Source of the DNA: Laetmonice hystrix
Taxonomy: Eukaryota
Reading direction: 5' to 3'
Assembly (NCBI GenBank): GCA_965235115.1
Contig: OZ249436.1
Coordinates: 33,108,001-33,172,000, forward strand
DNA length: 64,000 nucleotides
This document shows positions 1 through 64,000 of this stretch, in pieces. Numbering within the stretch: the first letter of the stretch is position 1; each line of letters begins with the position of its first letter. The notes below the pieces were generated by a model that was not told the origin of the DNA, made no database searches, and was given only the letters and a program-made list of their open reading frames with translations. A program made the translations under genes and the position numbers.

Positions 1-391
1 TTATACCTAGACAAAAGGGCACTGCTAATAAACATTGCATGACATTCCCCATCACAGCAAATGCCTGTTTGTATAGTTTGAGTAAAAGTGGAGTCAAGGT
101 CTTTGCCAGTTGTGTCCTTCATCTTGGTTAATAACAAAGCCAATCTGCCTGGTCTAGCCTCATTAGGGTCGGGGATCAAATGCTATTCACTAACGTACAA
201 ATAAATGTGAAACTCTGCTTTGACCTTCCTTTAAGCGGTGCTGGGGATAGGAGGCATGCTTCCATCTAGTCTACCTTCCAGGCAGGTGAGGTCAGTGTCC
301 ATGCAGAGGTCTGTGGCCACACAAGAGGACCGGTAAGCGACCGGGGGGGGGGCCTCCTGTGTTAGGCGGGGAGGGGGAGAGGTTGACCTAC

Positions 392-558
392 CTGCCAGAC
401 GGGGGGCTCGTCGTAGGGCGAGTCGCTGCCGTAGACGGAGATGGCCCACTGTCCGTGCTTGACGCTGGCACAATGTTGGAAGGTGACGACCACCGGCTTC
501 TTGAGCGCGACTGTAGGTGGCCCGACCAGGATCACCGGACCCAGGACGGTCTGCATCT
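392..558 (-). CDS. unc5: UNC5 exon, ZU5 C-terminal part (EMQTVLGPVILVGPPTVALKKPVVVTFQHCASVKHGQWAISVYGSDSPYDEPPVWQ)
   Basis: 167 nt; acceptor ccgtttacag|AG, donor CAG|gtaggt; resembles UNC5 QTVLSPxVxCGP...KPVxLxxxHCA. Confidence 0.95.
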
Positions 559-1578
559 CTGTAAACGGTATAATCAGTGGGTCAATGGGTGAGGATGGAG
601 CTTGGAGCCGTTTCTGATACGTTTAACTATTCTATAGGGGGCAAACTACAGACGCCCTATACTGTGTCAAGTAGACCCTTTATCGATCAAACTTCTCAAA
701 AAGAGAAGGATATCGTGTCCCGGTGTGATGATTTGCCTATAATCAAATCAACACCATTACCAAAATCTACACTACCATTGTTACAGGTGTTAATATGCTG
801 TCTATTACTATATTCAATCAAACTAATTTATTTTACATCCGTTGTTCCCTTGACCTACAACTATAGGTACCCATATAATCATAGCACTTTCCACCATCCC
901 TTTCCCCCCATCCATTTAGAAATATTTCTTTTTTTTTGCGTTTTCAATGGATATGAATCTACCGTAGAATTCGCCGGATGATTCAATTCAGAACAATTCA
1001 CAATACTTTGGTTTTGGTACGTTAATACTCTGACCCCCACTCCCTCCCTGGTGGACGCGCAGTTCAAAGTGTTGGTCGATTAGACAGGAGAACTGAAGAA
1101 ATAGCCTTTCATCTGTGAAATCTAGTCTGACAGTCAGAACACCCAGCCACCTTTACAGAGTCCCTTACACAAACTCCCCCATGCCCACGGGGGTCTGTTT
1201 CCCTCCCAGCACATCGTAAAATCCACACCTGTTCCTTTGCGCAAGCATTTGATGCTATCAATAATATATTCACCCAATCCCTTGTGTTCAGATGTTCCCA
1301 TTTTCTCACTTTGATGCTGAATGACGATTGTGATGAATAATACCATCACCACAATCAACACTACACCAACACATAACTTGCAAAAAAAAATAAAAAAAAC
1401 ATTCAATGAAATGTTCATTGAATAAAATTTCATAGACTGAAAGGATGGACGTCCAAGAGCGAATGGTCATTATGCAGATTTTACGATTTTTAAAAGGTCC
1501 CTCCCCCCCTTCTATCTTTTTCCCGCCACTTTCATATGCACTAGGGGACCTTTTGTCGTATACTGGTGCCGAACTTAC

Positions 1579-1680
1579 CTGTAAGTTTTGGTCTATCCTT
1601 GTCGTCCCGGCAGACGGCCAGAAATATTTCCTCCGTCGTACCTTTCTTGATGGCACCTTCGGGAATAGTTACACTGACAC
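1579..1680 (-). CDS. unc5: UNC5 exon, ZU5 domain (GVSVTIPEGAIKKGTTEEIFLAVCRDDKDRPKLT)
   Basis: 102 nt; acceptor tgtgttccag|GT, donor ACA G|gtaagt; ZU5 GVSxxIPxGAI motif. Confidence 0.95.
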
Positions 1681-2231
1681 CTGGAACACACCAAGACAGT
1701 CTTCTATCAGTACTCCGTGATGAGGCATTCAATGAGAACATTGACATGAGGTACTGCATCCCGACTGTGATGAAGCATTTAATCACTTCATTTATATGAG
1801 GCACACACACAATACATCTGACCACTGTCACTGCACAGAAATATCTAATGGAATGCAGTCATAAAGCGAGCATACGTTAACTTTAACAACGTAAAACATA
1901 AGTGCCTATCATTTCAACCGTAGATTTATCTATCCGTTCTCAATCGTCCCACTTGGGAGGAGTATTCCACCTAATAAACAGCCTAACTGCCTGTAAATTT
2001 AGAAAACGGCGTCCTCAGTTTAATATACAAGCCCTCTGCTGGTACACTGACAAACGCGACGGTTTATTTGTGACGTACTTATAGGATGGCGAGTCGGGAA
2101 TAGATAGAGAAAGCCGGCCAGGTTCAGGTGGACCGAGCCCCAACGTTTCCATTACCATCGTCGTCTGAACCTTGGCGGGATGACCAGAAAATGGCCAATT
2201 GGCCGCATTGTGACACAACCCATCAGTGATC

Positions 2232-2247
2232 CCGCCCCCTAGTGGCC
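2232..2247 (-). promoter_or_regulatory. CTCF-like motif (GGCCACTAGGGGGCGG)
   Basis: Exact match to the core CC[AG]C[CT]AG[AG][GT]GGC[AG] with the TGG upstream flank; sequence match only. Confidence 0.5.
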
Positions 2248-4719
2248 ACTTCTTCCATCGATTTCTTCACCGAGTTCCAGACCGACCGGGCACGAGCAGA
2301 GCTCCATTTATTGTTTTACGAACGCGTAAACTGATTTGCGAAGTGAACCCTTTGCAGTCCACTGACAACTGCCTGGGGCTGATCTTGTTTGCGGAAATAT
2401 AAAAGTACTTAGAGCAAACGGTATATGTTTTGGTACGGAACTGCGGCTGAGACGCAGCCGACACTCAGCGCTGAATTCCGACAACCATTTACGTAAATAG
2501 TTCACCTGGGAACTCGAAGAGAATGATTCTTCGGAAATGGAAACTCACGACTCCCAGCACATGTAAATCAGTCGTTAAAATACTGACACTCATTTGACCT
2601 TGTAAAAAAGGTAAAATATGGATGTGAAGAGTTCTACGCCACCTGGATGATTATAATGATACCCAGCTGCTCTCTATAGACGAGGAATATAGATGTACAC
2701 AGCACGCGATATACACTCTACTTTAGTTATAACAGTTCCAGATTGTTCACACATGGCATTATAATTATAGCACTTCCATATCATTACCAACCTTCCTATA
2801 CAACTCCGCCAATTCCTGACATTTTATTTCAGAGTCCATATTATGCTGACACTATAGGCTCAAGAGAAATCAACGCTCCTGATTTCCAACTGACCGTTTT
2901 GGGATTTAATCGTGCGCTGATTAGTCGGAGATTCCGAATGACACTTTCGAATCATGTCTTAAATGTTGAGAGAGACTGTCCCATTGAAAGCTGCACTGCT
3001 GGTTCTGTAAAACACTCCCGCCTCGCCTCCTCACAGCCACAGCCACCACATCAATCACAACCACGGCCAAATCACTTAATCATTGGCCATATAGACCGAA
3101 CCAAACCTGCACTATTCCAACCCACAAATAACCATGTTTTACCGTATCCGAACACAAAGTAAACATGTTAAGCCTGCAAAACGATCGCAAACACGGCCTT
3201 ATGAGCTCATTAAGTATAAAACTTGGTCCATGGCAGTGGCGTTTTTCCCCCACTTGCGGCAGTGTTCAGGGCTCATTTTAAACCGTTATGATCCCATCAA
3301 TATTGATCAGCAAGCAAAAATCCATAGCTATGCCCACTGGGTAGTTAGGGGGGGGGCTGAAAATGCGTAAACGTCCGCTGGTAATTTACATCCATTTGAC
3401 GGTGGGTTAAATAGTGTAACGCTGCGATGAGGCGTGCAATAACCACTTGGGTTCTGCTCCATTGACCGGCGGCCAATTTCTAAAAGGTTATAAGATCGTA
3501 ACTTAAGCCTGCGTAAAGCAATGAGCGGAAATCTGGACCCACCCCACTGACTGAGTTGACTTTCTATAGTCGACCTTCAAGGGCATCAGCCTTGCAATGA
3601 CCAAAACGTAGGTTTTACCGTTCCAACAATGATTTATCTTTTTTTCGATGGAGGACGATTGACACAACTGTATACACCGTGTGTACAAGCTAAGACATCG
3701 ATCGTATACCATTCTACATTAAAATTTGTGGTCAGCAAATATCCCGGCAAAAACTAACCAAACTGCTGGGCTCTGTTAAGCTGTTCAATGCCGTAACTCA
3801 GTCATTTGTTATCAAAAACGTTATCAAAAACGTTGACTGAACCCCTCCCCTTATCACTTCAATCATTCCCCCACATCACATAGTTCCTCGCGGAATTTCA
3901 TCAATGCACTTGTCATTCCAAACATGACTGTCTCATTTCTGTTTCGATGTAATCCTCTTTGGTTGGCAACTAAAAATCAATCAATATTTCATGTTGTTTT
4001 ATTGAAATGACAAAGATAGGCCTTTAAATATTGACACGACCAAATTGTTTACTCCCTGCTACCATAGTTATTATAAAAGCAGATTTACGAAATAAAGCTG
4101 AGTGGCCCAAACTAAGCGGCCCGAGCTGAGCTGCCTGAGCTGAGCGACCCGAACTGAACAGGTGTAAGTTTTGTCCCTCCCTTTCACGCTCCCATCCAAG
4201 CTGTGATGATTTCCTGTCATCAAGTGACGCCACGGCTGTACCGGTAATTTGGTCCGTGCCACTGACAGTCTGAATGGCAGTTCAGGTGATGGGTCTGGAC
4301 ACCATGGCCACCAATTTCAGTTTGGCTTCTGTTTCTCTCTGCGGGAAGTCCTGCTTTGATGGAGCATTCCCATCGACTCGGATAGAATGATGCCAGGAAC
4401 GGGAGGACCAGAAAATCTACCAAGAGCAGTCATTTTTCCCACTTTGGAAAATGAAACACAACCTTTACTCCCAAACAAACTAACAGTAGCATGAGCAAAA
4501 TGCAGAAGTCTTCTCTACATTTATGCTGCTTTAGATTCAGCTTTTTTCAGACAGTGACATCTAAACTAGACCAAATCAAGACAATCAACACACCAGTGTA
4601 TCCAAAGTTACACATTGCTACCGTTATACAATAGGAGAAAACTGCTAAAAACACCACAACTGGCACAAGCCTTTCGATAAAGACATAAAGACTGTTACTG
4701 GACACTATTGCTTTGCCTG

Positions 4720-6413
4720 CGTTATAAACACGGTGCGCTTGGCTATACCTTATGTAAGTAAGATATTGACTGCTTGGCCACGTTATAAACACGACTGTTG
4801 GCACCATCAGCTTGGCTATACCTTATGTAAGTAAGATATTGACTGCTTGGCCATGTTATAAACACGACTGTTACATGGCACCATCAGCTTGGCTATACCT
4901 TATGTAAGTAAGATATTGACTGCTTGGCCACGTTATAAACACGACTGTTGGCACCATCAGCTTGGCTATACCTTATGTAAGTAAGATATTGACTGCTTGG
5001 CCATGTTATAAACACGACTGTTACATGGCACCATCAGCTTGGCTATACCTTATGTAAGTAAGATATTGACTGCTTGGCCACGTTATAAACACGACTGTTA
5101 CATGGCACCATCAGCTTGGCTATACCTTATGTAAGTAAGATATTGACTGCTTGGCCACGTTATAAACACGACTGTTGGCACCATCAGCTTGGCTATACCT
5201 TATGTAAGTAAGATATTGACTGCTTGGCCATGTTATAAACACGACTGTTACATGGCACCATCAGCTTGGCTATACCTTATGTAAGTAAGATTTTGACTGC
5301 TTGGCCACGTTATAAACATGACTGTTACATGGCACCATCAGCTTGGCTATACCTTATGTAAGTAAGATATTGACTGCTTGGCCATGTTATAAACATGACT
5401 GTTACATGGCACCATCAGCTTGGCTATACCTTATGTAAGTAAGATATTGACTGCTTGGCCACGTTATAAACACGACTGTTACATGGCACCATCAGCTTGG
5501 CTATACCTTATGTAAGTAAGATATTGACTGCTTGGCCACGTTATAAACACGACTGTTACATGGCACCATCAGCTTGGCTATACCTTATGTAAGTAAGATA
5601 TTGACTGCTTGGCCACGTTATAAACACTGTTACATGGCACCATCAGCTTGGCTATACCTTATGTAAGTAAGATATTGACTGCTTGGCCATGTTATAAACA
5701 CGACTGTTACATGGCACCATCAGCTTGGCTATACCTTATGTAAGTAAGATATTGACTGCTTGGCCATGTTATAAACACGACTGTTACATGGCACCATCAG
5801 CTTGGCTATACCTTATGTAAGTAAGATATTGACTGCTTGGCCATGTTATAAACACGACTGTTACATGGCACCATCAGCTTGGCTATACCTTATGTAAGTA
5901 AGATATTGACTGCTTGGCCACGTTAACACGACTGTTACATGGCACCATCAGCTTGGCTATACCTTATGTAAGTAAGATATTGACTGTTTGGCCACGTTAT
6001 AAACACTGTTACATGGCACCATCAGCTTGGCTATACCTTATGTAAGTAAGATATTGACTGCTTGGCCACGTTATAAACACGACTGTTACATGGCACCATC
6101 AGCTTGGCTATACCTTATGTAAGTAAGATATTGACTGCTTGGCCACGTTATAAACACGACTGTTACATGGCACCATCAGCTTGGCTATACCTTATGTAAG
6201 TAAGATATTGACTGCTTGGCCACGTTATAAACATGACTGTTACATGGCACCATCAGCTTGGCTATACCTTATGTAAGTAAGATATTGACTGCTTGGCCAC
6301 GTTATAAACACGACTGTTACATGGCACCATCAGCTTGGCTATACCTTATGTAAGTAAGATATTGACTGCTTGGCCACGTTATAAACACGACTGTTACATG
6401 GCACCATCAGCTT
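4720..6413. repeat. Tandem array, 73-77-bp unit, about 22 copies
   Basis: Unit gcttggctataccttatgtaagtaagatattgactgcttggccacgttataaacacgactgtt[acat]ggcaccatca; units start at 4737, 4810, 4887 and onward. Confidence 0.97.
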
Positions 6414-6514
6414 CCAGTGCCCTTTGTCTATGTCAGTACATGTCGCCGGATTGCCTGTATTAAAAATCGCCGACTGGTGATGTTTTCAGTGATGTCCTGA
6501 TACCGACCAATGTA

Positions 6515-6549
6515 GGTGGGGGGTGGGGTGGGGGTGGGGGGGGGGGGGG
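6515..6549 (+). other. G-run tract, potential G-quadruplex
   Basis: ggtggggggtggggtgggggtggggggggggggggg contains four or more G-tracts with 1-nt loops. Confidence 0.6.
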
Positions 6550-9089
6550 CTTGTCACGCCAACCAGGGTACGGGGTAACAATAGCCCATCCTTGTGACTC
6601 ATAGATACCCTAGTTGTTATCATCATCCCTATCGTGACGAGCCCACTGCCTATCCAAACTGCTCAATGGCCGCTTTTAGCTTTTAACTTGACATAGAACA
6701 AGTCTTTATTTAAATGTTTTTATCAGAAACATTGTGACCCATGAGTGCGGCTCTTATTTATTAGCAATTCTGTTTTCAACGGGGGTTAACAACGCTTCGT
6801 AATTCACCCAATCCTGTGCAGACCGACAATTGGACCGACGTTTGGACCGGCCCATGGACCGGCACGGAACATGTTCTAGCATTGACCCCCAAGCCATCAC
6901 CCGTTAAACTCGTAAACGTGACATCTTTCGTCGCCAGTCGTAACACAGGTGGCTGTTTACTGACAAGAGGAAACTCTAACATGCGGCCATGTTTCTGACC
7001 GTGAACTCTTTAAACGTACACTGCTGTGGCACGCAACAACTTTGTCCTTTAAATCCGACAAATTCTTGGTGCATGGAAGGGAATAGGACCTCAGGTAGTT
7101 TGCACTCGGTAGACCTCAGATCATGAGACTTAGCCTTCCATAACAAAACGTTTCTGTTGCCCCAAACAAAGCATCTCACGCTTGAAAATCCCACCTTTGT
7201 TACAAAGTATCTATCATCCCAGTTATAACTGTCAGAATTCTCACTCTAGGCACTCTGAAATTGAGTCTGGGAATTTCGCCAGGTCTATTTAACTTTCGAT
7301 CTGATAACAGTCCTTTTATACAAAAGTCAACAGATTTGGAGGACAACTTAATTTTTCCACACAAGCCAAAGTCCTTCTTCTAACACATCTCCTTGTCACG
7401 TCGCCAATCTCCATCGTTTCTCTTTTTTTAACAAAGATATACGTTAACGCACTACAGGGGAGTGCTGTTCTGCCATATCAAGCCCGAGGCTAAATCTTTT
7501 AAGCGCAGCAACAATTTTAGAGCCATCTGTACGTCAAACATGAACACTCTACCTCGACAATGGCATCCGTAAATTTGGCAGTAAAGTCCCATATCGGACT
7601 GAGCCTTTCCTACGCGTCCTTGTTTGAACGCAAGTAAGCCATCAGCGCAGGGTGAAGTAATCACCGGAATAATTTTTCCAGGGTGAAAAGTCAGAAGTGA
7701 AATACAACAACTTTCCTCCAGGTAGTGGGTAATTTACGGGTGAAATGTTTGCCCGCTGGCCCTGTATTTCACCACACGTTGCTGTAATCACACAATAAGT
7801 GCTGGTGCTATGGTAGAATGGGCGGACCGCCAGAACAGGGTGCAAACAATTTCAGGTCAAAATCGGCCAATTTGGCCTACATTCTACAGTGTAAAAGATC
7901 TTTACTTATGTTGGGCTTTACTCCTAAAGTAGTTGAACGGCAGTTAAAAGACCACACAATGAGATGCTTTAAGAGCTAAGAAACTGAGCCCAACGTTTCC
8001 ACAAGGCTTTGCCACTTGATGTGACTTCCTCTGGTATGGTATCCCTGATGTAAAAAAAAGTTAAAACAACGATAAACAAAACAATTTGACGGAAAGATTC
8101 AGCCATGATAATAGCTGACCTACATTACTGTATGTATTATTCACCTTAACTGCAGCTGTTTAATATTTAATATTGAAGACCCCCTTCCCCACCTCCTCGT
8201 GCCGAAACTCCATGTTTCCGAGTCCTATCTACTCTCTTATTCCATTCCTTCATTTTAAACCCTGAGCCTAGTGGCCCATTTCATGCCTACATGCCACATA
8301 CTAACTTGGAAACACTCTAATCTATCTTTTAACAGATCTACATCAAAGGCCCCGTTACCTGTTTGTAATTCCCAGGATTTCGTCCTACATGTTTGATGCC
8401 AGTAGTTCACGTCATCAATAACTGAACATCCTGGTCAGATATAACGCCGCCTCCAATTGCCTCAATACGCCGACCGACATAATGTCCTCTACATTGATCA
8501 TTATACACTCCCACTCACACATCTATCACTGTCCTTGGCTCGGAATCCAACTCTTTTAATTCTATAACGAGTTGAATTTGAAATGTGAATAGACCTGTTT
8601 GTTTAGGATGACTTTCACTAAATGAATTGCCATCGGAGCTCGCAGTGAACAAAAACCCCCAGCGAACACTGCCATATTTAAATTACCTTCGGTTACGCAT
8701 GTTACGACTGCCTGGCCCTCAATAACGTCATGTCAACTGCCTTGCAATGCTACCTGGTTACTTCCTGTAGCCGGCTCAGATTAAACAATGAGCAAACCGG
8801 TAATGGAAAGTAATCGGATGAAAACTGCCAAAGTTGAACGCTTACCATCACCATCCCCCTTCCCCTCCCCATCACCCCCTTCCCCTCCCCCATCACCAAG
8901 CCATGCACTCCAAAACCTTTCAAACTAGTACTTTTACACTTGCCCCCCCCCCCCCCCCCCCCCCACGTCCTCCGAGACAAAAGCCATTAAAAATTCTACA
9001 ATTACATGGAATGACATTCTTAGTGTTCAGGTAGAATTCAATTATTGGTGGGTGCCGTGCGGTAGGCGGGCGGTGCGGCAGACACTCAC

Positions 9090-9476
9090 CTGCGTCAGGG
9101 AGCGTGACCCGGCCGCCGGCGTGAGTGACGGTGGCCCAGACGAACGCCTCATGGTCGATGTTGTTGGGGAGGTGACACGAGATCAACGACTGCCGGTTGG
9201 TCGGTTCCGAGTAGATTGACTGAGGCCGAGACTCGCACTCGGAAGATTTCAGCGACGCCTTCGAGTCGGACTTCCTCGGGAGGTAAGGGTTGGAGGAGGA
9301 TTTGAGCGGCGAGCTTGGATCGATGAGGAGGTTGGAAGGTTTGGGTGGTCCGATGGCCGAGTAGACGGGCACCTTCTCCATGGACCCCAGGTGGTTGTTG
9401 TTGGGCGTGTCGAGGGCGTTGTGGTTCTGGATGGTCACCACCGTTTGGGTCAAGTCAGGCTGAGCTGATAACACTT
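9090..9476 (-). CDS. unc5: UNC5 exon, cytoplasmic linker and start of ZU5 (EVLSAQPDLTQ...AFVWATVTHAGGRVTLPDA)
   Basis: 387 nt; phase-1 acceptor gatctctttccag|AA, donor GCA G|gtgagt; PDLT motif and GGRxTL start of ZU5. Confidence 0.92.
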
Positions 9477-10315
9477 CTGGAAAGAGATCAGTCGGTACAC
9501 TGTCAATAAACACGACTTGTCGATGGCCACAACATTTAAGTGACGCGCACAGAAAGATATAAGTAAAATCAGACTGAAAAATTTGTTAAAAAGAAGCTAA
9601 CAGTAACTGAACATAACCTTTGGTTTTCATTGGCACGCCAATAGGAATAAGCAAGAGAGACAAAACAAAATTATAGATTGAATTTCAATTCAAAAGTTAA
9701 CGTTTAATCCTATCCCTTCACGTTTTTCTAGAACAGCTGATAGATCACGCAACAAGTTGTCATGAAATGTCACTTCAATTTCATTTTCAACAACAAAAAA
9801 TTAAAACTTAAAACAGAATTAACGTTGTGACTATGCACAGGTCGATCCTCTTTGTGTAACCCGACCTTGAGATTTCAAATAATTCTGACAGGTTGTCAAC
9901 TGTGCGGTAAATAGACCGGCGTCCACTACTTTCTTTGTTATTCATCGGAGAACCTTCCAACTCCAAACATGCCAAGTCTGCCCAGTATATCAACCTCAAA
10001 CTACGACCGAATCCAGCTTTTGTCGGGGTTAAAGACAACAATACAGATATATTACCGTCTGAAAGCTACTGCTTCTATAAATATCATACTCTGTAATGAG
10101 TAAAAGTCTTAAAATTTCTGAAAATACCGTAAATAAAACACACTACTACTTCCCGACACATCACAATGTTGGGCTCAACGGTGAACTTTACACGTGGTAA
10201 AATATTTATACATGTAATGTTAACAAGGAACGGACGTATCATACGGATTGTTTTCTCAGAATCAAACCTACTACTTTGAACAACATCCAAGGTTAAAGAC
10301 AGGTGGGTTTCTTAC

Positions 10316-10351
10316 CTTGGCCCCCTTTGTTTAATTTTTTGTCATCGTTTG
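10316..10351 (-). CDS. unc5: Candidate 36-nt microexon, cytoplasmic juxtamembrane (ANDDKKLNKGGQ)
   Basis: Acceptor ctctttttatttcag|CA and donor CAA G|gtaaga are both near consensus; phase 1-1, stop-free. Confidence 0.7.
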
Positions 10352-12406
10352 CTGAAATAAAAAGAGAATGAAAATCAATATATGCAAAACCCTGAAATTT
10401 AATTTCCCATTACATCGACACAAAAGAGCATGCTATGCCCAGATGTTGCACAGAGTCCCACTTTAATGAATGACCACTGTTTGGCAAGATCACCTGGCAA
10501 AATGTACCCACCGTAAACATGGCCATTTGTTGCCATCTCTCTTAATAAAGTTAACGGCATTTATAGTGTCTATAATATACTCCTGCGACAAATGAAATAA
10601 GGTTAAGGCAGACTTTTAATATGTGAGAAAAGAACAATGTCAACAGAACATATGATTTCAAAAAACATTTTCAAGATTCAAACATAACAGTGGGCGAACG
10701 ATGGTTATAGTTCAGTTAAGGCGATAAAAGTGAAAGTTTGCACGGTACCAGTCAGCTCAGCGACTGCAGTGTGAACTATCACTTAATGACTGCATCTGAT
10801 GAGCTCCATACTGAATTCCAAACAATGACTCATTGTCTTACGACTGGTTCATCATGGCCCTATCATTGTTTTCTGCCCACAGATCATTACCAAAACTTTT
10901 TTTTCAAGCTCTTTTGTTTGGTATATGTCAGACCGTGGCCAGACCCAATTCTGACGACAGTGACATGATACACCTACTGGGACAAAGGATCTATGACAAC
11001 ATAAGCAAGATAATGAACCGGCATGAACAAAAATACAACAGAAAAAAGTCAATGCTGTGTCCTATAGGGTCAGCAACTCTGTGCTGTGCTGATATTACCA
11101 TTTGGGTGTTTCTAATGGTGACAATACACTGGACATGTCTCCATGCAGAGCAAGTCTACCTGACTGGTGAAATGATATCATCAATGTAGATCAAACAATG
11201 GAAAATAATTTAAATGTTACGATATCATCTCCACATAGAAATGCTATAAATTGTCACAGCCAGCTAAAAGAAATGCCCCAGGGTCGAAAAATAAGACATT
11301 GTCATCAAATAGAATAACAATTGAGGTGCCCCCCCCCCCCCTTAAACAACAAGCCGGCATATGCCTGTGTTTACGTTAAGATAAGCAATCTCTCCTGCTG
11401 CCACTCGATTAGTAATTATCCCTGAAGAATAAATCATCCACATCCTATCTGCCAATTAAAGTCTACAATCAACGACCCTTTGTACATGCAAGGTCAGACC
11501 GAGTTCACTGCTATATTCATACACCATATCCAGTTATTAACCGGCAATCAGTGCCCCACCAGGGCAGAGATATTCGTCTGGGATTAACAAGACAGTGAGG
11601 ACGAGGAGGGGGTGGGGGAAATGTTGTGGTTGTCTGCCAGGGCTGCAGACACATCAAGTTACGGGTAATGTGGGTGGAGGCCAAGCAGGGGTCTGCTAGG
11701 ATCAGTGAAAGAAATAACGGTCTGGGCATCATGTGGCCGTGACTCCCGACACTGAATGGTTCCGCTGTGTAAGACCTGAGCATGGAGGGGGTACTGGACA
11801 CCTGAGGCGGGCCAGCACAGGGGCAGCTCCCGACCTGCACCCCTGGAGGCACCGCCTGTCAGGGGCTGACTGCAGGTCTCAGGTGTTGTGTGTGATCATC
11901 ACCTGTGGACGTCAATCTCAGGTGGGCTTTGTGTTTTCCCCAACAACAGACCTCACATCTGAGCTCCCTCCGTGGAGAATGCGCTGATGGATGCCGACCC
12001 TGGGTATTGTGAATGATCCCACCCTTCCTAGTGCAACCCCGTCTTCTTCCTCTCAACGCCTTCCATCCCAGACCACAACATTGTTCTAGCTCACAATTCT
12101 TGCCAATGCAATGGAATCTTACATTGCGGCAAGGAAGTTGCGTGGCAGAAAACAATGCATTCTTGGCATTTAATAAAAGTCAACTAGCTCCAGACCCACA
12201 GCTCCGCTACAATTGTTTTAATATCACCTCTCGTCAAACAATCTAGCGCTTAGTGCCTTAACCGGTAATTACAAACTTTTTGGTGCGACCTTCACAAAAA
12301 TAAAGCATGCAGATTAAAGTTCTCAAACTAAAACAAAAGTACAAATAAGCAGATAAGAACGTGAGCGGGAAGAAGAAGAGAAGAATGTCAGTGTTTGAGG
12401 TCTCAC

Positions 12407-12529
12407 CTCGGTTACGGCCTTTCCTCCTCAGTAAGAAGACGATAACGATAACGACTGTGATGAAGACGGCGATGGCGACGATCAGACCGACGTACATGGC
12501 GATGTTCTCCTCCTCAACCTCGTGGGCAA
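12407..12529 (-). CDS. unc5: UNC5 exon, transmembrane helix (VAHEVEEENIAMYVGLIVAIAVFITVVIVIVFLLRRKGRNR)
   Basis: 123 nt; acceptor ctttctcccgtag|TT, donor CGA G|gtgaga; hydrophobic run starting YVGL followed by basic RRKGR stop-transfer residues. Confidence 0.95.
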
Positions 12530-12557
12530 CTACGGGAGAAAGGACAAGTCATAGGTA

Positions 12558-12770
12558 TTAAAACTGGGCAACATTAAGACAATGAGAAACAAGTCGGGCA
12601 ACTTAAAACTGGGAAAATATGAGGTCAAGACAATGAGAAACAACAAGTCGGGCAACTTAAAACTGGGAAAATATGAGGCCAAGACAATGAGAAACAACAA
12701 GTCGGGCAACTTAAAACTGGGAAAATATCAGGCCAAGACAATGAGGGGCAACTTGTTAAAACTGGGCAAC
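12558..12770. repeat. 54-bp tandem repeat, about 3.5 copies, next to the TM-exon acceptor
   Basis: ctgggaaaata recurs at 12609, 12663 and 12717; this explains the repetitive ORF at 12582-12773. Confidence 0.93.
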
Positions 12771-14569
12771 TGAGAGGTGAAGACTAGGTCAGCTTCCAGT
12801 TATGTAATAGCTTTGATGCAACAAGTGGGATCACATATTATCCGGCACACGACAGAAAGTGTTTATATTCCACTATTAACACCCTGACAGTCACAGGTCC
12901 TCCTGCAGTTTGATGTCATTTACCCGTGACCTTTCAGCGGGTTACCCTGCTATGTATACACCTTTGTCTGTCAATGTATGCTCCCATACTATAAGTCCTA
13001 CCTTCCAAGAACCCATTTTTCCCCTGACCTTAGCCTTTCTCCTGCAATTATCCCGGATCCAGTGCCATTCATCTGTAGCCTGTGCTCACCTTTGACCCCT
13101 GTCCCTTTCAAACCCACCGGGCCACGTGTTCCAACCTCCTTATTAGCCCCTCCCTCCGACTTGACCCCCCTCAGATTAAAACCAACCTGAGATTGTCCTT
13201 TCTTCATCGATCTCCACTGGAGCAGTAAGAGGGGTAAGTATGGGGGTCGGGCCCTCACAAAGAGCCGTCCCACTGATTAACATGAGCTGGGCAGCGACCC
13301 TGCTACTAAAAACTGGGTATCGGTACACGTCCAAACGGTGTGCACTCCAACGACTGGGTGATGATGTCGGTGGACATTATCCAACTGACTGCTGACATAC
13401 AGCCGACTGTACAAACGAATTCTTCACTCCCCTGGCTGAGAGCGAAACACGTCTGCAACCTGCATCTAGCCACAGGTTCCCGTCCCAAAATGATATTCAC
13501 AAATTTACCACTTTTTGGTGGATGATAATGTATACATACTGACCAACTCTTTTGAAAAAAGTCATGTCAACCCTTTTGAAGTAGGCTACCTACAAGATAG
13601 AATGTATAATGTAAATATGTCATATGTGTCCATTCAAAGGTACCCTACAGTGGTTTATGGCATAATAAGTCAGTAAACCTTCAGTATCTCAGACGTTAAC
13701 GATGCCCAGGTACACATACACAAAGGCCTGCTGACTGTGAATGGTAGAACACGGTTCATTCCAGGCTCCTGCTGGCAAGTGGTCTACCAGAGAACTAGTA
13801 CGACTCCAGCCCGGTCCAGCTGGTGACTGTCCACAGTATTCGGCCCGAGGGAAACCACCAAAAGTCGCACCGTTTCTCCCTTGGTCCTACTTGGTACCAG
13901 TCTCCTCAATCAATCGGAAAATGCTAGTAATTGCCTCTTTGACATAAAATATACATTACTGTTTTGATAAACTTGTTGCCCGTTTACATACAACGTTGTG
14001 TGCTAAGGATATTAGGACGATGATTTTTGTTCGTAAATTGCCATTTTGTCTCTTCATTATCAAGTATACATATATCAATGACACGCAAGTGTCATTGGCG
14101 GGATCTGTTGGCAGGACCTTGTATTAGTGTTGTCCCCTATTATCTAATGCCCTGTCTCTATTATTGTGTCCTGCCCCAGACAGCATCCTCAATCAACTCT
14201 CCATGGCCATGAACCCAGAACAAAAAATTCCTAACTCGCTTCATCCAGTCTGACCCCAAACATTGTCCCACCCAGTACGTCCTGTGGATGACTGGGTTCA
14301 TGGGTTACAAACCAATCTCCACTCCTGTGGTTTCTTTCCTGTCTGTGCTTCATTTAACATTCACTTATCTCATCAACTCCCTTGTTCTTGTTCCCTCAAC
14401 CACACGCCAGCCCAACACCAACCCTCAACAGCCGGGTGCGGCCATCCTGAACAGAACTCCCCCATTTTTTTCATCATTTCCTTATTTTAATGCACTGCCC
14501 TTATCTCCCTGATGGTTCCACCTGGCCCCTTTTCAAGACGTGCCAGCACACCTAATCTCCTCATAACGA

Positions 14570-14780
14570 CCCTGAGCTCACATAATGCCTCCAAACGTCG
14601 CCAGCGCCGCCTTTTGAGAACACCTTCCTGCCAGCCACGTGTGGCGTCACGCACCACCGACTCCCATCGTCAACACCTGGGTGCAGCCGCCCGCAGTTTG
14701 GGTGCATGGTTCGCTGGACGTGTTTGGGTCGGTCCCCAAATGTTTCTCCCATGTCACCAGTCCAGCTGCTGCAACGCTCC
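14570..14780 (-). mobile_element. Degenerate RTE-like LINE 3' fragment
   Basis: Frameshifted translation WTGDMGETFGDRPKHV ... RWESVVRDATRGWQEGVLKRRRWRRLEALC resembles the RTE ORF C-terminus (WxGHxxR...DRxPK...RWxDxV...W...DRxxWRxLxxAxC); recognised by eye. Confidence 0.5.
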
Positions 14781-16042
14781 TTCACCATTGTTGACGCTCC
14801 GTGAACAACTTTACAATGTTTGCTACAAAGGTTTACAAAATGGTCTGCTACAAAGGTTTACAAAATGACGCCCATGTCCGACACTATGAATACAACGGTC
14901 GGAGATCCGCTACAAACAACTCAACATATGCTTACAAGTGGCAAATACTTGACGACACAGACCCCTTCAGGTCAACAGCCCCTTTCCAATAAATCCGTTT
15001 AATTCCACTACAAAAGTATACCTGTATTTTAAATCCTCTTGAGTCTGATCAGGACAACCCCCCACTCCAGTATTCCTCCTTTGCCAGGTAGACAGCCAAT
15101 AAGAAACGGGCCGTCGTCCCTGGAAAACTAAGCCAGGGACCTTCCTCAACATCTTACGTTCTCGTGTTGCGGGAGTCGGGTGGCCGTCCGCCTATCACGT
15201 TACAGCTTTCAGACGACTTCAGCCAGCGATCGTAGCGACACCAGACACCAGCAGGCCGCACGGCTAGGCCTGTCTCATTCCCTGGTAATCACCCCCACCC
15301 TCCATTGGCATTGTTCCCCATGTAATGATAGACAAGTAATTTCTCCCCTTTTTCACAAACTATTAACTGTTCAGTCATATTACATAGGGTACTTATGAAG
15401 CCCACAAGACAAAACATGAGGCACAATTAATAACGGACTTGGACTGACTATACAGATAGTAACATAATATCGTTCTGCAGAGTCTCTGCATTACCGGTGA
15501 CATTTGCACCGGGCTTTCTTATGTGTATAGCAACATTAAATCGCGGACTTGGAACATCAGCGGAAAGTACATCCGAATAACACTGCTAGCTAGAGTATAT
15601 CCAGCAATCGTAAAAGTAATACGCAAAAGAATGTAATATGAAAAGGTTCCCTTGAAGAAGGAAAGAACTCTATAAAGAAAGGACCCCTAGTCAATGAAAG
15701 CACTCTTGGAGCGGACTGGACTGCATGCGAGGACCTCTCCATGCCAACCCTTTCCTCATCAGTCACACAATGTAAACGCTGAATGCCCCATCACTCAGCT
15801 AAGAAATCTATATTTGCCTTTGTTTTCTCCTATACATACGTTTCCTCCCATGCTCAATTGTCTTATTGTTTACCTTGGCCCCCTTTGTGGCGGCTGAGTC
15901 ATTCAAGTGGATCTAAGACAGGTCACCTGATTCCATGCCCAGGTGTTCAACAGGTAAATCTGCCTTCCTAATGAACCACCGTCTCGTCTGCTCCGGCTTA
16001 TCTAGGTACACTATGCATCTTCTAGTCATCTTTAAAGGCAAC

Positions 16043-16138
16043 TCCTAATCCGGACAGTGAGTGTGCACTACAGGTCCTAATCCGGACAGTGAGTGTGCAC
16101 TAAAGGTCCTAATCCGGACAGTGAGTGTGCACTAAAGG
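16043..16138. repeat. 32-bp tandem repeat x3
   Basis: tcctaatccggacagtgagtgtgcactaaagg repeated three times. Confidence 0.95.
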
Positions 16139-16320
16139 TTAAGGACAAGTATTAGAAGAAAACATAATTTATAGCATTCATCCACATTAGGCCTAACCTT
16201 TTGCGGTCGCATGATTATTAACAGGCCTCAATGTGGAAACACACGTACTGTTTTGCCAAATTTTCAAAGTCGCAAAGCGATTCGTGGAATGATTATTGAG
16301 GACACTACAGACACTGACCA

Positions 16321-16757
16321 CAGGATCACCACCGTAATCAAAGATTTCCCATTCTCCATATCCTACATGTACTCCTTACAGCCCGCCCATCTCAATGTAA
16401 CATAACCTGGCAGCATCACCACCGTAATCAAAGATTTCCCATTCATATCTTACATGTACTCCCCACAGCTCACCCATCTCAATGTAACATAACCTGGCAG
16501 CATCACCACCGTAATCAAAGATTTCCCATTCTCCATATGTACTCCTTACAGCCCGCCCATCTCAATGTAACATAACCTGGCAGGATCACCACCGTAATCA
16601 AAGATTTCCCATTCTCCATATCCTACATGTACTCCTTACAGCGCGCCCATCTCAATGTAACATAACCCGGCAGCATCACCACCGTAATCAAAGATATCCC
16701 ATTCTCCATATCCTACATGTACTCCTTACAGCCCACCCATCTCAATGTAACATAACC
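16321..16757. repeat. About 88-bp tandem repeat x5
   Basis: Unit cagcatcaccaccgtaatcaaagatttcccattctccatatcctacatgtactccttacagcccgcccatctcaatgtaacataacctgg, with small indels. Confidence 0.95.
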
Positions 16758-18015
16758 CATCCTTTAATATCGTCGCTCGACGTCCGCCTAGCTCTGTATA
16801 AATGAAACTCTATAAATAAAGGCCTTCACAATTTACTGACGGTTGATCCATGAACATAGAGATCACTGACAATACAAGCTGCAGTGCTTTTATTCACGGA
16901 ATATAATATCGACGCAGGTAATACGAGCAAGTTATTCTTCTATTAAAAGCAGACATTTAAAAACACAAAAGAAGTCTCCGTTATATCCAGATATTGACCA
17001 GACAGCCTACCTTGAAACGCATTGACGAACAATGTATTTTTAAAACATTGACAATGGAACCTTCCACGGTGATGGGGGTCGGGTTGTATGTACGTTAACC
17101 GCCAATGGGTTTTTTTTCAGGGGGGGGGGAGGATGGGGTCCTGATGTTGTGACTTGGTTATTGATACGGTGTACGATCTGTGCTGGGCCTGCTGTGGGTA
17201 AGACGTGATGAACAGGGCAGAAGTTCACGGAGACATGTTTACATGTCGGAGTAGCGGCCATCACGGTGGTGTAGGCAGCCTCTACCATTACCCGAGTAAT
17301 GAGGTGTGAAGATAGGACAACATACGCGGGAGGGGGGGGGGTGCGTGTTGACCCCTTCGGTTTCTAGTATTTCTACCAAAACAACACTTTCTTCTGTTAT
17401 TTCTGCCACTTAATGTACTGTAACATTCAGTTGACCAGCCATGAAGGTTCGTTTTGACTGGAATCTCTCAGTCCTGTCTCTGGATACAGGAGAAGGGTTA
17501 ACAGCACTCCCAACTCAAACCCACTATCTTCAGTCACATTCCCCAGGGTACACTGCCCTTCCTGACGACCCAGATTATCGGCCGATTATCCCCCATTCTC
17601 TTACTAATCCAATCCGAAAAGCCTCGATCCCTCAACGACAAGACAACATCAAGCCAGACATAACTTCATGTAAATTACCAGCTTGTCCAATTACCTTCCT
17701 GATGACGGTCCTGTTTTACTAGCCGGTATCAATGTCTCACAGAGGACGACCGCCGTCCCCCCAGCCCAACCCGACTTCGCCCGGCTTCCCCTCGTGGGGA
17801 CCGCCGGCAAATTGAATTTCCCGTCTCCCGGGACAACTTGGCGCGGTGGGCCGGGAGCTCTGCGCACTGTCAACAGCCAGACCAGCACAGACTCCAGTAT
17901 AGTACCCACCAGCTGCCTCTGCTCGCCAACAGTAAGGGTCAATGTCTTGTAGACACAAGACCCTTCGGCTGACTCGTCTTCATATCCTGCCTCCCGCCAT
18001 TCATTGCATGTAATG

Positions 18016-18581
18016 CAATGTTCTACCTCCTTCTAGTATAGGGTATAATGTTCTATCTCCTCCTATAGGCTATAATGTTCTACATGTACCTCCTCCTAGT
18101 ATAGGGTATAATGTTCTACCTCCTCCTAGTATAGGGTATAATGTTCTACCTCCTCCTAGTATAGGGTATAATGTTCTACATGTACCTCCTCCTAGTTTCG
18201 GGTATAATGTTCTACCTCCTCCTAGTATAATGTTCTACATGTACCTCCTCCTAGTATAGGATATAATGTTCTACCTCCTCCTAGTATAGGGTACAATGTT
18301 CTACCTCCTCCTAGTATAGGATATAATGTTCTACCTCCTCCTAGTATAGGGTACAATGTTCTACCTCCTCCTAGTATAGGTTATAATGTTCTACCTCCTC
18401 CTAGTTTCGGGTATAATGTTCTACATGTACCTCCTCCTAGTATAGGGTATAATGTTCTACCTCCTCCTAGTATAGGGTATAATGTTCTACCTCCTCCTAG
18501 TATAGGATATAATGTTCTACCTCCTCCTAGTATAGGGTACAATGTTCTACCTCCTCCTAGTATAGGGTACAATGTTCTACC
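18016..18581. repeat. 30-bp minisatellite, about 18-19 copies
   Basis: Unit tatagggtataatgttctacctcctcctag; produces the GGGRTLYPIL pseudo-ORF. Confidence 0.96.
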
Positions 18582-20999
18582 TTTGGCATTGTTATCATTC
18601 TTGGTACTGGGAAAACGCTTGCTAAGCAAGCCGTCCCACATTTCTTGAGTTTCAGATCGAGTAGGCCTAATTGCTGACAAGCAGTGCCAATACCGACCGA
18701 AGATCCACATAACTTTATCTCTATCTCTCTCCTCTACGTGTTGCTTTGTTCTTCCTCCACTCCGATGTGACATCCACCTTTTTCTCCACCTTGCCACACA
18801 ACCAGTTAACACCCCTGCCATCATCCACACCTCAAAACAAATTCCATTAAACCAAGATTGATTTTGCCGCCGAACTTCGTTTTTTTCACTGCATATAAAC
18901 AACAAATTAAGCCGAACTGCTCCTGCTAATCGACGCTCTCAGCACCGTGTCACACTACAACACTAAACAGAGACACTTGGAGAAGGAACCCTCTCGATTA
19001 TCGCTCTTCTTGATGCAGCAATAACCCTGTAATCAACGACTTTCGTAATCACTTTCGTCAATACAATACGTCGGTGTTATCGACAAGTGAATGGTGAACC
19101 TCCTTATCAGCTCTTGTCACCTCAAGTGATAGCACTCCGTCGATACTTCAGATATTCAGGAGTCAGAAAAAAAATCTTACGAAGCAACCATCTAATTAAA
19201 TTATCGCTTACATCAGTGTCGGAGTACTGTTCTGTTAATGACTCTACTAATTAAATACCACTGCTGTGAAATTACACCATCGAGTCGCTGCGGTATAAAA
19301 AGGTAAGGAATCACTTCGGAGTTCTACGTACTTGCCCTCAGCGCTCTTGTGGCCCTGATTGAAAAATTACATTACATTACATATCAGTGTATCTTGCCAA
19401 TGGCATATCGGACAAACAGATATGTATACTGCACTTAGTCAATTTGCGTTTAAAGATAGCAAAGAGAGAAGCCTTCTAGACTGAAATAGGTGCTTTTTTT
19501 AGATGGCTTATGTGTAAGCATTTTAACACAGTTGACTTGTCGTTATAGGAGTCGTCCAGCAAAAGCCCTTGTAGGGGGATATAAGAATTCCAAGGACGCT
19601 TCCCCAAACAAATCATATCCCATCCAAACAGGCTGGTGACACTGACACTGAGCAACTATTTCCCACTTTCTGTCACAACTAAATCTGCAGAGCAAACAAA
19701 GTCTTTGTCGAGGACGAAACTGCTCAAACAGACCATGCTTGCAGATCATGCGGCCCATAACGCACCAAAATACCGCTTGCCTGTCTCTCTGTATGCTTTA
19801 GGGAAATCCCTAGGTCAAACTGGCCAAACACAGCCAGTTTCATGTCGGCTTTCCCAAGGTTATTATGGCCTCATCCAAGAGTGTTTATGGTATCACTCTA
19901 GATACAAGACCAATCGTCTACGGATTTATAGGCTTATGTGTTTTCTTTTACAAGATGTTGAATTTTCTAACTCAATGCTTTACTATACACGGGTACTGAT
20001 CATGGCGGAAAATCAACACTGCACTTAATGAATCGGCTGCACATACAAATGTACCTGATCGACCTATGTTAATGATGTTTTTAACTACCAGGTCAATCTT
20101 TGCATGCACGTGTGTCCACAGACGCCTGCTGTATATTACCCAGTGTGTAAACCTCCCTCTCGACGATACACAGTTACAGTTCAATTCCTGCTACCCGCAT
20201 GTACCTTGATAGAAAAGGCATGGCCCTTTACTGCAATCTACGCAGGTCTTTCGTCGCTCTCTTCGCATTCCTCCACCGTGGCCGCCTGGTGGCCGGGGCC
20301 CACACTAAAAGTGCGATGACCCTCTGACCTGGTCAGCTGGTCACTGGTCAGTCTCAGACTGACCAGGAAGTAATGGTCTGACACAAATAAGTGTGTAACA
20401 TCGTATCAGGGTAGATACGCTAAGCTCTCACAAAAATTAGCAATGTGAGAGATCACTTAAATGTAGCTAAATCATGGTCTCTCCTCAAATAAGTACGACA
20501 TGGCTGGGAGCAATCTCTAAGTGCCATTGGTTACTGACTGGATGATCTATGTTGAGTGAGACATCTGTAGGCTATGGTTGAAACCGCTCCGATTGTTCCG
20601 AAATCTTGACTTGGCCGTTATTCCTAGGAGGAAGGGTGGTGGCCAACAGGCGGTGTTTTACACACATTCACTCCGTCATACATTCCATAACATCTCGACT
20701 TTATAGCCTGGCTCTCAGACTTCCACCAGAGGGGGTTGTATGACAAGAAACAGAGTAGTCATATACAAGGATTTATTAAGTGTGAAAAAGACCAGCCGAG
20801 GAGGCAAAGAGGGTGTTAGAAACACCCCCGACCATTCACACGGCACTCAGGGCTACTCGCCACCTCCAGGACGATCAGGGACTGCCTGACCCTACCTCAA
20901 TCCCCCCACTCATCTGACCCAGCCGACCCGTGCGCCATCAGTCGACTGTGTCCAGAGATCGCCCCCAGTGTCTGCTTGCTGGCGGGGTACGTTCCACTG

Positions 21000-21260
21000 G
21001 CGGTGCGTTCTGATCGATCAATGTTTGCGTGGCCTCCTGCAGTTACTCAAACTGACACCCAGTAAACTCCTCCAACCGCCTCCGCCAAGTCCTGGCGCTG
21101 CTATTCTTCCCGACGTCAAGAGGCGCCGAGGGAGACGAGAGTTTCTTTCCTAACACGTCCCTAACAAGGCGCCGGGGAGCGGTGGGCCGACAGCTGCTGG
21201 CCGCGGCTCCTCGCTCACGGCCGGCCGGCTGTGGCCACCGCCCGCCCGCCGGACACGTCC
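21000..21260 (-). mobile_element. Degenerate RTE/RTEX-like LINE 3' fragment
   Basis: Translation LVRDVL...VGKNSSARTWRRRLEEFTGCQFE*LQEATQ resembles the RTEX-type end LVSDVLLW...GRPARTY...LEEDTGCQxEELxxAM; contains an in-frame stop; recognised by eye. Confidence 0.42.
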
Positions 21261-22860
21261 CCAGTGGGGCCACCCCCTGCAGCCCAATGTTTCTCTATAC
21301 CGACAACTGGCCTTGGGGCTGCATGGTTTGGCCATGACCGGCCGTTACTTGATGTCCCTGAGGAAGGACTCGTTCTGCTGACGAGTGGATGCTGGCGCCC
21401 GGCCGAGTACATATGGCACGAGGGGGGTATGCGTGTGGAGTCGAGGCACGAGTCGCGTACAACTACATAATGGTACAATAACAGGTTACTGACTTATCAT
21501 CATTAATTTCCGTACTCTTCCTGGGCTTGGGATGATTACTAACCGGACTACTGTAATGGCCTTTCCCGCCACACCATGCTAACACACGGGTCCCATGGAC
21601 AGACGCTGCTATCTATGGACGGTCCAATGAATTAAAATCTTTAAACAGAACACACGTTCTAATTCACAAAGAGAAATTAGGATTATATAGCTCCGTCCAT
21701 TACTCATTCTATCTCCAAACCAGGTGGACCTCATAGAAGTGACCCCCTTATCACTTGACCTACACTTTTAATGACCCACCCAACTATTATTCACCCCTGT
21801 ACTGTGAAATCTTTTCCTCGCTGACAATCTGAGCTTCCCTCTACAGAGATAACCACATCATGTTGTTAATGAATTCTCACTTCCCATGTCATTACGGGCC
21901 GGGTAACGGGTAATCTGTTTGCGTCAGGTTGGGTCGGACTGGGCCTCCCGCTCTACGGTCCAGTGGGCGTGGGCCGTGCCATGGTGTTGATGATCACAGG
22001 GCCAAGGGAACCCCTGCACACCTCCCCCTACATCATGGTTCCTCACACCGGCAACACCCCCCAACTCACCCCCCACCCCCAACTCAACCCCCACCCACCC
22101 CCATACCCTCCAGCCATCACAAAGGCAATCCCTCATTTAGCAATATCCGACACTTCCCAATATTGATTTAGACGATTTTATTAGCGATTACGACGGGACG
22201 AATTCATTATCTCATCCCGACAAGTGGAAAACATTCCACTGAATATGTCCAGATAGGGCCTGACTCAACGTAACACAAGGAAATCATGCAGATCTTCCCG
22301 TTCTGGCCTGCAGTAACCCAATGTCGCAGCATCCTTCCTCCAGGAAATGGAATCATCCAACATCATTTTAACAGCCCCGTTTTTATCCACAGATACTCAA
22401 TCGTGTCTCCGGGATGCAATTAATTCTTCAATCTCCTAGCGGTGACCGGATCTAGTTCTTCTTGTCTCGTATACTGGACGAGCAGTGAGCCGCTAATGAC
22501 AAGTACGGAGTCCGGTGATTGGTAACTGAACACTAAGGTCTCCTCGACACCTGACACCTGTCAGGGACAGCTGGACCTTTGAGATCATGACCTACAGGTG
22601 CGTATCGGTGTACATCTCAATCCCGAAACTCAGCCGCTCTCATCATTATTACAACCGTCAGTCACGACTAGGCCGATCCAACAACAGTTCAGGCCAATCA
22701 TTATGCTCTTGACCTACATTGAAGTTCCTTTTGAAATCATGATAGCATTCAGTTCACCATTATTTTCAAATGCTATATGGACGGCACCCGGGCCATTATG
22801 TGCCCGTAAATTTACAGACCTTGCACGCTGGTCACACACACAGATACTAACGCTGAGCCT

Positions 22861-23490
22861 ATTGCGGATTCGTTCTGATCTTGAGCACCATCTCATGTAC
22901 AAAATATTGCGGATTCGTTCTGATCTTGAGTACCATCTCATGTACAAAATATTGCGGATTCGTTCTGATCTTGAGCACCATCTCATGTACAAAATATTGC
23001 GGATTCGTTCTGATCTTGAGTACCATCTCATGTACAAAATATTGCGGATTCGTTCTGATCTTGAGCACCATCTCATGTACAAAATATTGCGGATTCGTTC
23101 TGATCTTGAGCACCATCTCATGTACAAAATATTGCGGATTCGTTCTGATCTTGAGTACCATCTTAAGTACAAAATATTGCGGATTCGTTCTGATCTTGAG
23201 TACCATCTCAAGTACAAAATATTGCGGATTCGTTCTGATCTTGAGCACCATCTCATGTACAAAATATTGCGGATTCGTTATGACCTTGAGTACCATCTCC
23301 TGTACAAAATATTGCGGATTCGTTCTGACCTTGAGTACCATCTCAAGTACAAAATATTGCGGATTCGTTATGACCTCCAGTACCATCTCAAGTACAAAAT
23401 ATTGCGGATTCGTTATGACCTTAAGTACCATCTCAAGTACAAAATATTGCGGATTCGTTATGACCTTGAGCACCATCTCAAGTACAAAAT
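22861..23490. repeat. 45-bp tandem repeat x14
   Basis: Unit attgcggattcgttctgatcttgagcaccatctcatgtacaaaat with exact 45-bp period; the 13th unit starts at 23401. Confidence 0.98.
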
Positions 23491-23618
23491 ACCGAGTTCA
23501 ACCATTTCAAATCAATGCACAATTATATCCTCCCATGCACTGACGGAAACAGGCCCTAAATTTCTATTCATATCGCTGTCTCAGTTTGACCTCAGACGCC
23601 CCGACCGGGATGGTAGGA

Positions 23619-23632
23619 CTGCCCCCTGGCGG
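23619..23632 (-). promoter_or_regulatory. CTCF-like motif (CCGCCAGGGGGCAG)
   Basis: Exact core consensus match; sequence only. Confidence 0.4.
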
Positions 23633-23857
23633 GGACGCGGGGAGGCCGGGGCAGCCATCAGAGAGTTTCTCAGCGGGTCCTCGGGTCCCCCCGGATCGGT
23701 CCTACGCGGCAGGATACCACGGACTTCCTCCTGGTCCGGTCCCAGGGACACCCGGCCTACTGATCAAACCAATGCCGTACGTCGAGACGGCGATGACTTG
23801 GAAGATTTGTCGCTGTTTGGGGATGGGATTGGAATCGGCAGCTTCTGTGGATATTGA

Positions 23858-24860
23858 GGACGGTGGTATGGGTATCTGCTCGGATGGGGGACGGTGGTAT
23901 GGGTATCTGCTAGGATGGGGGACGGTGGTATAGGTATCTGCTAGGATGGGGGGGGGGGGGGCGGTATGGGTATCTGCTAGGATGGGGGATGGTGGTATGG
24001 GTATCTGCTAGGATGGGGGACGGTGGTATGGGTATCTGCTAGGATGGGGGGGGGGGGGCGGTATGGGTATCTCCTCGGATGGGGGACGGTGGTATGGGTA
24101 TCTCCTAGGATGGGGGACGGTGGTATGGGTATCTGCTAGGATGGGGGACGGTGGTATGGGTATCTGCTCGGATGGGGGACGGTGGTATGGGTATCTGCTC
24201 GGATGGGGGACGGTGGTATGGGTATCTGCTAGGATGGGGGACGGTGGTATGGGTATCTGCTAGGATGGGGGACGGTGGTATGGGTATCTGCTAGGATGGG
24301 GGACGGTGGTATGGGTATCTGCTCGGATGGGGGACGGTGGTATGGGTATCTGCTAGGATGGGGGATGGTGGTATGGGCATCTCCTAGGATGGGGGCAGTG
24401 GTATGGGTATCTGCTAGGATGGGGGACGGTGGTATGGGTATCTGCTAGGATGGGGGATGGTGGTATGGGTATCTGCTAGGATGGGGGATGGTGGTATGGG
24501 TATCTGCTAGGATGGGGGATGGTGGTATGGGCATCTCCTAGGATGGGGGCAGTGGTATGGGTATCTGCTAGGATGGGGGACGGTGGTATGGGTATCTGCT
24601 AGGATGGGGGATGGTGGTATGGGTATCTGCTAGGATGGGGGATGGTGGTATGGGTATCTGCTAGGATGGGGGATGGTGGTATGGGCATCTCCTAGGATGG
24701 GGGACGGTGGTATGGGTATCTCCTAGGATGGGGGCAGTGGTATGGGTATCTCCCAAGGATGGGGGACGGTGGTATGGGTATCTGCTAGGATGGGGACGGT
24801 GCTATGGGTATCTCCTAGGATGGGGGACGGTGGTAGGGGTATATCTGTTAGGATTCGGGA
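23858..24860. repeat. 31-bp G-rich minisatellite, about 32 copies
   Basis: Unit gggggacggtggtatgggtatctgctaggat; two units have expanded poly-G. Confidence 0.96.
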
Positions 24861-27800
24861 CGGTGGTACTGTACCCTCCGCCCGGGTACTGTACCCTCGC
24901 TGTAGCATCCCCCGACACCCCACCACTGGACACAGATTTCCGTGTCATATATCCCAACCCCCCCAGACTGACCTTTCTGAGGTCATCCAGTATCAAAGGC
25001 TGACCAACAACACTGCCCAGCAGGCCGCCACCTACACGTCCCACTCCCCCTGGTATCCTGGAGTTCTCACAACATCACTCAGCCCCTTTCATTATACCAT
25101 TATCGGACTGCTATTTTTCTGTCCGCCAGTGTATGTCCAAAATGTGTCCGAATGTTGAAGTTTGGCCCACCGACTATCATCTCCTGAGTCTCATCTTGTA
25201 GCGCTGTTATTTGTGATCTGTCACTCAAACAGCCGATCCCATAACGCCATAAGACACCCGAAAGTACGGTTTACCCTGAAATGGTACCAAGGCATCCATC
25301 AGCGTGTGATCTACCTGGGCCACCGCTCGGTCTGGGTCCCTGAAACCCAAGGTGAGCCGTATCAGTGGATGCACGCGCGGCCTCCCCGGTCCCGCCATCA
25401 AGGTGATCATGATGGGAACCATACCGAGCACATTCCCTGCCCTCTCCGGGCCGCTCACCCCGGGGTGTGGTCGGCCAAGGCGGTCAGTAGGGGCCTCCAG
25501 TCCGGGGGGAGGGGGTGGAGCAGATCTGGACATCGTGGGAGTTTTTACGGAACGGGATCCTCTGTTTGAGTGCATCTGGTACCGATCCTATTTGTATGGG
25601 GGTGTCCGTGTGTGCGGGGTACAGGTGCATGTGTGGGTGAGCACGTGCGTGTGCGTTCAAAGGCCTGGGCTGTCCCACGACCGGAGCGAGAGGTCGAGGT
25701 TATAAGATGTGCAGCACCAGTATTCGTTTCAAACTGGTGTCAGGCCCCCAACCTCTCACTATTTTATTGCATATGGTCAAATGCTCGTTTCAGCTCATTA
25801 GTCTATATTCTTGAGGCATGAACTACATCAATCATTTGTAAGCCTTTGATATTTGTAACCAAACCTCTTAATATCAATTCAATATCAAAGTCGCGGTATA
25901 AGTATAAGATGATAGGATTCAAAAGGTCACATGAATTCCATCTACATTAAAGCTATGTGAAGTTTCGAATAGCAAGTGACCAAGAGTACCCTACCACTGA
26001 ATGCAACCCTGATCCCACTGGTCCATCTGCAACCAAAGCGCATACTGTCAACGAAGGGTCAATACAGATTTGGTCCTTCCTGCCCTCTGGGACCAACTTG
26101 TACAACCGAACAGTACCTATATCAAAGAAACTCCCCCCATTTTGCTAATTTCCTGTCTCTTCTGCTGTTCATTAAGAGGTACATACGTGTCTATATAAAT
26201 ACGTACATATCCATTTGATCCCACAGGGCTGAACGCTGAGACGGACCAGGAACCAGCTGTGGATTCAATGAGTTCCCCTGCCACGCCCTGCCCCATACAC
26301 CACCTCCTGTAGCTATATATCCTGACCTTGTTACCACAAGGACTCCTCCTCCACCTATAGCACCGTGGAGACCTCGTACAGGCCCCCAGAGTCGACCACC
26401 TCCTTCCCCGGTCGTAACATTCCGGCGCGTGTGACCCATTGACAACTAAGGGTCATTACACCCGTAAAGGTCATTAGACCACCTAAAGGTCAGGGGGATA
26501 TTACAAATATCTACCCTACTATTTAACTCTGTGCTTCCCTCGCGCCATGTGTTTGAGGTAATAGACAATACCGTTTACGTATATATACCATACACAAATA
26601 CATGGTGCCATTATGACGCAAAAAACTACCATTACTCTAGTTTTGGTTCGGTATCAGATAGCAGCAGCTGATGGTGTGTGACCAAGCCCACTGAGGTCAG
26701 CACAGAAGGTGGTCCAATTGGGGCCCAAATACCAGCTAACAGCCTCCTGGGTTTGGCTTGCTAGGTCAAAGCACCTCTGAAGAGCACTTTACATTTGCTG
26801 TTTGTGCAACAGTATGCATGCAAAATTTAGTTGTGGCCCATGGTTGGGCAATAACAATCATTAAGAGTCCATCTCTTGCAGGGCTCATGGCCCCAGTGGG
26901 AAGTGGAAGCCAAGTGGACGGCTAGGGGCAGTCGTCAGCAACCAACAGCAGTAGGCCAGCAGCAGCAGTTAGGCATTGCTTACCCAGTACAAAGTGCCCT
27001 ACTTGACGGAGCGTGCCAAGCACTCTTCCCTTTGCCACTATGACCTTGGGGCCATCAGAGCATTGTTAACAAACTTACATGTTATCTCCGAATGGTGAAC
27101 ATTCACAAAACAAGTTTGGAATAACGTCCGAAAACTGGCGATTTTGGGGATGCATGTCCATAATATGTCCATGGGAATGAATGATGGAATGTTGTTCTAA
27201 GACATAAACAGGCGGAAATATGGTCTCAGTTTGACTTTCAGGAAACACTTAACGGTTCACTAAGGATACACTCATGAAGCGCATTTCAATTACCACATGG
27301 ATAACACAGGAAAAGATCCTGTTTCTCATGAAAACCACATTCGATGGACCCTCCCTTCGGATCAAATTGAAGGAAGCAAAATATCAAAAGGCAGTTGCGG
27401 AACGTGCTGCTAGTGGCATCGCCGACTGTGTCCCAGTGGCCATCAAACTGCCTGCAACTCCATTCCTGCAGCGTTGTCTACATGTGAGCAAACAGTGGCA
27501 GCATGGAGCAGCCTGGCCACTGTTTGCTGAGCATGTTGTGGGGAGCCTGGCGGACGGCACGCCTCAGGGACCATCTGTAAGGGCCATCATCGGCGGCCCT
27601 CCTGTTTACAGCCTCCTGATGCCACCGGCCGACCGTCCTCCACGGCTACGGGCCAGGGTCGCCTCCGGTACCCCGGGACGGGTACTCCAGAGCTCACCTG
27701 ATTTTCTCCACCGACACCGGCCGACGTCTCAAAGTTAAGGGGCTGACCACGTGGTCCATATGCAGCTCACGCGCCCACTGTTAGGCCTGGCGCCACGGTC

Positions 27801-28093
27801 TACGGGCAGTTGTTGAATTGTTGACAACCCTGGCATCAGGGAGATCTCATCCAGGGCTGGTCAAACTGGAGGAGCTGGAGGACCTAGGGTATTCCTGACA
27901 TCTGCTCAGCTACGACAAGGCGGCATAACAAACAAACCTGGAAAGTAGGGAGACGTCTACCCTTGAGGATATTACAAGGAGCTAAGGCCCCAACCTGAGC
28001 GCGGTTCCAAGTACTTAGTTAACTGAACGCCCTATCCCGGGCCCTTCTCTATGATCGCCCTGGGATTTCAAGACTGGACCAGCGTACAAAACA

Positions 28094-28945
28094 CACCTCT
28101 ACATATACCCTTAGCTTCAGCAGCAACTGTCACACAACGCCTGGTCAGTATGTGTGAACAAATCTCTACATACACCCATGGCTTCAGCAGCAACTGTCAC
28201 ACAACGCCTGGTCAGTATGTGTGAACACATCTCTACACATACCCTTGGCTTCAGCAGCAACTGTCACACAACGCCTGGTCAGTATGTGTGAACATATCTC
28301 TACATGTCACATGTATACTCTTGGCTTCAGCAGCAACTGTCACACAACGCCTGGTCAGTATGTGTGAACAAATCTCTACATATACCCTTGGCTTCAGCAG
28401 CAACTGTCACACAACGCCTGGTCAGTATGTGTGAACACATCTCTACATATACCTTTGGCTTCAGCAGCAACTGTCACACAACGCCTGGTCAGTATGTGTG
28501 AACACATCTCTACATATACCCTTGGCTTCAGCAGCAACTGTCACACAACGCCTGGTCAGTATGTGTGAACACATCTCTACATATACCCTTGGCTTCAGCA
28601 GCAACTGTCACACAACGCCTGGTCAGTATGTGTGAACACATCTCTACATATACCCTTGGCTTCAGCAGCAACTGTCACACAACGCCTGGTCAGTATGTGT
28701 GAACACATCTCTACATATACCCTTGGCTTCAGCAGCAACTGTCACACAACGCCTGGTCAGTATGTGTGAACACATCTCTACATATACCCTTGGCTTCAGC
28801 AGCAACTATCTGTGTACACAACGCCTGGTCAGTATGTGTGAACACACCTATATTGCCACACAACGCCTGATCAGTATGTGTGAACACACCTATATTGTCA
28901 CACAACGCTTGGTCAGTATGGGTGAACACACCTATATTGTAGCAC
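28094..28945. repeat. 67-bp tandem array (about 10.5 copies) followed by three shortened ~42-bp derivatives
   Basis: Unit cacacaacgcctggtcagtatgtgtgaacacatctctacatatacccttggcttcagcagcaactgt; units start at 28131, 28198 and onward. Confidence 0.96.
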
Positions 28946-31900
28946 ACATTAGTCATCAGGCACGCTCGTCCTCTTCAAATTTCCCTTTTGTACTGTAATC
29001 CATAACTGTTTCCAGCCTAATCCCCGAAGGGGTAAACACAAATAAAAGCTGTGTCTGTGTGTAAATGAAGTGTGATTCGCCATTTCTGATATTCTTGATC
29101 TTTCCATGACCTTCACTTAGGCTTATTTTATATGAAGATAATTATCACACGGTAATACATTTCATTCTTTACTTTACCCACTGCTGTGTGCTGGAATTCA
29201 CCGTAAGTAACGCTATATGTTTGACACAATGTCGAATTGTAAAATTTCGAAATGACGCAGCGGATTTAGACACTTTTTGTTACTGCCTTTCGTATAAATT
29301 TCAATCCGTGTATTAGGTATGGGACGAGACTGGAAGTCCGGTGGTTAGTATATGGGGTATGTAAATGGTATTTACCTCTGTCGCCATCATAGCTTGCAAC
29401 TTCAAAACCATCTGTAACAGACAAAACAATGACAAAACTATTATATAGTGAAAACAAAGCCAGTCATAGCAATAGAACACTATTAGAAATTATTTATGAC
29501 GTTTTGAAATGTTATAACAACATTAGTGATTGATATGGGGAAAATAAGGGGAAGAAACAAAACCAGGGAGTCAGACTTGGTAGGAGAGCAAGTATTGTGT
29601 CTGGATACTGAAGGTTGAGAGGTCTGGACGAACCGTCCTATCAATGACCTGTATACCCTGGCCTGATCTCTTGGTCTCTCTGTCGTAAAGACTGGACTAG
29701 AGGACTGGTGAAGTTCCCAGTTGCTGACTGGCCACCAAACACAATGGTCCCCGTTCAGTTGGGTCAACGTAATTGCCCTCAGAACGGCCAGCAATCCCTT
29801 CTTCATGCTTCAATATATATAATGATCCTTCTCTCCAGCCAAGAACCTTCGGTCCTCTGGGGTTGAGGAGAAGGAGGGAGGGGCAGTATGAGGACAACCT
29901 TTGAAAACTCCCTTGTCTCCTTCATTGTCTCCTTCTGTGAATGAAGCCAAATCCCTCTTGCCCGCGCTGCCCAATCCCATGTCCCAGTTGCCATTTCGGT
30001 GGGATTATGCCTCCCCGCTGCCTCTTTCACATCAGAGGCATTACCCAGCCCCACTCCTCTCGGACTGCTCGCTGGAGCTCCTTGGGCCGATGTTGGCTGG
30101 CATAGAGACACATCAGAGCATGAGATGCGCCAGCTCAGATGGTTTGTACAGTACTCAAGCGTGAAATAAGCCACATTGAGAGCGGGAAACAGCGGGCCTA
30201 TCAGCCGGGCGCGCGGGGATATTGGCCCTAATGGAGGCCATTCAGTCGCCTCCAATACATCGGCCCGTCGTCGGCACACACGTTTTACACACACAATCGC
30301 ATCAGACCAATTGGCTTTGATTTAATTCGATTTCACAATGATTCCCTCGTCAAGTGGGCCGAAGATGATGCTTGGGAGAAGCCCTGGTTTTTTTTATGGA
30401 GTGCCAGCAGTCATTGCACGGCCTTATTCCACTGTAATAGTGTCTCTGACTGAGGTCAAACTAATAACTTCATCAAAATCAATGGTTCATTACCAGTTTT
30501 AATTATGCAGGCCTGATACCAGCACTCACATGACATTAAATGGCAGTAGGACTGTCAGTATGTCCGATATGTCGGATAGCGAGCACTTTAACGGATTCCC
30601 ATTAAAATAATCACACATGATTGTTGGCTTATACTATGAATCACGGAAATATCATGGCTACAACAAACGAATAGCGATCTTATCTGGCCTCGGACCTTTG
30701 TTTTAAGCCATATCTCTCTTGACTTTATCTCGCGGAGAATCTCGCAGTACCCACTGACCGTTGAGGATGCTACTGAACCACTCTATGACTTTAATTACAA
30801 TCCTCCTTCATCATCCCATATGTCACCATATCATGTCACTGGTCACGCTCACACCCAACAACTCCCCTAATCTACGATCCTCTATATCAATGTTTATCAC
30901 GCAATTGATTATGCAAAAACGGGTCTCCTTTTAAAAACTATATTGACATTCGTCATACAAACAACTTGGTTCCTATTCCGTCCATGTTCCACATGTTTGC
31001 TTCCGTCGACTCTGCATGTCTTGGCAAATGCCCTTTTTTCAATCAATCCATGCTAACAGCATGTTACATTTGTTTAGTCAACAGTGTAGTAGATCGTACC
31101 CGGCTGGCACAGAGGTTATCTGTTAGCCTCATCATTGATCTACGGTGTGAAACCTTTATAAGGACAACAACTGTAGCCCAATGCTTACCATTGTGGCCCT
31201 TTAATCAACATGGTAATGGAGTATAGATTGCCTGGCAGGCCAGGTCCTTCACAACATGAGTCCACTCGCCCTGAGGTAACCTGCATCGACTTGTTACACG
31301 GAGGGCGTCTCTGTAAGTGGGTCCCCTGGGGGTCAGGGATCGGGACCAGATGACCCTAGGTGACCTCACCATCATCGGGATCCTGCTTCACCTTGCCAAA
31401 CCCTACCCAAGACGGTCAGATGCATTTTACTACAGGATGGAATTCGTATACTGGGTATACTCATTATATCAGACTGTGTGAGGGGAGCGTGTCCGAATTA
31501 AAGCCCCCCCCCCCACCCCCCTCCCCGCCCTGTGCTGGGTCCAGGGGCACCATCAACACGACATTGTCACAAGGGCACGCCGCCGTGGAGGCGTGTAGGC
31601 CCCACGGCGCGCCACGTTTCACCTGTCACCGCTAGGTGCCGCTGACAAGAGGGGTACCGACACAAATGGAGTGGTAGCTTGGCTGGCCACCTGAACCAGT
31701 GCTGCCGACATGACATGGTATCACGTCTTTCTTATAGCAACCGTCTTTCTTTCCCTGTGACGTACATAACGTGCCTTCTTCCCGCTGACGTACGTATACA
31801 GCAAACTTATAACAGCATTGGGCGTTCCACACAATTATTTTTACTTCATCTATAGGCAAAATGTTCTCCCAGTGTGTGCTGGGGGGATTTCTTCCTATTA

Positions 31901-33064
31901 AATAACTCCACGTCAGATGAGCTGCTGACGTTCGTATCAGGTTTATGGTCCCCAGATATTGGAAAATGCATCCAATCCACCTGTTCGGCGCTGACACTTA
32001 AAGCCGGATTTTTAAGCAGGTTTCATCTTCACCATCTCCAGGGACATGACCTTTTAACGTTAATGTTCCCGGGCGTTTTTCTTGATTCCAAGTGTATGAA
32101 GAAAGAAACTTCGCAGTTGGCTACATTTATTGGCTAACCCTCTGAATAATCATAATAATCAGTCTGAAGCACTTGCCTTGTCCTGAAAGCCTAATGTTTC
32201 TTTCCCCCTCCTCCTGTCCCCGCCCTATCCCCTGAACCTCCCTCCTGTATGTAAAACCGAAGTTGCAAGCTCCTCACAATAGTTGGAGCATTGCTAGAGC
32301 GGGACTACACGCAAGCCCAGTTGTAGTCATGCGATGGTCAAAAGCTCCTGCTGCCTTCCACTGCCTCCAGCCTGCCTGGTCGCCTCTCTAGAGAGGGACT
32401 TTTGGCTAACACCTTCAGAAGGTCAACCGCCCGGTAAGGGCCCTAAGCTGGACGACCTGCATGACCTACTAATGGTATAACTGCGACAGGGATCCGCTGA
32501 ACAGTAAACATTCGAACAACAGATGGCAGTGCAGTAGGAAAAGTCTGGAAACGACTCGTCCTATAAGAAAAGTCTGTAACCATAACGGAACACGTATTAA
32601 CAACTCTTCCGCGCCAGGATACGCCTAAATCTGCCACTTCCGGAAACATTAGCAAACCTATTTCCGGTAACATGGAAATGACGCTCCTCCAGGAATTAAG
32701 GGATTACTGTCAATATTACAAACATCATAATATCTGGTCGAATTCAAATTCATTAAATTCGTGACATTGAACCATCAATTTTTGACCGTTGTCACTGTGC
32801 CAACGGTTTTATCAGAATTCGCCCGGTTTTTACGTCACTTATGTCATACTAATTTCAATATGATACTAATCATCCCAGACTCCTGTCATCTACAATTACG
32901 GAAATGAAACCTTTCATTACTGACTCCCGGATTAGAAAATACTCCAAGGAAAAAGACCTGGGAATATTGCCTTCCCCTTCAGCCCAACGCATAATTATCA
33001 AATATACGCATAATTCTTTCCCTCATAATCATCACCGGTTTGGGATCAAGGAAGTCTAGTTTTG

Positions 33065-33146
33065 AGTACCAGGTACATTTACAAGCAGTAATTCAAACCA
33101 CACCTTAGTACCAGGTACACTTACAAGCAGTAATTCAAACCACACC
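33065..33146. repeat. 42-bp-period direct duplication x2
   Basis: agtaccaggtaca(t/c)ttacaagcagtaattcaaaccacacc at 33065 and 33107. Confidence 0.9.
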
Positions 33147-33363
33147 TGCAGCAAGGACAAACAAGATTCCCGTTTAAGCATGAACGACCATACAGAAAGG
33201 CTCCAGTTCGGCCAAACTCCAATATCCCGTTCAAAGGATCCCGGTGTCGCACACTTACGGAGAAGTCGCCAGTACCAAGGGCTGTCTCTCCAATAGTTGC
33301 TCCCTGATGTAATTAGGTGGAGCGTACCTATAGAGGCGTGCTGATAACAGTTCTACCACATAC

Positions 33364-33525
33364 CTCGGCACATTCCCCCGGTACAGTTGGAGAAGTCAAG
33401 GTCGCCGCCTCCACAGTAAGTGCCGCCGTTCTGGGGTGGCGGGTTGTCACAGGACCTCCGGCGGTGATGGTTGCACTGAGGGCTACATGTAGACCAGGAC
33501 GACCACGTCGACCAGAAACCATTGA
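33364..33525 (-). CDS. unc5: UNC5 exon, TSP1 domain 2 (VNGFWSTWSSWSTCSPQCNHHRRRSCDNPPPQNGGTYCGGGDLDFSNCTGGMCR)
   Basis: 162 nt; acceptor attttcag|TC, donor CGA G|gtatgt; WxxWxxW motif and the UNC5-type NCTxGxC end. Confidence 0.96.
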
Positions 33526-35074
33526 CTGAAAATACATCCAATACATCAGTTAGTAAGTTATCGACAGTTCAGTTACTAAAGAAATAGTTGTCCTGTTGGC
33601 GGACGCCACATGGATCTGCGATCCTAAAACACGAGACTGTGTGGTCAGAGCTATATAGTGCCTGTCAGCCGTGGCAAGAAGGGAGAACGGCATCGCCTGA
33701 CGAAAATAACGTCGTCAATAAACTGGTCTGATTCAGACAGAAACTGACGGGAACTGACTTGTTTTTTTCTCAAGGAAAAGGAAACAAGGTGAATAAAACA
33801 AAACACGTTTTCAATGGTCTTTTACAATGTAGTAACAATCTGGTTCCGATGCGGGGAACAAAAGATGGTATTACATCACACTATTTTTTATACTTCACCT
33901 ACAATAATTTTTTTCTCTTCATCAAAAAGAAACAGAAAATATACATAAACTGAGAACAAAGCACTGTTTGTGTGGATAGTAACGTAATAATCATAGTTTA
34001 AGTTAACCTAGGTTATGGTTGTGATAGAAAAAAATACCTGACCTATGTGGGTCACATGGTTCAGAACAATATTGATTATCATGCGTCCAGCTCTTTTCTT
34101 TGTACAATGTCTAAAAAAACATACATCAAAGTGTATGAAACGTCGAGTGTTTGATGATAGAGGATCACCCCTACACAAGGTTGACCAAGACAGAAGATAC
34201 AGGACAGGGACAGAGGAGGGACACATCATGGAGGAGGTCACACACTGGACACGGACAGAATGACACACTGTGAGCGCAGTATCAAAACCAAGCGCATGTC
34301 TTCTAAAGCCAGAGATGCATTTATTTTTTTACAAAAGAAAGCTAAGTTTCTGGTTGGCCTTACAGACCAAAGTAATGTATCCCTGAATGAGACATCTCAT
34401 CTCAAAACACAACTGACACATCTAACAACAATCAAACTGTTTGCCTGGATGTAACTGTTACCGTTTGGCAAGCAAAAACAATTTTAACAATTTTGGTGAA
34501 AAAGGATTACAGGTATCAAGCTTTCATCACATGAATATGTGTACAAATATCAAAATACGCTCGGTTCCTAATTCGCCGACAAAAAAATTTCTAATCCTTT
34601 ATAAAAAAAATAGTATTTTCATAATAACTGAACGTAACACCTTGAGATGTCCTACCGAAAGTTGAATGACAAAAGTGAACAATATTAATATTGCCACTAC
34701 ATAGTAACTTAGACTACACAACATAAAGTAAGACTTATTCAGCAAGGTTGGTGTTTAAAATGTTAATTATTACATATCGGAGAACAATTTTAGGATGCTC
34801 TACTTCAGTTTTTTGTCACACATGTTTCACCAACCATACTGCTTCCTCCAGAGCAATAAAGGAACTTAAGTCATTGCAGAAAACGACTATCACCTGACGC
34901 AACAATGATGCCACAACAGAAAAATATGAATCTACAAAATGTCTGCCTCCCCTTGAAGTTAAAATATGACACCGCCTGGTGTGTGTTTCTATACATATTA
35001 TATATGCACACCAACACATCCGACATTACAACACAGACCACCGACCTCCACATCATCATGCACCATCTCCTTAC

Positions 35075-35221
35075 CTGGGTCGGGCAAAATGAGTGAGTTC
35101 CCCAACCCCCCGCCAGGGGGGATTGGTTCATTCTCCTCATTGCCCTCAGTCTCACCGTCCTCATCCTTCTCCTTCTCTACTAAATCCTTAGTTTCATTAT
35201 CCATCTCGGGTTCCATACCCT
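35075..35221 (-). CDS. unc5: Candidate cassette exon encoding an acidic linker between TSP1-1 and TSP1-2 (EGMEPEMDNETKDLVEKEKDEDGETEGNEENEPIPPGGGLGNSLILPDP)
   Basis: 147 nt, phase 1-1, stop-free; acceptor cacactaccag|AG (weak pyrimidine tract), strong donor CCA G|gtaagg; no homology support available. Confidence 0.55.
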
Positions 35222-38200
35222 CTGGTAGTGTGCAAGCATGGCATATAAAGAGATTGTGGATGTAGGTACAACCGTGTGGTGGGAGGGTGAGGGTAACGTT
35301 ACGTATGATAATGTACACCTGATAGTTGTGTATGGTTAACTGTGTCACATGAGGGTGTGACTTGACCACAATGAAACACAAAAACACATAAACCGATAAG
35401 AAAGGGAGGTGCAAGTTGTCAACTGGAATGTCGCACTAGAACGCCAGGACATTTTTTTCTTAATAACTGTTTGCTGTTTTCTTACTTACAAAACAAAAAT
35501 TATTTCTAATCTTCACTCAAAATTTTGTCATTGTCATGACCGATAAAAGTTAGCAAGATTACACCCTCTAAATCTATAATTCTGATGTTTAGCTGAAACC
35601 TTGCGTTTACTTGCGACATCTCAGTGTTAAAGGATACAAAACCGAGGAATATCTAGAAACGGTATTGAAGCATGCGGAAGCAGCGTGCCAGCCATCTCTA
35701 CTGAATGTCTACCTCGGAAGGCTTTGATGTGGACACAGCTTGAAGCTGGCTGACGCCACAAACACTGACAATACACGATCAACCACTCCAACCTTGATCT
35801 CTCCAACTCAACTATTGTTGGGGGGGGGAGGCTACTTCTGTCACATTTCAACATTATTGTTGGGGGGGGGGGGCGCTACTTCTATCACATTTTTTATACT
35901 TATTCACCACTTAAATTAAGATTTTCTTTTGTTCAATTTAAAGGGTTGTTACAATCACGGTGCCCATATCCGATATGTCAACCACAGATCATGATAACTG
36001 AATTGGTAACATCAACGAAAGCAACCACGAAAATAAACAGACAGATGACAACGGAAAAGTCAAGGGAGGTAAGGGTTTCTTACCACAAAACAACAAAACA
36101 TACATTGGTAAAATATAAAATACAATAAAACCGAAAAAAATGTGTACGAAGGGAAATAAAACGGGACACCTCTGTTCCACAAAAAAAACCCATCTGATCC
36201 CAGGATGATATGAGGTACGGGAGACAGGAGACAAAACACCCAATAGAATAATACAGAACATATACAAACCAGATGGGATCTTGGCTAGTAACAAAAACAT
36301 GGTACGAATATTCATGAAGAACGGTTGGTTCGGTGTATATCTGATCATCAGTGTATATAGTTTAGACACTCAAACTACTATTCTTATCTTTGACACTGAA
36401 TCCCCTCCCCCTTTCATAGAATCTACTAGCTGCAATAACTTTGTGATGTTTCTGTGGCTATTGTATATCTATCTGTATATCTGTACAAAATCACCATGGG
36501 ACTGCAACCATAGCAACAAATGGTATCATTGCAGGTCTATGTGAGAAACGGTCTTGGTAAAGTTATTTGATGGTCTGTGATAAGCCAGAGTCGTCTGAGT
36601 GCGAGTGCTGTCTGTTGCTCATCTCTATAATTTGACCACATAATGTTAGCCCCAATATATGTATGAATGATCTAACAAAGGACATCACCTAAACCTCCAG
36701 TCTGCTTCCTTCATTCTCTGATTACACAATCACTCATCCCTGACTCTGACATATGGAAATATCGAGAGAAATCAGCGCTGTCATTTCCCGATACCTATCG
36801 CTCCGGTCCGCCCCAGCATTAATTGGTCATCAAAGTGCCATGCATTTGCATATCTCGCCTCGATCAGGAAATCGGGGGTCAAAAGTGGGGATTGTGTGCT
36901 CAATGAAGTCCACCTGATGATAGCAATGGTGGTGGGCAGGAGTATGGGTAGTCCGTGTCGCCTGCGGCAATGTCAGGAGTCAGACTGTGCGGATTGAAAC
37001 CCTCTTTGTGCCAGCCCCGTCTCCCAGGCGACTCGGCAATCAGAAAATCCGTGCCCGCCCGGTCCACTCCCTCCTCAACCATCACGACTTTTTATCGACA
37101 ATGACTTTTATTGTGTCTCGCCAGAATACGGACGCTCGTCTCAGACAGAGACTCACGTCCCGCCTTTATTCAGATGATCGCTGTCTCCGAGGTATCGATA
37201 TCCGCTCTGGGTAATAAATATATCTTTCTCTGCAGGCGAACTCTTGGGGATAACGTCTGCCGTAGACTGATGAATTTGTTTTGTTTTTCTTTTGTTTGCC
37301 ATTTCATGCATGTACCACGGTATAAATAATGTTTAGCTTTCCTTCTGCATGGAAAGATCGGACACAACTCTCTTAAAGAACGACCCAAACGGATACCGAC
37401 ACAATTTCCTTATATTCCACATACTCCCTCCGTTTTTCTGATGTTCAGCATTTACATATACTGACCAAAATCTTTCAAAAGTATTCACTTTGTCTCTTTA
37501 CTCCATGTCTTCATTACCATGCATGTACAAGTTTTATTGTGAAGAGCTTATTGAATTAGGGCAGCCTAAACTTTGCACTTGAGGTCGTACGTGGTGAACA
37601 AAATCCGCCGTCCTTTATATTATTTAGCTGTCATTGATAATTGTGATACCCCAGTAGAATGGATGGACACCGGGACAAACATAACTGATGACATGTTTAC
37701 TCACTGATGGCGGGCTAGTCAAGCCACTGAAGCATCTGTTCCTTCCCTCACCCTTCCAACCCCGCCGTCTAAAGGTCATTAACCTTTCCTCAAATGAGGA
37801 GCAGCGCAAAGAACGGAACCAAACTTAAAACACCCTGAGCCAGATTTTAACCGTTTTCAGTGGTATTGATTGCATGAGACTTTGAGTAGCCGGTGCCCCA
37901 GTGGGACTGGCGGTGTCATTAGCTGAGACTGGGGCCAGGACCAGACACTGACCAGTGATGGGAGTCTGGAAGCCGGCCCCATGTGTGGAGAAGGTAAGAT
38001 GATAAGTTAGGAGCGGTCGGTTGTAGTGGTGGTTGGGTTGAGGCTCCTGATTTATGCACTGATCAATCATGGAGTGTCAGTATAGACACTTGACAAGATT
38101 CGGTCCGTCACGGTAAACAGAGGGTCAACCTGTCGGCATGCTCCCTCCCAACCCCTCCACCGTCTTTCATCAAATCTCTTTGTGAACCGCACGCCCCTGC

Positions 38201-41200
38201 TGCCACTTGTACTATTCCCAACATTATCAGCTACTGCTGAATCATTGAAGGCACTCTCAATATCCTTCACAACAAACTCACCCACCCCCAACCACGCATA
38301 CAAAGAACCCATTAGAATTTTAATCAGTTGACAAATTTAATAAATTTGAAATTGTAATAGAAGCCAAAGCTATGCACTCTTTATGAGCTGAGTCTTGATA
38401 TTCTATCCCACATTATCACTGCCATGTGTAATAACTTAATTCTACAACAGGCAGAAGCGGCGTTATGAATCCCCCGGTGGAGAAGCTGACAGAAGTTGTT
38501 AGATACACACACACTTAACAACCAGGTGTGTTTTCCCCACACCGAGACTCTAATCACACCTATGTGTGTGAAACTCTATCAGGCCGACCCCAAGCCCCAC
38601 CAGATAAAGGGCGTGAAAGCCATGACATCGACTTGCCACCAGGACACAGGCCCCCTATGGAGTAGAAAGACTCGAGTCGACTCGGAGATCCCTGGTCCAC
38701 CGACCCCGTATCTCTCGACTCACAGCTATCACTACATACTGCTATCTGACAGCCTGAATGTACTGCATTCCCACCGTAACCATCCGGCACCAATAAACCA
38801 TAAACAAACCACCGACATATCAGTGGCCATCACTGGGCCACCATTATGGTAGACAGTGATAAACAAACATACGTACATTAGAGCATTAGGCGGCTATCGC
38901 CCTTTGAGCTCGTTTCATCAGTGGGGGCGATCCACCTGACTCTCGGTCGTGCCTCCTCCACCTCCTTATCTCGGGACCAAGCTTGCCTGATCGGACTGGC
39001 ATAAACAATCAATCTGACATGGGTCACAAACCGGGCTCCATTTACCGGCTGGCGAGGCTGGTCGGCGGTATGGTTTGAAGCACCTTTACGAAGGCGACCC
39101 AACAATGACGGCCCGATAAAGATCGCTACCGCGGGCAAGGTATGGCTGCGGTCCACCGGCACCTACCTACGGTCGGGGCGGCGGTGGGCAATGAGACAGA
39201 GAGAGGGGAAAAAATCTTTGGGCGCACAAAGCCAGTCCATCTGCTTCTGCAGTTCTTGCAAGTAGCCTTTCACAATACGGCGTTTTTATCATTAATATGC
39301 CATAATGGAGAGAAACAACCTTGTCAAAACGTCCGTAAATTGGCAGTATCTTACGAGGTAAACGGTCTGTCTGAACACGTTCCATGTGGATGCCTTCGGA
39401 AAACTGGAGATAAAAATCTCGGCCTGTGCGCTCGGCCTAAGACAGCTCGGAACAGAGACCATTTGTTTGCAGGTAGTCAGGGAGGTTAAGGAGTCAGCAA
39501 GAGTCGAAATGATCTCACATCAGACAGAAAGCTAGAAATGGCATCCTTTCTCTTGCACTTTTCAGTAGTATAAAAGGCGGTCAGTTGTCTCGTGGGGGAC
39601 ACATCCATTTAGCATAAAGAGCCACCACAATAGAACCACGCTGTTTGGCTTTAGTTCTAGCTTTGTGCTGCTAGATCCAACCCGAAGTTTTGCTGAGGGC
39701 TCTCTGGAGTGACCTTCTAAAACTGGTCATGCGGCAACTGCTGAAAGATCCTCTGCATGCTATCAGAAAGGTCATCTTAGTTTGTTTCGCCGAGACATTA
39801 AGACTAATCCTGACAGCAATATCTGCCAATTTATTTCCGGCTGACACGTTTGCGTCCTGTCAAAGCTGTTTTAGCTTACATCTTCGCTGCAAGCGGTCAC
39901 TGCCAGGCGCGGTGGATACTCGATTGGTGGTCATCGATTCCCCAGGACCCCCTCCCCTCCCGACCACTGTCCAGCGCCCACTGCCTCACCCCATGCCTAC
40001 ACCAGCATCAAGATTAACAATTTTCCTTGCACCATTTACTTCTCCTAATTCAATCCATGTCTTGGCCTTGGCAGCGTATCACTGAATGGGAACAAAACCC
40101 GGAGATCCCTGCGATAGAGGCCCTGTATTGGGAACAGCCTCGTACCAGCAGGTGGGGCAGAGATAGACTGTGGATCTATGCAGATGGTAGATAACTCCAC
40201 TCATCCATTAGGGTGGATTAAATGCCTGTGTAATTTCTACCTCAGGGGGCGACCACACAAGACACGCGTTGTTGGTGTACAGAGGCTGCCCAAATGTAAA
40301 GAAAAGCCAGAGATCCCATTTCTCATCGCAAACACCATAACAAGAATGATACTTTTGCTGAACCAGCTATGGCACCTCGGTGTTTATTTGTATATAAGAT
40401 CTCTTGGAAGAATAAGTGTGTCTAATTGTTGTTAACGATGGTGGTTTATTGGTCCTCTGGGAGAAAAGATCCCCAGTGATGCACACAGGTGAAACACAAC
40501 AAATGTGGTAATGTGGCAAGTGGGTGTATCTAAGCCAGTCAATCATTGGCTTAACGCATCACAGGTATACGCATGCACCTTCCACACTTTAGACGAGGGC
40601 ATACTGCAGAAAGACAAAGGAGGTGCGGCATCAGCTTAAACTTGATGATATCCATTAACAAGTTGAGGCTTAGTGTTGAATGTCCAGTCGTGGAGTACAA
40701 CCTGTCATTGTGATGATTGTAATTATAGATGGCGTCTGCTCGGCTGCCTAACTGAAGGTCAACCAGACGTAATGAACAGCGGCTGGAAATTATTGTTCAC
40801 AACCCCTCAGTCAGCAGGCAGACACTACTATATTTATATTTCAAACATCTAACATACAGATTGAAGTCAATTAACATTGTATACGTCAACATCTTATAAC
40901 GGAGACATATACAACTATATAAAGGCCCTCCATGCACCAAGTTGTACGTTACCAAATTCAAAAAGCGAAGCAGGATATTAAAATTTAACATCAAACATCA
41001 CAGACTTTTAATAGCCATGACATTTGCACTTTTACCGATAACGTTTATAACTGGCGATCAAAATATCGGTACGGAAATAACGCCGGGGGCAGCAATGAAT
41101 TTATACGTTTCTCACATCCTGACCCCACCCTGTACCTGATCTAAAAAAGTTCTAATTTACATATCTTTCTACATGCGTCTTGCCTTGTTGAATTGCCCAT

Positions 41201-42487
41201 TAAGACGAATCTATGTCCGACACCACTGCCAACCGTTCTGGCTCCGCCTCTGTAAGGTCCTTGAGCAATTTCATTCTGGTCACTGCGCTCGGCTGAGTTC
41301 GGTTATCTCTGTGGCGAGCGATCGGGAGTGACGAGTGGCCAGATTTAGATAGCCAGTTACACTGATGTCAAACATGATGGATCTGTGGCGAGCTCTTGAC
41401 AACGGGCTAATATATCAAGGGTCACTTATCTCGCCTGCCATCTATAGCCAATCTCCTGCTGGCCTATTCTTACTCCCTAAGCAGGCCTTATGAATGTGCA
41501 TCATCAGCTACACCAGTGATCACACATCGTCCAATTAATTTACTCTTCTTTTTTTTCTTTCTTTGGATCAGCAACAATTTCCTGACCATTGGAATCATTT
41601 GTCCCGTTCAATATTTTTTGTTAGCAAACTAGGAGCAATTCATGGTCGGCATCGCCTTCAAGAGATTATATCTCGGCATAGGAAAGCGAAGGAACATTGA
41701 TGTATCATTTCAAGACGGATCCATCCCTAAGGAACATTCTATATCCATCCCTTGTCGATGGCCATCCACCATGTGCCAGCATGCCCCAACAAAGTTAACA
41801 TTCTCCCCAGGAATTAATATTCATCAAAGCTTTCTCTATTAGCCGTTCTATTTGCACATTTCCAAACGGTGTATTCAGGGAGGTCAATGAAAGCGCCATT
41901 AATCTTTGCCGGGATGAGACAACACGTCATTGTCAACTCACTCACCCTACACAGACATCCTGGAGCTGTCTCTAGACTTTCCTATAACACATCATACCAT
42001 CGAAACAGGAACATAATCCAAAGGTGTCAGCCATCGCTGAGAACTGCAATTACCTGCATTCTCTCAGATGGTGCTTGTTCATATTCCTTACACTGATCAA
42101 CACAAGACACAATTTGTTAATTCGTGACTTGAGAATCAGATTAAGTGTGGTCTACCGGTATACTGGAAACTTGAGTCGATTAGCAGCTGCAGCACTCAAC
42201 ACTCTCTTTGGTTCTGGCTTACACTATACGAGCAAGATAATACAAAGATCCTTGGAATTTCATGAATCATGAAGATTTTCCTTAAAAAATGTCAAAATTC
42301 ACACATCGTATGATTTGCAGCAAAATGTTTTTAAATTTTCCAAAGTAATTAAAAAACCCCTATCGCGGGATATGTTGAAAATTTGAATGGTTCCTGCAGT
42401 CGCGCTGCGACTTTGTTACTCCTGACTTCTCAAAAGACCGTTGGCTTTTCTCCCTGACTGGTCACTTGTTGCGAGGCTGTTGCTTAC

Positions 42488-42655
42488 CTGGGCAGTGGGT
42501 GGTGCAGGGGACACGATCGACGGGGTCCCCCGGGCAGGCTTGCCCTCCGTTCAGGGGCGTCGGGTTGGTACACGTCCGACTCCGGCGCTGGGCCCCCTTG
42601 CCACACTTACTGTTACAGTCAGTCCACTGACTCCACGTCGACCACGCACCGTTCA
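42488..42655 (-). CDS. unc5: UNC5 exon, TSP1 domain 1 (VNGAWSTWSQWTDCNSKCGKGAQRRSRTCTNPTPLNGGQACPGDPVDRVPCTTHCP)
   Basis: 168 nt; acceptor tacttgcag|TG, donor CCA G|gtaagc; WxxWxxW motif, RxRxC, six TSP1 cysteines. Confidence 0.96.
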
Positions 42656-45600
42656 CTGCAAGTACATCAAACATTCATCAGCAACAACTCAACAATCACT
42701 GCAGCCACTGACAGCCGTAAAGGCAGTCATTACATTCTCAGACATATTAACAAAGCTATCCTCATGTGGGAAGAGATGATGAATTATGAACGATTCTGCC
42801 ATGAATCTCACGGTTTTGTAACTACAGTCTGGACTGAATGATGTTCATTGTGTTACATGTTTCATAATGCCATCCATCGTCTTTACTGCGCTATCATGTA
42901 GCAGGACAATGTGACGCGAACTCGATTATCTGTAAATACACATATAGACATCGCCATCACTTGAGTGGGGTTGTCTGTATTCAAGGCTTCCACCGGAATT
43001 CCCCCAGAAAATGTCGAGAAATGAGCGTTTCCTGAACCACCCTCCATCCCGACATATACACTCCTCCAAGTCTGACTGAGTCAGTTGGCATGACAAGACC
43101 TCAGCCAAGTCCCATGTCTCCGTTGCGTGAGGCCGACTGGCGGGAGGCCCTGTGTCCGTGCCCGGTACTCAGGTCGGCTTACGGCAGTCTTGGCTCGCTC
43201 CCCTCCGCCTCCCCAACCCTCTGACTCTTTACATGTCATCTACGCTCTACATCCAGCTATTTGATCTTCACCATGATCGACGGGAGCAAGTCATGCTCGG
43301 CGTCAGCACGCTGGAGTACAGCATCCAGTCTCTTTCTCTCCTCTCTCTCCAGAAAGAACCGGTCTCTCAATTCAATCGTGTCTCACTCCCAAAGTCATGT
43401 CACAGACTGGCAGACGATCAGGTTTCACTTCCAACCGATTCTAAAATAAAAGGACTTCAAGTACAGGTACGCTAACATTGGCTTAACCTCCGGTATGAGT
43501 CTCCTAGGGTGCATTTAAAGAAGAATGGCAGCTCCAATTTCAATGCGCCATTTCAAAATTTCACTGGCGACCTTCTCAGAAATATCAAAAGCAGTGGTTT
43601 TTAACCTCACTCTGACCAGCGGCTAACTTTTCGGATACACCATCGCAACCGCTGGGAATACCATTATCACCTCATAATTCTACATCAGAGCCCGTTATGT
43701 TCTCAACGTCAATATTTCCATATCACCTATCTGACCCAAACATCCAGTTCCCTCCTATAGTTGCCCTGGCCATGGCTAGTTACCCCTGACCTCCTTTAGA
43801 ACATGTCCCCGTTTTGCTATCACTTTTTGTTCTGAATCCGTTTTCTGCCCACCATCTCGATTCAAGGGAAGCGATAAGGAGGGAGACCACCAACCGAGCC
43901 CCAGGCTTCCATCCCCATGTTACCATGAACCCATCTACATACCCCGACCAACCAATAATCTCCACTCCTAAACTCACCCCAACCGCAGCAAAATTCATGA
44001 GTTGTCAATCTAATCCTTTGACAAATACTTCCTCTGTCTTCATCTCATTAGGCGTGCTTGTTGGGCCATTTTACACATGGCTGGTAGACAGAGGCAGGCT
44101 TATTGAGCGAGCAGGCCGGGCATACTACTCACAAACAGCCTCCATAGACTGCTTGCCTTGGAGAGGCTGATTGGGCCATTTGGGGACAAGCCTAATCAAG
44201 CAGTTGCACTGAGGATGCACATTGTGTTGTAGTTTTCAGAAAAGATTATCTACATAACTGTGTACACTGATTAATTTCGAGAGCTTTCATAAGAAATGTG
44301 TACTCTGGTGCAGTGTTATCGGATATTATGCGCTTTTTATGCCGTCTAAACTTCGTGCAAACATTAATATCTCCCCCTGAACTCTATTGCGCTTGAAAAG
44401 GCTTAATAAAGAGGGACGTGGTCTTTTAATTTCAGGACACCGGACGTCTATTCTTTAAATGAATAAAACATCCTTCATTTAGTTTACTCAATGGCAATAT
44501 GAAAAACATCTGAGTACTCTGTCAGTTCACTTTCAGAAAATATCAAATATTATGATTCTTTGTCATCTGGTTTTTCAATAGACAAGCTGCATTACAGGGT
44601 TACAAGCAAAGATCACAACAGTGTTATCAGAAAGCAACTTTTTGATTGCGTTACAAAGACACAACAGCCGTCAATTATCTTCTATCAATTTCACCTTTTT
44701 GTCCGTTTCCGAGATTATTTCTGAGAATATCGCCGAGTATGTTTGCCCACATTCCATTTAAAACAAAACATTTCGAACCTTTTTCACCTTTGTCGTTACG
44801 TGACTCAGCTAAACCTGGGTCTGTGATTCTCCAGGAGGGGACGCTAGAGAGAGTGTTGCCGGAGAATGCCTGCCGAGGGCGCTGACCCTCACCCCCCACG
44901 ATGGCCACTTACGGTCAGAACTAATGGCTGCACCATCTGTTGACTATATGTTTCAACTAGAACCCAGACGATGCCTACTCCTGGGGGAGTCACTAATTTA
45001 ACGTTTAATAAGTCAATCAATGACCACGATTGAGGCCCTATTTAAGCTAACCGTTTAATGTCTCCTCCCACGGGACTGCCATAACTGGTGTTTGTCCTTG
45101 ATCTAGTTTGCAACATGAAGCCTGGTTATTGGGCATGCACCCCCTCCCCTTTCTACCACTCAATGTCCCAATGCTCTGATCTCTCAAGTTGACAATACCA
45201 AGTATTGGCAAACAACCATGATCTCAAAACACAGACCAATAAAACGAACAAGCAGCGAAAAAAAAGTGGAAGATGGATCCATGCAATAGGCGAGGGCGAT
45301 GTCAAACATGAGAGACAGGAGTGGCTGTGACAATTCATAACATCAATCTAACTGTCTTACGCTATTTGCATTTCCCGTGGCTTACGGGCCGCTCGGTCCC
45401 GTCTGAGCCGAGGATTAGAATAATAAATTCAATTTTCCACAAAATTACATTTGCTTTCGGAGTCATTTTGGTCAGATCATCCAGGCATCCCATGGGAAAT
45501 TGTAACTGTCGATGCTACCAACAGATAAAAGCATGACGTCCCGAACGGCCGCGTGTTTGTTACCCCACAGCGAACGCTCTGACTCTATTTTTCTTCTCCT

Positions 45601-48600
45601 GATCTGCCTGGCCACTGAGACCCCTGCCAATCACATTGCCTATTTCTATTTGTCCCGAGCCTGTTGGCATTTTCCTCGGGATTAGCATGGTGTAATTTCA
45701 TTGGAGCTAATTCTGTTAGTATCCAGTCAGATGGCAGACCCAGCCATTGTTTTGTGATTGGCTTGTGTTATTGCCAGTATCGCACAGACACCAAATAGAG
45801 TTCTTATATGTAGACGTCATATCTGTAGCCGCTATCAACTATTAAGCCAGAATGACTCAGAAATAATAAATACTAATACTGCTAATAATAATGATAAATA
45901 TAATCAGGAGGACTTTCATCTTATTAGTTTTACGCGTATCTTAATTGACCGGGGTTAATTTGAAGAGATATTTGTAACGTAGTTGAGCAACAGACGGTCA
46001 TTGTTTTATCTCGACATCTCACCCAGTTTTCTCCCATCTGGTGAAAACAGTTTTCTCCCACCTGGTGAAAACATCAGTGTTAGCCTCAACTCTAATAACC
46101 CTTGTTAAAAATCACCCGAACGGAATCAAACCATCGCCACAAAACCCAATTTCAGTTATTTCTCTCTGTATTCATGTGCTTTGTAAACCCATTCCCAAAC
46201 CCTGACACACTTTTCATACCCCACGCGTGTCGCACACCCACTGGGTGGACTCTGCTCATCGTAAACAAGCCCAATTTTCCCCTTGCCGTGCACTCCCTAG
46301 GAAACCTCCGAAGCAGGTCTGCTTCCATTGTTGCTACTGTCTCATTACGACAATTAAACAGCACTCATTGTGGCATAATTACCCGCCCCGGCGTCGTACT
46401 GCTCCGGGACAACTGGTGCAAGAACCAATGATCACCCTCACCATACACACTATTGACTCCCGCCGCTGTGGCCTTGTGGTCCCGTTTATATCGGTCGATC
46501 ATGTCAAGAGGTCATGTTTTTCACTGCGCCCGGCCCTGACCGCATCACCTTGCGTATCTCCACCACATACAGCAAGGAATATCGACCAGATTACAGGCCT
46601 GTGGAAACCACACTGCATTCGGTACAAAACGACGACTCCCTTTGATCCCAGTTTTTTGCCCGAACGCGCACAGCCCACTTCATTGTGCACCTTCAAATGA
46701 AGCTCCAGCACTGATCAGGATGTGGCAGAAAAATATCTCTCTGAGGCACCGGGATTTTTTTATCGTGAGAGCTGAAGACAGATGAGACGGTGGCGTCCCT
46801 GTTCATCAGCTGACGTGATCAGCCTGCTGCAGGGCTTCCACAACCACGTACTGCCTGACGCTTGGTGTAAACCATAATCAAATCATTCCAATTACGTCAA
46901 CTTTAAAGGTAATGATAAGCTGGTCTCTAATTCAGGCCACTCGGAGTGGGACTGCAAGTTCAGGCCTCACGTGGCTATTGTCTGGTGGAGCCCCACCCCT
47001 ATGGTCACCAGGAGCCCCTATTGTCCCTATCTACCCCTTAGATCACGCAGGGAGTTATTAGGCATCTCTATCTGCGGGCCCCTGAAAATATGACATCACT
47101 TTCTCTACAATAAACATAGCTTCAATAATATTAGAAAATGGTGTACAATTAGCAAACATACAACTTGTATGAATCTCCCAGCTTTGGAATTTTCTCCCTC
47201 TTTATAGTCCCAATTCATGGCAGCTCCATCCAGTAGCAGCTGAAGCTTTTCCACAGAATTCTCAAAACATACCGGTACCGGTAGAGGTGTGAATACCCTG
47301 CAGAAAAGGTGTACTTTGGGTCCGTCGCGTGTGAAAATACCTGACGCCTGCTTCAGCAGAATGAGTCATTCGTTCACTAATCATTCTCATTTACCACCCT
47401 GCTGACCTCCTCTCTCCGTTTCTATTTCTGTCGGCAAGTTTTCCTCTCAAAACCGGCAAGAAATAAGTTGGTTCAATTCTGCCAGGTGCAAATCAATATG
47501 AACACGCACCATTTGCTGGTATGTCAGTTTGAATTAGCTTTGCAACTGAGACTTCCTCAATGATTTCCAGCAATTTTACAAACTTTACTGTTAAAAAAGA
47601 TGCTATAGAGAACATTTGTCGGAAAAGTGGTCCTTTGCTCGAGCGATCACCTACGGAAGACAATAGCTTTGCTACATTGGTCTCGCCGGTCAAATTAGCG
47701 ATGATGACAACCTTGAAAAAAAAAAACTTCGCCCTCTTTGTATACGTTATTTTGTGCCACCAAGTACATATAACTACTGCAATTTGCTTCCACATTTATA
47801 GATTTTGTGCCGTGCTGTTTTCTGCCCCCTTCCGTCCATTATACAGGTAGGCAGAAGTATTGATGACAGACACCAACGGTATAGACTGTGTCAATTATAC
47901 ACTGTTTGACTGAAACTGAGACGGGCCTATATCAGGAATAAACAGCAACGGCATGTAAATGTAACACATCAGAGGTCGGTATCTAATAAAGCGCTACAAC
48001 GCTAATGTCGGTGACTGATCAATAGTAAACACACAAACACAAATACTTGGGCAATGTATACAATTTTAAGGGACCGTTTTACTACATACAAAGTAATCTA
48101 AAAAATATTGTTGAAACTATATATACATGTAGTGTATAGAAATTTCCTTCGTTTAGCGAACCTCGTTCTCACAACCTGAATTAATACTCCGATAAGAATG
48201 CACTACCAGCACCGCAATAGTTTACGGTTAACGCATAAGGATAGGGAGAGAAGCAGGATCTCCCATATCAACTCCGAGATCATGAACCCTAGTGGACCAA
48301 AAAAAAAAGAACCTGGACCACTGGGTAGATAAGTCTTTTGTGTGTGAAACACATCCACATGTCATCAGATAATCGTGGATCAGAGTCAGTGGATTTGGGC
48401 GGTCACGTGACTTCATGGCAATCTACCTAATGAAAACTGCAAATTGCCACTGTCGACGAAACCCAATACGACTCGCATGAAGCCCAGAATCAAACGATGG
48501 CACCAACCAAGAGCCAGCTTTTGTTTTTTTGCATGTCATCAAGACTCCAACAATATCTTTAAACATTGAAGTCGCTGTGTTGAATAGGCAAGCAATCACG

Positions 48601-49673
48601 TTCGTGCCTGTTGGCCCCAGTTTTCCGACTCTGTTTGGCCGCCATGCAATGTAGCATGCTTGAAGCTATTGGAAGCACAAATATCCTCAGTTTTGTACAC
48701 GTGATCAGCCTTAATAGTACAACAATGGCCAGGGCACATTATCCTCACACTGAGGCCAAATCAATGCCCACAAACATCAAACTGCCCGGTCCGCTCCACC
48801 CACCGTGTTAGGGCCATGCAAGGAGCTCGTTTCCCAGACCAGTAAAAAGAGTGCTGGCTCATTTTGTGGCCTTACCAATGTCTGGATGCAGCCATACCAC
48901 ACCGGGAATCCATACATATACAATGACAATGTGCGCTTTAAGAGAAATCTGCGGCACCGATCGATGCTGGAGGGCCTCGCTTGTCCACCGTTAACATTAC
49001 AACACTGCCTATTGTTACTACGTGAAAGGGGAAGACTGATGCAGTCGTTACATAACAGGCCCCAAATTACGCTTATATAAACAGTCTGATTGAGGACCTA
49101 TTAGCGCAGGTTAGAATTATGAGAACCAAGTCTTCTACATATTTGATGATCTCATATAATGATAAATACTCCTACTAATACTATGTACTTACACCCCCCT
49201 GGTTACATACAGGTTGCCTCTATTTCTGATTCTTCATCTGTTCTAAGCTGTTGTTGCAGGTACTTTTTAAAGACAGGAAAGTCACCAATGCTAAGTGGAT
49301 CTTTTCACAACTAGATCGCTTTTGACACCTCCCGAAATATGACTCATTTATCACTTTAGACATGAGGCCTGAACTCCTGCCGCTACAGGTCTAGAATTGT
49401 GACAGACTGCAGCACAGTTCAGCCCACACATACCACATCTGAAGCGGAACAATGACCATCACATCTGGCTGATCCTATAATTGCTTCACAATAGCTACAC
49501 CATTCTCCAGACGATTGGTTGCAGCATTCTGAACCACCAAAGCAGAAGCCATTTGGCTGTGAATTAGTCCAATCAGAGGGGCCGTCTCACAGGAGCTGGC
49601 CCGGCTGGCCGCTGGGCATCAGTGTCATTATACGGAGTCAGGCGGTGGGTGGCCACAGTCGACACCTCCACCC

Positions 49674-49692
49674 TAGCGCCGCCTGGCGGCCG
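49674..49692 (-). promoter_or_regulatory. CTCF-like motif (CGGCCGCCAGGCGGCGCTA)
   Basis: One core mismatch to the CTCF consensus; keeps the GGC upstream flank and the CGCTA tail; lies in a GC-rich patch. Confidence 0.35.
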
Positions 49693-52600
49693 TCGGCGGG
49701 GCGTCTATTGTCTTTCTGACCGTCCCGCTGAGCCTGCCCGACCTCGGGGCCATTGTTCCAGCGGTCCTTTGGTCTCCAAGAAAACTCCATCGTCCACACC
49801 CTGGCAGTTTTTTCTTTCAGGTCGGCTGGTCATCTCCTCAGGTGATCTCATGACCTTTTAATTACGCTACATGTTCCTTTACAGCTTTTGGGTTGATGCA
49901 GCTTGTTAGTCAGCTCTTAGTGAAAGGGCACTCAACGACCGGGCAATGAAGTCAATGAAATCACTGGGACATTTAGAGAATGTGAAACGTTGCAGAATGG
50001 ATACACTGACAATTGCAATAGAGCTATACGGCTGCAACTTGTGGGTGGCACTTTTAACTTGATGCTTTCAGTTATTCCGGTATTTCAATCATGAAAGAGG
50101 TCTCCTTGCAGACAACAGAGCAAAAATGATCTGACGGACAATGATAATGATGACATTAAATCATATCAGTATCAATGCCGTTGGAGTATTACTCCAAATC
50201 CAGTTGTCCCACAAGAAGAAATTGATGTAATTACCGTTCTGATCCAAATTCGAAAACCTAAGTCGATGACGATCATGAGCTGTCCTACATTCTGACTCAC
50301 AGCAATGAGAGGCCGCGGCTGTCCTCTGGTCCACCCTGCATGGGTTCCCATCTCAACCCTTACTTAACAACCCTACACACGAATCAAAACATTTGCATAC
50401 TTTGATTTCTTCCTGGTTCATGAAATAATGTGTAATTGTGAGAATGTTTCTGGGCACCGATGAAAAAGACAGGGGTCATGTCATCAGAGGGGTGAGTCAG
50501 CGTTATTCCGAGTCTGAGACCTCACATTCTGAAATAAGCCAGCCTCCCCCAACCTCACTCTCCTTCCCCACATTCATGAATGCTGTGATTAATTACACCC
50601 CGTCATCCAGATTTGTCATAATTAATGTGCCCCTGTTATAATTACAGAGCTGGACTATCATTTTCGTTGAGCAACACCCATGAAGTCCAACTAGTTGCTG
50701 GTCTCTTTCAGTGTCTTTCAGTGTCAGTGACTTTGAAAAATCCTTATATTTCTTGACTTCCTTCAGACACGCGGTCGTTCCACACACCAAACACCTCCCC
50801 CATCCCCCGACCACCCTCCTCCTCATCGTCTGTCTTGCCATTTCCCTACACCACACCATCCTCCCCCACCTCCCCACCAGGACCTAACTTGATGCTGCCA
50901 CTTCCCCGCCAGGGCCTAACTTGATGCTAGCACCTTCTGCGCCCAGGCCACAAACTCCGGAATAAATTCTCACCCAGGACCACCCGAGGGTGAAGTCGGC
51001 ATGGCGGGGCTGTGTCCGCTGCATGCATGTTGGCTCTTAACGCCACCTCCGGAACAGCGGGGCTGTCACCCTGGAGGGGAATCACCTGAGACGGTGCTGG
51101 CAAGGAGCAGCAGACTTGAGCAGGAGGATAGGAAGGTCATTTGGTATCAATAACTGGAAGGCATCAAGTGGCAACGTTCTGCTCATATGGACAAGACTCA
51201 CATTAACAAACAGACGTAAGGCCTCCATAAAAGTCCGAGATGACCGTACATGGGATGCATGGCAATGATCCCTTGGCACGGCTCGCATTTTGAGAAGTCA
51301 GTTTACCGGCAGAATGCCCAGGGTGAGTGCACTCTGCCCTGACTCCAGCTCGTTTTCTCTGTCCTGGTGTAAGTCTCAGTTCCGACAGTGAAATACGTTT
51401 TGGTTGGTAAAAAATAAACGTTTTGATTAATGCTCTCAGATTTTTTCCTACCAAGATGATATGTGTCTCAAGAGAGCACTTTTCTTTGGCAGTGTCCAAG
51501 ATTACTTTTTCCAAGAGTTTTGTGGCTCTTGAATTGTCACAGCGATGGGATAAGGTTTGGGGGAAACCCTCTGATCCAGACCGATAAAACACGTCTGCGC
51601 CAACCACAAATGAGTCAGAAAAAGTACAATTCAGTCCCGCTCCATTACAAATCCTCTGCATCATCTGCATTTATTCAAATGACCTTCATTAGCAAACTTA
51701 TTAGCAATGCTTTTAGATATCCACCTCTAACCCCTTTCATTTACATCAAGTTATGAAGTTTCTCTGATCAACGTTTTCTTCATGTAAACAAGCTTTAAAT
51801 GAACTCGTCTCTAAATGACAAAAGTTTCCGAGACTTTTCCTGCCATGACATTTCTGTTAATAATACAATTTAGAGTTGACCTTGAAACAAAGCAAGGTCA
51901 GGTAAGGCAAGCGGCCTCAAAACAGAAGTCTGGCGGTGTTTCTTTGTTCATTAATCTCCGCAATACCTGGATCAAAGGATTATAGTGTTGACTTAAGGGA
52001 TTAGGGAGGGGGGATTTCATAGCGAAGGGACACTGAGAGGGGTGGGAGCTCACAAACCTGTTGAAAGTAAATATAGTATAATGTTGACTTTTCTGGGTCG
52101 TCCACAATGGTGAGCGGGCGTAGTGACAATGGGGCACACGTGGCCGTGGGAGGCGGGAGGTGGTCACAGTAAAAGTAGACGGCGAGGTCTGACAAACTGC
52201 CCGACGTCTGACAAACTGCCCGTGAATCATCAAATACAGGTGACAAACCCACCTGTACAGAGCCCACTCTCAGCCTCTATGTGCACTCCTATATCCATAA
52301 CAAAGGCCTACCTTTCACAAGACACAGTCGTTTCTGCTCGGAGTGGAAATCATTGCTAACGACACCGATTTCATACCTATCACATACCTTAATTCCCTTC
52401 ACGCACCAGGCTTGTATTCATCTTCAGATCATTTAAATACTGCCTTTAGCGATATTCAAATCACCCAACTATGTCTACTGGCAAGTTGTAAACACAGGTG
52501 GACCTTCCTGCTTCAATGTCTCCGCAAACCCTCACACCGAATCATCAACTTTTATGGAAATACAAGTTACGAATTTCTTTCTAAGAGGTTCAGAAAACGT

Positions 52601-52801
52601 ACCGGTAATTTGACATAATAAATGTAACAGGTCATTCAAGCGCATCGATTTATAATTTACAGTCTGACTAGGATTTCATGAAATCATCCGAAACCAATGA
52701 TTCTACTAGCGAACTTCTTGTTGATTTTGTGCTAAATCCCCCAGGTGCCCCCCCCCCCCCCGGACCAGGAGTAAAGCGTCCCCTTGGACTGTATCCCTTA
52801 C

Positions 52802-52982
52802 CGTAGACGGTGAGCGTGGCGGACTCGGACAGCCGGCGGCTGGCGACGTTCTGAGCCCCGCACGTGTAGTTGCCCATGTCACGGAGCCGAGGCTGGTTGA
52901 TGATCAAGTTTCCCTCGTTGGAGAGGATGAAGTTGATCTCCTGTTGTACGTTGATTGGATCACCATCCTTCAGCCAGAACAC
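52802..52982 (-). CDS. unc5: UNC5 exon, second half of Ig2 (VFWLKDG...DMGNYTCGAQNVASRRLSESATLTVY)
   Basis: 181 nt; acceptor tgtctcag|GTG, donor TAC G|gtaagg; Ig WLK and DxGNYTC motifs; phase 0 matches the upstream exon. Confidence 0.96.
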
Positions 52983-55900
52983 CTGAGACAGACAGACAAA
53001 ACAGATAGGTCAACATCCCAGACGGTGAGGTTACGGGGTCATCTAAGTAACTTTCCGACGGGTCAAAGAAAACGAATTACAAACCTGAGTTGACAAAGGA
53101 CTGAGATTCAATAGACCCTAACAATAAACACCTAGCGGAAACATTCATTGTAGTCGAGCCCTCTCCTCGGGTTTCTCCCGGCACAATATGTCTCCTGAAC
53201 TCTCCTTCGGAAACACCCTGCTGGAGCAGCACCAGACTCTTATGTCATACATAGTTCATTGATAAAATATATTCCTTAATATATCTGGAATGTATCGTAC
53301 ACATATACTCGTGAATTTCTTACTGATCCAAGTGATGAGATTCCAACGTAAATTGCTTCATTGTGACCTTTGTCTACCTGCACTAAATCAAAACGACCTT
53401 GAGTTCCTGACACTTGAAGCACTTGACGGCATTCCCTGGCTGGCTGATAGAGCCATTAAGGCCATGCTCATTAGGCTCCTTGTCCGGCATGCCCATACAT
53501 CACTACCACCGGACAGGGCCTAGGAGACCGTGATTGACCCTTGACCGGAGAAGGACCTCTAATTGTGTGCTGAGACGGCGGCGCAATGCCTCAGGGATCT
53601 GACCCTAGTGGAGGTGGACGTTCCAATCGGCCATGCTGTGACCATTGGTCAGTCAACGCCCTGCCCGGCCACAGCCCCTCCACCTTCCCGACCGCCTCTC
53701 TCCACAGGGCCACCCCCCCCCCCCCCCCCCCCGTCCACACTGCCATGCACAGATACAGACACAGAAACAGGCCCAACTAGCCTTGTCTATTTGAAAAGTG
53801 AGACGGGAGTTTTCTAAAGGGTTCAGACCCCCCTGCGCACCCTACACAGGGCCCCGACCGAGAGTCATCTCAACCCCCCTCCACCCTCCAGAGGTGTACT
53901 GCACAGCCTGAGTCTACACATATGTCTCTTTGATATATGTCACAAGGTAGAGCTGCACCCGTAAACTGACGGTAAGGTGGAGTGTACCCTGACAGATGAA
54001 CTGAAGTCATGTACCTTGACGGTTGTAAAACTCATTCTGTAATACTCAGCGGTACCCTATACTTGGTACTTCTATAGATCTATTAACCTCACATTGAAAG
54101 CCCGTCAGACAGGGCACAGAATCCAGTCAATATGAGAGCCAGAGCCAGGAGGTAGGGAGACCTAAGGAGATCTAATCGTCAGAATTACCTCCTACCCTTA
54201 CCCCTGTACCCCAACCTCTCCACTCCATGACGTTTTCTGCCGATCACCCCCTGACTAACAGCCCAACCCCGAGGGTTCCACATCCACCCGAGCCATTTCG
54301 GTTCTCACTTCTGACAGCTCTACCCATGGCCGGCACGCCCTTAAATATGCCTTTTGCTGGGGCCTGTCATATTTTAATACCTGCTCAGACAGGAAACATT
54401 TTAGTTGCAAACCTAAAGGGCACCGGAGGGCTAAAAGTACGGCTAGTGGGTTCAGACTAGCAATAAAATACGACTCTGGGCCCACGTCTTACCTGGCATT
54501 TCTACCATTGGTTTAATATCAGGAGGCAAGATAATTGACTTCTATCTGTTCCTCCTGCCCGGAGTCGGCTCTGAGTGGCATGTTATAATGGTTGGAATTC
54601 ATAACTAGGCCCAGATGTTGTTTTTCTAGGAACCTGAGTAACTAGGCGCTACATACCGGGAGTATTTACCGTTATTGCTTGTCTTTTAATCAACACCAGA
54701 AATGACCGGCTCTTTCCTGGTATCGGACTAAGGCCATTTTGGTTATTCGATGCGACCAAAAAATACCCCAAAAATATCCTACATTATGGAGTAAGTTTTG
54801 GAAGATCTGAAGTTCGTAGAGCTGGTACTGGTACTGCTGTAAGCAGCCTGTCAGTCACTGATCACCTATAACTCCCATGATAGATATCTACACGTACATT
54901 ATAATGAAGGTTTCTAACTAACACATGTGGCCCTATACTTCCCAGGTGAGCTCCCTGCAGCACTCCCATCCCCGCCTGAGACAGCATGGATCAACTTCAG
55001 CGTGTTTCACTATAGGGTCAATTTCTATGGATCACTTTTAATTGACCCAGAAATGTCTCCTCATTGTCTCCCTAGATTCTACAACCAATGGTTCTTTTCA
55101 ACAAGACACCACAAAACACTTTTGACGCCTCGGACAAACTGAAAAGGCAGAAGAGTCCTATTACCAAAACAGACGCTGGTGGATCACCATGGGGTTTCGC
55201 CAGTTTTGTCATAGTTCCCTCGACGTCCCAGCATCACTGCTGTGAGATGGGTGGCTCTCTAAGCCACCTGGCGGCGAGGGGGTCTGTGACAGCCGAGATA
55301 ACGAGCCCGCTCCGTCCTTAGCTGACGTACCAAACACGTCATCTGTCACCCAATCAGGTGGCCGTCAGCGGAGACAACACTCGCCATACGTGGATACGGG
55401 CCGTGCAATGTTACGTCCTTTGTGAGCGAGTGGCCGTGCCCGTCACGCCTGGCCGGACCGGGCCGTCAGGTGGGCCCCCGGTCGTCAGGTGGGCCCCGGC
55501 CCGGTCTGACGGTAATCAGTGTCACGGTGACACTAGGAAACCACTCACACAAACAAAGGGTGCCTCACTCCCCACCAGGGCGAGCACCACCGGGGAGCGC
55601 TATAGCCAAAAGGCACACCTCCACCTTACAACCCCCGCTCTACTTTAGACCAGCAATGAAGCCAAAACCCACGACCAACACCATTTATAACGCCGACTCC
55701 TTGCAATAAACGCATCATCTCGAGTTATCAGCAGTCAAGCCCACATACCTTGCTTCCTAACCTGTCCGGCACACTCTTTAATAAGCGCAACTCATAGATC
55801 GTGATGTTTAAGAAGAAAAAAATAAGACACCAGAAAGGGAGAAAAAAAGTCGAAATAAATCATGCCGGTAGGGACAACCTACCACAGCTTGCTATGCTAG

Positions 55901-56398
55901 TGTTTACCCTGGGAAACAGCGGAGATATACGAGACAGTCGACCCCCTTCCGTGCGCACCCCCCATCATCATCTTCGTCATCCTTCACCTGCCCTCAGGTA
56001 TAATACTACCATCAGGGATGACTTTTTACCTGGAGAGACCCCCACCCATACCCACACCCCCTGCCGGACTAAACAGCTACCAACACAATGCGGCCATACC
56101 CTGGGCATGGGTCTATACCAATATACCTGTCAACGCCTCCTGAAATGTTAGAAATCACATCATGGGGATATTTATTCTAACCACACTATACAGCTTCATC
56201 AACGCTGTCTCTACTGCTCGAGGCTGGGAATCTCCTGGTCATAATTCACCAAGGCGTAACGTCAACCTCCTATTGTTGTTCTTAACGACTCATTAGTTTC
56301 CATATATCAAAACAAAAACGGGAACAATGTGGTTATAGCTCATACTCAGAGCATCCCGTGTGCAACTACTGGAGCCGGTAACGATCGAGCTGCAGTCG

Positions 56399-56557
56399 TT
56401 AAAGCAGCCCATCCACATACAATATTATTGAGTCAATAATATTGGAACAGTATTTGAAACAATGGTGCAGTGCTTCAATAGGACAAATAGACGGTCAGTA
56501 ATATTGCGCAAACCTGAATATTGTACAATAATATTGTACGTGGATGGGCTGCTTTAC
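56399..56557. mobile_element. MITE-like element with ~28-bp terminal inverted repeats and TTAA-type flanks (Kolobok-like)
   Basis: Left TTAA|AGCAGCCCATCCACATACAATATTATTG and right CAATAATATTGTACGTGGATGGGCTGCT|TTAC; one mismatch between arms. Confidence 0.65.
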
Positions 56558-57945
56558 ACTCTAACTGTACTTGCACCGATAGTTTTCTACGAACGGGTGT
56601 TTAAGATTTAAATTGCAATTCTAAAAGGGCAAATGATTATGTGAATACGACAGACAAATATCCATCAACCTCTTATTATCTTAAATTTATTTTAAACAAG
56701 AGGTCAAAGGACAAAGTTTTCTTCAAGGCTCTGGCTATTTTTACTTCTCATCTATTTTCATTTATATCATCTGTTCCAGTTTGGACTTATCGATCAAACC
56801 CCCGGAAAGACCCAAGTAAACTTTCCAAGCTTGATGACGTATCACCAAACTGTACACCTCCGGTCTGTTAAACCAGTGCTGGCTCAATCCTCCAATGGCA
56901 AATAAATCAGCCGCCATGTATTGTACCAAGATGTTTATAATCTTGTGTCCGTCCTGATCCTCTAATCAACTTCACTCTTACATATACAATGTACACTAGC
57001 CCTGCTGCTCCGTGATGCCTTGTCACGCCAGCCAGATGATGGAGATACGGAGGCAGACAAGGAGGAAGCTACCAGTGGCGTCTCAAGGAGGAGAGAGGTT
57101 TCATGGTAACCTTACCTCAGGCGGTGCAGACAGTGAGGCCCCAACCAGTACCGATATCATCGCCCGAGACCTCTCTCACTGTCTCCAGTCCTAAGTAGGT
57201 TTTTGTTTGTGGTCAGACTCACCATGGCACCAGCCGGCCCTCTCACCTACTACTACTACAAAACACAAGCGTTGATCCTGGCTCCTTAACCCTTCACTGC
57301 CAACGAAATCATGTCAAATCTATAATGTACCGAAACGAAAATGTAGTAAGCCTGAGCTTACTGGTGTATTCGTATTAATTTATTATTTAGGATGTTCGCT
57401 CGTTTTTTTTAAGTAAGTCGTTTGGCAGTAACACGAATCCCGGAATAAGGTTACTTATACAACTTTTTTTAAACCCTAAAGTGACAAAGACAAATGTAGG
57501 CATCCGAACACCAGGGGAGAGTAAGAATTATTATTAAGTCTTATCTATTTTAAGTATTGGGAGCGCCAGAGAAGAGTTATCTAGAGGTGGAGAGTTGTGA
57601 ACATCTGGACGAGCCGGAGACACCTTCAAGGGTGTGTCTGGCCAGCCCAAGGGGAGATTTCTCACCAAGTGGTCCCACAGACAACCCTCACCCCCGACAC
57701 CTCTCCCTGACCAGGAGCTGCCCCTGTTTGTCCCTCGATGACCAGATACCATATTACCACGGTCGGGAAGTTTACACCTACATATTGTGTTCCTCTCAGT
57801 ATAGCGGCGGTGTGGCGGGATATTATGGTCAACTTTAGGGTGACTTCAATGGACCCCAAACGGAGTTCTTCACCTCAGTGCCCCATCAAACGGTAACCCA
57901 AACAGTCCCTCTGTCAGGCTGCAGCAAGACCAGGAGCCGGTTTTA

Positions 57946-58060
57946 TTTACTTTTCCACCGTGAGCAAGGGTGAGCTGAGCTGAGCAAGGGTGAGCATGAG
58001 CTTTTGGCTCACCCTTGCTCAGCTCGGCTCACCCTTGCTCACTCACGGTGGAAAAGTAAA
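57946..58060. mobile_element. Near-perfect palindromic (foldback or MITE-like) element
   Basis: A 50-nt arm (57946-57995) pairs with a 54-nt arm (58007-58060): one mismatch, one 4-nt bulge, 11-nt loop; internal tgagcaaggg subrepeats. Confidence 0.7.
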
Positions 58061-59769
58061 CAAAAAAAACGGGCCCAGACCCACTCGGTGCTGCCCCATC
58101 TTTAAGCGGCCAAGAAGATGCTTCAACTAATTTTTCCAGTTCACTGCATCAGTTCGTCCTGTTACAACCTTTAAAGTTTTATTGTGTGGATTTACTCGTA
58201 TTTGACTTATATATATCATCGATGTAAATGAAGGGAATGATAACATGTAAACGTTTGATTAGTGAAATACACATTCAGAGATGCGGGGAAGAAAAACAGA
58301 CGAGGTGGATTTCCTTTTTATTCTGTGAAACTGATGCAAGAGCATAATTTATGGGATATGAAGACAGTTGGCAGTAAAAATGTCAACGGTACGATTCATG
58401 CCACAAGAGGTAACTTTTTGTTCCCGTATTTATCTTTGTTTTCTGAGAGTTTTTCCTTCATATTCAGGTGACAAGTCTTCATGTGTCCTCACATAGTAAT
58501 CCCATTTACAGCAAAAAAGAAGTCACGGAAAAACGTAGGACGAGAGAACCGAGTGTCTGTTTTTGTTTCCGTTTTTTCCTCAGTGTAGTAGTACTCACTT
58601 CAACATCAGATTAAAGCCAACGTAAAAAACTCAACTGTGGTTAATATGCATGAAACAATCCAGCATACATCAGCCAAAAGGTTATATGTCAATGTATTCT
58701 AATACATACCGAATGGTGAAAAAAATAATCCAAGCAAAATAAGGGCATCACCACATTTTAACCTGTATGTAATGTAAACAGCAATATTTGTTCAGGGGTC
58801 GTCCATAAAACTGCGCCCATGATTTCGAATGAGCCACAAGTACGTGTTTTCTGTGGCTTCAGGAACGCCTCAGGTCCCTTCCTTATAAACCTCTGAAAGG
58901 CTCAAGGGCCCTCAAGGACCTGTTATCTAGCTGATGGCCCAGGTGAGGACGCAGCTCACGGTGAGGCTCTATCCTCCCGCCTCACCTCAACCCCACACCG
59001 ATAATTGTGTCCCATTCACTTCTGAAAGCCCGAGTTGAAAAGCCAGCTCTGGTATGAGCGGCAGCACAGCCCAGGGTTTACTTAGGGGGAGAAAGGAGCC
59101 TCCGACAGCTTCTGGCCATTGAGTAGTGTTCAGTGGTCTGACGCGTGTTGTTTAGCCCTCTTCATGAGCTGGCGCCCATTGAGGTGGTCCTCTCACAGCC
59201 GTATTGGCCCACAGAGAGTGGGTCCAGCAATGGCAGGCGGACAGGTACCGTAATGTAAACATCAAGTTACACTTTCATCAAATCCTTCGTTATTACAATC
59301 TTAGGCCACCGTGTACACAGACAACCTGCTCTGTTGAGAGCACAAATATTACAGAGGTGATAGTTTCCTTTTCCGGGTATCACAATGGATGAACATCCTA
59401 TTCAATATTATTGTCCGATCATCGATAGCTTGTAATAAATGGATTCAGTACGAATAATGTGGGGGATTTTATGGTCCCAATAAAAAAGAACCATGCCTAC
59501 CTCTGCAATACCTTTTCCCCATGAGTCACATTCAAGTACACTCAATATTCTAAGCTGGCTTTCGAGTCAGTATTCCATTCTATATTGTGGCGTATGTTGC
59601 CCAGGGTTGCCAATCAAAATGCCAACTTTTTAGGTGTTTTATGTCTCCCTCCCTCCTCCCCACCCCCCAGTTTCCTTCTTTACCTGACACAATAACATCA
59701 GTTAAAAAACATCCCTCTTCGTGAATAACATTGAACTGATATGCTACCTGAAGCTGGTCGTGTACTTAC

Positions 59770-59873
59770 ATCTGGAAATGGCAGTCCATCAGGTGGTAGA
59801 CATTGCAGCTGTACGGGCGACTCGATCTCCACAGCAGTGCTAATCGGTTCTCTCTCAAACCGTTTACGTAGGT
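59770..59873 (-). CDS. unc5: UNC5 exon, first half of Ig2 (xLRKRFEREPISTAVEIESPVQLQCLPPDGLPFPD)
   Basis: 104 nt; acceptor tttttgcag|AC, donor GAT|gtaagt; resembles UNC5 YLRKxFxxEP...LQCxPPxGxP. Confidence 0.95.
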
Positions 59874-62454
59874 CTGCAAAAACAAGAATACACAAAAATG
59901 TCAGAAACAGACTTGGCCATTTTGTGATATTTTCTAGGATATACCGGGCTGTAGCGCGGACAGGTGTAGCAGCAGGGTTGGAGCCATTGACCTCGTATCT
60001 TATATCGTTACACGACGTGATGGAAATGTGCTTCGATGGTCGTTTAACTTTTGTTAACCAGCAATTTATTACGACGGCCGAGCACGTAAATCATACCCGC
60101 AGTATTGACATCGCCATCAATATTTCACCTGTCAATGTATCACGCTTTGTCGCCAACTATAGTGCTTAGAAAACCTCTAAAAACCTCTCTAAAAAGAGGC
60201 CATGTATATTTCACACCATAACTAATTGACGAGTAACAAATGCCAATGGCGGTTACTGGCCTGACAATAAATACTGTGCCGTCCCTGTCCTCACTACAAG
60301 CCCTTAAAAAGCCCTCTCAACACGGACACTTAGTGGCAAAACAACTGGGTTTTCCTTCGCCAATGGAGTCCGTTCCAATGCCTCAGAGAACCAAAAAACT
60401 CGTCTAGAAAATGTCTTGAATGAACTCTGGGCCAGGTTGTGGAAGGCGTTTGGTGGAGACAGAGTCTACCAGGCCATCCGGAAATATTTCCGATTTTCTC
60501 CAATGGTCCGAGTTCAGTGCAGTAGATTAATGATGGCGGACCTCCATCCGGCCCCCCTCCCGTGCCGGTCCCGGTCCCGTCATATTTTTATTTAGGGGCT
60601 GTGTTGCTGAGCCAGATGACTGGATTTGTGGCACTATGATCTCCATGGAGACGGATAATGGGATCTCCATCACTGAACGCTTCCAGCCGAGTGAGGCCCA
60701 TCAAACGATCGTCTTTGATCCCCGCCTTCCCATGATGCCTTCCTATGGGTGGATGGCATAACTCTGGTGCATTTTCACAGCAGCACAAATGTTTGTTCTG
60801 GTGCATTTTTTTCCCTTCGCTCATTTCCTTAAGATCGTCGCAGACAGAACCATGTTAAAAGTCAAACGGGAAGCCTTAAAATTGATGAGGGTGCCAAGTA
60901 TAAAGATGTCGGGAACCCCGATATTTGTGTGAATTTTCTGTGAAATTTCATAACCGTCGGCCCATAAAATAGTGCAAGATTTAAAAAAAATTACATCTAC
61001 ATAATTTACGGTACACATTCTACTGAAAGAAACCCACAACTCATTCCTGTGCCATGGTGGTGTATTCTTTAACCACAACCAGAGACTCTACGTTCCGACA
61101 AAAACCTTCTGTATGCTGGGTTCTGCGGATGCCACTCGATATGCTATATCACTGTCATGTTCATGTTTAACGGAACACATACAAGGTTACATCAAACTGG
61201 GCAGTTTGTTTTGTTGCATGACACTGTCGTGTTACGGTGGGGGTTGGAGTGGAGATCAGACAGACAGGTGGATGAGGGTCAGGTGGTGGCGAATCGTCTG
61301 CTACATGTGAAGGGATTACAAAACGTGGCATGAGGCAGGTTAGGGCTTCACCTAGCCTTCATGATGTTATTACTACATGAACATGCGCACATAGGACTCC
61401 TGACATGTTGCCATGTTGTAATACAGAAACACAGAAGAAATCATGTTCTGCTGACTTGTGATTGGAGGTCGTCTATTCTGTGTGAATTACGCACCGGCAA
61501 CCGATGGACATCACTCACCACAAGTGGCAAGTATAACATTTGGCTACTTTCTGCCCTTGTCCTGACAATGAAACAAGAGGGCCCTGGAGGTTTCCCTGGA
61601 GGTTTCCCACTGCTAGACCATAACGCATTCTATACGAAAAGTGAAGATGATGGAACTACATCCCTGATCCCAGCCCAGACCCTCGTTTCTTTAAACCCAG
61701 TTTCTCCCATGAATCATGTGAAGAGCCGCGGCCTGGATCATGTCTTTATGCTACACGGCAACAAGTTGGCATCCACCTCTCCCTCAAGTGTCGCCACTGC
61801 TGGCGGGCGGACAAACTCTCAAAAAGACCTCGCCACAATGTTCTCCTAATGACCCCGGCGTGCCGAGGTAATGTGCCGGGGATCCCTGGAGCTGAGTGAT
61901 GTCAGACTGTATGTGGTGTTGTTGTCGGTTCAGACACCCTCTGTCTGCAGGTGTTAGTAATGATCCCTGATCACCTGCGGAGACCTGGCCGCGCGCCCAC
62001 CACCATTGCTGTCGCTCAGCGCGGTCTCCGTCCCTGAGTCACTTCTCGGGAATGACATAAAATGTTATGGGTGACAGAAAAACGGCAACATCTTTCATAA
62101 AGCCGTCACTGGAACTGGCCGCCCGGGAGAAAAATATAAGTTATATATGTCTAACCAAGAATAGGTTTTACAAAAAGTGGCGTTTATCCTTTTCCCTCTC
62201 TCCTGTCACGTGTTCAGTTGTTATACTCTTGAGGCAGTCTCAAACAGCCTTCCCTTTCAACCACGTATCTCGACCGAAGTCCCGCTAAACTCTAACTCCT
62301 TCTTTCTGTTGGATCCTATACGGTTTCAAAATTAGTCTTTATTTGCATGATATCGTGGAAGGCTACCACGTGAAATAATCTACCATTAAAAGGATATTAA
62401 ACGTCCTGTCCCTTATATCTCATTTTTCCTACTGATACATTTTGTCTTCTGTCT

Positions 62455-62815
62455 TGTGTCGGTGACGTTATGACGTTACGTTGATACGTTCTCCGTGCCG
62501 TCATGTGTCGGTGACGTTATGACGTTACGTTGATACGTTCTCCGTGCCGTCATGTGTCGGTGACGTTATGACGTTACGTTGATACGTTCTCCGTGCCGTC
62601 ATGTGTCGGTGACGCTATGATCGACAATATGTGTCTGGCATAATACCTCTCTGACGTTACGTTGATACGTCTTTGCGCCTCACGTGTCTGCAACGTTATA
62701 AGTATATGGTTCTGTCACGTGTCTGTGACGTTACGTTGATACGTTCTCCGTGCCGTCACGTGTCTGTGACGTTACGTTGATACGTTCTCGTCACGTGTCT
62801 GTGACGTTACGTCAC
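62455..62815. repeat. CpG-rich 49-bp tandem repeat x3 plus degenerate copies
   Basis: Unit tgtgtcggtgacgttatgacgttacgttgatacgttctccgtgccgtca; TGACGT at 62463, 62512 and 62561 confirms the period. Confidence 0.93.
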
Positions 62816-64000
62816 GTGCCGGCAGACGTCTCTCTGTGCTGTCGTTTACATGCAGCATGCATGGGTCCCCTGTTCCTTCATGACAAAGTCCCATCAAGCC
62901 GTCTCCACGTGTGACAGTAATCATGACTGTGCTCCTCGGTGTCGTCATGGCAGCACATCATAATGCTTTTTGCTTGTTTGTTGGCCTATTATCACCCTGG
63001 CCTGACCCAACATGGCGGCTGGCCGGCTCGGGGGAGTGCTGGTAAAATGGGCGGACAACCTGACTCACTCTCACCTCCACGGCGCTCATTCCAAGACATT
63101 CTGCCAGAACCTGTCAGAGCAACGGCTTGTACGCGTTCACACCTGACTGGTGGAAAAATTACCCTGCAAATTAAGCTCCCACCAGAATTTCTCCACTGAG
63201 CACAAGACAAAACCTTCATTCATATACAAGATATGAAATACCGAAATATTATTTTTTTTTTTTCGATATCGGGAAAGGAAATCATTTGACGTAATCTTTA
63301 TCGACGACCTTTATAAAGGTTATTTCGGTTTGTCTTTTTGGTATATGACCCAAAATTGGGACTGTTTAGTCCTTGGAAAGTATCGGCCGTAATTCTGAAG
63401 ATTAGTTAACAGGTTCATGCTTGCACCACCAACAACGTGCAAGAACTGACTGCAATACGGCTGTGTCTTCCGATAATACCCTAGCTACTGTTAGAACCAG
63501 TAATCCCAGGTCCCAGAAGGCTTCCTTGAACGACTTATCTCAGCAGACAGAGCGTTTCTACAAATATCCCAACATCTCAATTAAGTGAACACTCATCACT
63601 AGTTAGACCTGTAGATATGACATAATTACGACATTTCACCGTGTCTGTCCAGGTCCTACATGGGATGCCAATTCCCTATGACCCTTGTGAGTGACCTCTA
63701 ACTCCACCCACCCCCCGTTCCATCTCAGGCTAGCCCCCTCCCTCCATGCACTGCACTCTAATAAACATTTAATCATGACTAAATAACCACCCCATCCGAC
63801 GGTACCCTATCCAAATTTCACCCCCAACTGTGCAAATACACAGAAATTGTTTCCAAACGTCATTAATATTGTACATGGGGAAGACAGGGGACCGTCGGGC
63901 CTGTCCTGAATTCAACCAGCTTGGACGCGGGCCTCGAGTCGTCAATGTCATGAATATGTACCTGTGAACACCAGCAAACAACACAGGTCAACCTTCCAGG

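What the first reader, a model, noticed from the sequence alone, without database searches (positions are those of the whole stretch)
35075..35221. Candidate cassette exon inserting a strongly acidic 49-aa linker between the two UNC5 TSP1 domains
Seen: in the phase-1 intron between the TSP1-1 and TSP1-2 exons there is a 147-nt stop-free segment bounded by ccag|AG and a strong CCAG|gtaagg donor, in exactly the phase needed. It encodes EGMEPEMDNETKDLVEKEKDEDGETEGNEENEPIPPGGGLGNSLILPDP: 17 D/E versus 3 K, with an N-E-T glycosylation sequon. The interior is GAR-rich (typical of exonic enhancers) and the pyrimidine tract is weak, as in many alternative exons. Known: in characterised UNC5 receptors the two TSP1 domains abut, and the ectodomain binds netrin, FLRT and glypican/heparan sulfate. 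Inference: a regulated polyanionic spacer could lengthen the ectodomain or compete with heparan sulfate for basic netrin surfaces. I know of no UNC5 isoform of this type.
Basis: partly seen in the sequence, partly recalled or inferred. Interest (0 to 1): 0.75.

Follow-up and report, generated by a model that had tools for sequence, protein, structure and literature searches.

The report
Likely acidic extra exon in UNC5
Inside an intron of a worm-like invertebrate's UNC5 nerve-guidance receptor gene lies a 147-base stretch that looks like an optional exon. Its closest sequenced relative keeps it in readable form, so it is probably real, but no RNA data could be found to show it is used.

Summary
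On the minus strand, 35221-35075 is a 147-nt stop-free segment bounded by ccag|AG and CCAG|gtaagg. It is in phase with the TSP1-1 exon (42655-42488) and the TSP1-2 exon (33525-33364), which are also phase 1-1. It encodes the stated 49 residues: 17 D/E, 3 K and an NET sequon.

- **Chance:** by a crude splice score it ranks first of 421 in-phase open segments in the 8,962-nt intron. Only 2.5% of simulated introns do as well.
- **Conservation:** an exhaustive search of 1.84 billion proteins found one hit, a genomic ORF (P0001). It lies on the same 394-kb contig as the ortholog of a constitutive UNC5 exon (88% identical). Both exon ends are fully conserved (13/13 and 10/10 residues). The acidic middle has diverged (12/25) but stays acidic and open, with a 3-nt indel. 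The donor codons and about 57 nt before the acceptor are also conserved, and farther flanks are not.
- **Other checks:** it is single-copy, with no Rfam match and no unusual fold.
- **Missing:** the only available runs were genomic DNA, so inclusion, skipping and regulation are untested. More distant relatives could not be reached.

Verdict: about 0.65 that this is a real, lineage-restricted UNC5 exon, most likely an alternative cassette. The heparan-sulfate-competition idea remains speculation.

The parts
35075..35221 (-). Candidate 147-nt phase 1-1 exon encoding a 49-aa acidic insert. It has a conserved N block (GMEPEMDNETKDL), a variable acidic middle and a conserved C block (LGNSLILPDP).
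   Evidence: sequence and frame. (splice score rank and null). (71% identical open ORF in the relative). (no globular fold; one predicted helix at residues 9-21).
35222..35280 (-). Acceptor AG (35223-35222) plus about 57 nt of upstream intron covering the branch-point and pyrimidine-tract region. This stretch is conserved in the relative (14 of 19 in-frame residues).
   Evidence: Similarity is lost further upstream. A polymorphic 6-nt insertion lies just beyond it at 35292.
35057..35074 (-). Donor GT (35074-35073) within CAG|gtaaggag, plus about 17 nt of conserved downstream intron. The in-frame codons G-K-E-x-V-H are conserved in the relative.
   Evidence: Donor score 11.5.
42488..42655 (-). 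UNC5 TSP1-1 exon, 168 nt, phase 1-1. It is the upstream splice partner, with its donor after 42488.
   Evidence: sequence. (Pfam TSP_1, E 3.5e-10). (UNC5B 6ool, E 1.8e-24).
33364..33525 (-). UNC5 TSP1-2 exon, 162 nt, phase 1-1. It is the downstream splice partner, with its acceptor before 33525.
   Evidence: sequence. (TSP_1 and TSP1_spondin hits, below the Pfam cut-offs).

Best explanation
The segment is most likely a genuine protein-coding exon of this invertebrate's single UNC5-type netrin receptor gene. It is spliced between the TSP1-1 and TSP1-2 exons using the acceptor at 35222/35221 and the donor at 35075/35074. I think it is more probably an alternatively included cassette than a constitutive exon, at roughly 2:1. 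The reasons are that its length is a multiple of 3 with matching phase, so skipping leaves the canonical abutting TSP1-TSP1 receptor, and that the intron next to it is conserved, unlike the intron next to a constitutive exon of the same gene. Inclusion would insert 49 residues with a net charge near -14 and one N-glycosylation sequon, with no predicted globular fold. That would turn the one-residue TSP1-TSP1 junction into a long flexible acidic tether. Shown here: the sequence anatomy, the better-than-chance splice signals, and frame-preserving conservation in one relative. Inferred: actual splicing, regulation, and any effect on ectodomain reach or ligand binding.
For: The anatomy and phase are exact. 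The candidate ranks 1 of 421 in the intron, its splice scores match this gene's real exons, and the simulated-intron probability is 0.025. An exhaustive phmmer search of 1.84e9 representatives gave one hit, P0001 (E 4.2e-9, 71% identity). The word-based search of 5.8e9 proteins returned the same protein (E 1.1e-27). P0001 is a 179-aa open genomic ORF on the 394,481-bp contig of ENA assembly ERZ26222911. That contig also carries P0002, the ortholog of the window's cytoplasmic exon at 88% identity. The alignment shows 13/13 and 10/10 identity at the exon ends. The middle is 12/25 identical with a single one-residue indel, no stop, and retained acidity (18 D/E in the relative by my count). The donor codons G-K-E are conserved, as are 14/19 residues upstream of the acceptor. 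P0001's outer flanks show no significant similarity in any frame. At the constitutive exon, similarity stops within a few residues of the splice sites. The segment is single-copy in its own genome, so it is not a repeat or transposon. It has no Rfam family and ordinary fold energy. No SNP or indel was listed between 34944 and 35291 in three DNA runs of one sample, which show about 1 difference per 130 nt elsewhere (weak evidence).
Against: There is no transcript evidence at all: the only runs that hold the sequence are genomic DNA, with contigs running evenly through the intron and no joints. Only one relative supports it, and only as a protein translation. Its DNA could not be fetched, so the AG and GT dinucleotides, synonymous changes, and the strand relative to the UNC5 exons in that species are unverified. 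The divergent middle (48% identity) is about what neutral DNA would give, so coding-specific constraint rests on one 3n indel and the absence of stops in a T-poor sequence. No called ORF of 80-254 aa from other relatives shared three 5-residue words with it. The open frame continues past both splice sites in both species.
Confidence: 0.65

Rival explanations
1. It is a conserved non-coding intronic element, such as an intronic splicing regulator or a transcriptional enhancer of UNC5 or a neighbouring gene. It happens to be open in one frame and flanked by splice-like dinucleotides, and it is never spliced into mRNA.
For: Conservation extends about 57 nt upstream and about 17 nt downstream of the proposed exon and is strongest in two short blocks. 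The middle evolves at a near-neutral rate. GA-rich, T-poor sequence stays stop-free easily. There is no RNA evidence.
Against: The conserved blocks end at a near-consensus donor and start around a usable acceptor, in exactly the phase the flanking exons need. Such a pairing arises in only 2.5% of simulated introns. The only indel inside is a multiple of 3, whereas the upstream flank appears to have gaps and a frame change. Acidity is retained through many substitutions.
Confidence: 0.18
2. It is a real exon but constitutive in this lineage. Every UNC5 mRNA of this species carries the acidic linker, and there is no regulated choice.
For: Its splice-site scores equal those of accepted exons of the same gene. 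Nothing here shows skipping.
Against: Intron conservation next to the exon, a length divisible by 3 and faster-evolving content are typical of alternative cassettes (my own knowledge of comparative studies of alternative exons). At the constitutive cytoplasmic exon, intron similarity to the same relative stops at the splice sites. This reading is included within the 0.65 given for a real exon and accounts for about a third of it.
Confidence: 0.2
3. It is a chance intronic open segment: a purine-rich low-complexity patch with accidental splice-like ends.
For: The sequence-only P value is 0.025-0.09 per intron, which is not compelling after multiple testing.
Against: An orthologous, open, 71% identical segment with perfectly conserved ends exists in a species whose introns are otherwise diverged.
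Confidence: 0.07

Closest known systems
UNC5B-delta8 (NOVA2-regulated skipping of UNC5B exon 8; PMC8358048) and isoform-dependent UNC5B shedding (PMC12480741)
   Same: Both are in-frame alternative cassettes in the extracellular stalk of a UNC5 receptor, and the vertebrate one changes receptor behaviour without touching the folded domains.
   Different: By my own recollection, the vertebrate exon lies between TSP1-2 and the membrane, not between the two TSP1 domains; I did not open these papers to check this. It is documented by RNA and function, whereas this one has no RNA evidence, is strongly acidic, and has been seen so far only in one invertebrate lineage.
Canonical UNC5 ectodomain (two Ig plus two abutting TSP1 domains), as in solved UNC5B 6ool and the review PMC10084454
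   Same: The host gene has the same exon and domain order. The window's TSP1-1 matches UNC5B 222-276 at E 1.8e-24.
   Different: In 6ool TSP1-2 starts two residues after TSP1-1 ends, leaving a single linker residue. Inclusion here would put 49 residues with no predicted globular fold between them.
C. elegans UNC-5 short isoform (PMC10464613) and the vertebrate UNC5A form lacking TSP1-1 (my own knowledge, not checked here)
   Same: Both show that UNC5 genes use isoforms to alter the receptor.
   Different: Those isoforms remove domains or use other transcript ends. None adds a linker between the TSP1 domains.

Membership tests
UNC5 netrin receptor (host gene) | Two immunoglobulin domains at the N-terminus | tested here: inconclusive
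I-set hit on the ORF at 53009-52671 (E 4.8e-8). The upstream Ig1-like ORF at 60090-59701 gave no Pfam hit.
UNC5 netrin receptor (host gene) | Two consecutive TSP1 domains | tested here: met
   TSP_1 hits on 42655-42488 (E 3.5e-10) and on 33525-33364 (E 1e-3, below cut-off). Both domains align to UNC5B 6ool.
UNC5 netrin receptor (host gene) | Single transmembrane helix followed by ZU5, UPA and death domains | tested here: inconclusive
   A hydrophobic stretch lies in the exon at 12529-12407. ZU5 hits fall at 1858-1544 and 622-365. UPA was seen only in relatives' downstream ORFs. The death domain lies outside the window.
Conserved alternative cassette exon | AG acceptor and GT donor, length divisible by 3, open in the phase set by the flanking exons | tested here: met
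Conserved alternative cassette exon | Reading frame and splice sites conserved in related species | tested here: inconclusive
   The frame is conserved in one relative, and the donor and acceptor codons are compatible at protein level. Its DNA could not be obtained and other relatives could not be reached.
Conserved alternative cassette exon | Raised conservation of the adjoining intron compared with constitutive exons | tested here: met
   14/19 residues are conserved upstream of the acceptor, against about 3-5 residues at the constitutive cytoplasmic exon in the same species pair. This is one comparison only.
Conserved alternative cassette exon | Transcripts showing both inclusion and skipping | not testable with these tools
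The only runs listed (X1-X3, one sample) are genomic DNA with no joints.

The most novel reading that the evidence does not exclude
A lineage-restricted, regulated exon turns the rigid TSP1-TSP1 junction of UNC5 into a 49-residue, glycosylated polyanionic tether. The tether would change how far the netrin-binding Ig domains reach from the membrane, or act as a built-in heparan-sulfate mimic for basic netrin or glypican surfaces. That would give one invertebrate UNC5 gene two functionally distinct receptors.
Probability: 0.12. Interest if true: 0.65.

Novelty: new variant of a known kind. Interest (0 to 1): 0.42.

Why it matters
Most invertebrates have a single UNC5 gene, so splicing is the obvious route to diversify repulsive netrin signalling. 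The UNC5 ectodomain isoforms turned up by my searches act next to the membrane. An insert between the two TSP1 domains would be a different way to tune ectodomain length, flexibility and charge, and it is easy to test by RT-PCR and binding assays. If it proves to be only a conserved intronic element, it still marks a regulatory site inside a guidance-receptor gene. The case also shows that comparing one relative's ORF can lift a sequence-only exon guess from roughly even odds to probable.

Tried and rejected
- **RNA evidence:** The look-up of sequencing runs returned only three runs of one sample. Laid on 33200-39100, they proved to be genomic DNA with no joints, so nothing can be said about expression.
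- **Repeat or transposon origin:** rejected. DNA and protein searches of the organism's own genome find only this locus.
- **Structured RNA (snoRNA or miRNA) as the cause of the conserved island:** there is no Rfam match apart from a chance CRISPR-repeat hit at E 0.6. Fold z-scores are -0.64 on the gene strand and -1.88 on the opposite strand.
- **Recursive-splicing exon, an idea raised by earlier notes on this gene:** rejected. Joining TSP1-1 to the segment gives CCCAG|AGGGTA, which does not rebuild a GT donor.
- **Relative's TSP1-1 exon:** a protein search with the TSP1-1 ORF found no candidate.
- **More distant relatives:** I tried to reach the TSP1-TSP1 intron through ORFs of the cytoplasmic exon.
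- **Relative's whole genome:** The genome search cannot search eukaryotic relatives.
- **Transcript-derived proteins:** all 20 homologs of the cytoplasmic exon are genomic ORFs that end at the splice sites, so none is a spliced form.

Full report
**1. The observation**

The gene lies on the minus strand. One search shows ...cactaccag|AGGGTATGGAACCCGAG...TTGCCCGACCCAG|gtaaggag, with exon bases running from 35221 down to 35075 (147 nt).

The TSP1-1 exon runs 42655-42488 and ends CCCAG|gtaagc. The TSP1-2 exon starts at 33525 after ttttcag and ends at 33364. Both hit Pfam TSP_1, and other ORFs of the same strand hit I-set and ZU5. TSP1-1 matches solved UNC5B (6ool) at E 1.8e-24. The host is therefore a UNC5-type receptor.

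All three exons are phase 1-1 (168, 147 and 162 nt), so both inclusion and skipping keep the frame. The coordinates, phase, composition and sequon are all as stated. The open frame continues past both proposed splice sites (35435-35001, 145 codons).

**2. Is it more than chance?**

I enumerated every AG..GT segment of the 8,962-nt intron that is open in the required phase and a multiple of 3 in length. There are 421, and I scored them with a simple donor matrix and a pyrimidine-tract measure.

- The candidate ranks first (13.3), mainly because of its near-consensus donor.
- Across the whole window, the only gene-strand segments of 100 nt or more that score as high are three accepted UNC5 exons, this candidate and one unexplained segment at 61629-61519. 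The control strand has one such segment in all three phases.
- Of 400 simulated introns of the same length and dinucleotide make-up, 2.5% contain an equally good segment of 100 nt or more, and 8.75% one of 30 nt or more.

The acceptor is modest but no weaker than those of the gene's real exons.

**3. RNA evidence**

None could be obtained. The run search listed three runs of one sample and one study, none recorded as RNA. Laid on 33200-39100, their contigs cover the intron evenly at depth 40-60 with no joints, so they are genomic DNA.

The only use of these runs is for variation. The three assemblies differ from the window at about 1 site per 130 nt, yet list no difference between 34944 and 35291. 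A 6-nt insertion at 35292 sits just outside the conserved block. With about 2 differences expected in that stretch, this is weak support.

**4. Conservation**

A phmmer search of the 49 residues against 1.84 billion cluster representatives returned exactly one protein, P0001 (179 aa, E 4.2e-9, 71% identity over the full 49 residues). The word-indexed search of 5.8 billion proteins returned the same protein only (E 1.1e-27 over residues 50-140 of the open frame).

P0001 is a gene-caller ORF on a 394,481-bp contig of ENA assembly ERZ26222911. The same contig carries P0002, the best homolog (88% identity) of the window's cytoplasmic UNC5 exon 9476-9090. P0001 is therefore the orthologous intronic segment of the closest relative in the databases.

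The alignment breaks down as follows:

| Region | Identity to P0001 |
|---|---|
| 19 residues translated from the intron just before the acceptor | 14/19 |
| Junction residue | E in the window, D in the relative |
| N-terminal exon block GMEPEMDNETKDL (includes the sequon) | 13/13 |
| Acidic middle | 12/25, one single-residue gap, no stop |
| C-terminal exon block LGNSLILPDP | 10/10 |
| Codons spanning the donor | G-K-E identical (as expected if G\|GTAAGGAG is kept), then x-V-H |

The middle stays acidic: by my count the relative has 18 D/E in the homologous 50 residues. Beyond these limits, the remaining 52 N-terminal and 47 C-terminal residues of P0001 show no significant similarity to the window in any frame (54/300 and 88/300 shuffles score as well). 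There is a hint of homology about 170 nt upstream, but in a different frame and with gaps. That is what a drifting intron would look like.

At the constitutive cytoplasmic exon, similarity to the same relative and to ten further species starts and stops within a few residues of the splice sites.

The candidate and its immediate flanks are thus a conserved island that keeps its frame, its charge and its splice-site codons, in a species pair whose introns are otherwise diverged. Conserved exon ends, a fast-evolving interior and conserved adjoining intron are the usual signature of a conserved alternative cassette. That last statement is my own knowledge of comparative work on alternative exons and was not tested here.

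**5. Other explanations examined**

- **Repeat or transposon:** the segment is single-copy in the 627-Mb genome, so this is ruled out.
- **Intronic small RNA:** there is no Rfam family and no unusual folding energy, which argues against it.
- **Recursive-splice exon:** rejected, because the junction with TSP1-1 does not rebuild a GT donor.
- **Conserved non-coding element:** this remains the main rival. The diverged middle is about as conserved as neutral DNA would be. GA-rich sequence avoids stops easily. Coding-specific constraint rests on one 3n indel, the retained frame and the retained acidity.

**6. What it would do**

A structure prediction of the 49 residues alone gives no globular fold (pTM 0.29). 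It shows one helix at residues 9-21 and coil elsewhere.

In solved UNC5B, TSP1-1 ends at 276 and TSP1-2 begins at 278. Inclusion would therefore replace a one-residue junction with a flexible, glycosylated tether of net charge about -14. The plausible consequences are a longer and more mobile ectodomain, and altered electrostatics near the basic netrin and heparan sulfate system. These are inference only.

**7. Comparison with what is known**

The literature searches turned up three kinds of UNC5 isoform: UNC5B-delta8, made by NOVA2-dependent exon skipping (PMC8358048); isoform-dependent shedding of UNC5B (PMC12480741); and a short C. elegans UNC-5 isoform (PMC10464613). None describes an insert between the TSP1 domains.

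The searches cover open-access text only, and annotated invertebrate isoforms could not be queried. If real, this would be a new variant of a known kind: alternative splicing of a UNC5 ectodomain.

**8. Limits**

- Only one relative supports the exon, and only as a protein translation.
- More distant relatives have ORFs for the cytoplasmic exon, but their TSP1 introns could not be reached.
- All hits are genomic ORFs, not transcripts.
- Earlier notes of this scan suggest the organism is an annelid. I did not test that.

**9. Verdict**

My estimates are:

- real UNC5 exon: about 0.65, of which roughly two thirds alternative cassette and one third constitutive in this lineage;
- conserved non-coding element: about 0.18;
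- chance: about 0.07;
- the remainder is unassigned.

Interest is moderate: a plausible, easily testable, lineage-specific receptor isoform, with its function still open.

Noticed in passing
window 12576-28940 (arrays at 12576-12745, 16321-16757, 18017-18582, 22860-23491, 23858-24868, 28090-28940): The roughly 21-kb intron between the TSP1-2 and transmembrane exons is packed with tandem satellite arrays of period 30, 31, 42, 45, 54, 67 and 90 nt, several 85-95% regular. In more distant relatives the neighbouring introns downstream of the TM exon are under 1.5 kb (L007).
   Followed up: partly
window 35102-35126 (minus strand): Inside the candidate exon, ccaatccccc..gggggttgg forms a perfect hairpin of about 10 bp that encodes PIPPGGGLG. 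The relative's protein differs here (EPAAPDGELG), so the hairpin is probably not conserved.
   Followed up: partly
window 35160 and 35737: In all three DNA runs a contig fits the window only from 35160 onward, and another only up to 35737. Both have more than 250 nt of unlike flanking sequence and add only about 3-5 to the summed depth of roughly 59. The assembled genome holds only one copy. They may be short purine-rich matches from other loci or a minor structural variant.
   Followed up: partly
window 61629-61519 (minus strand) and 43353-43466 (plus strand): Two other open, 3n-long AG..GT segments score as high as real exons in the crude splice scan. One is 111 nt on the gene strand, upstream of the Ig exons. 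The other is 114 nt on the opposite strand and has a very strong pyrimidine tract.
   Followed up: no
window 34008 and 35292: There are haplotype or assembly differences within one sample: a 15-nt insertion after 34008 and a 6-nt insertion (GGGCAT) after 35292. The second lies just outside the conserved block upstream of the candidate acceptor.
   Followed up: no
window 9476-9090 and alignment A1: The cytoplasmic juxtamembrane exon carries motifs invariant or nearly so across the window and 11 related ORFs (such as QPDLTQTVVTIQNHNALDTPNNN and SRPxSxYSE). Pfam does not recognise them.
   Followed up: partly
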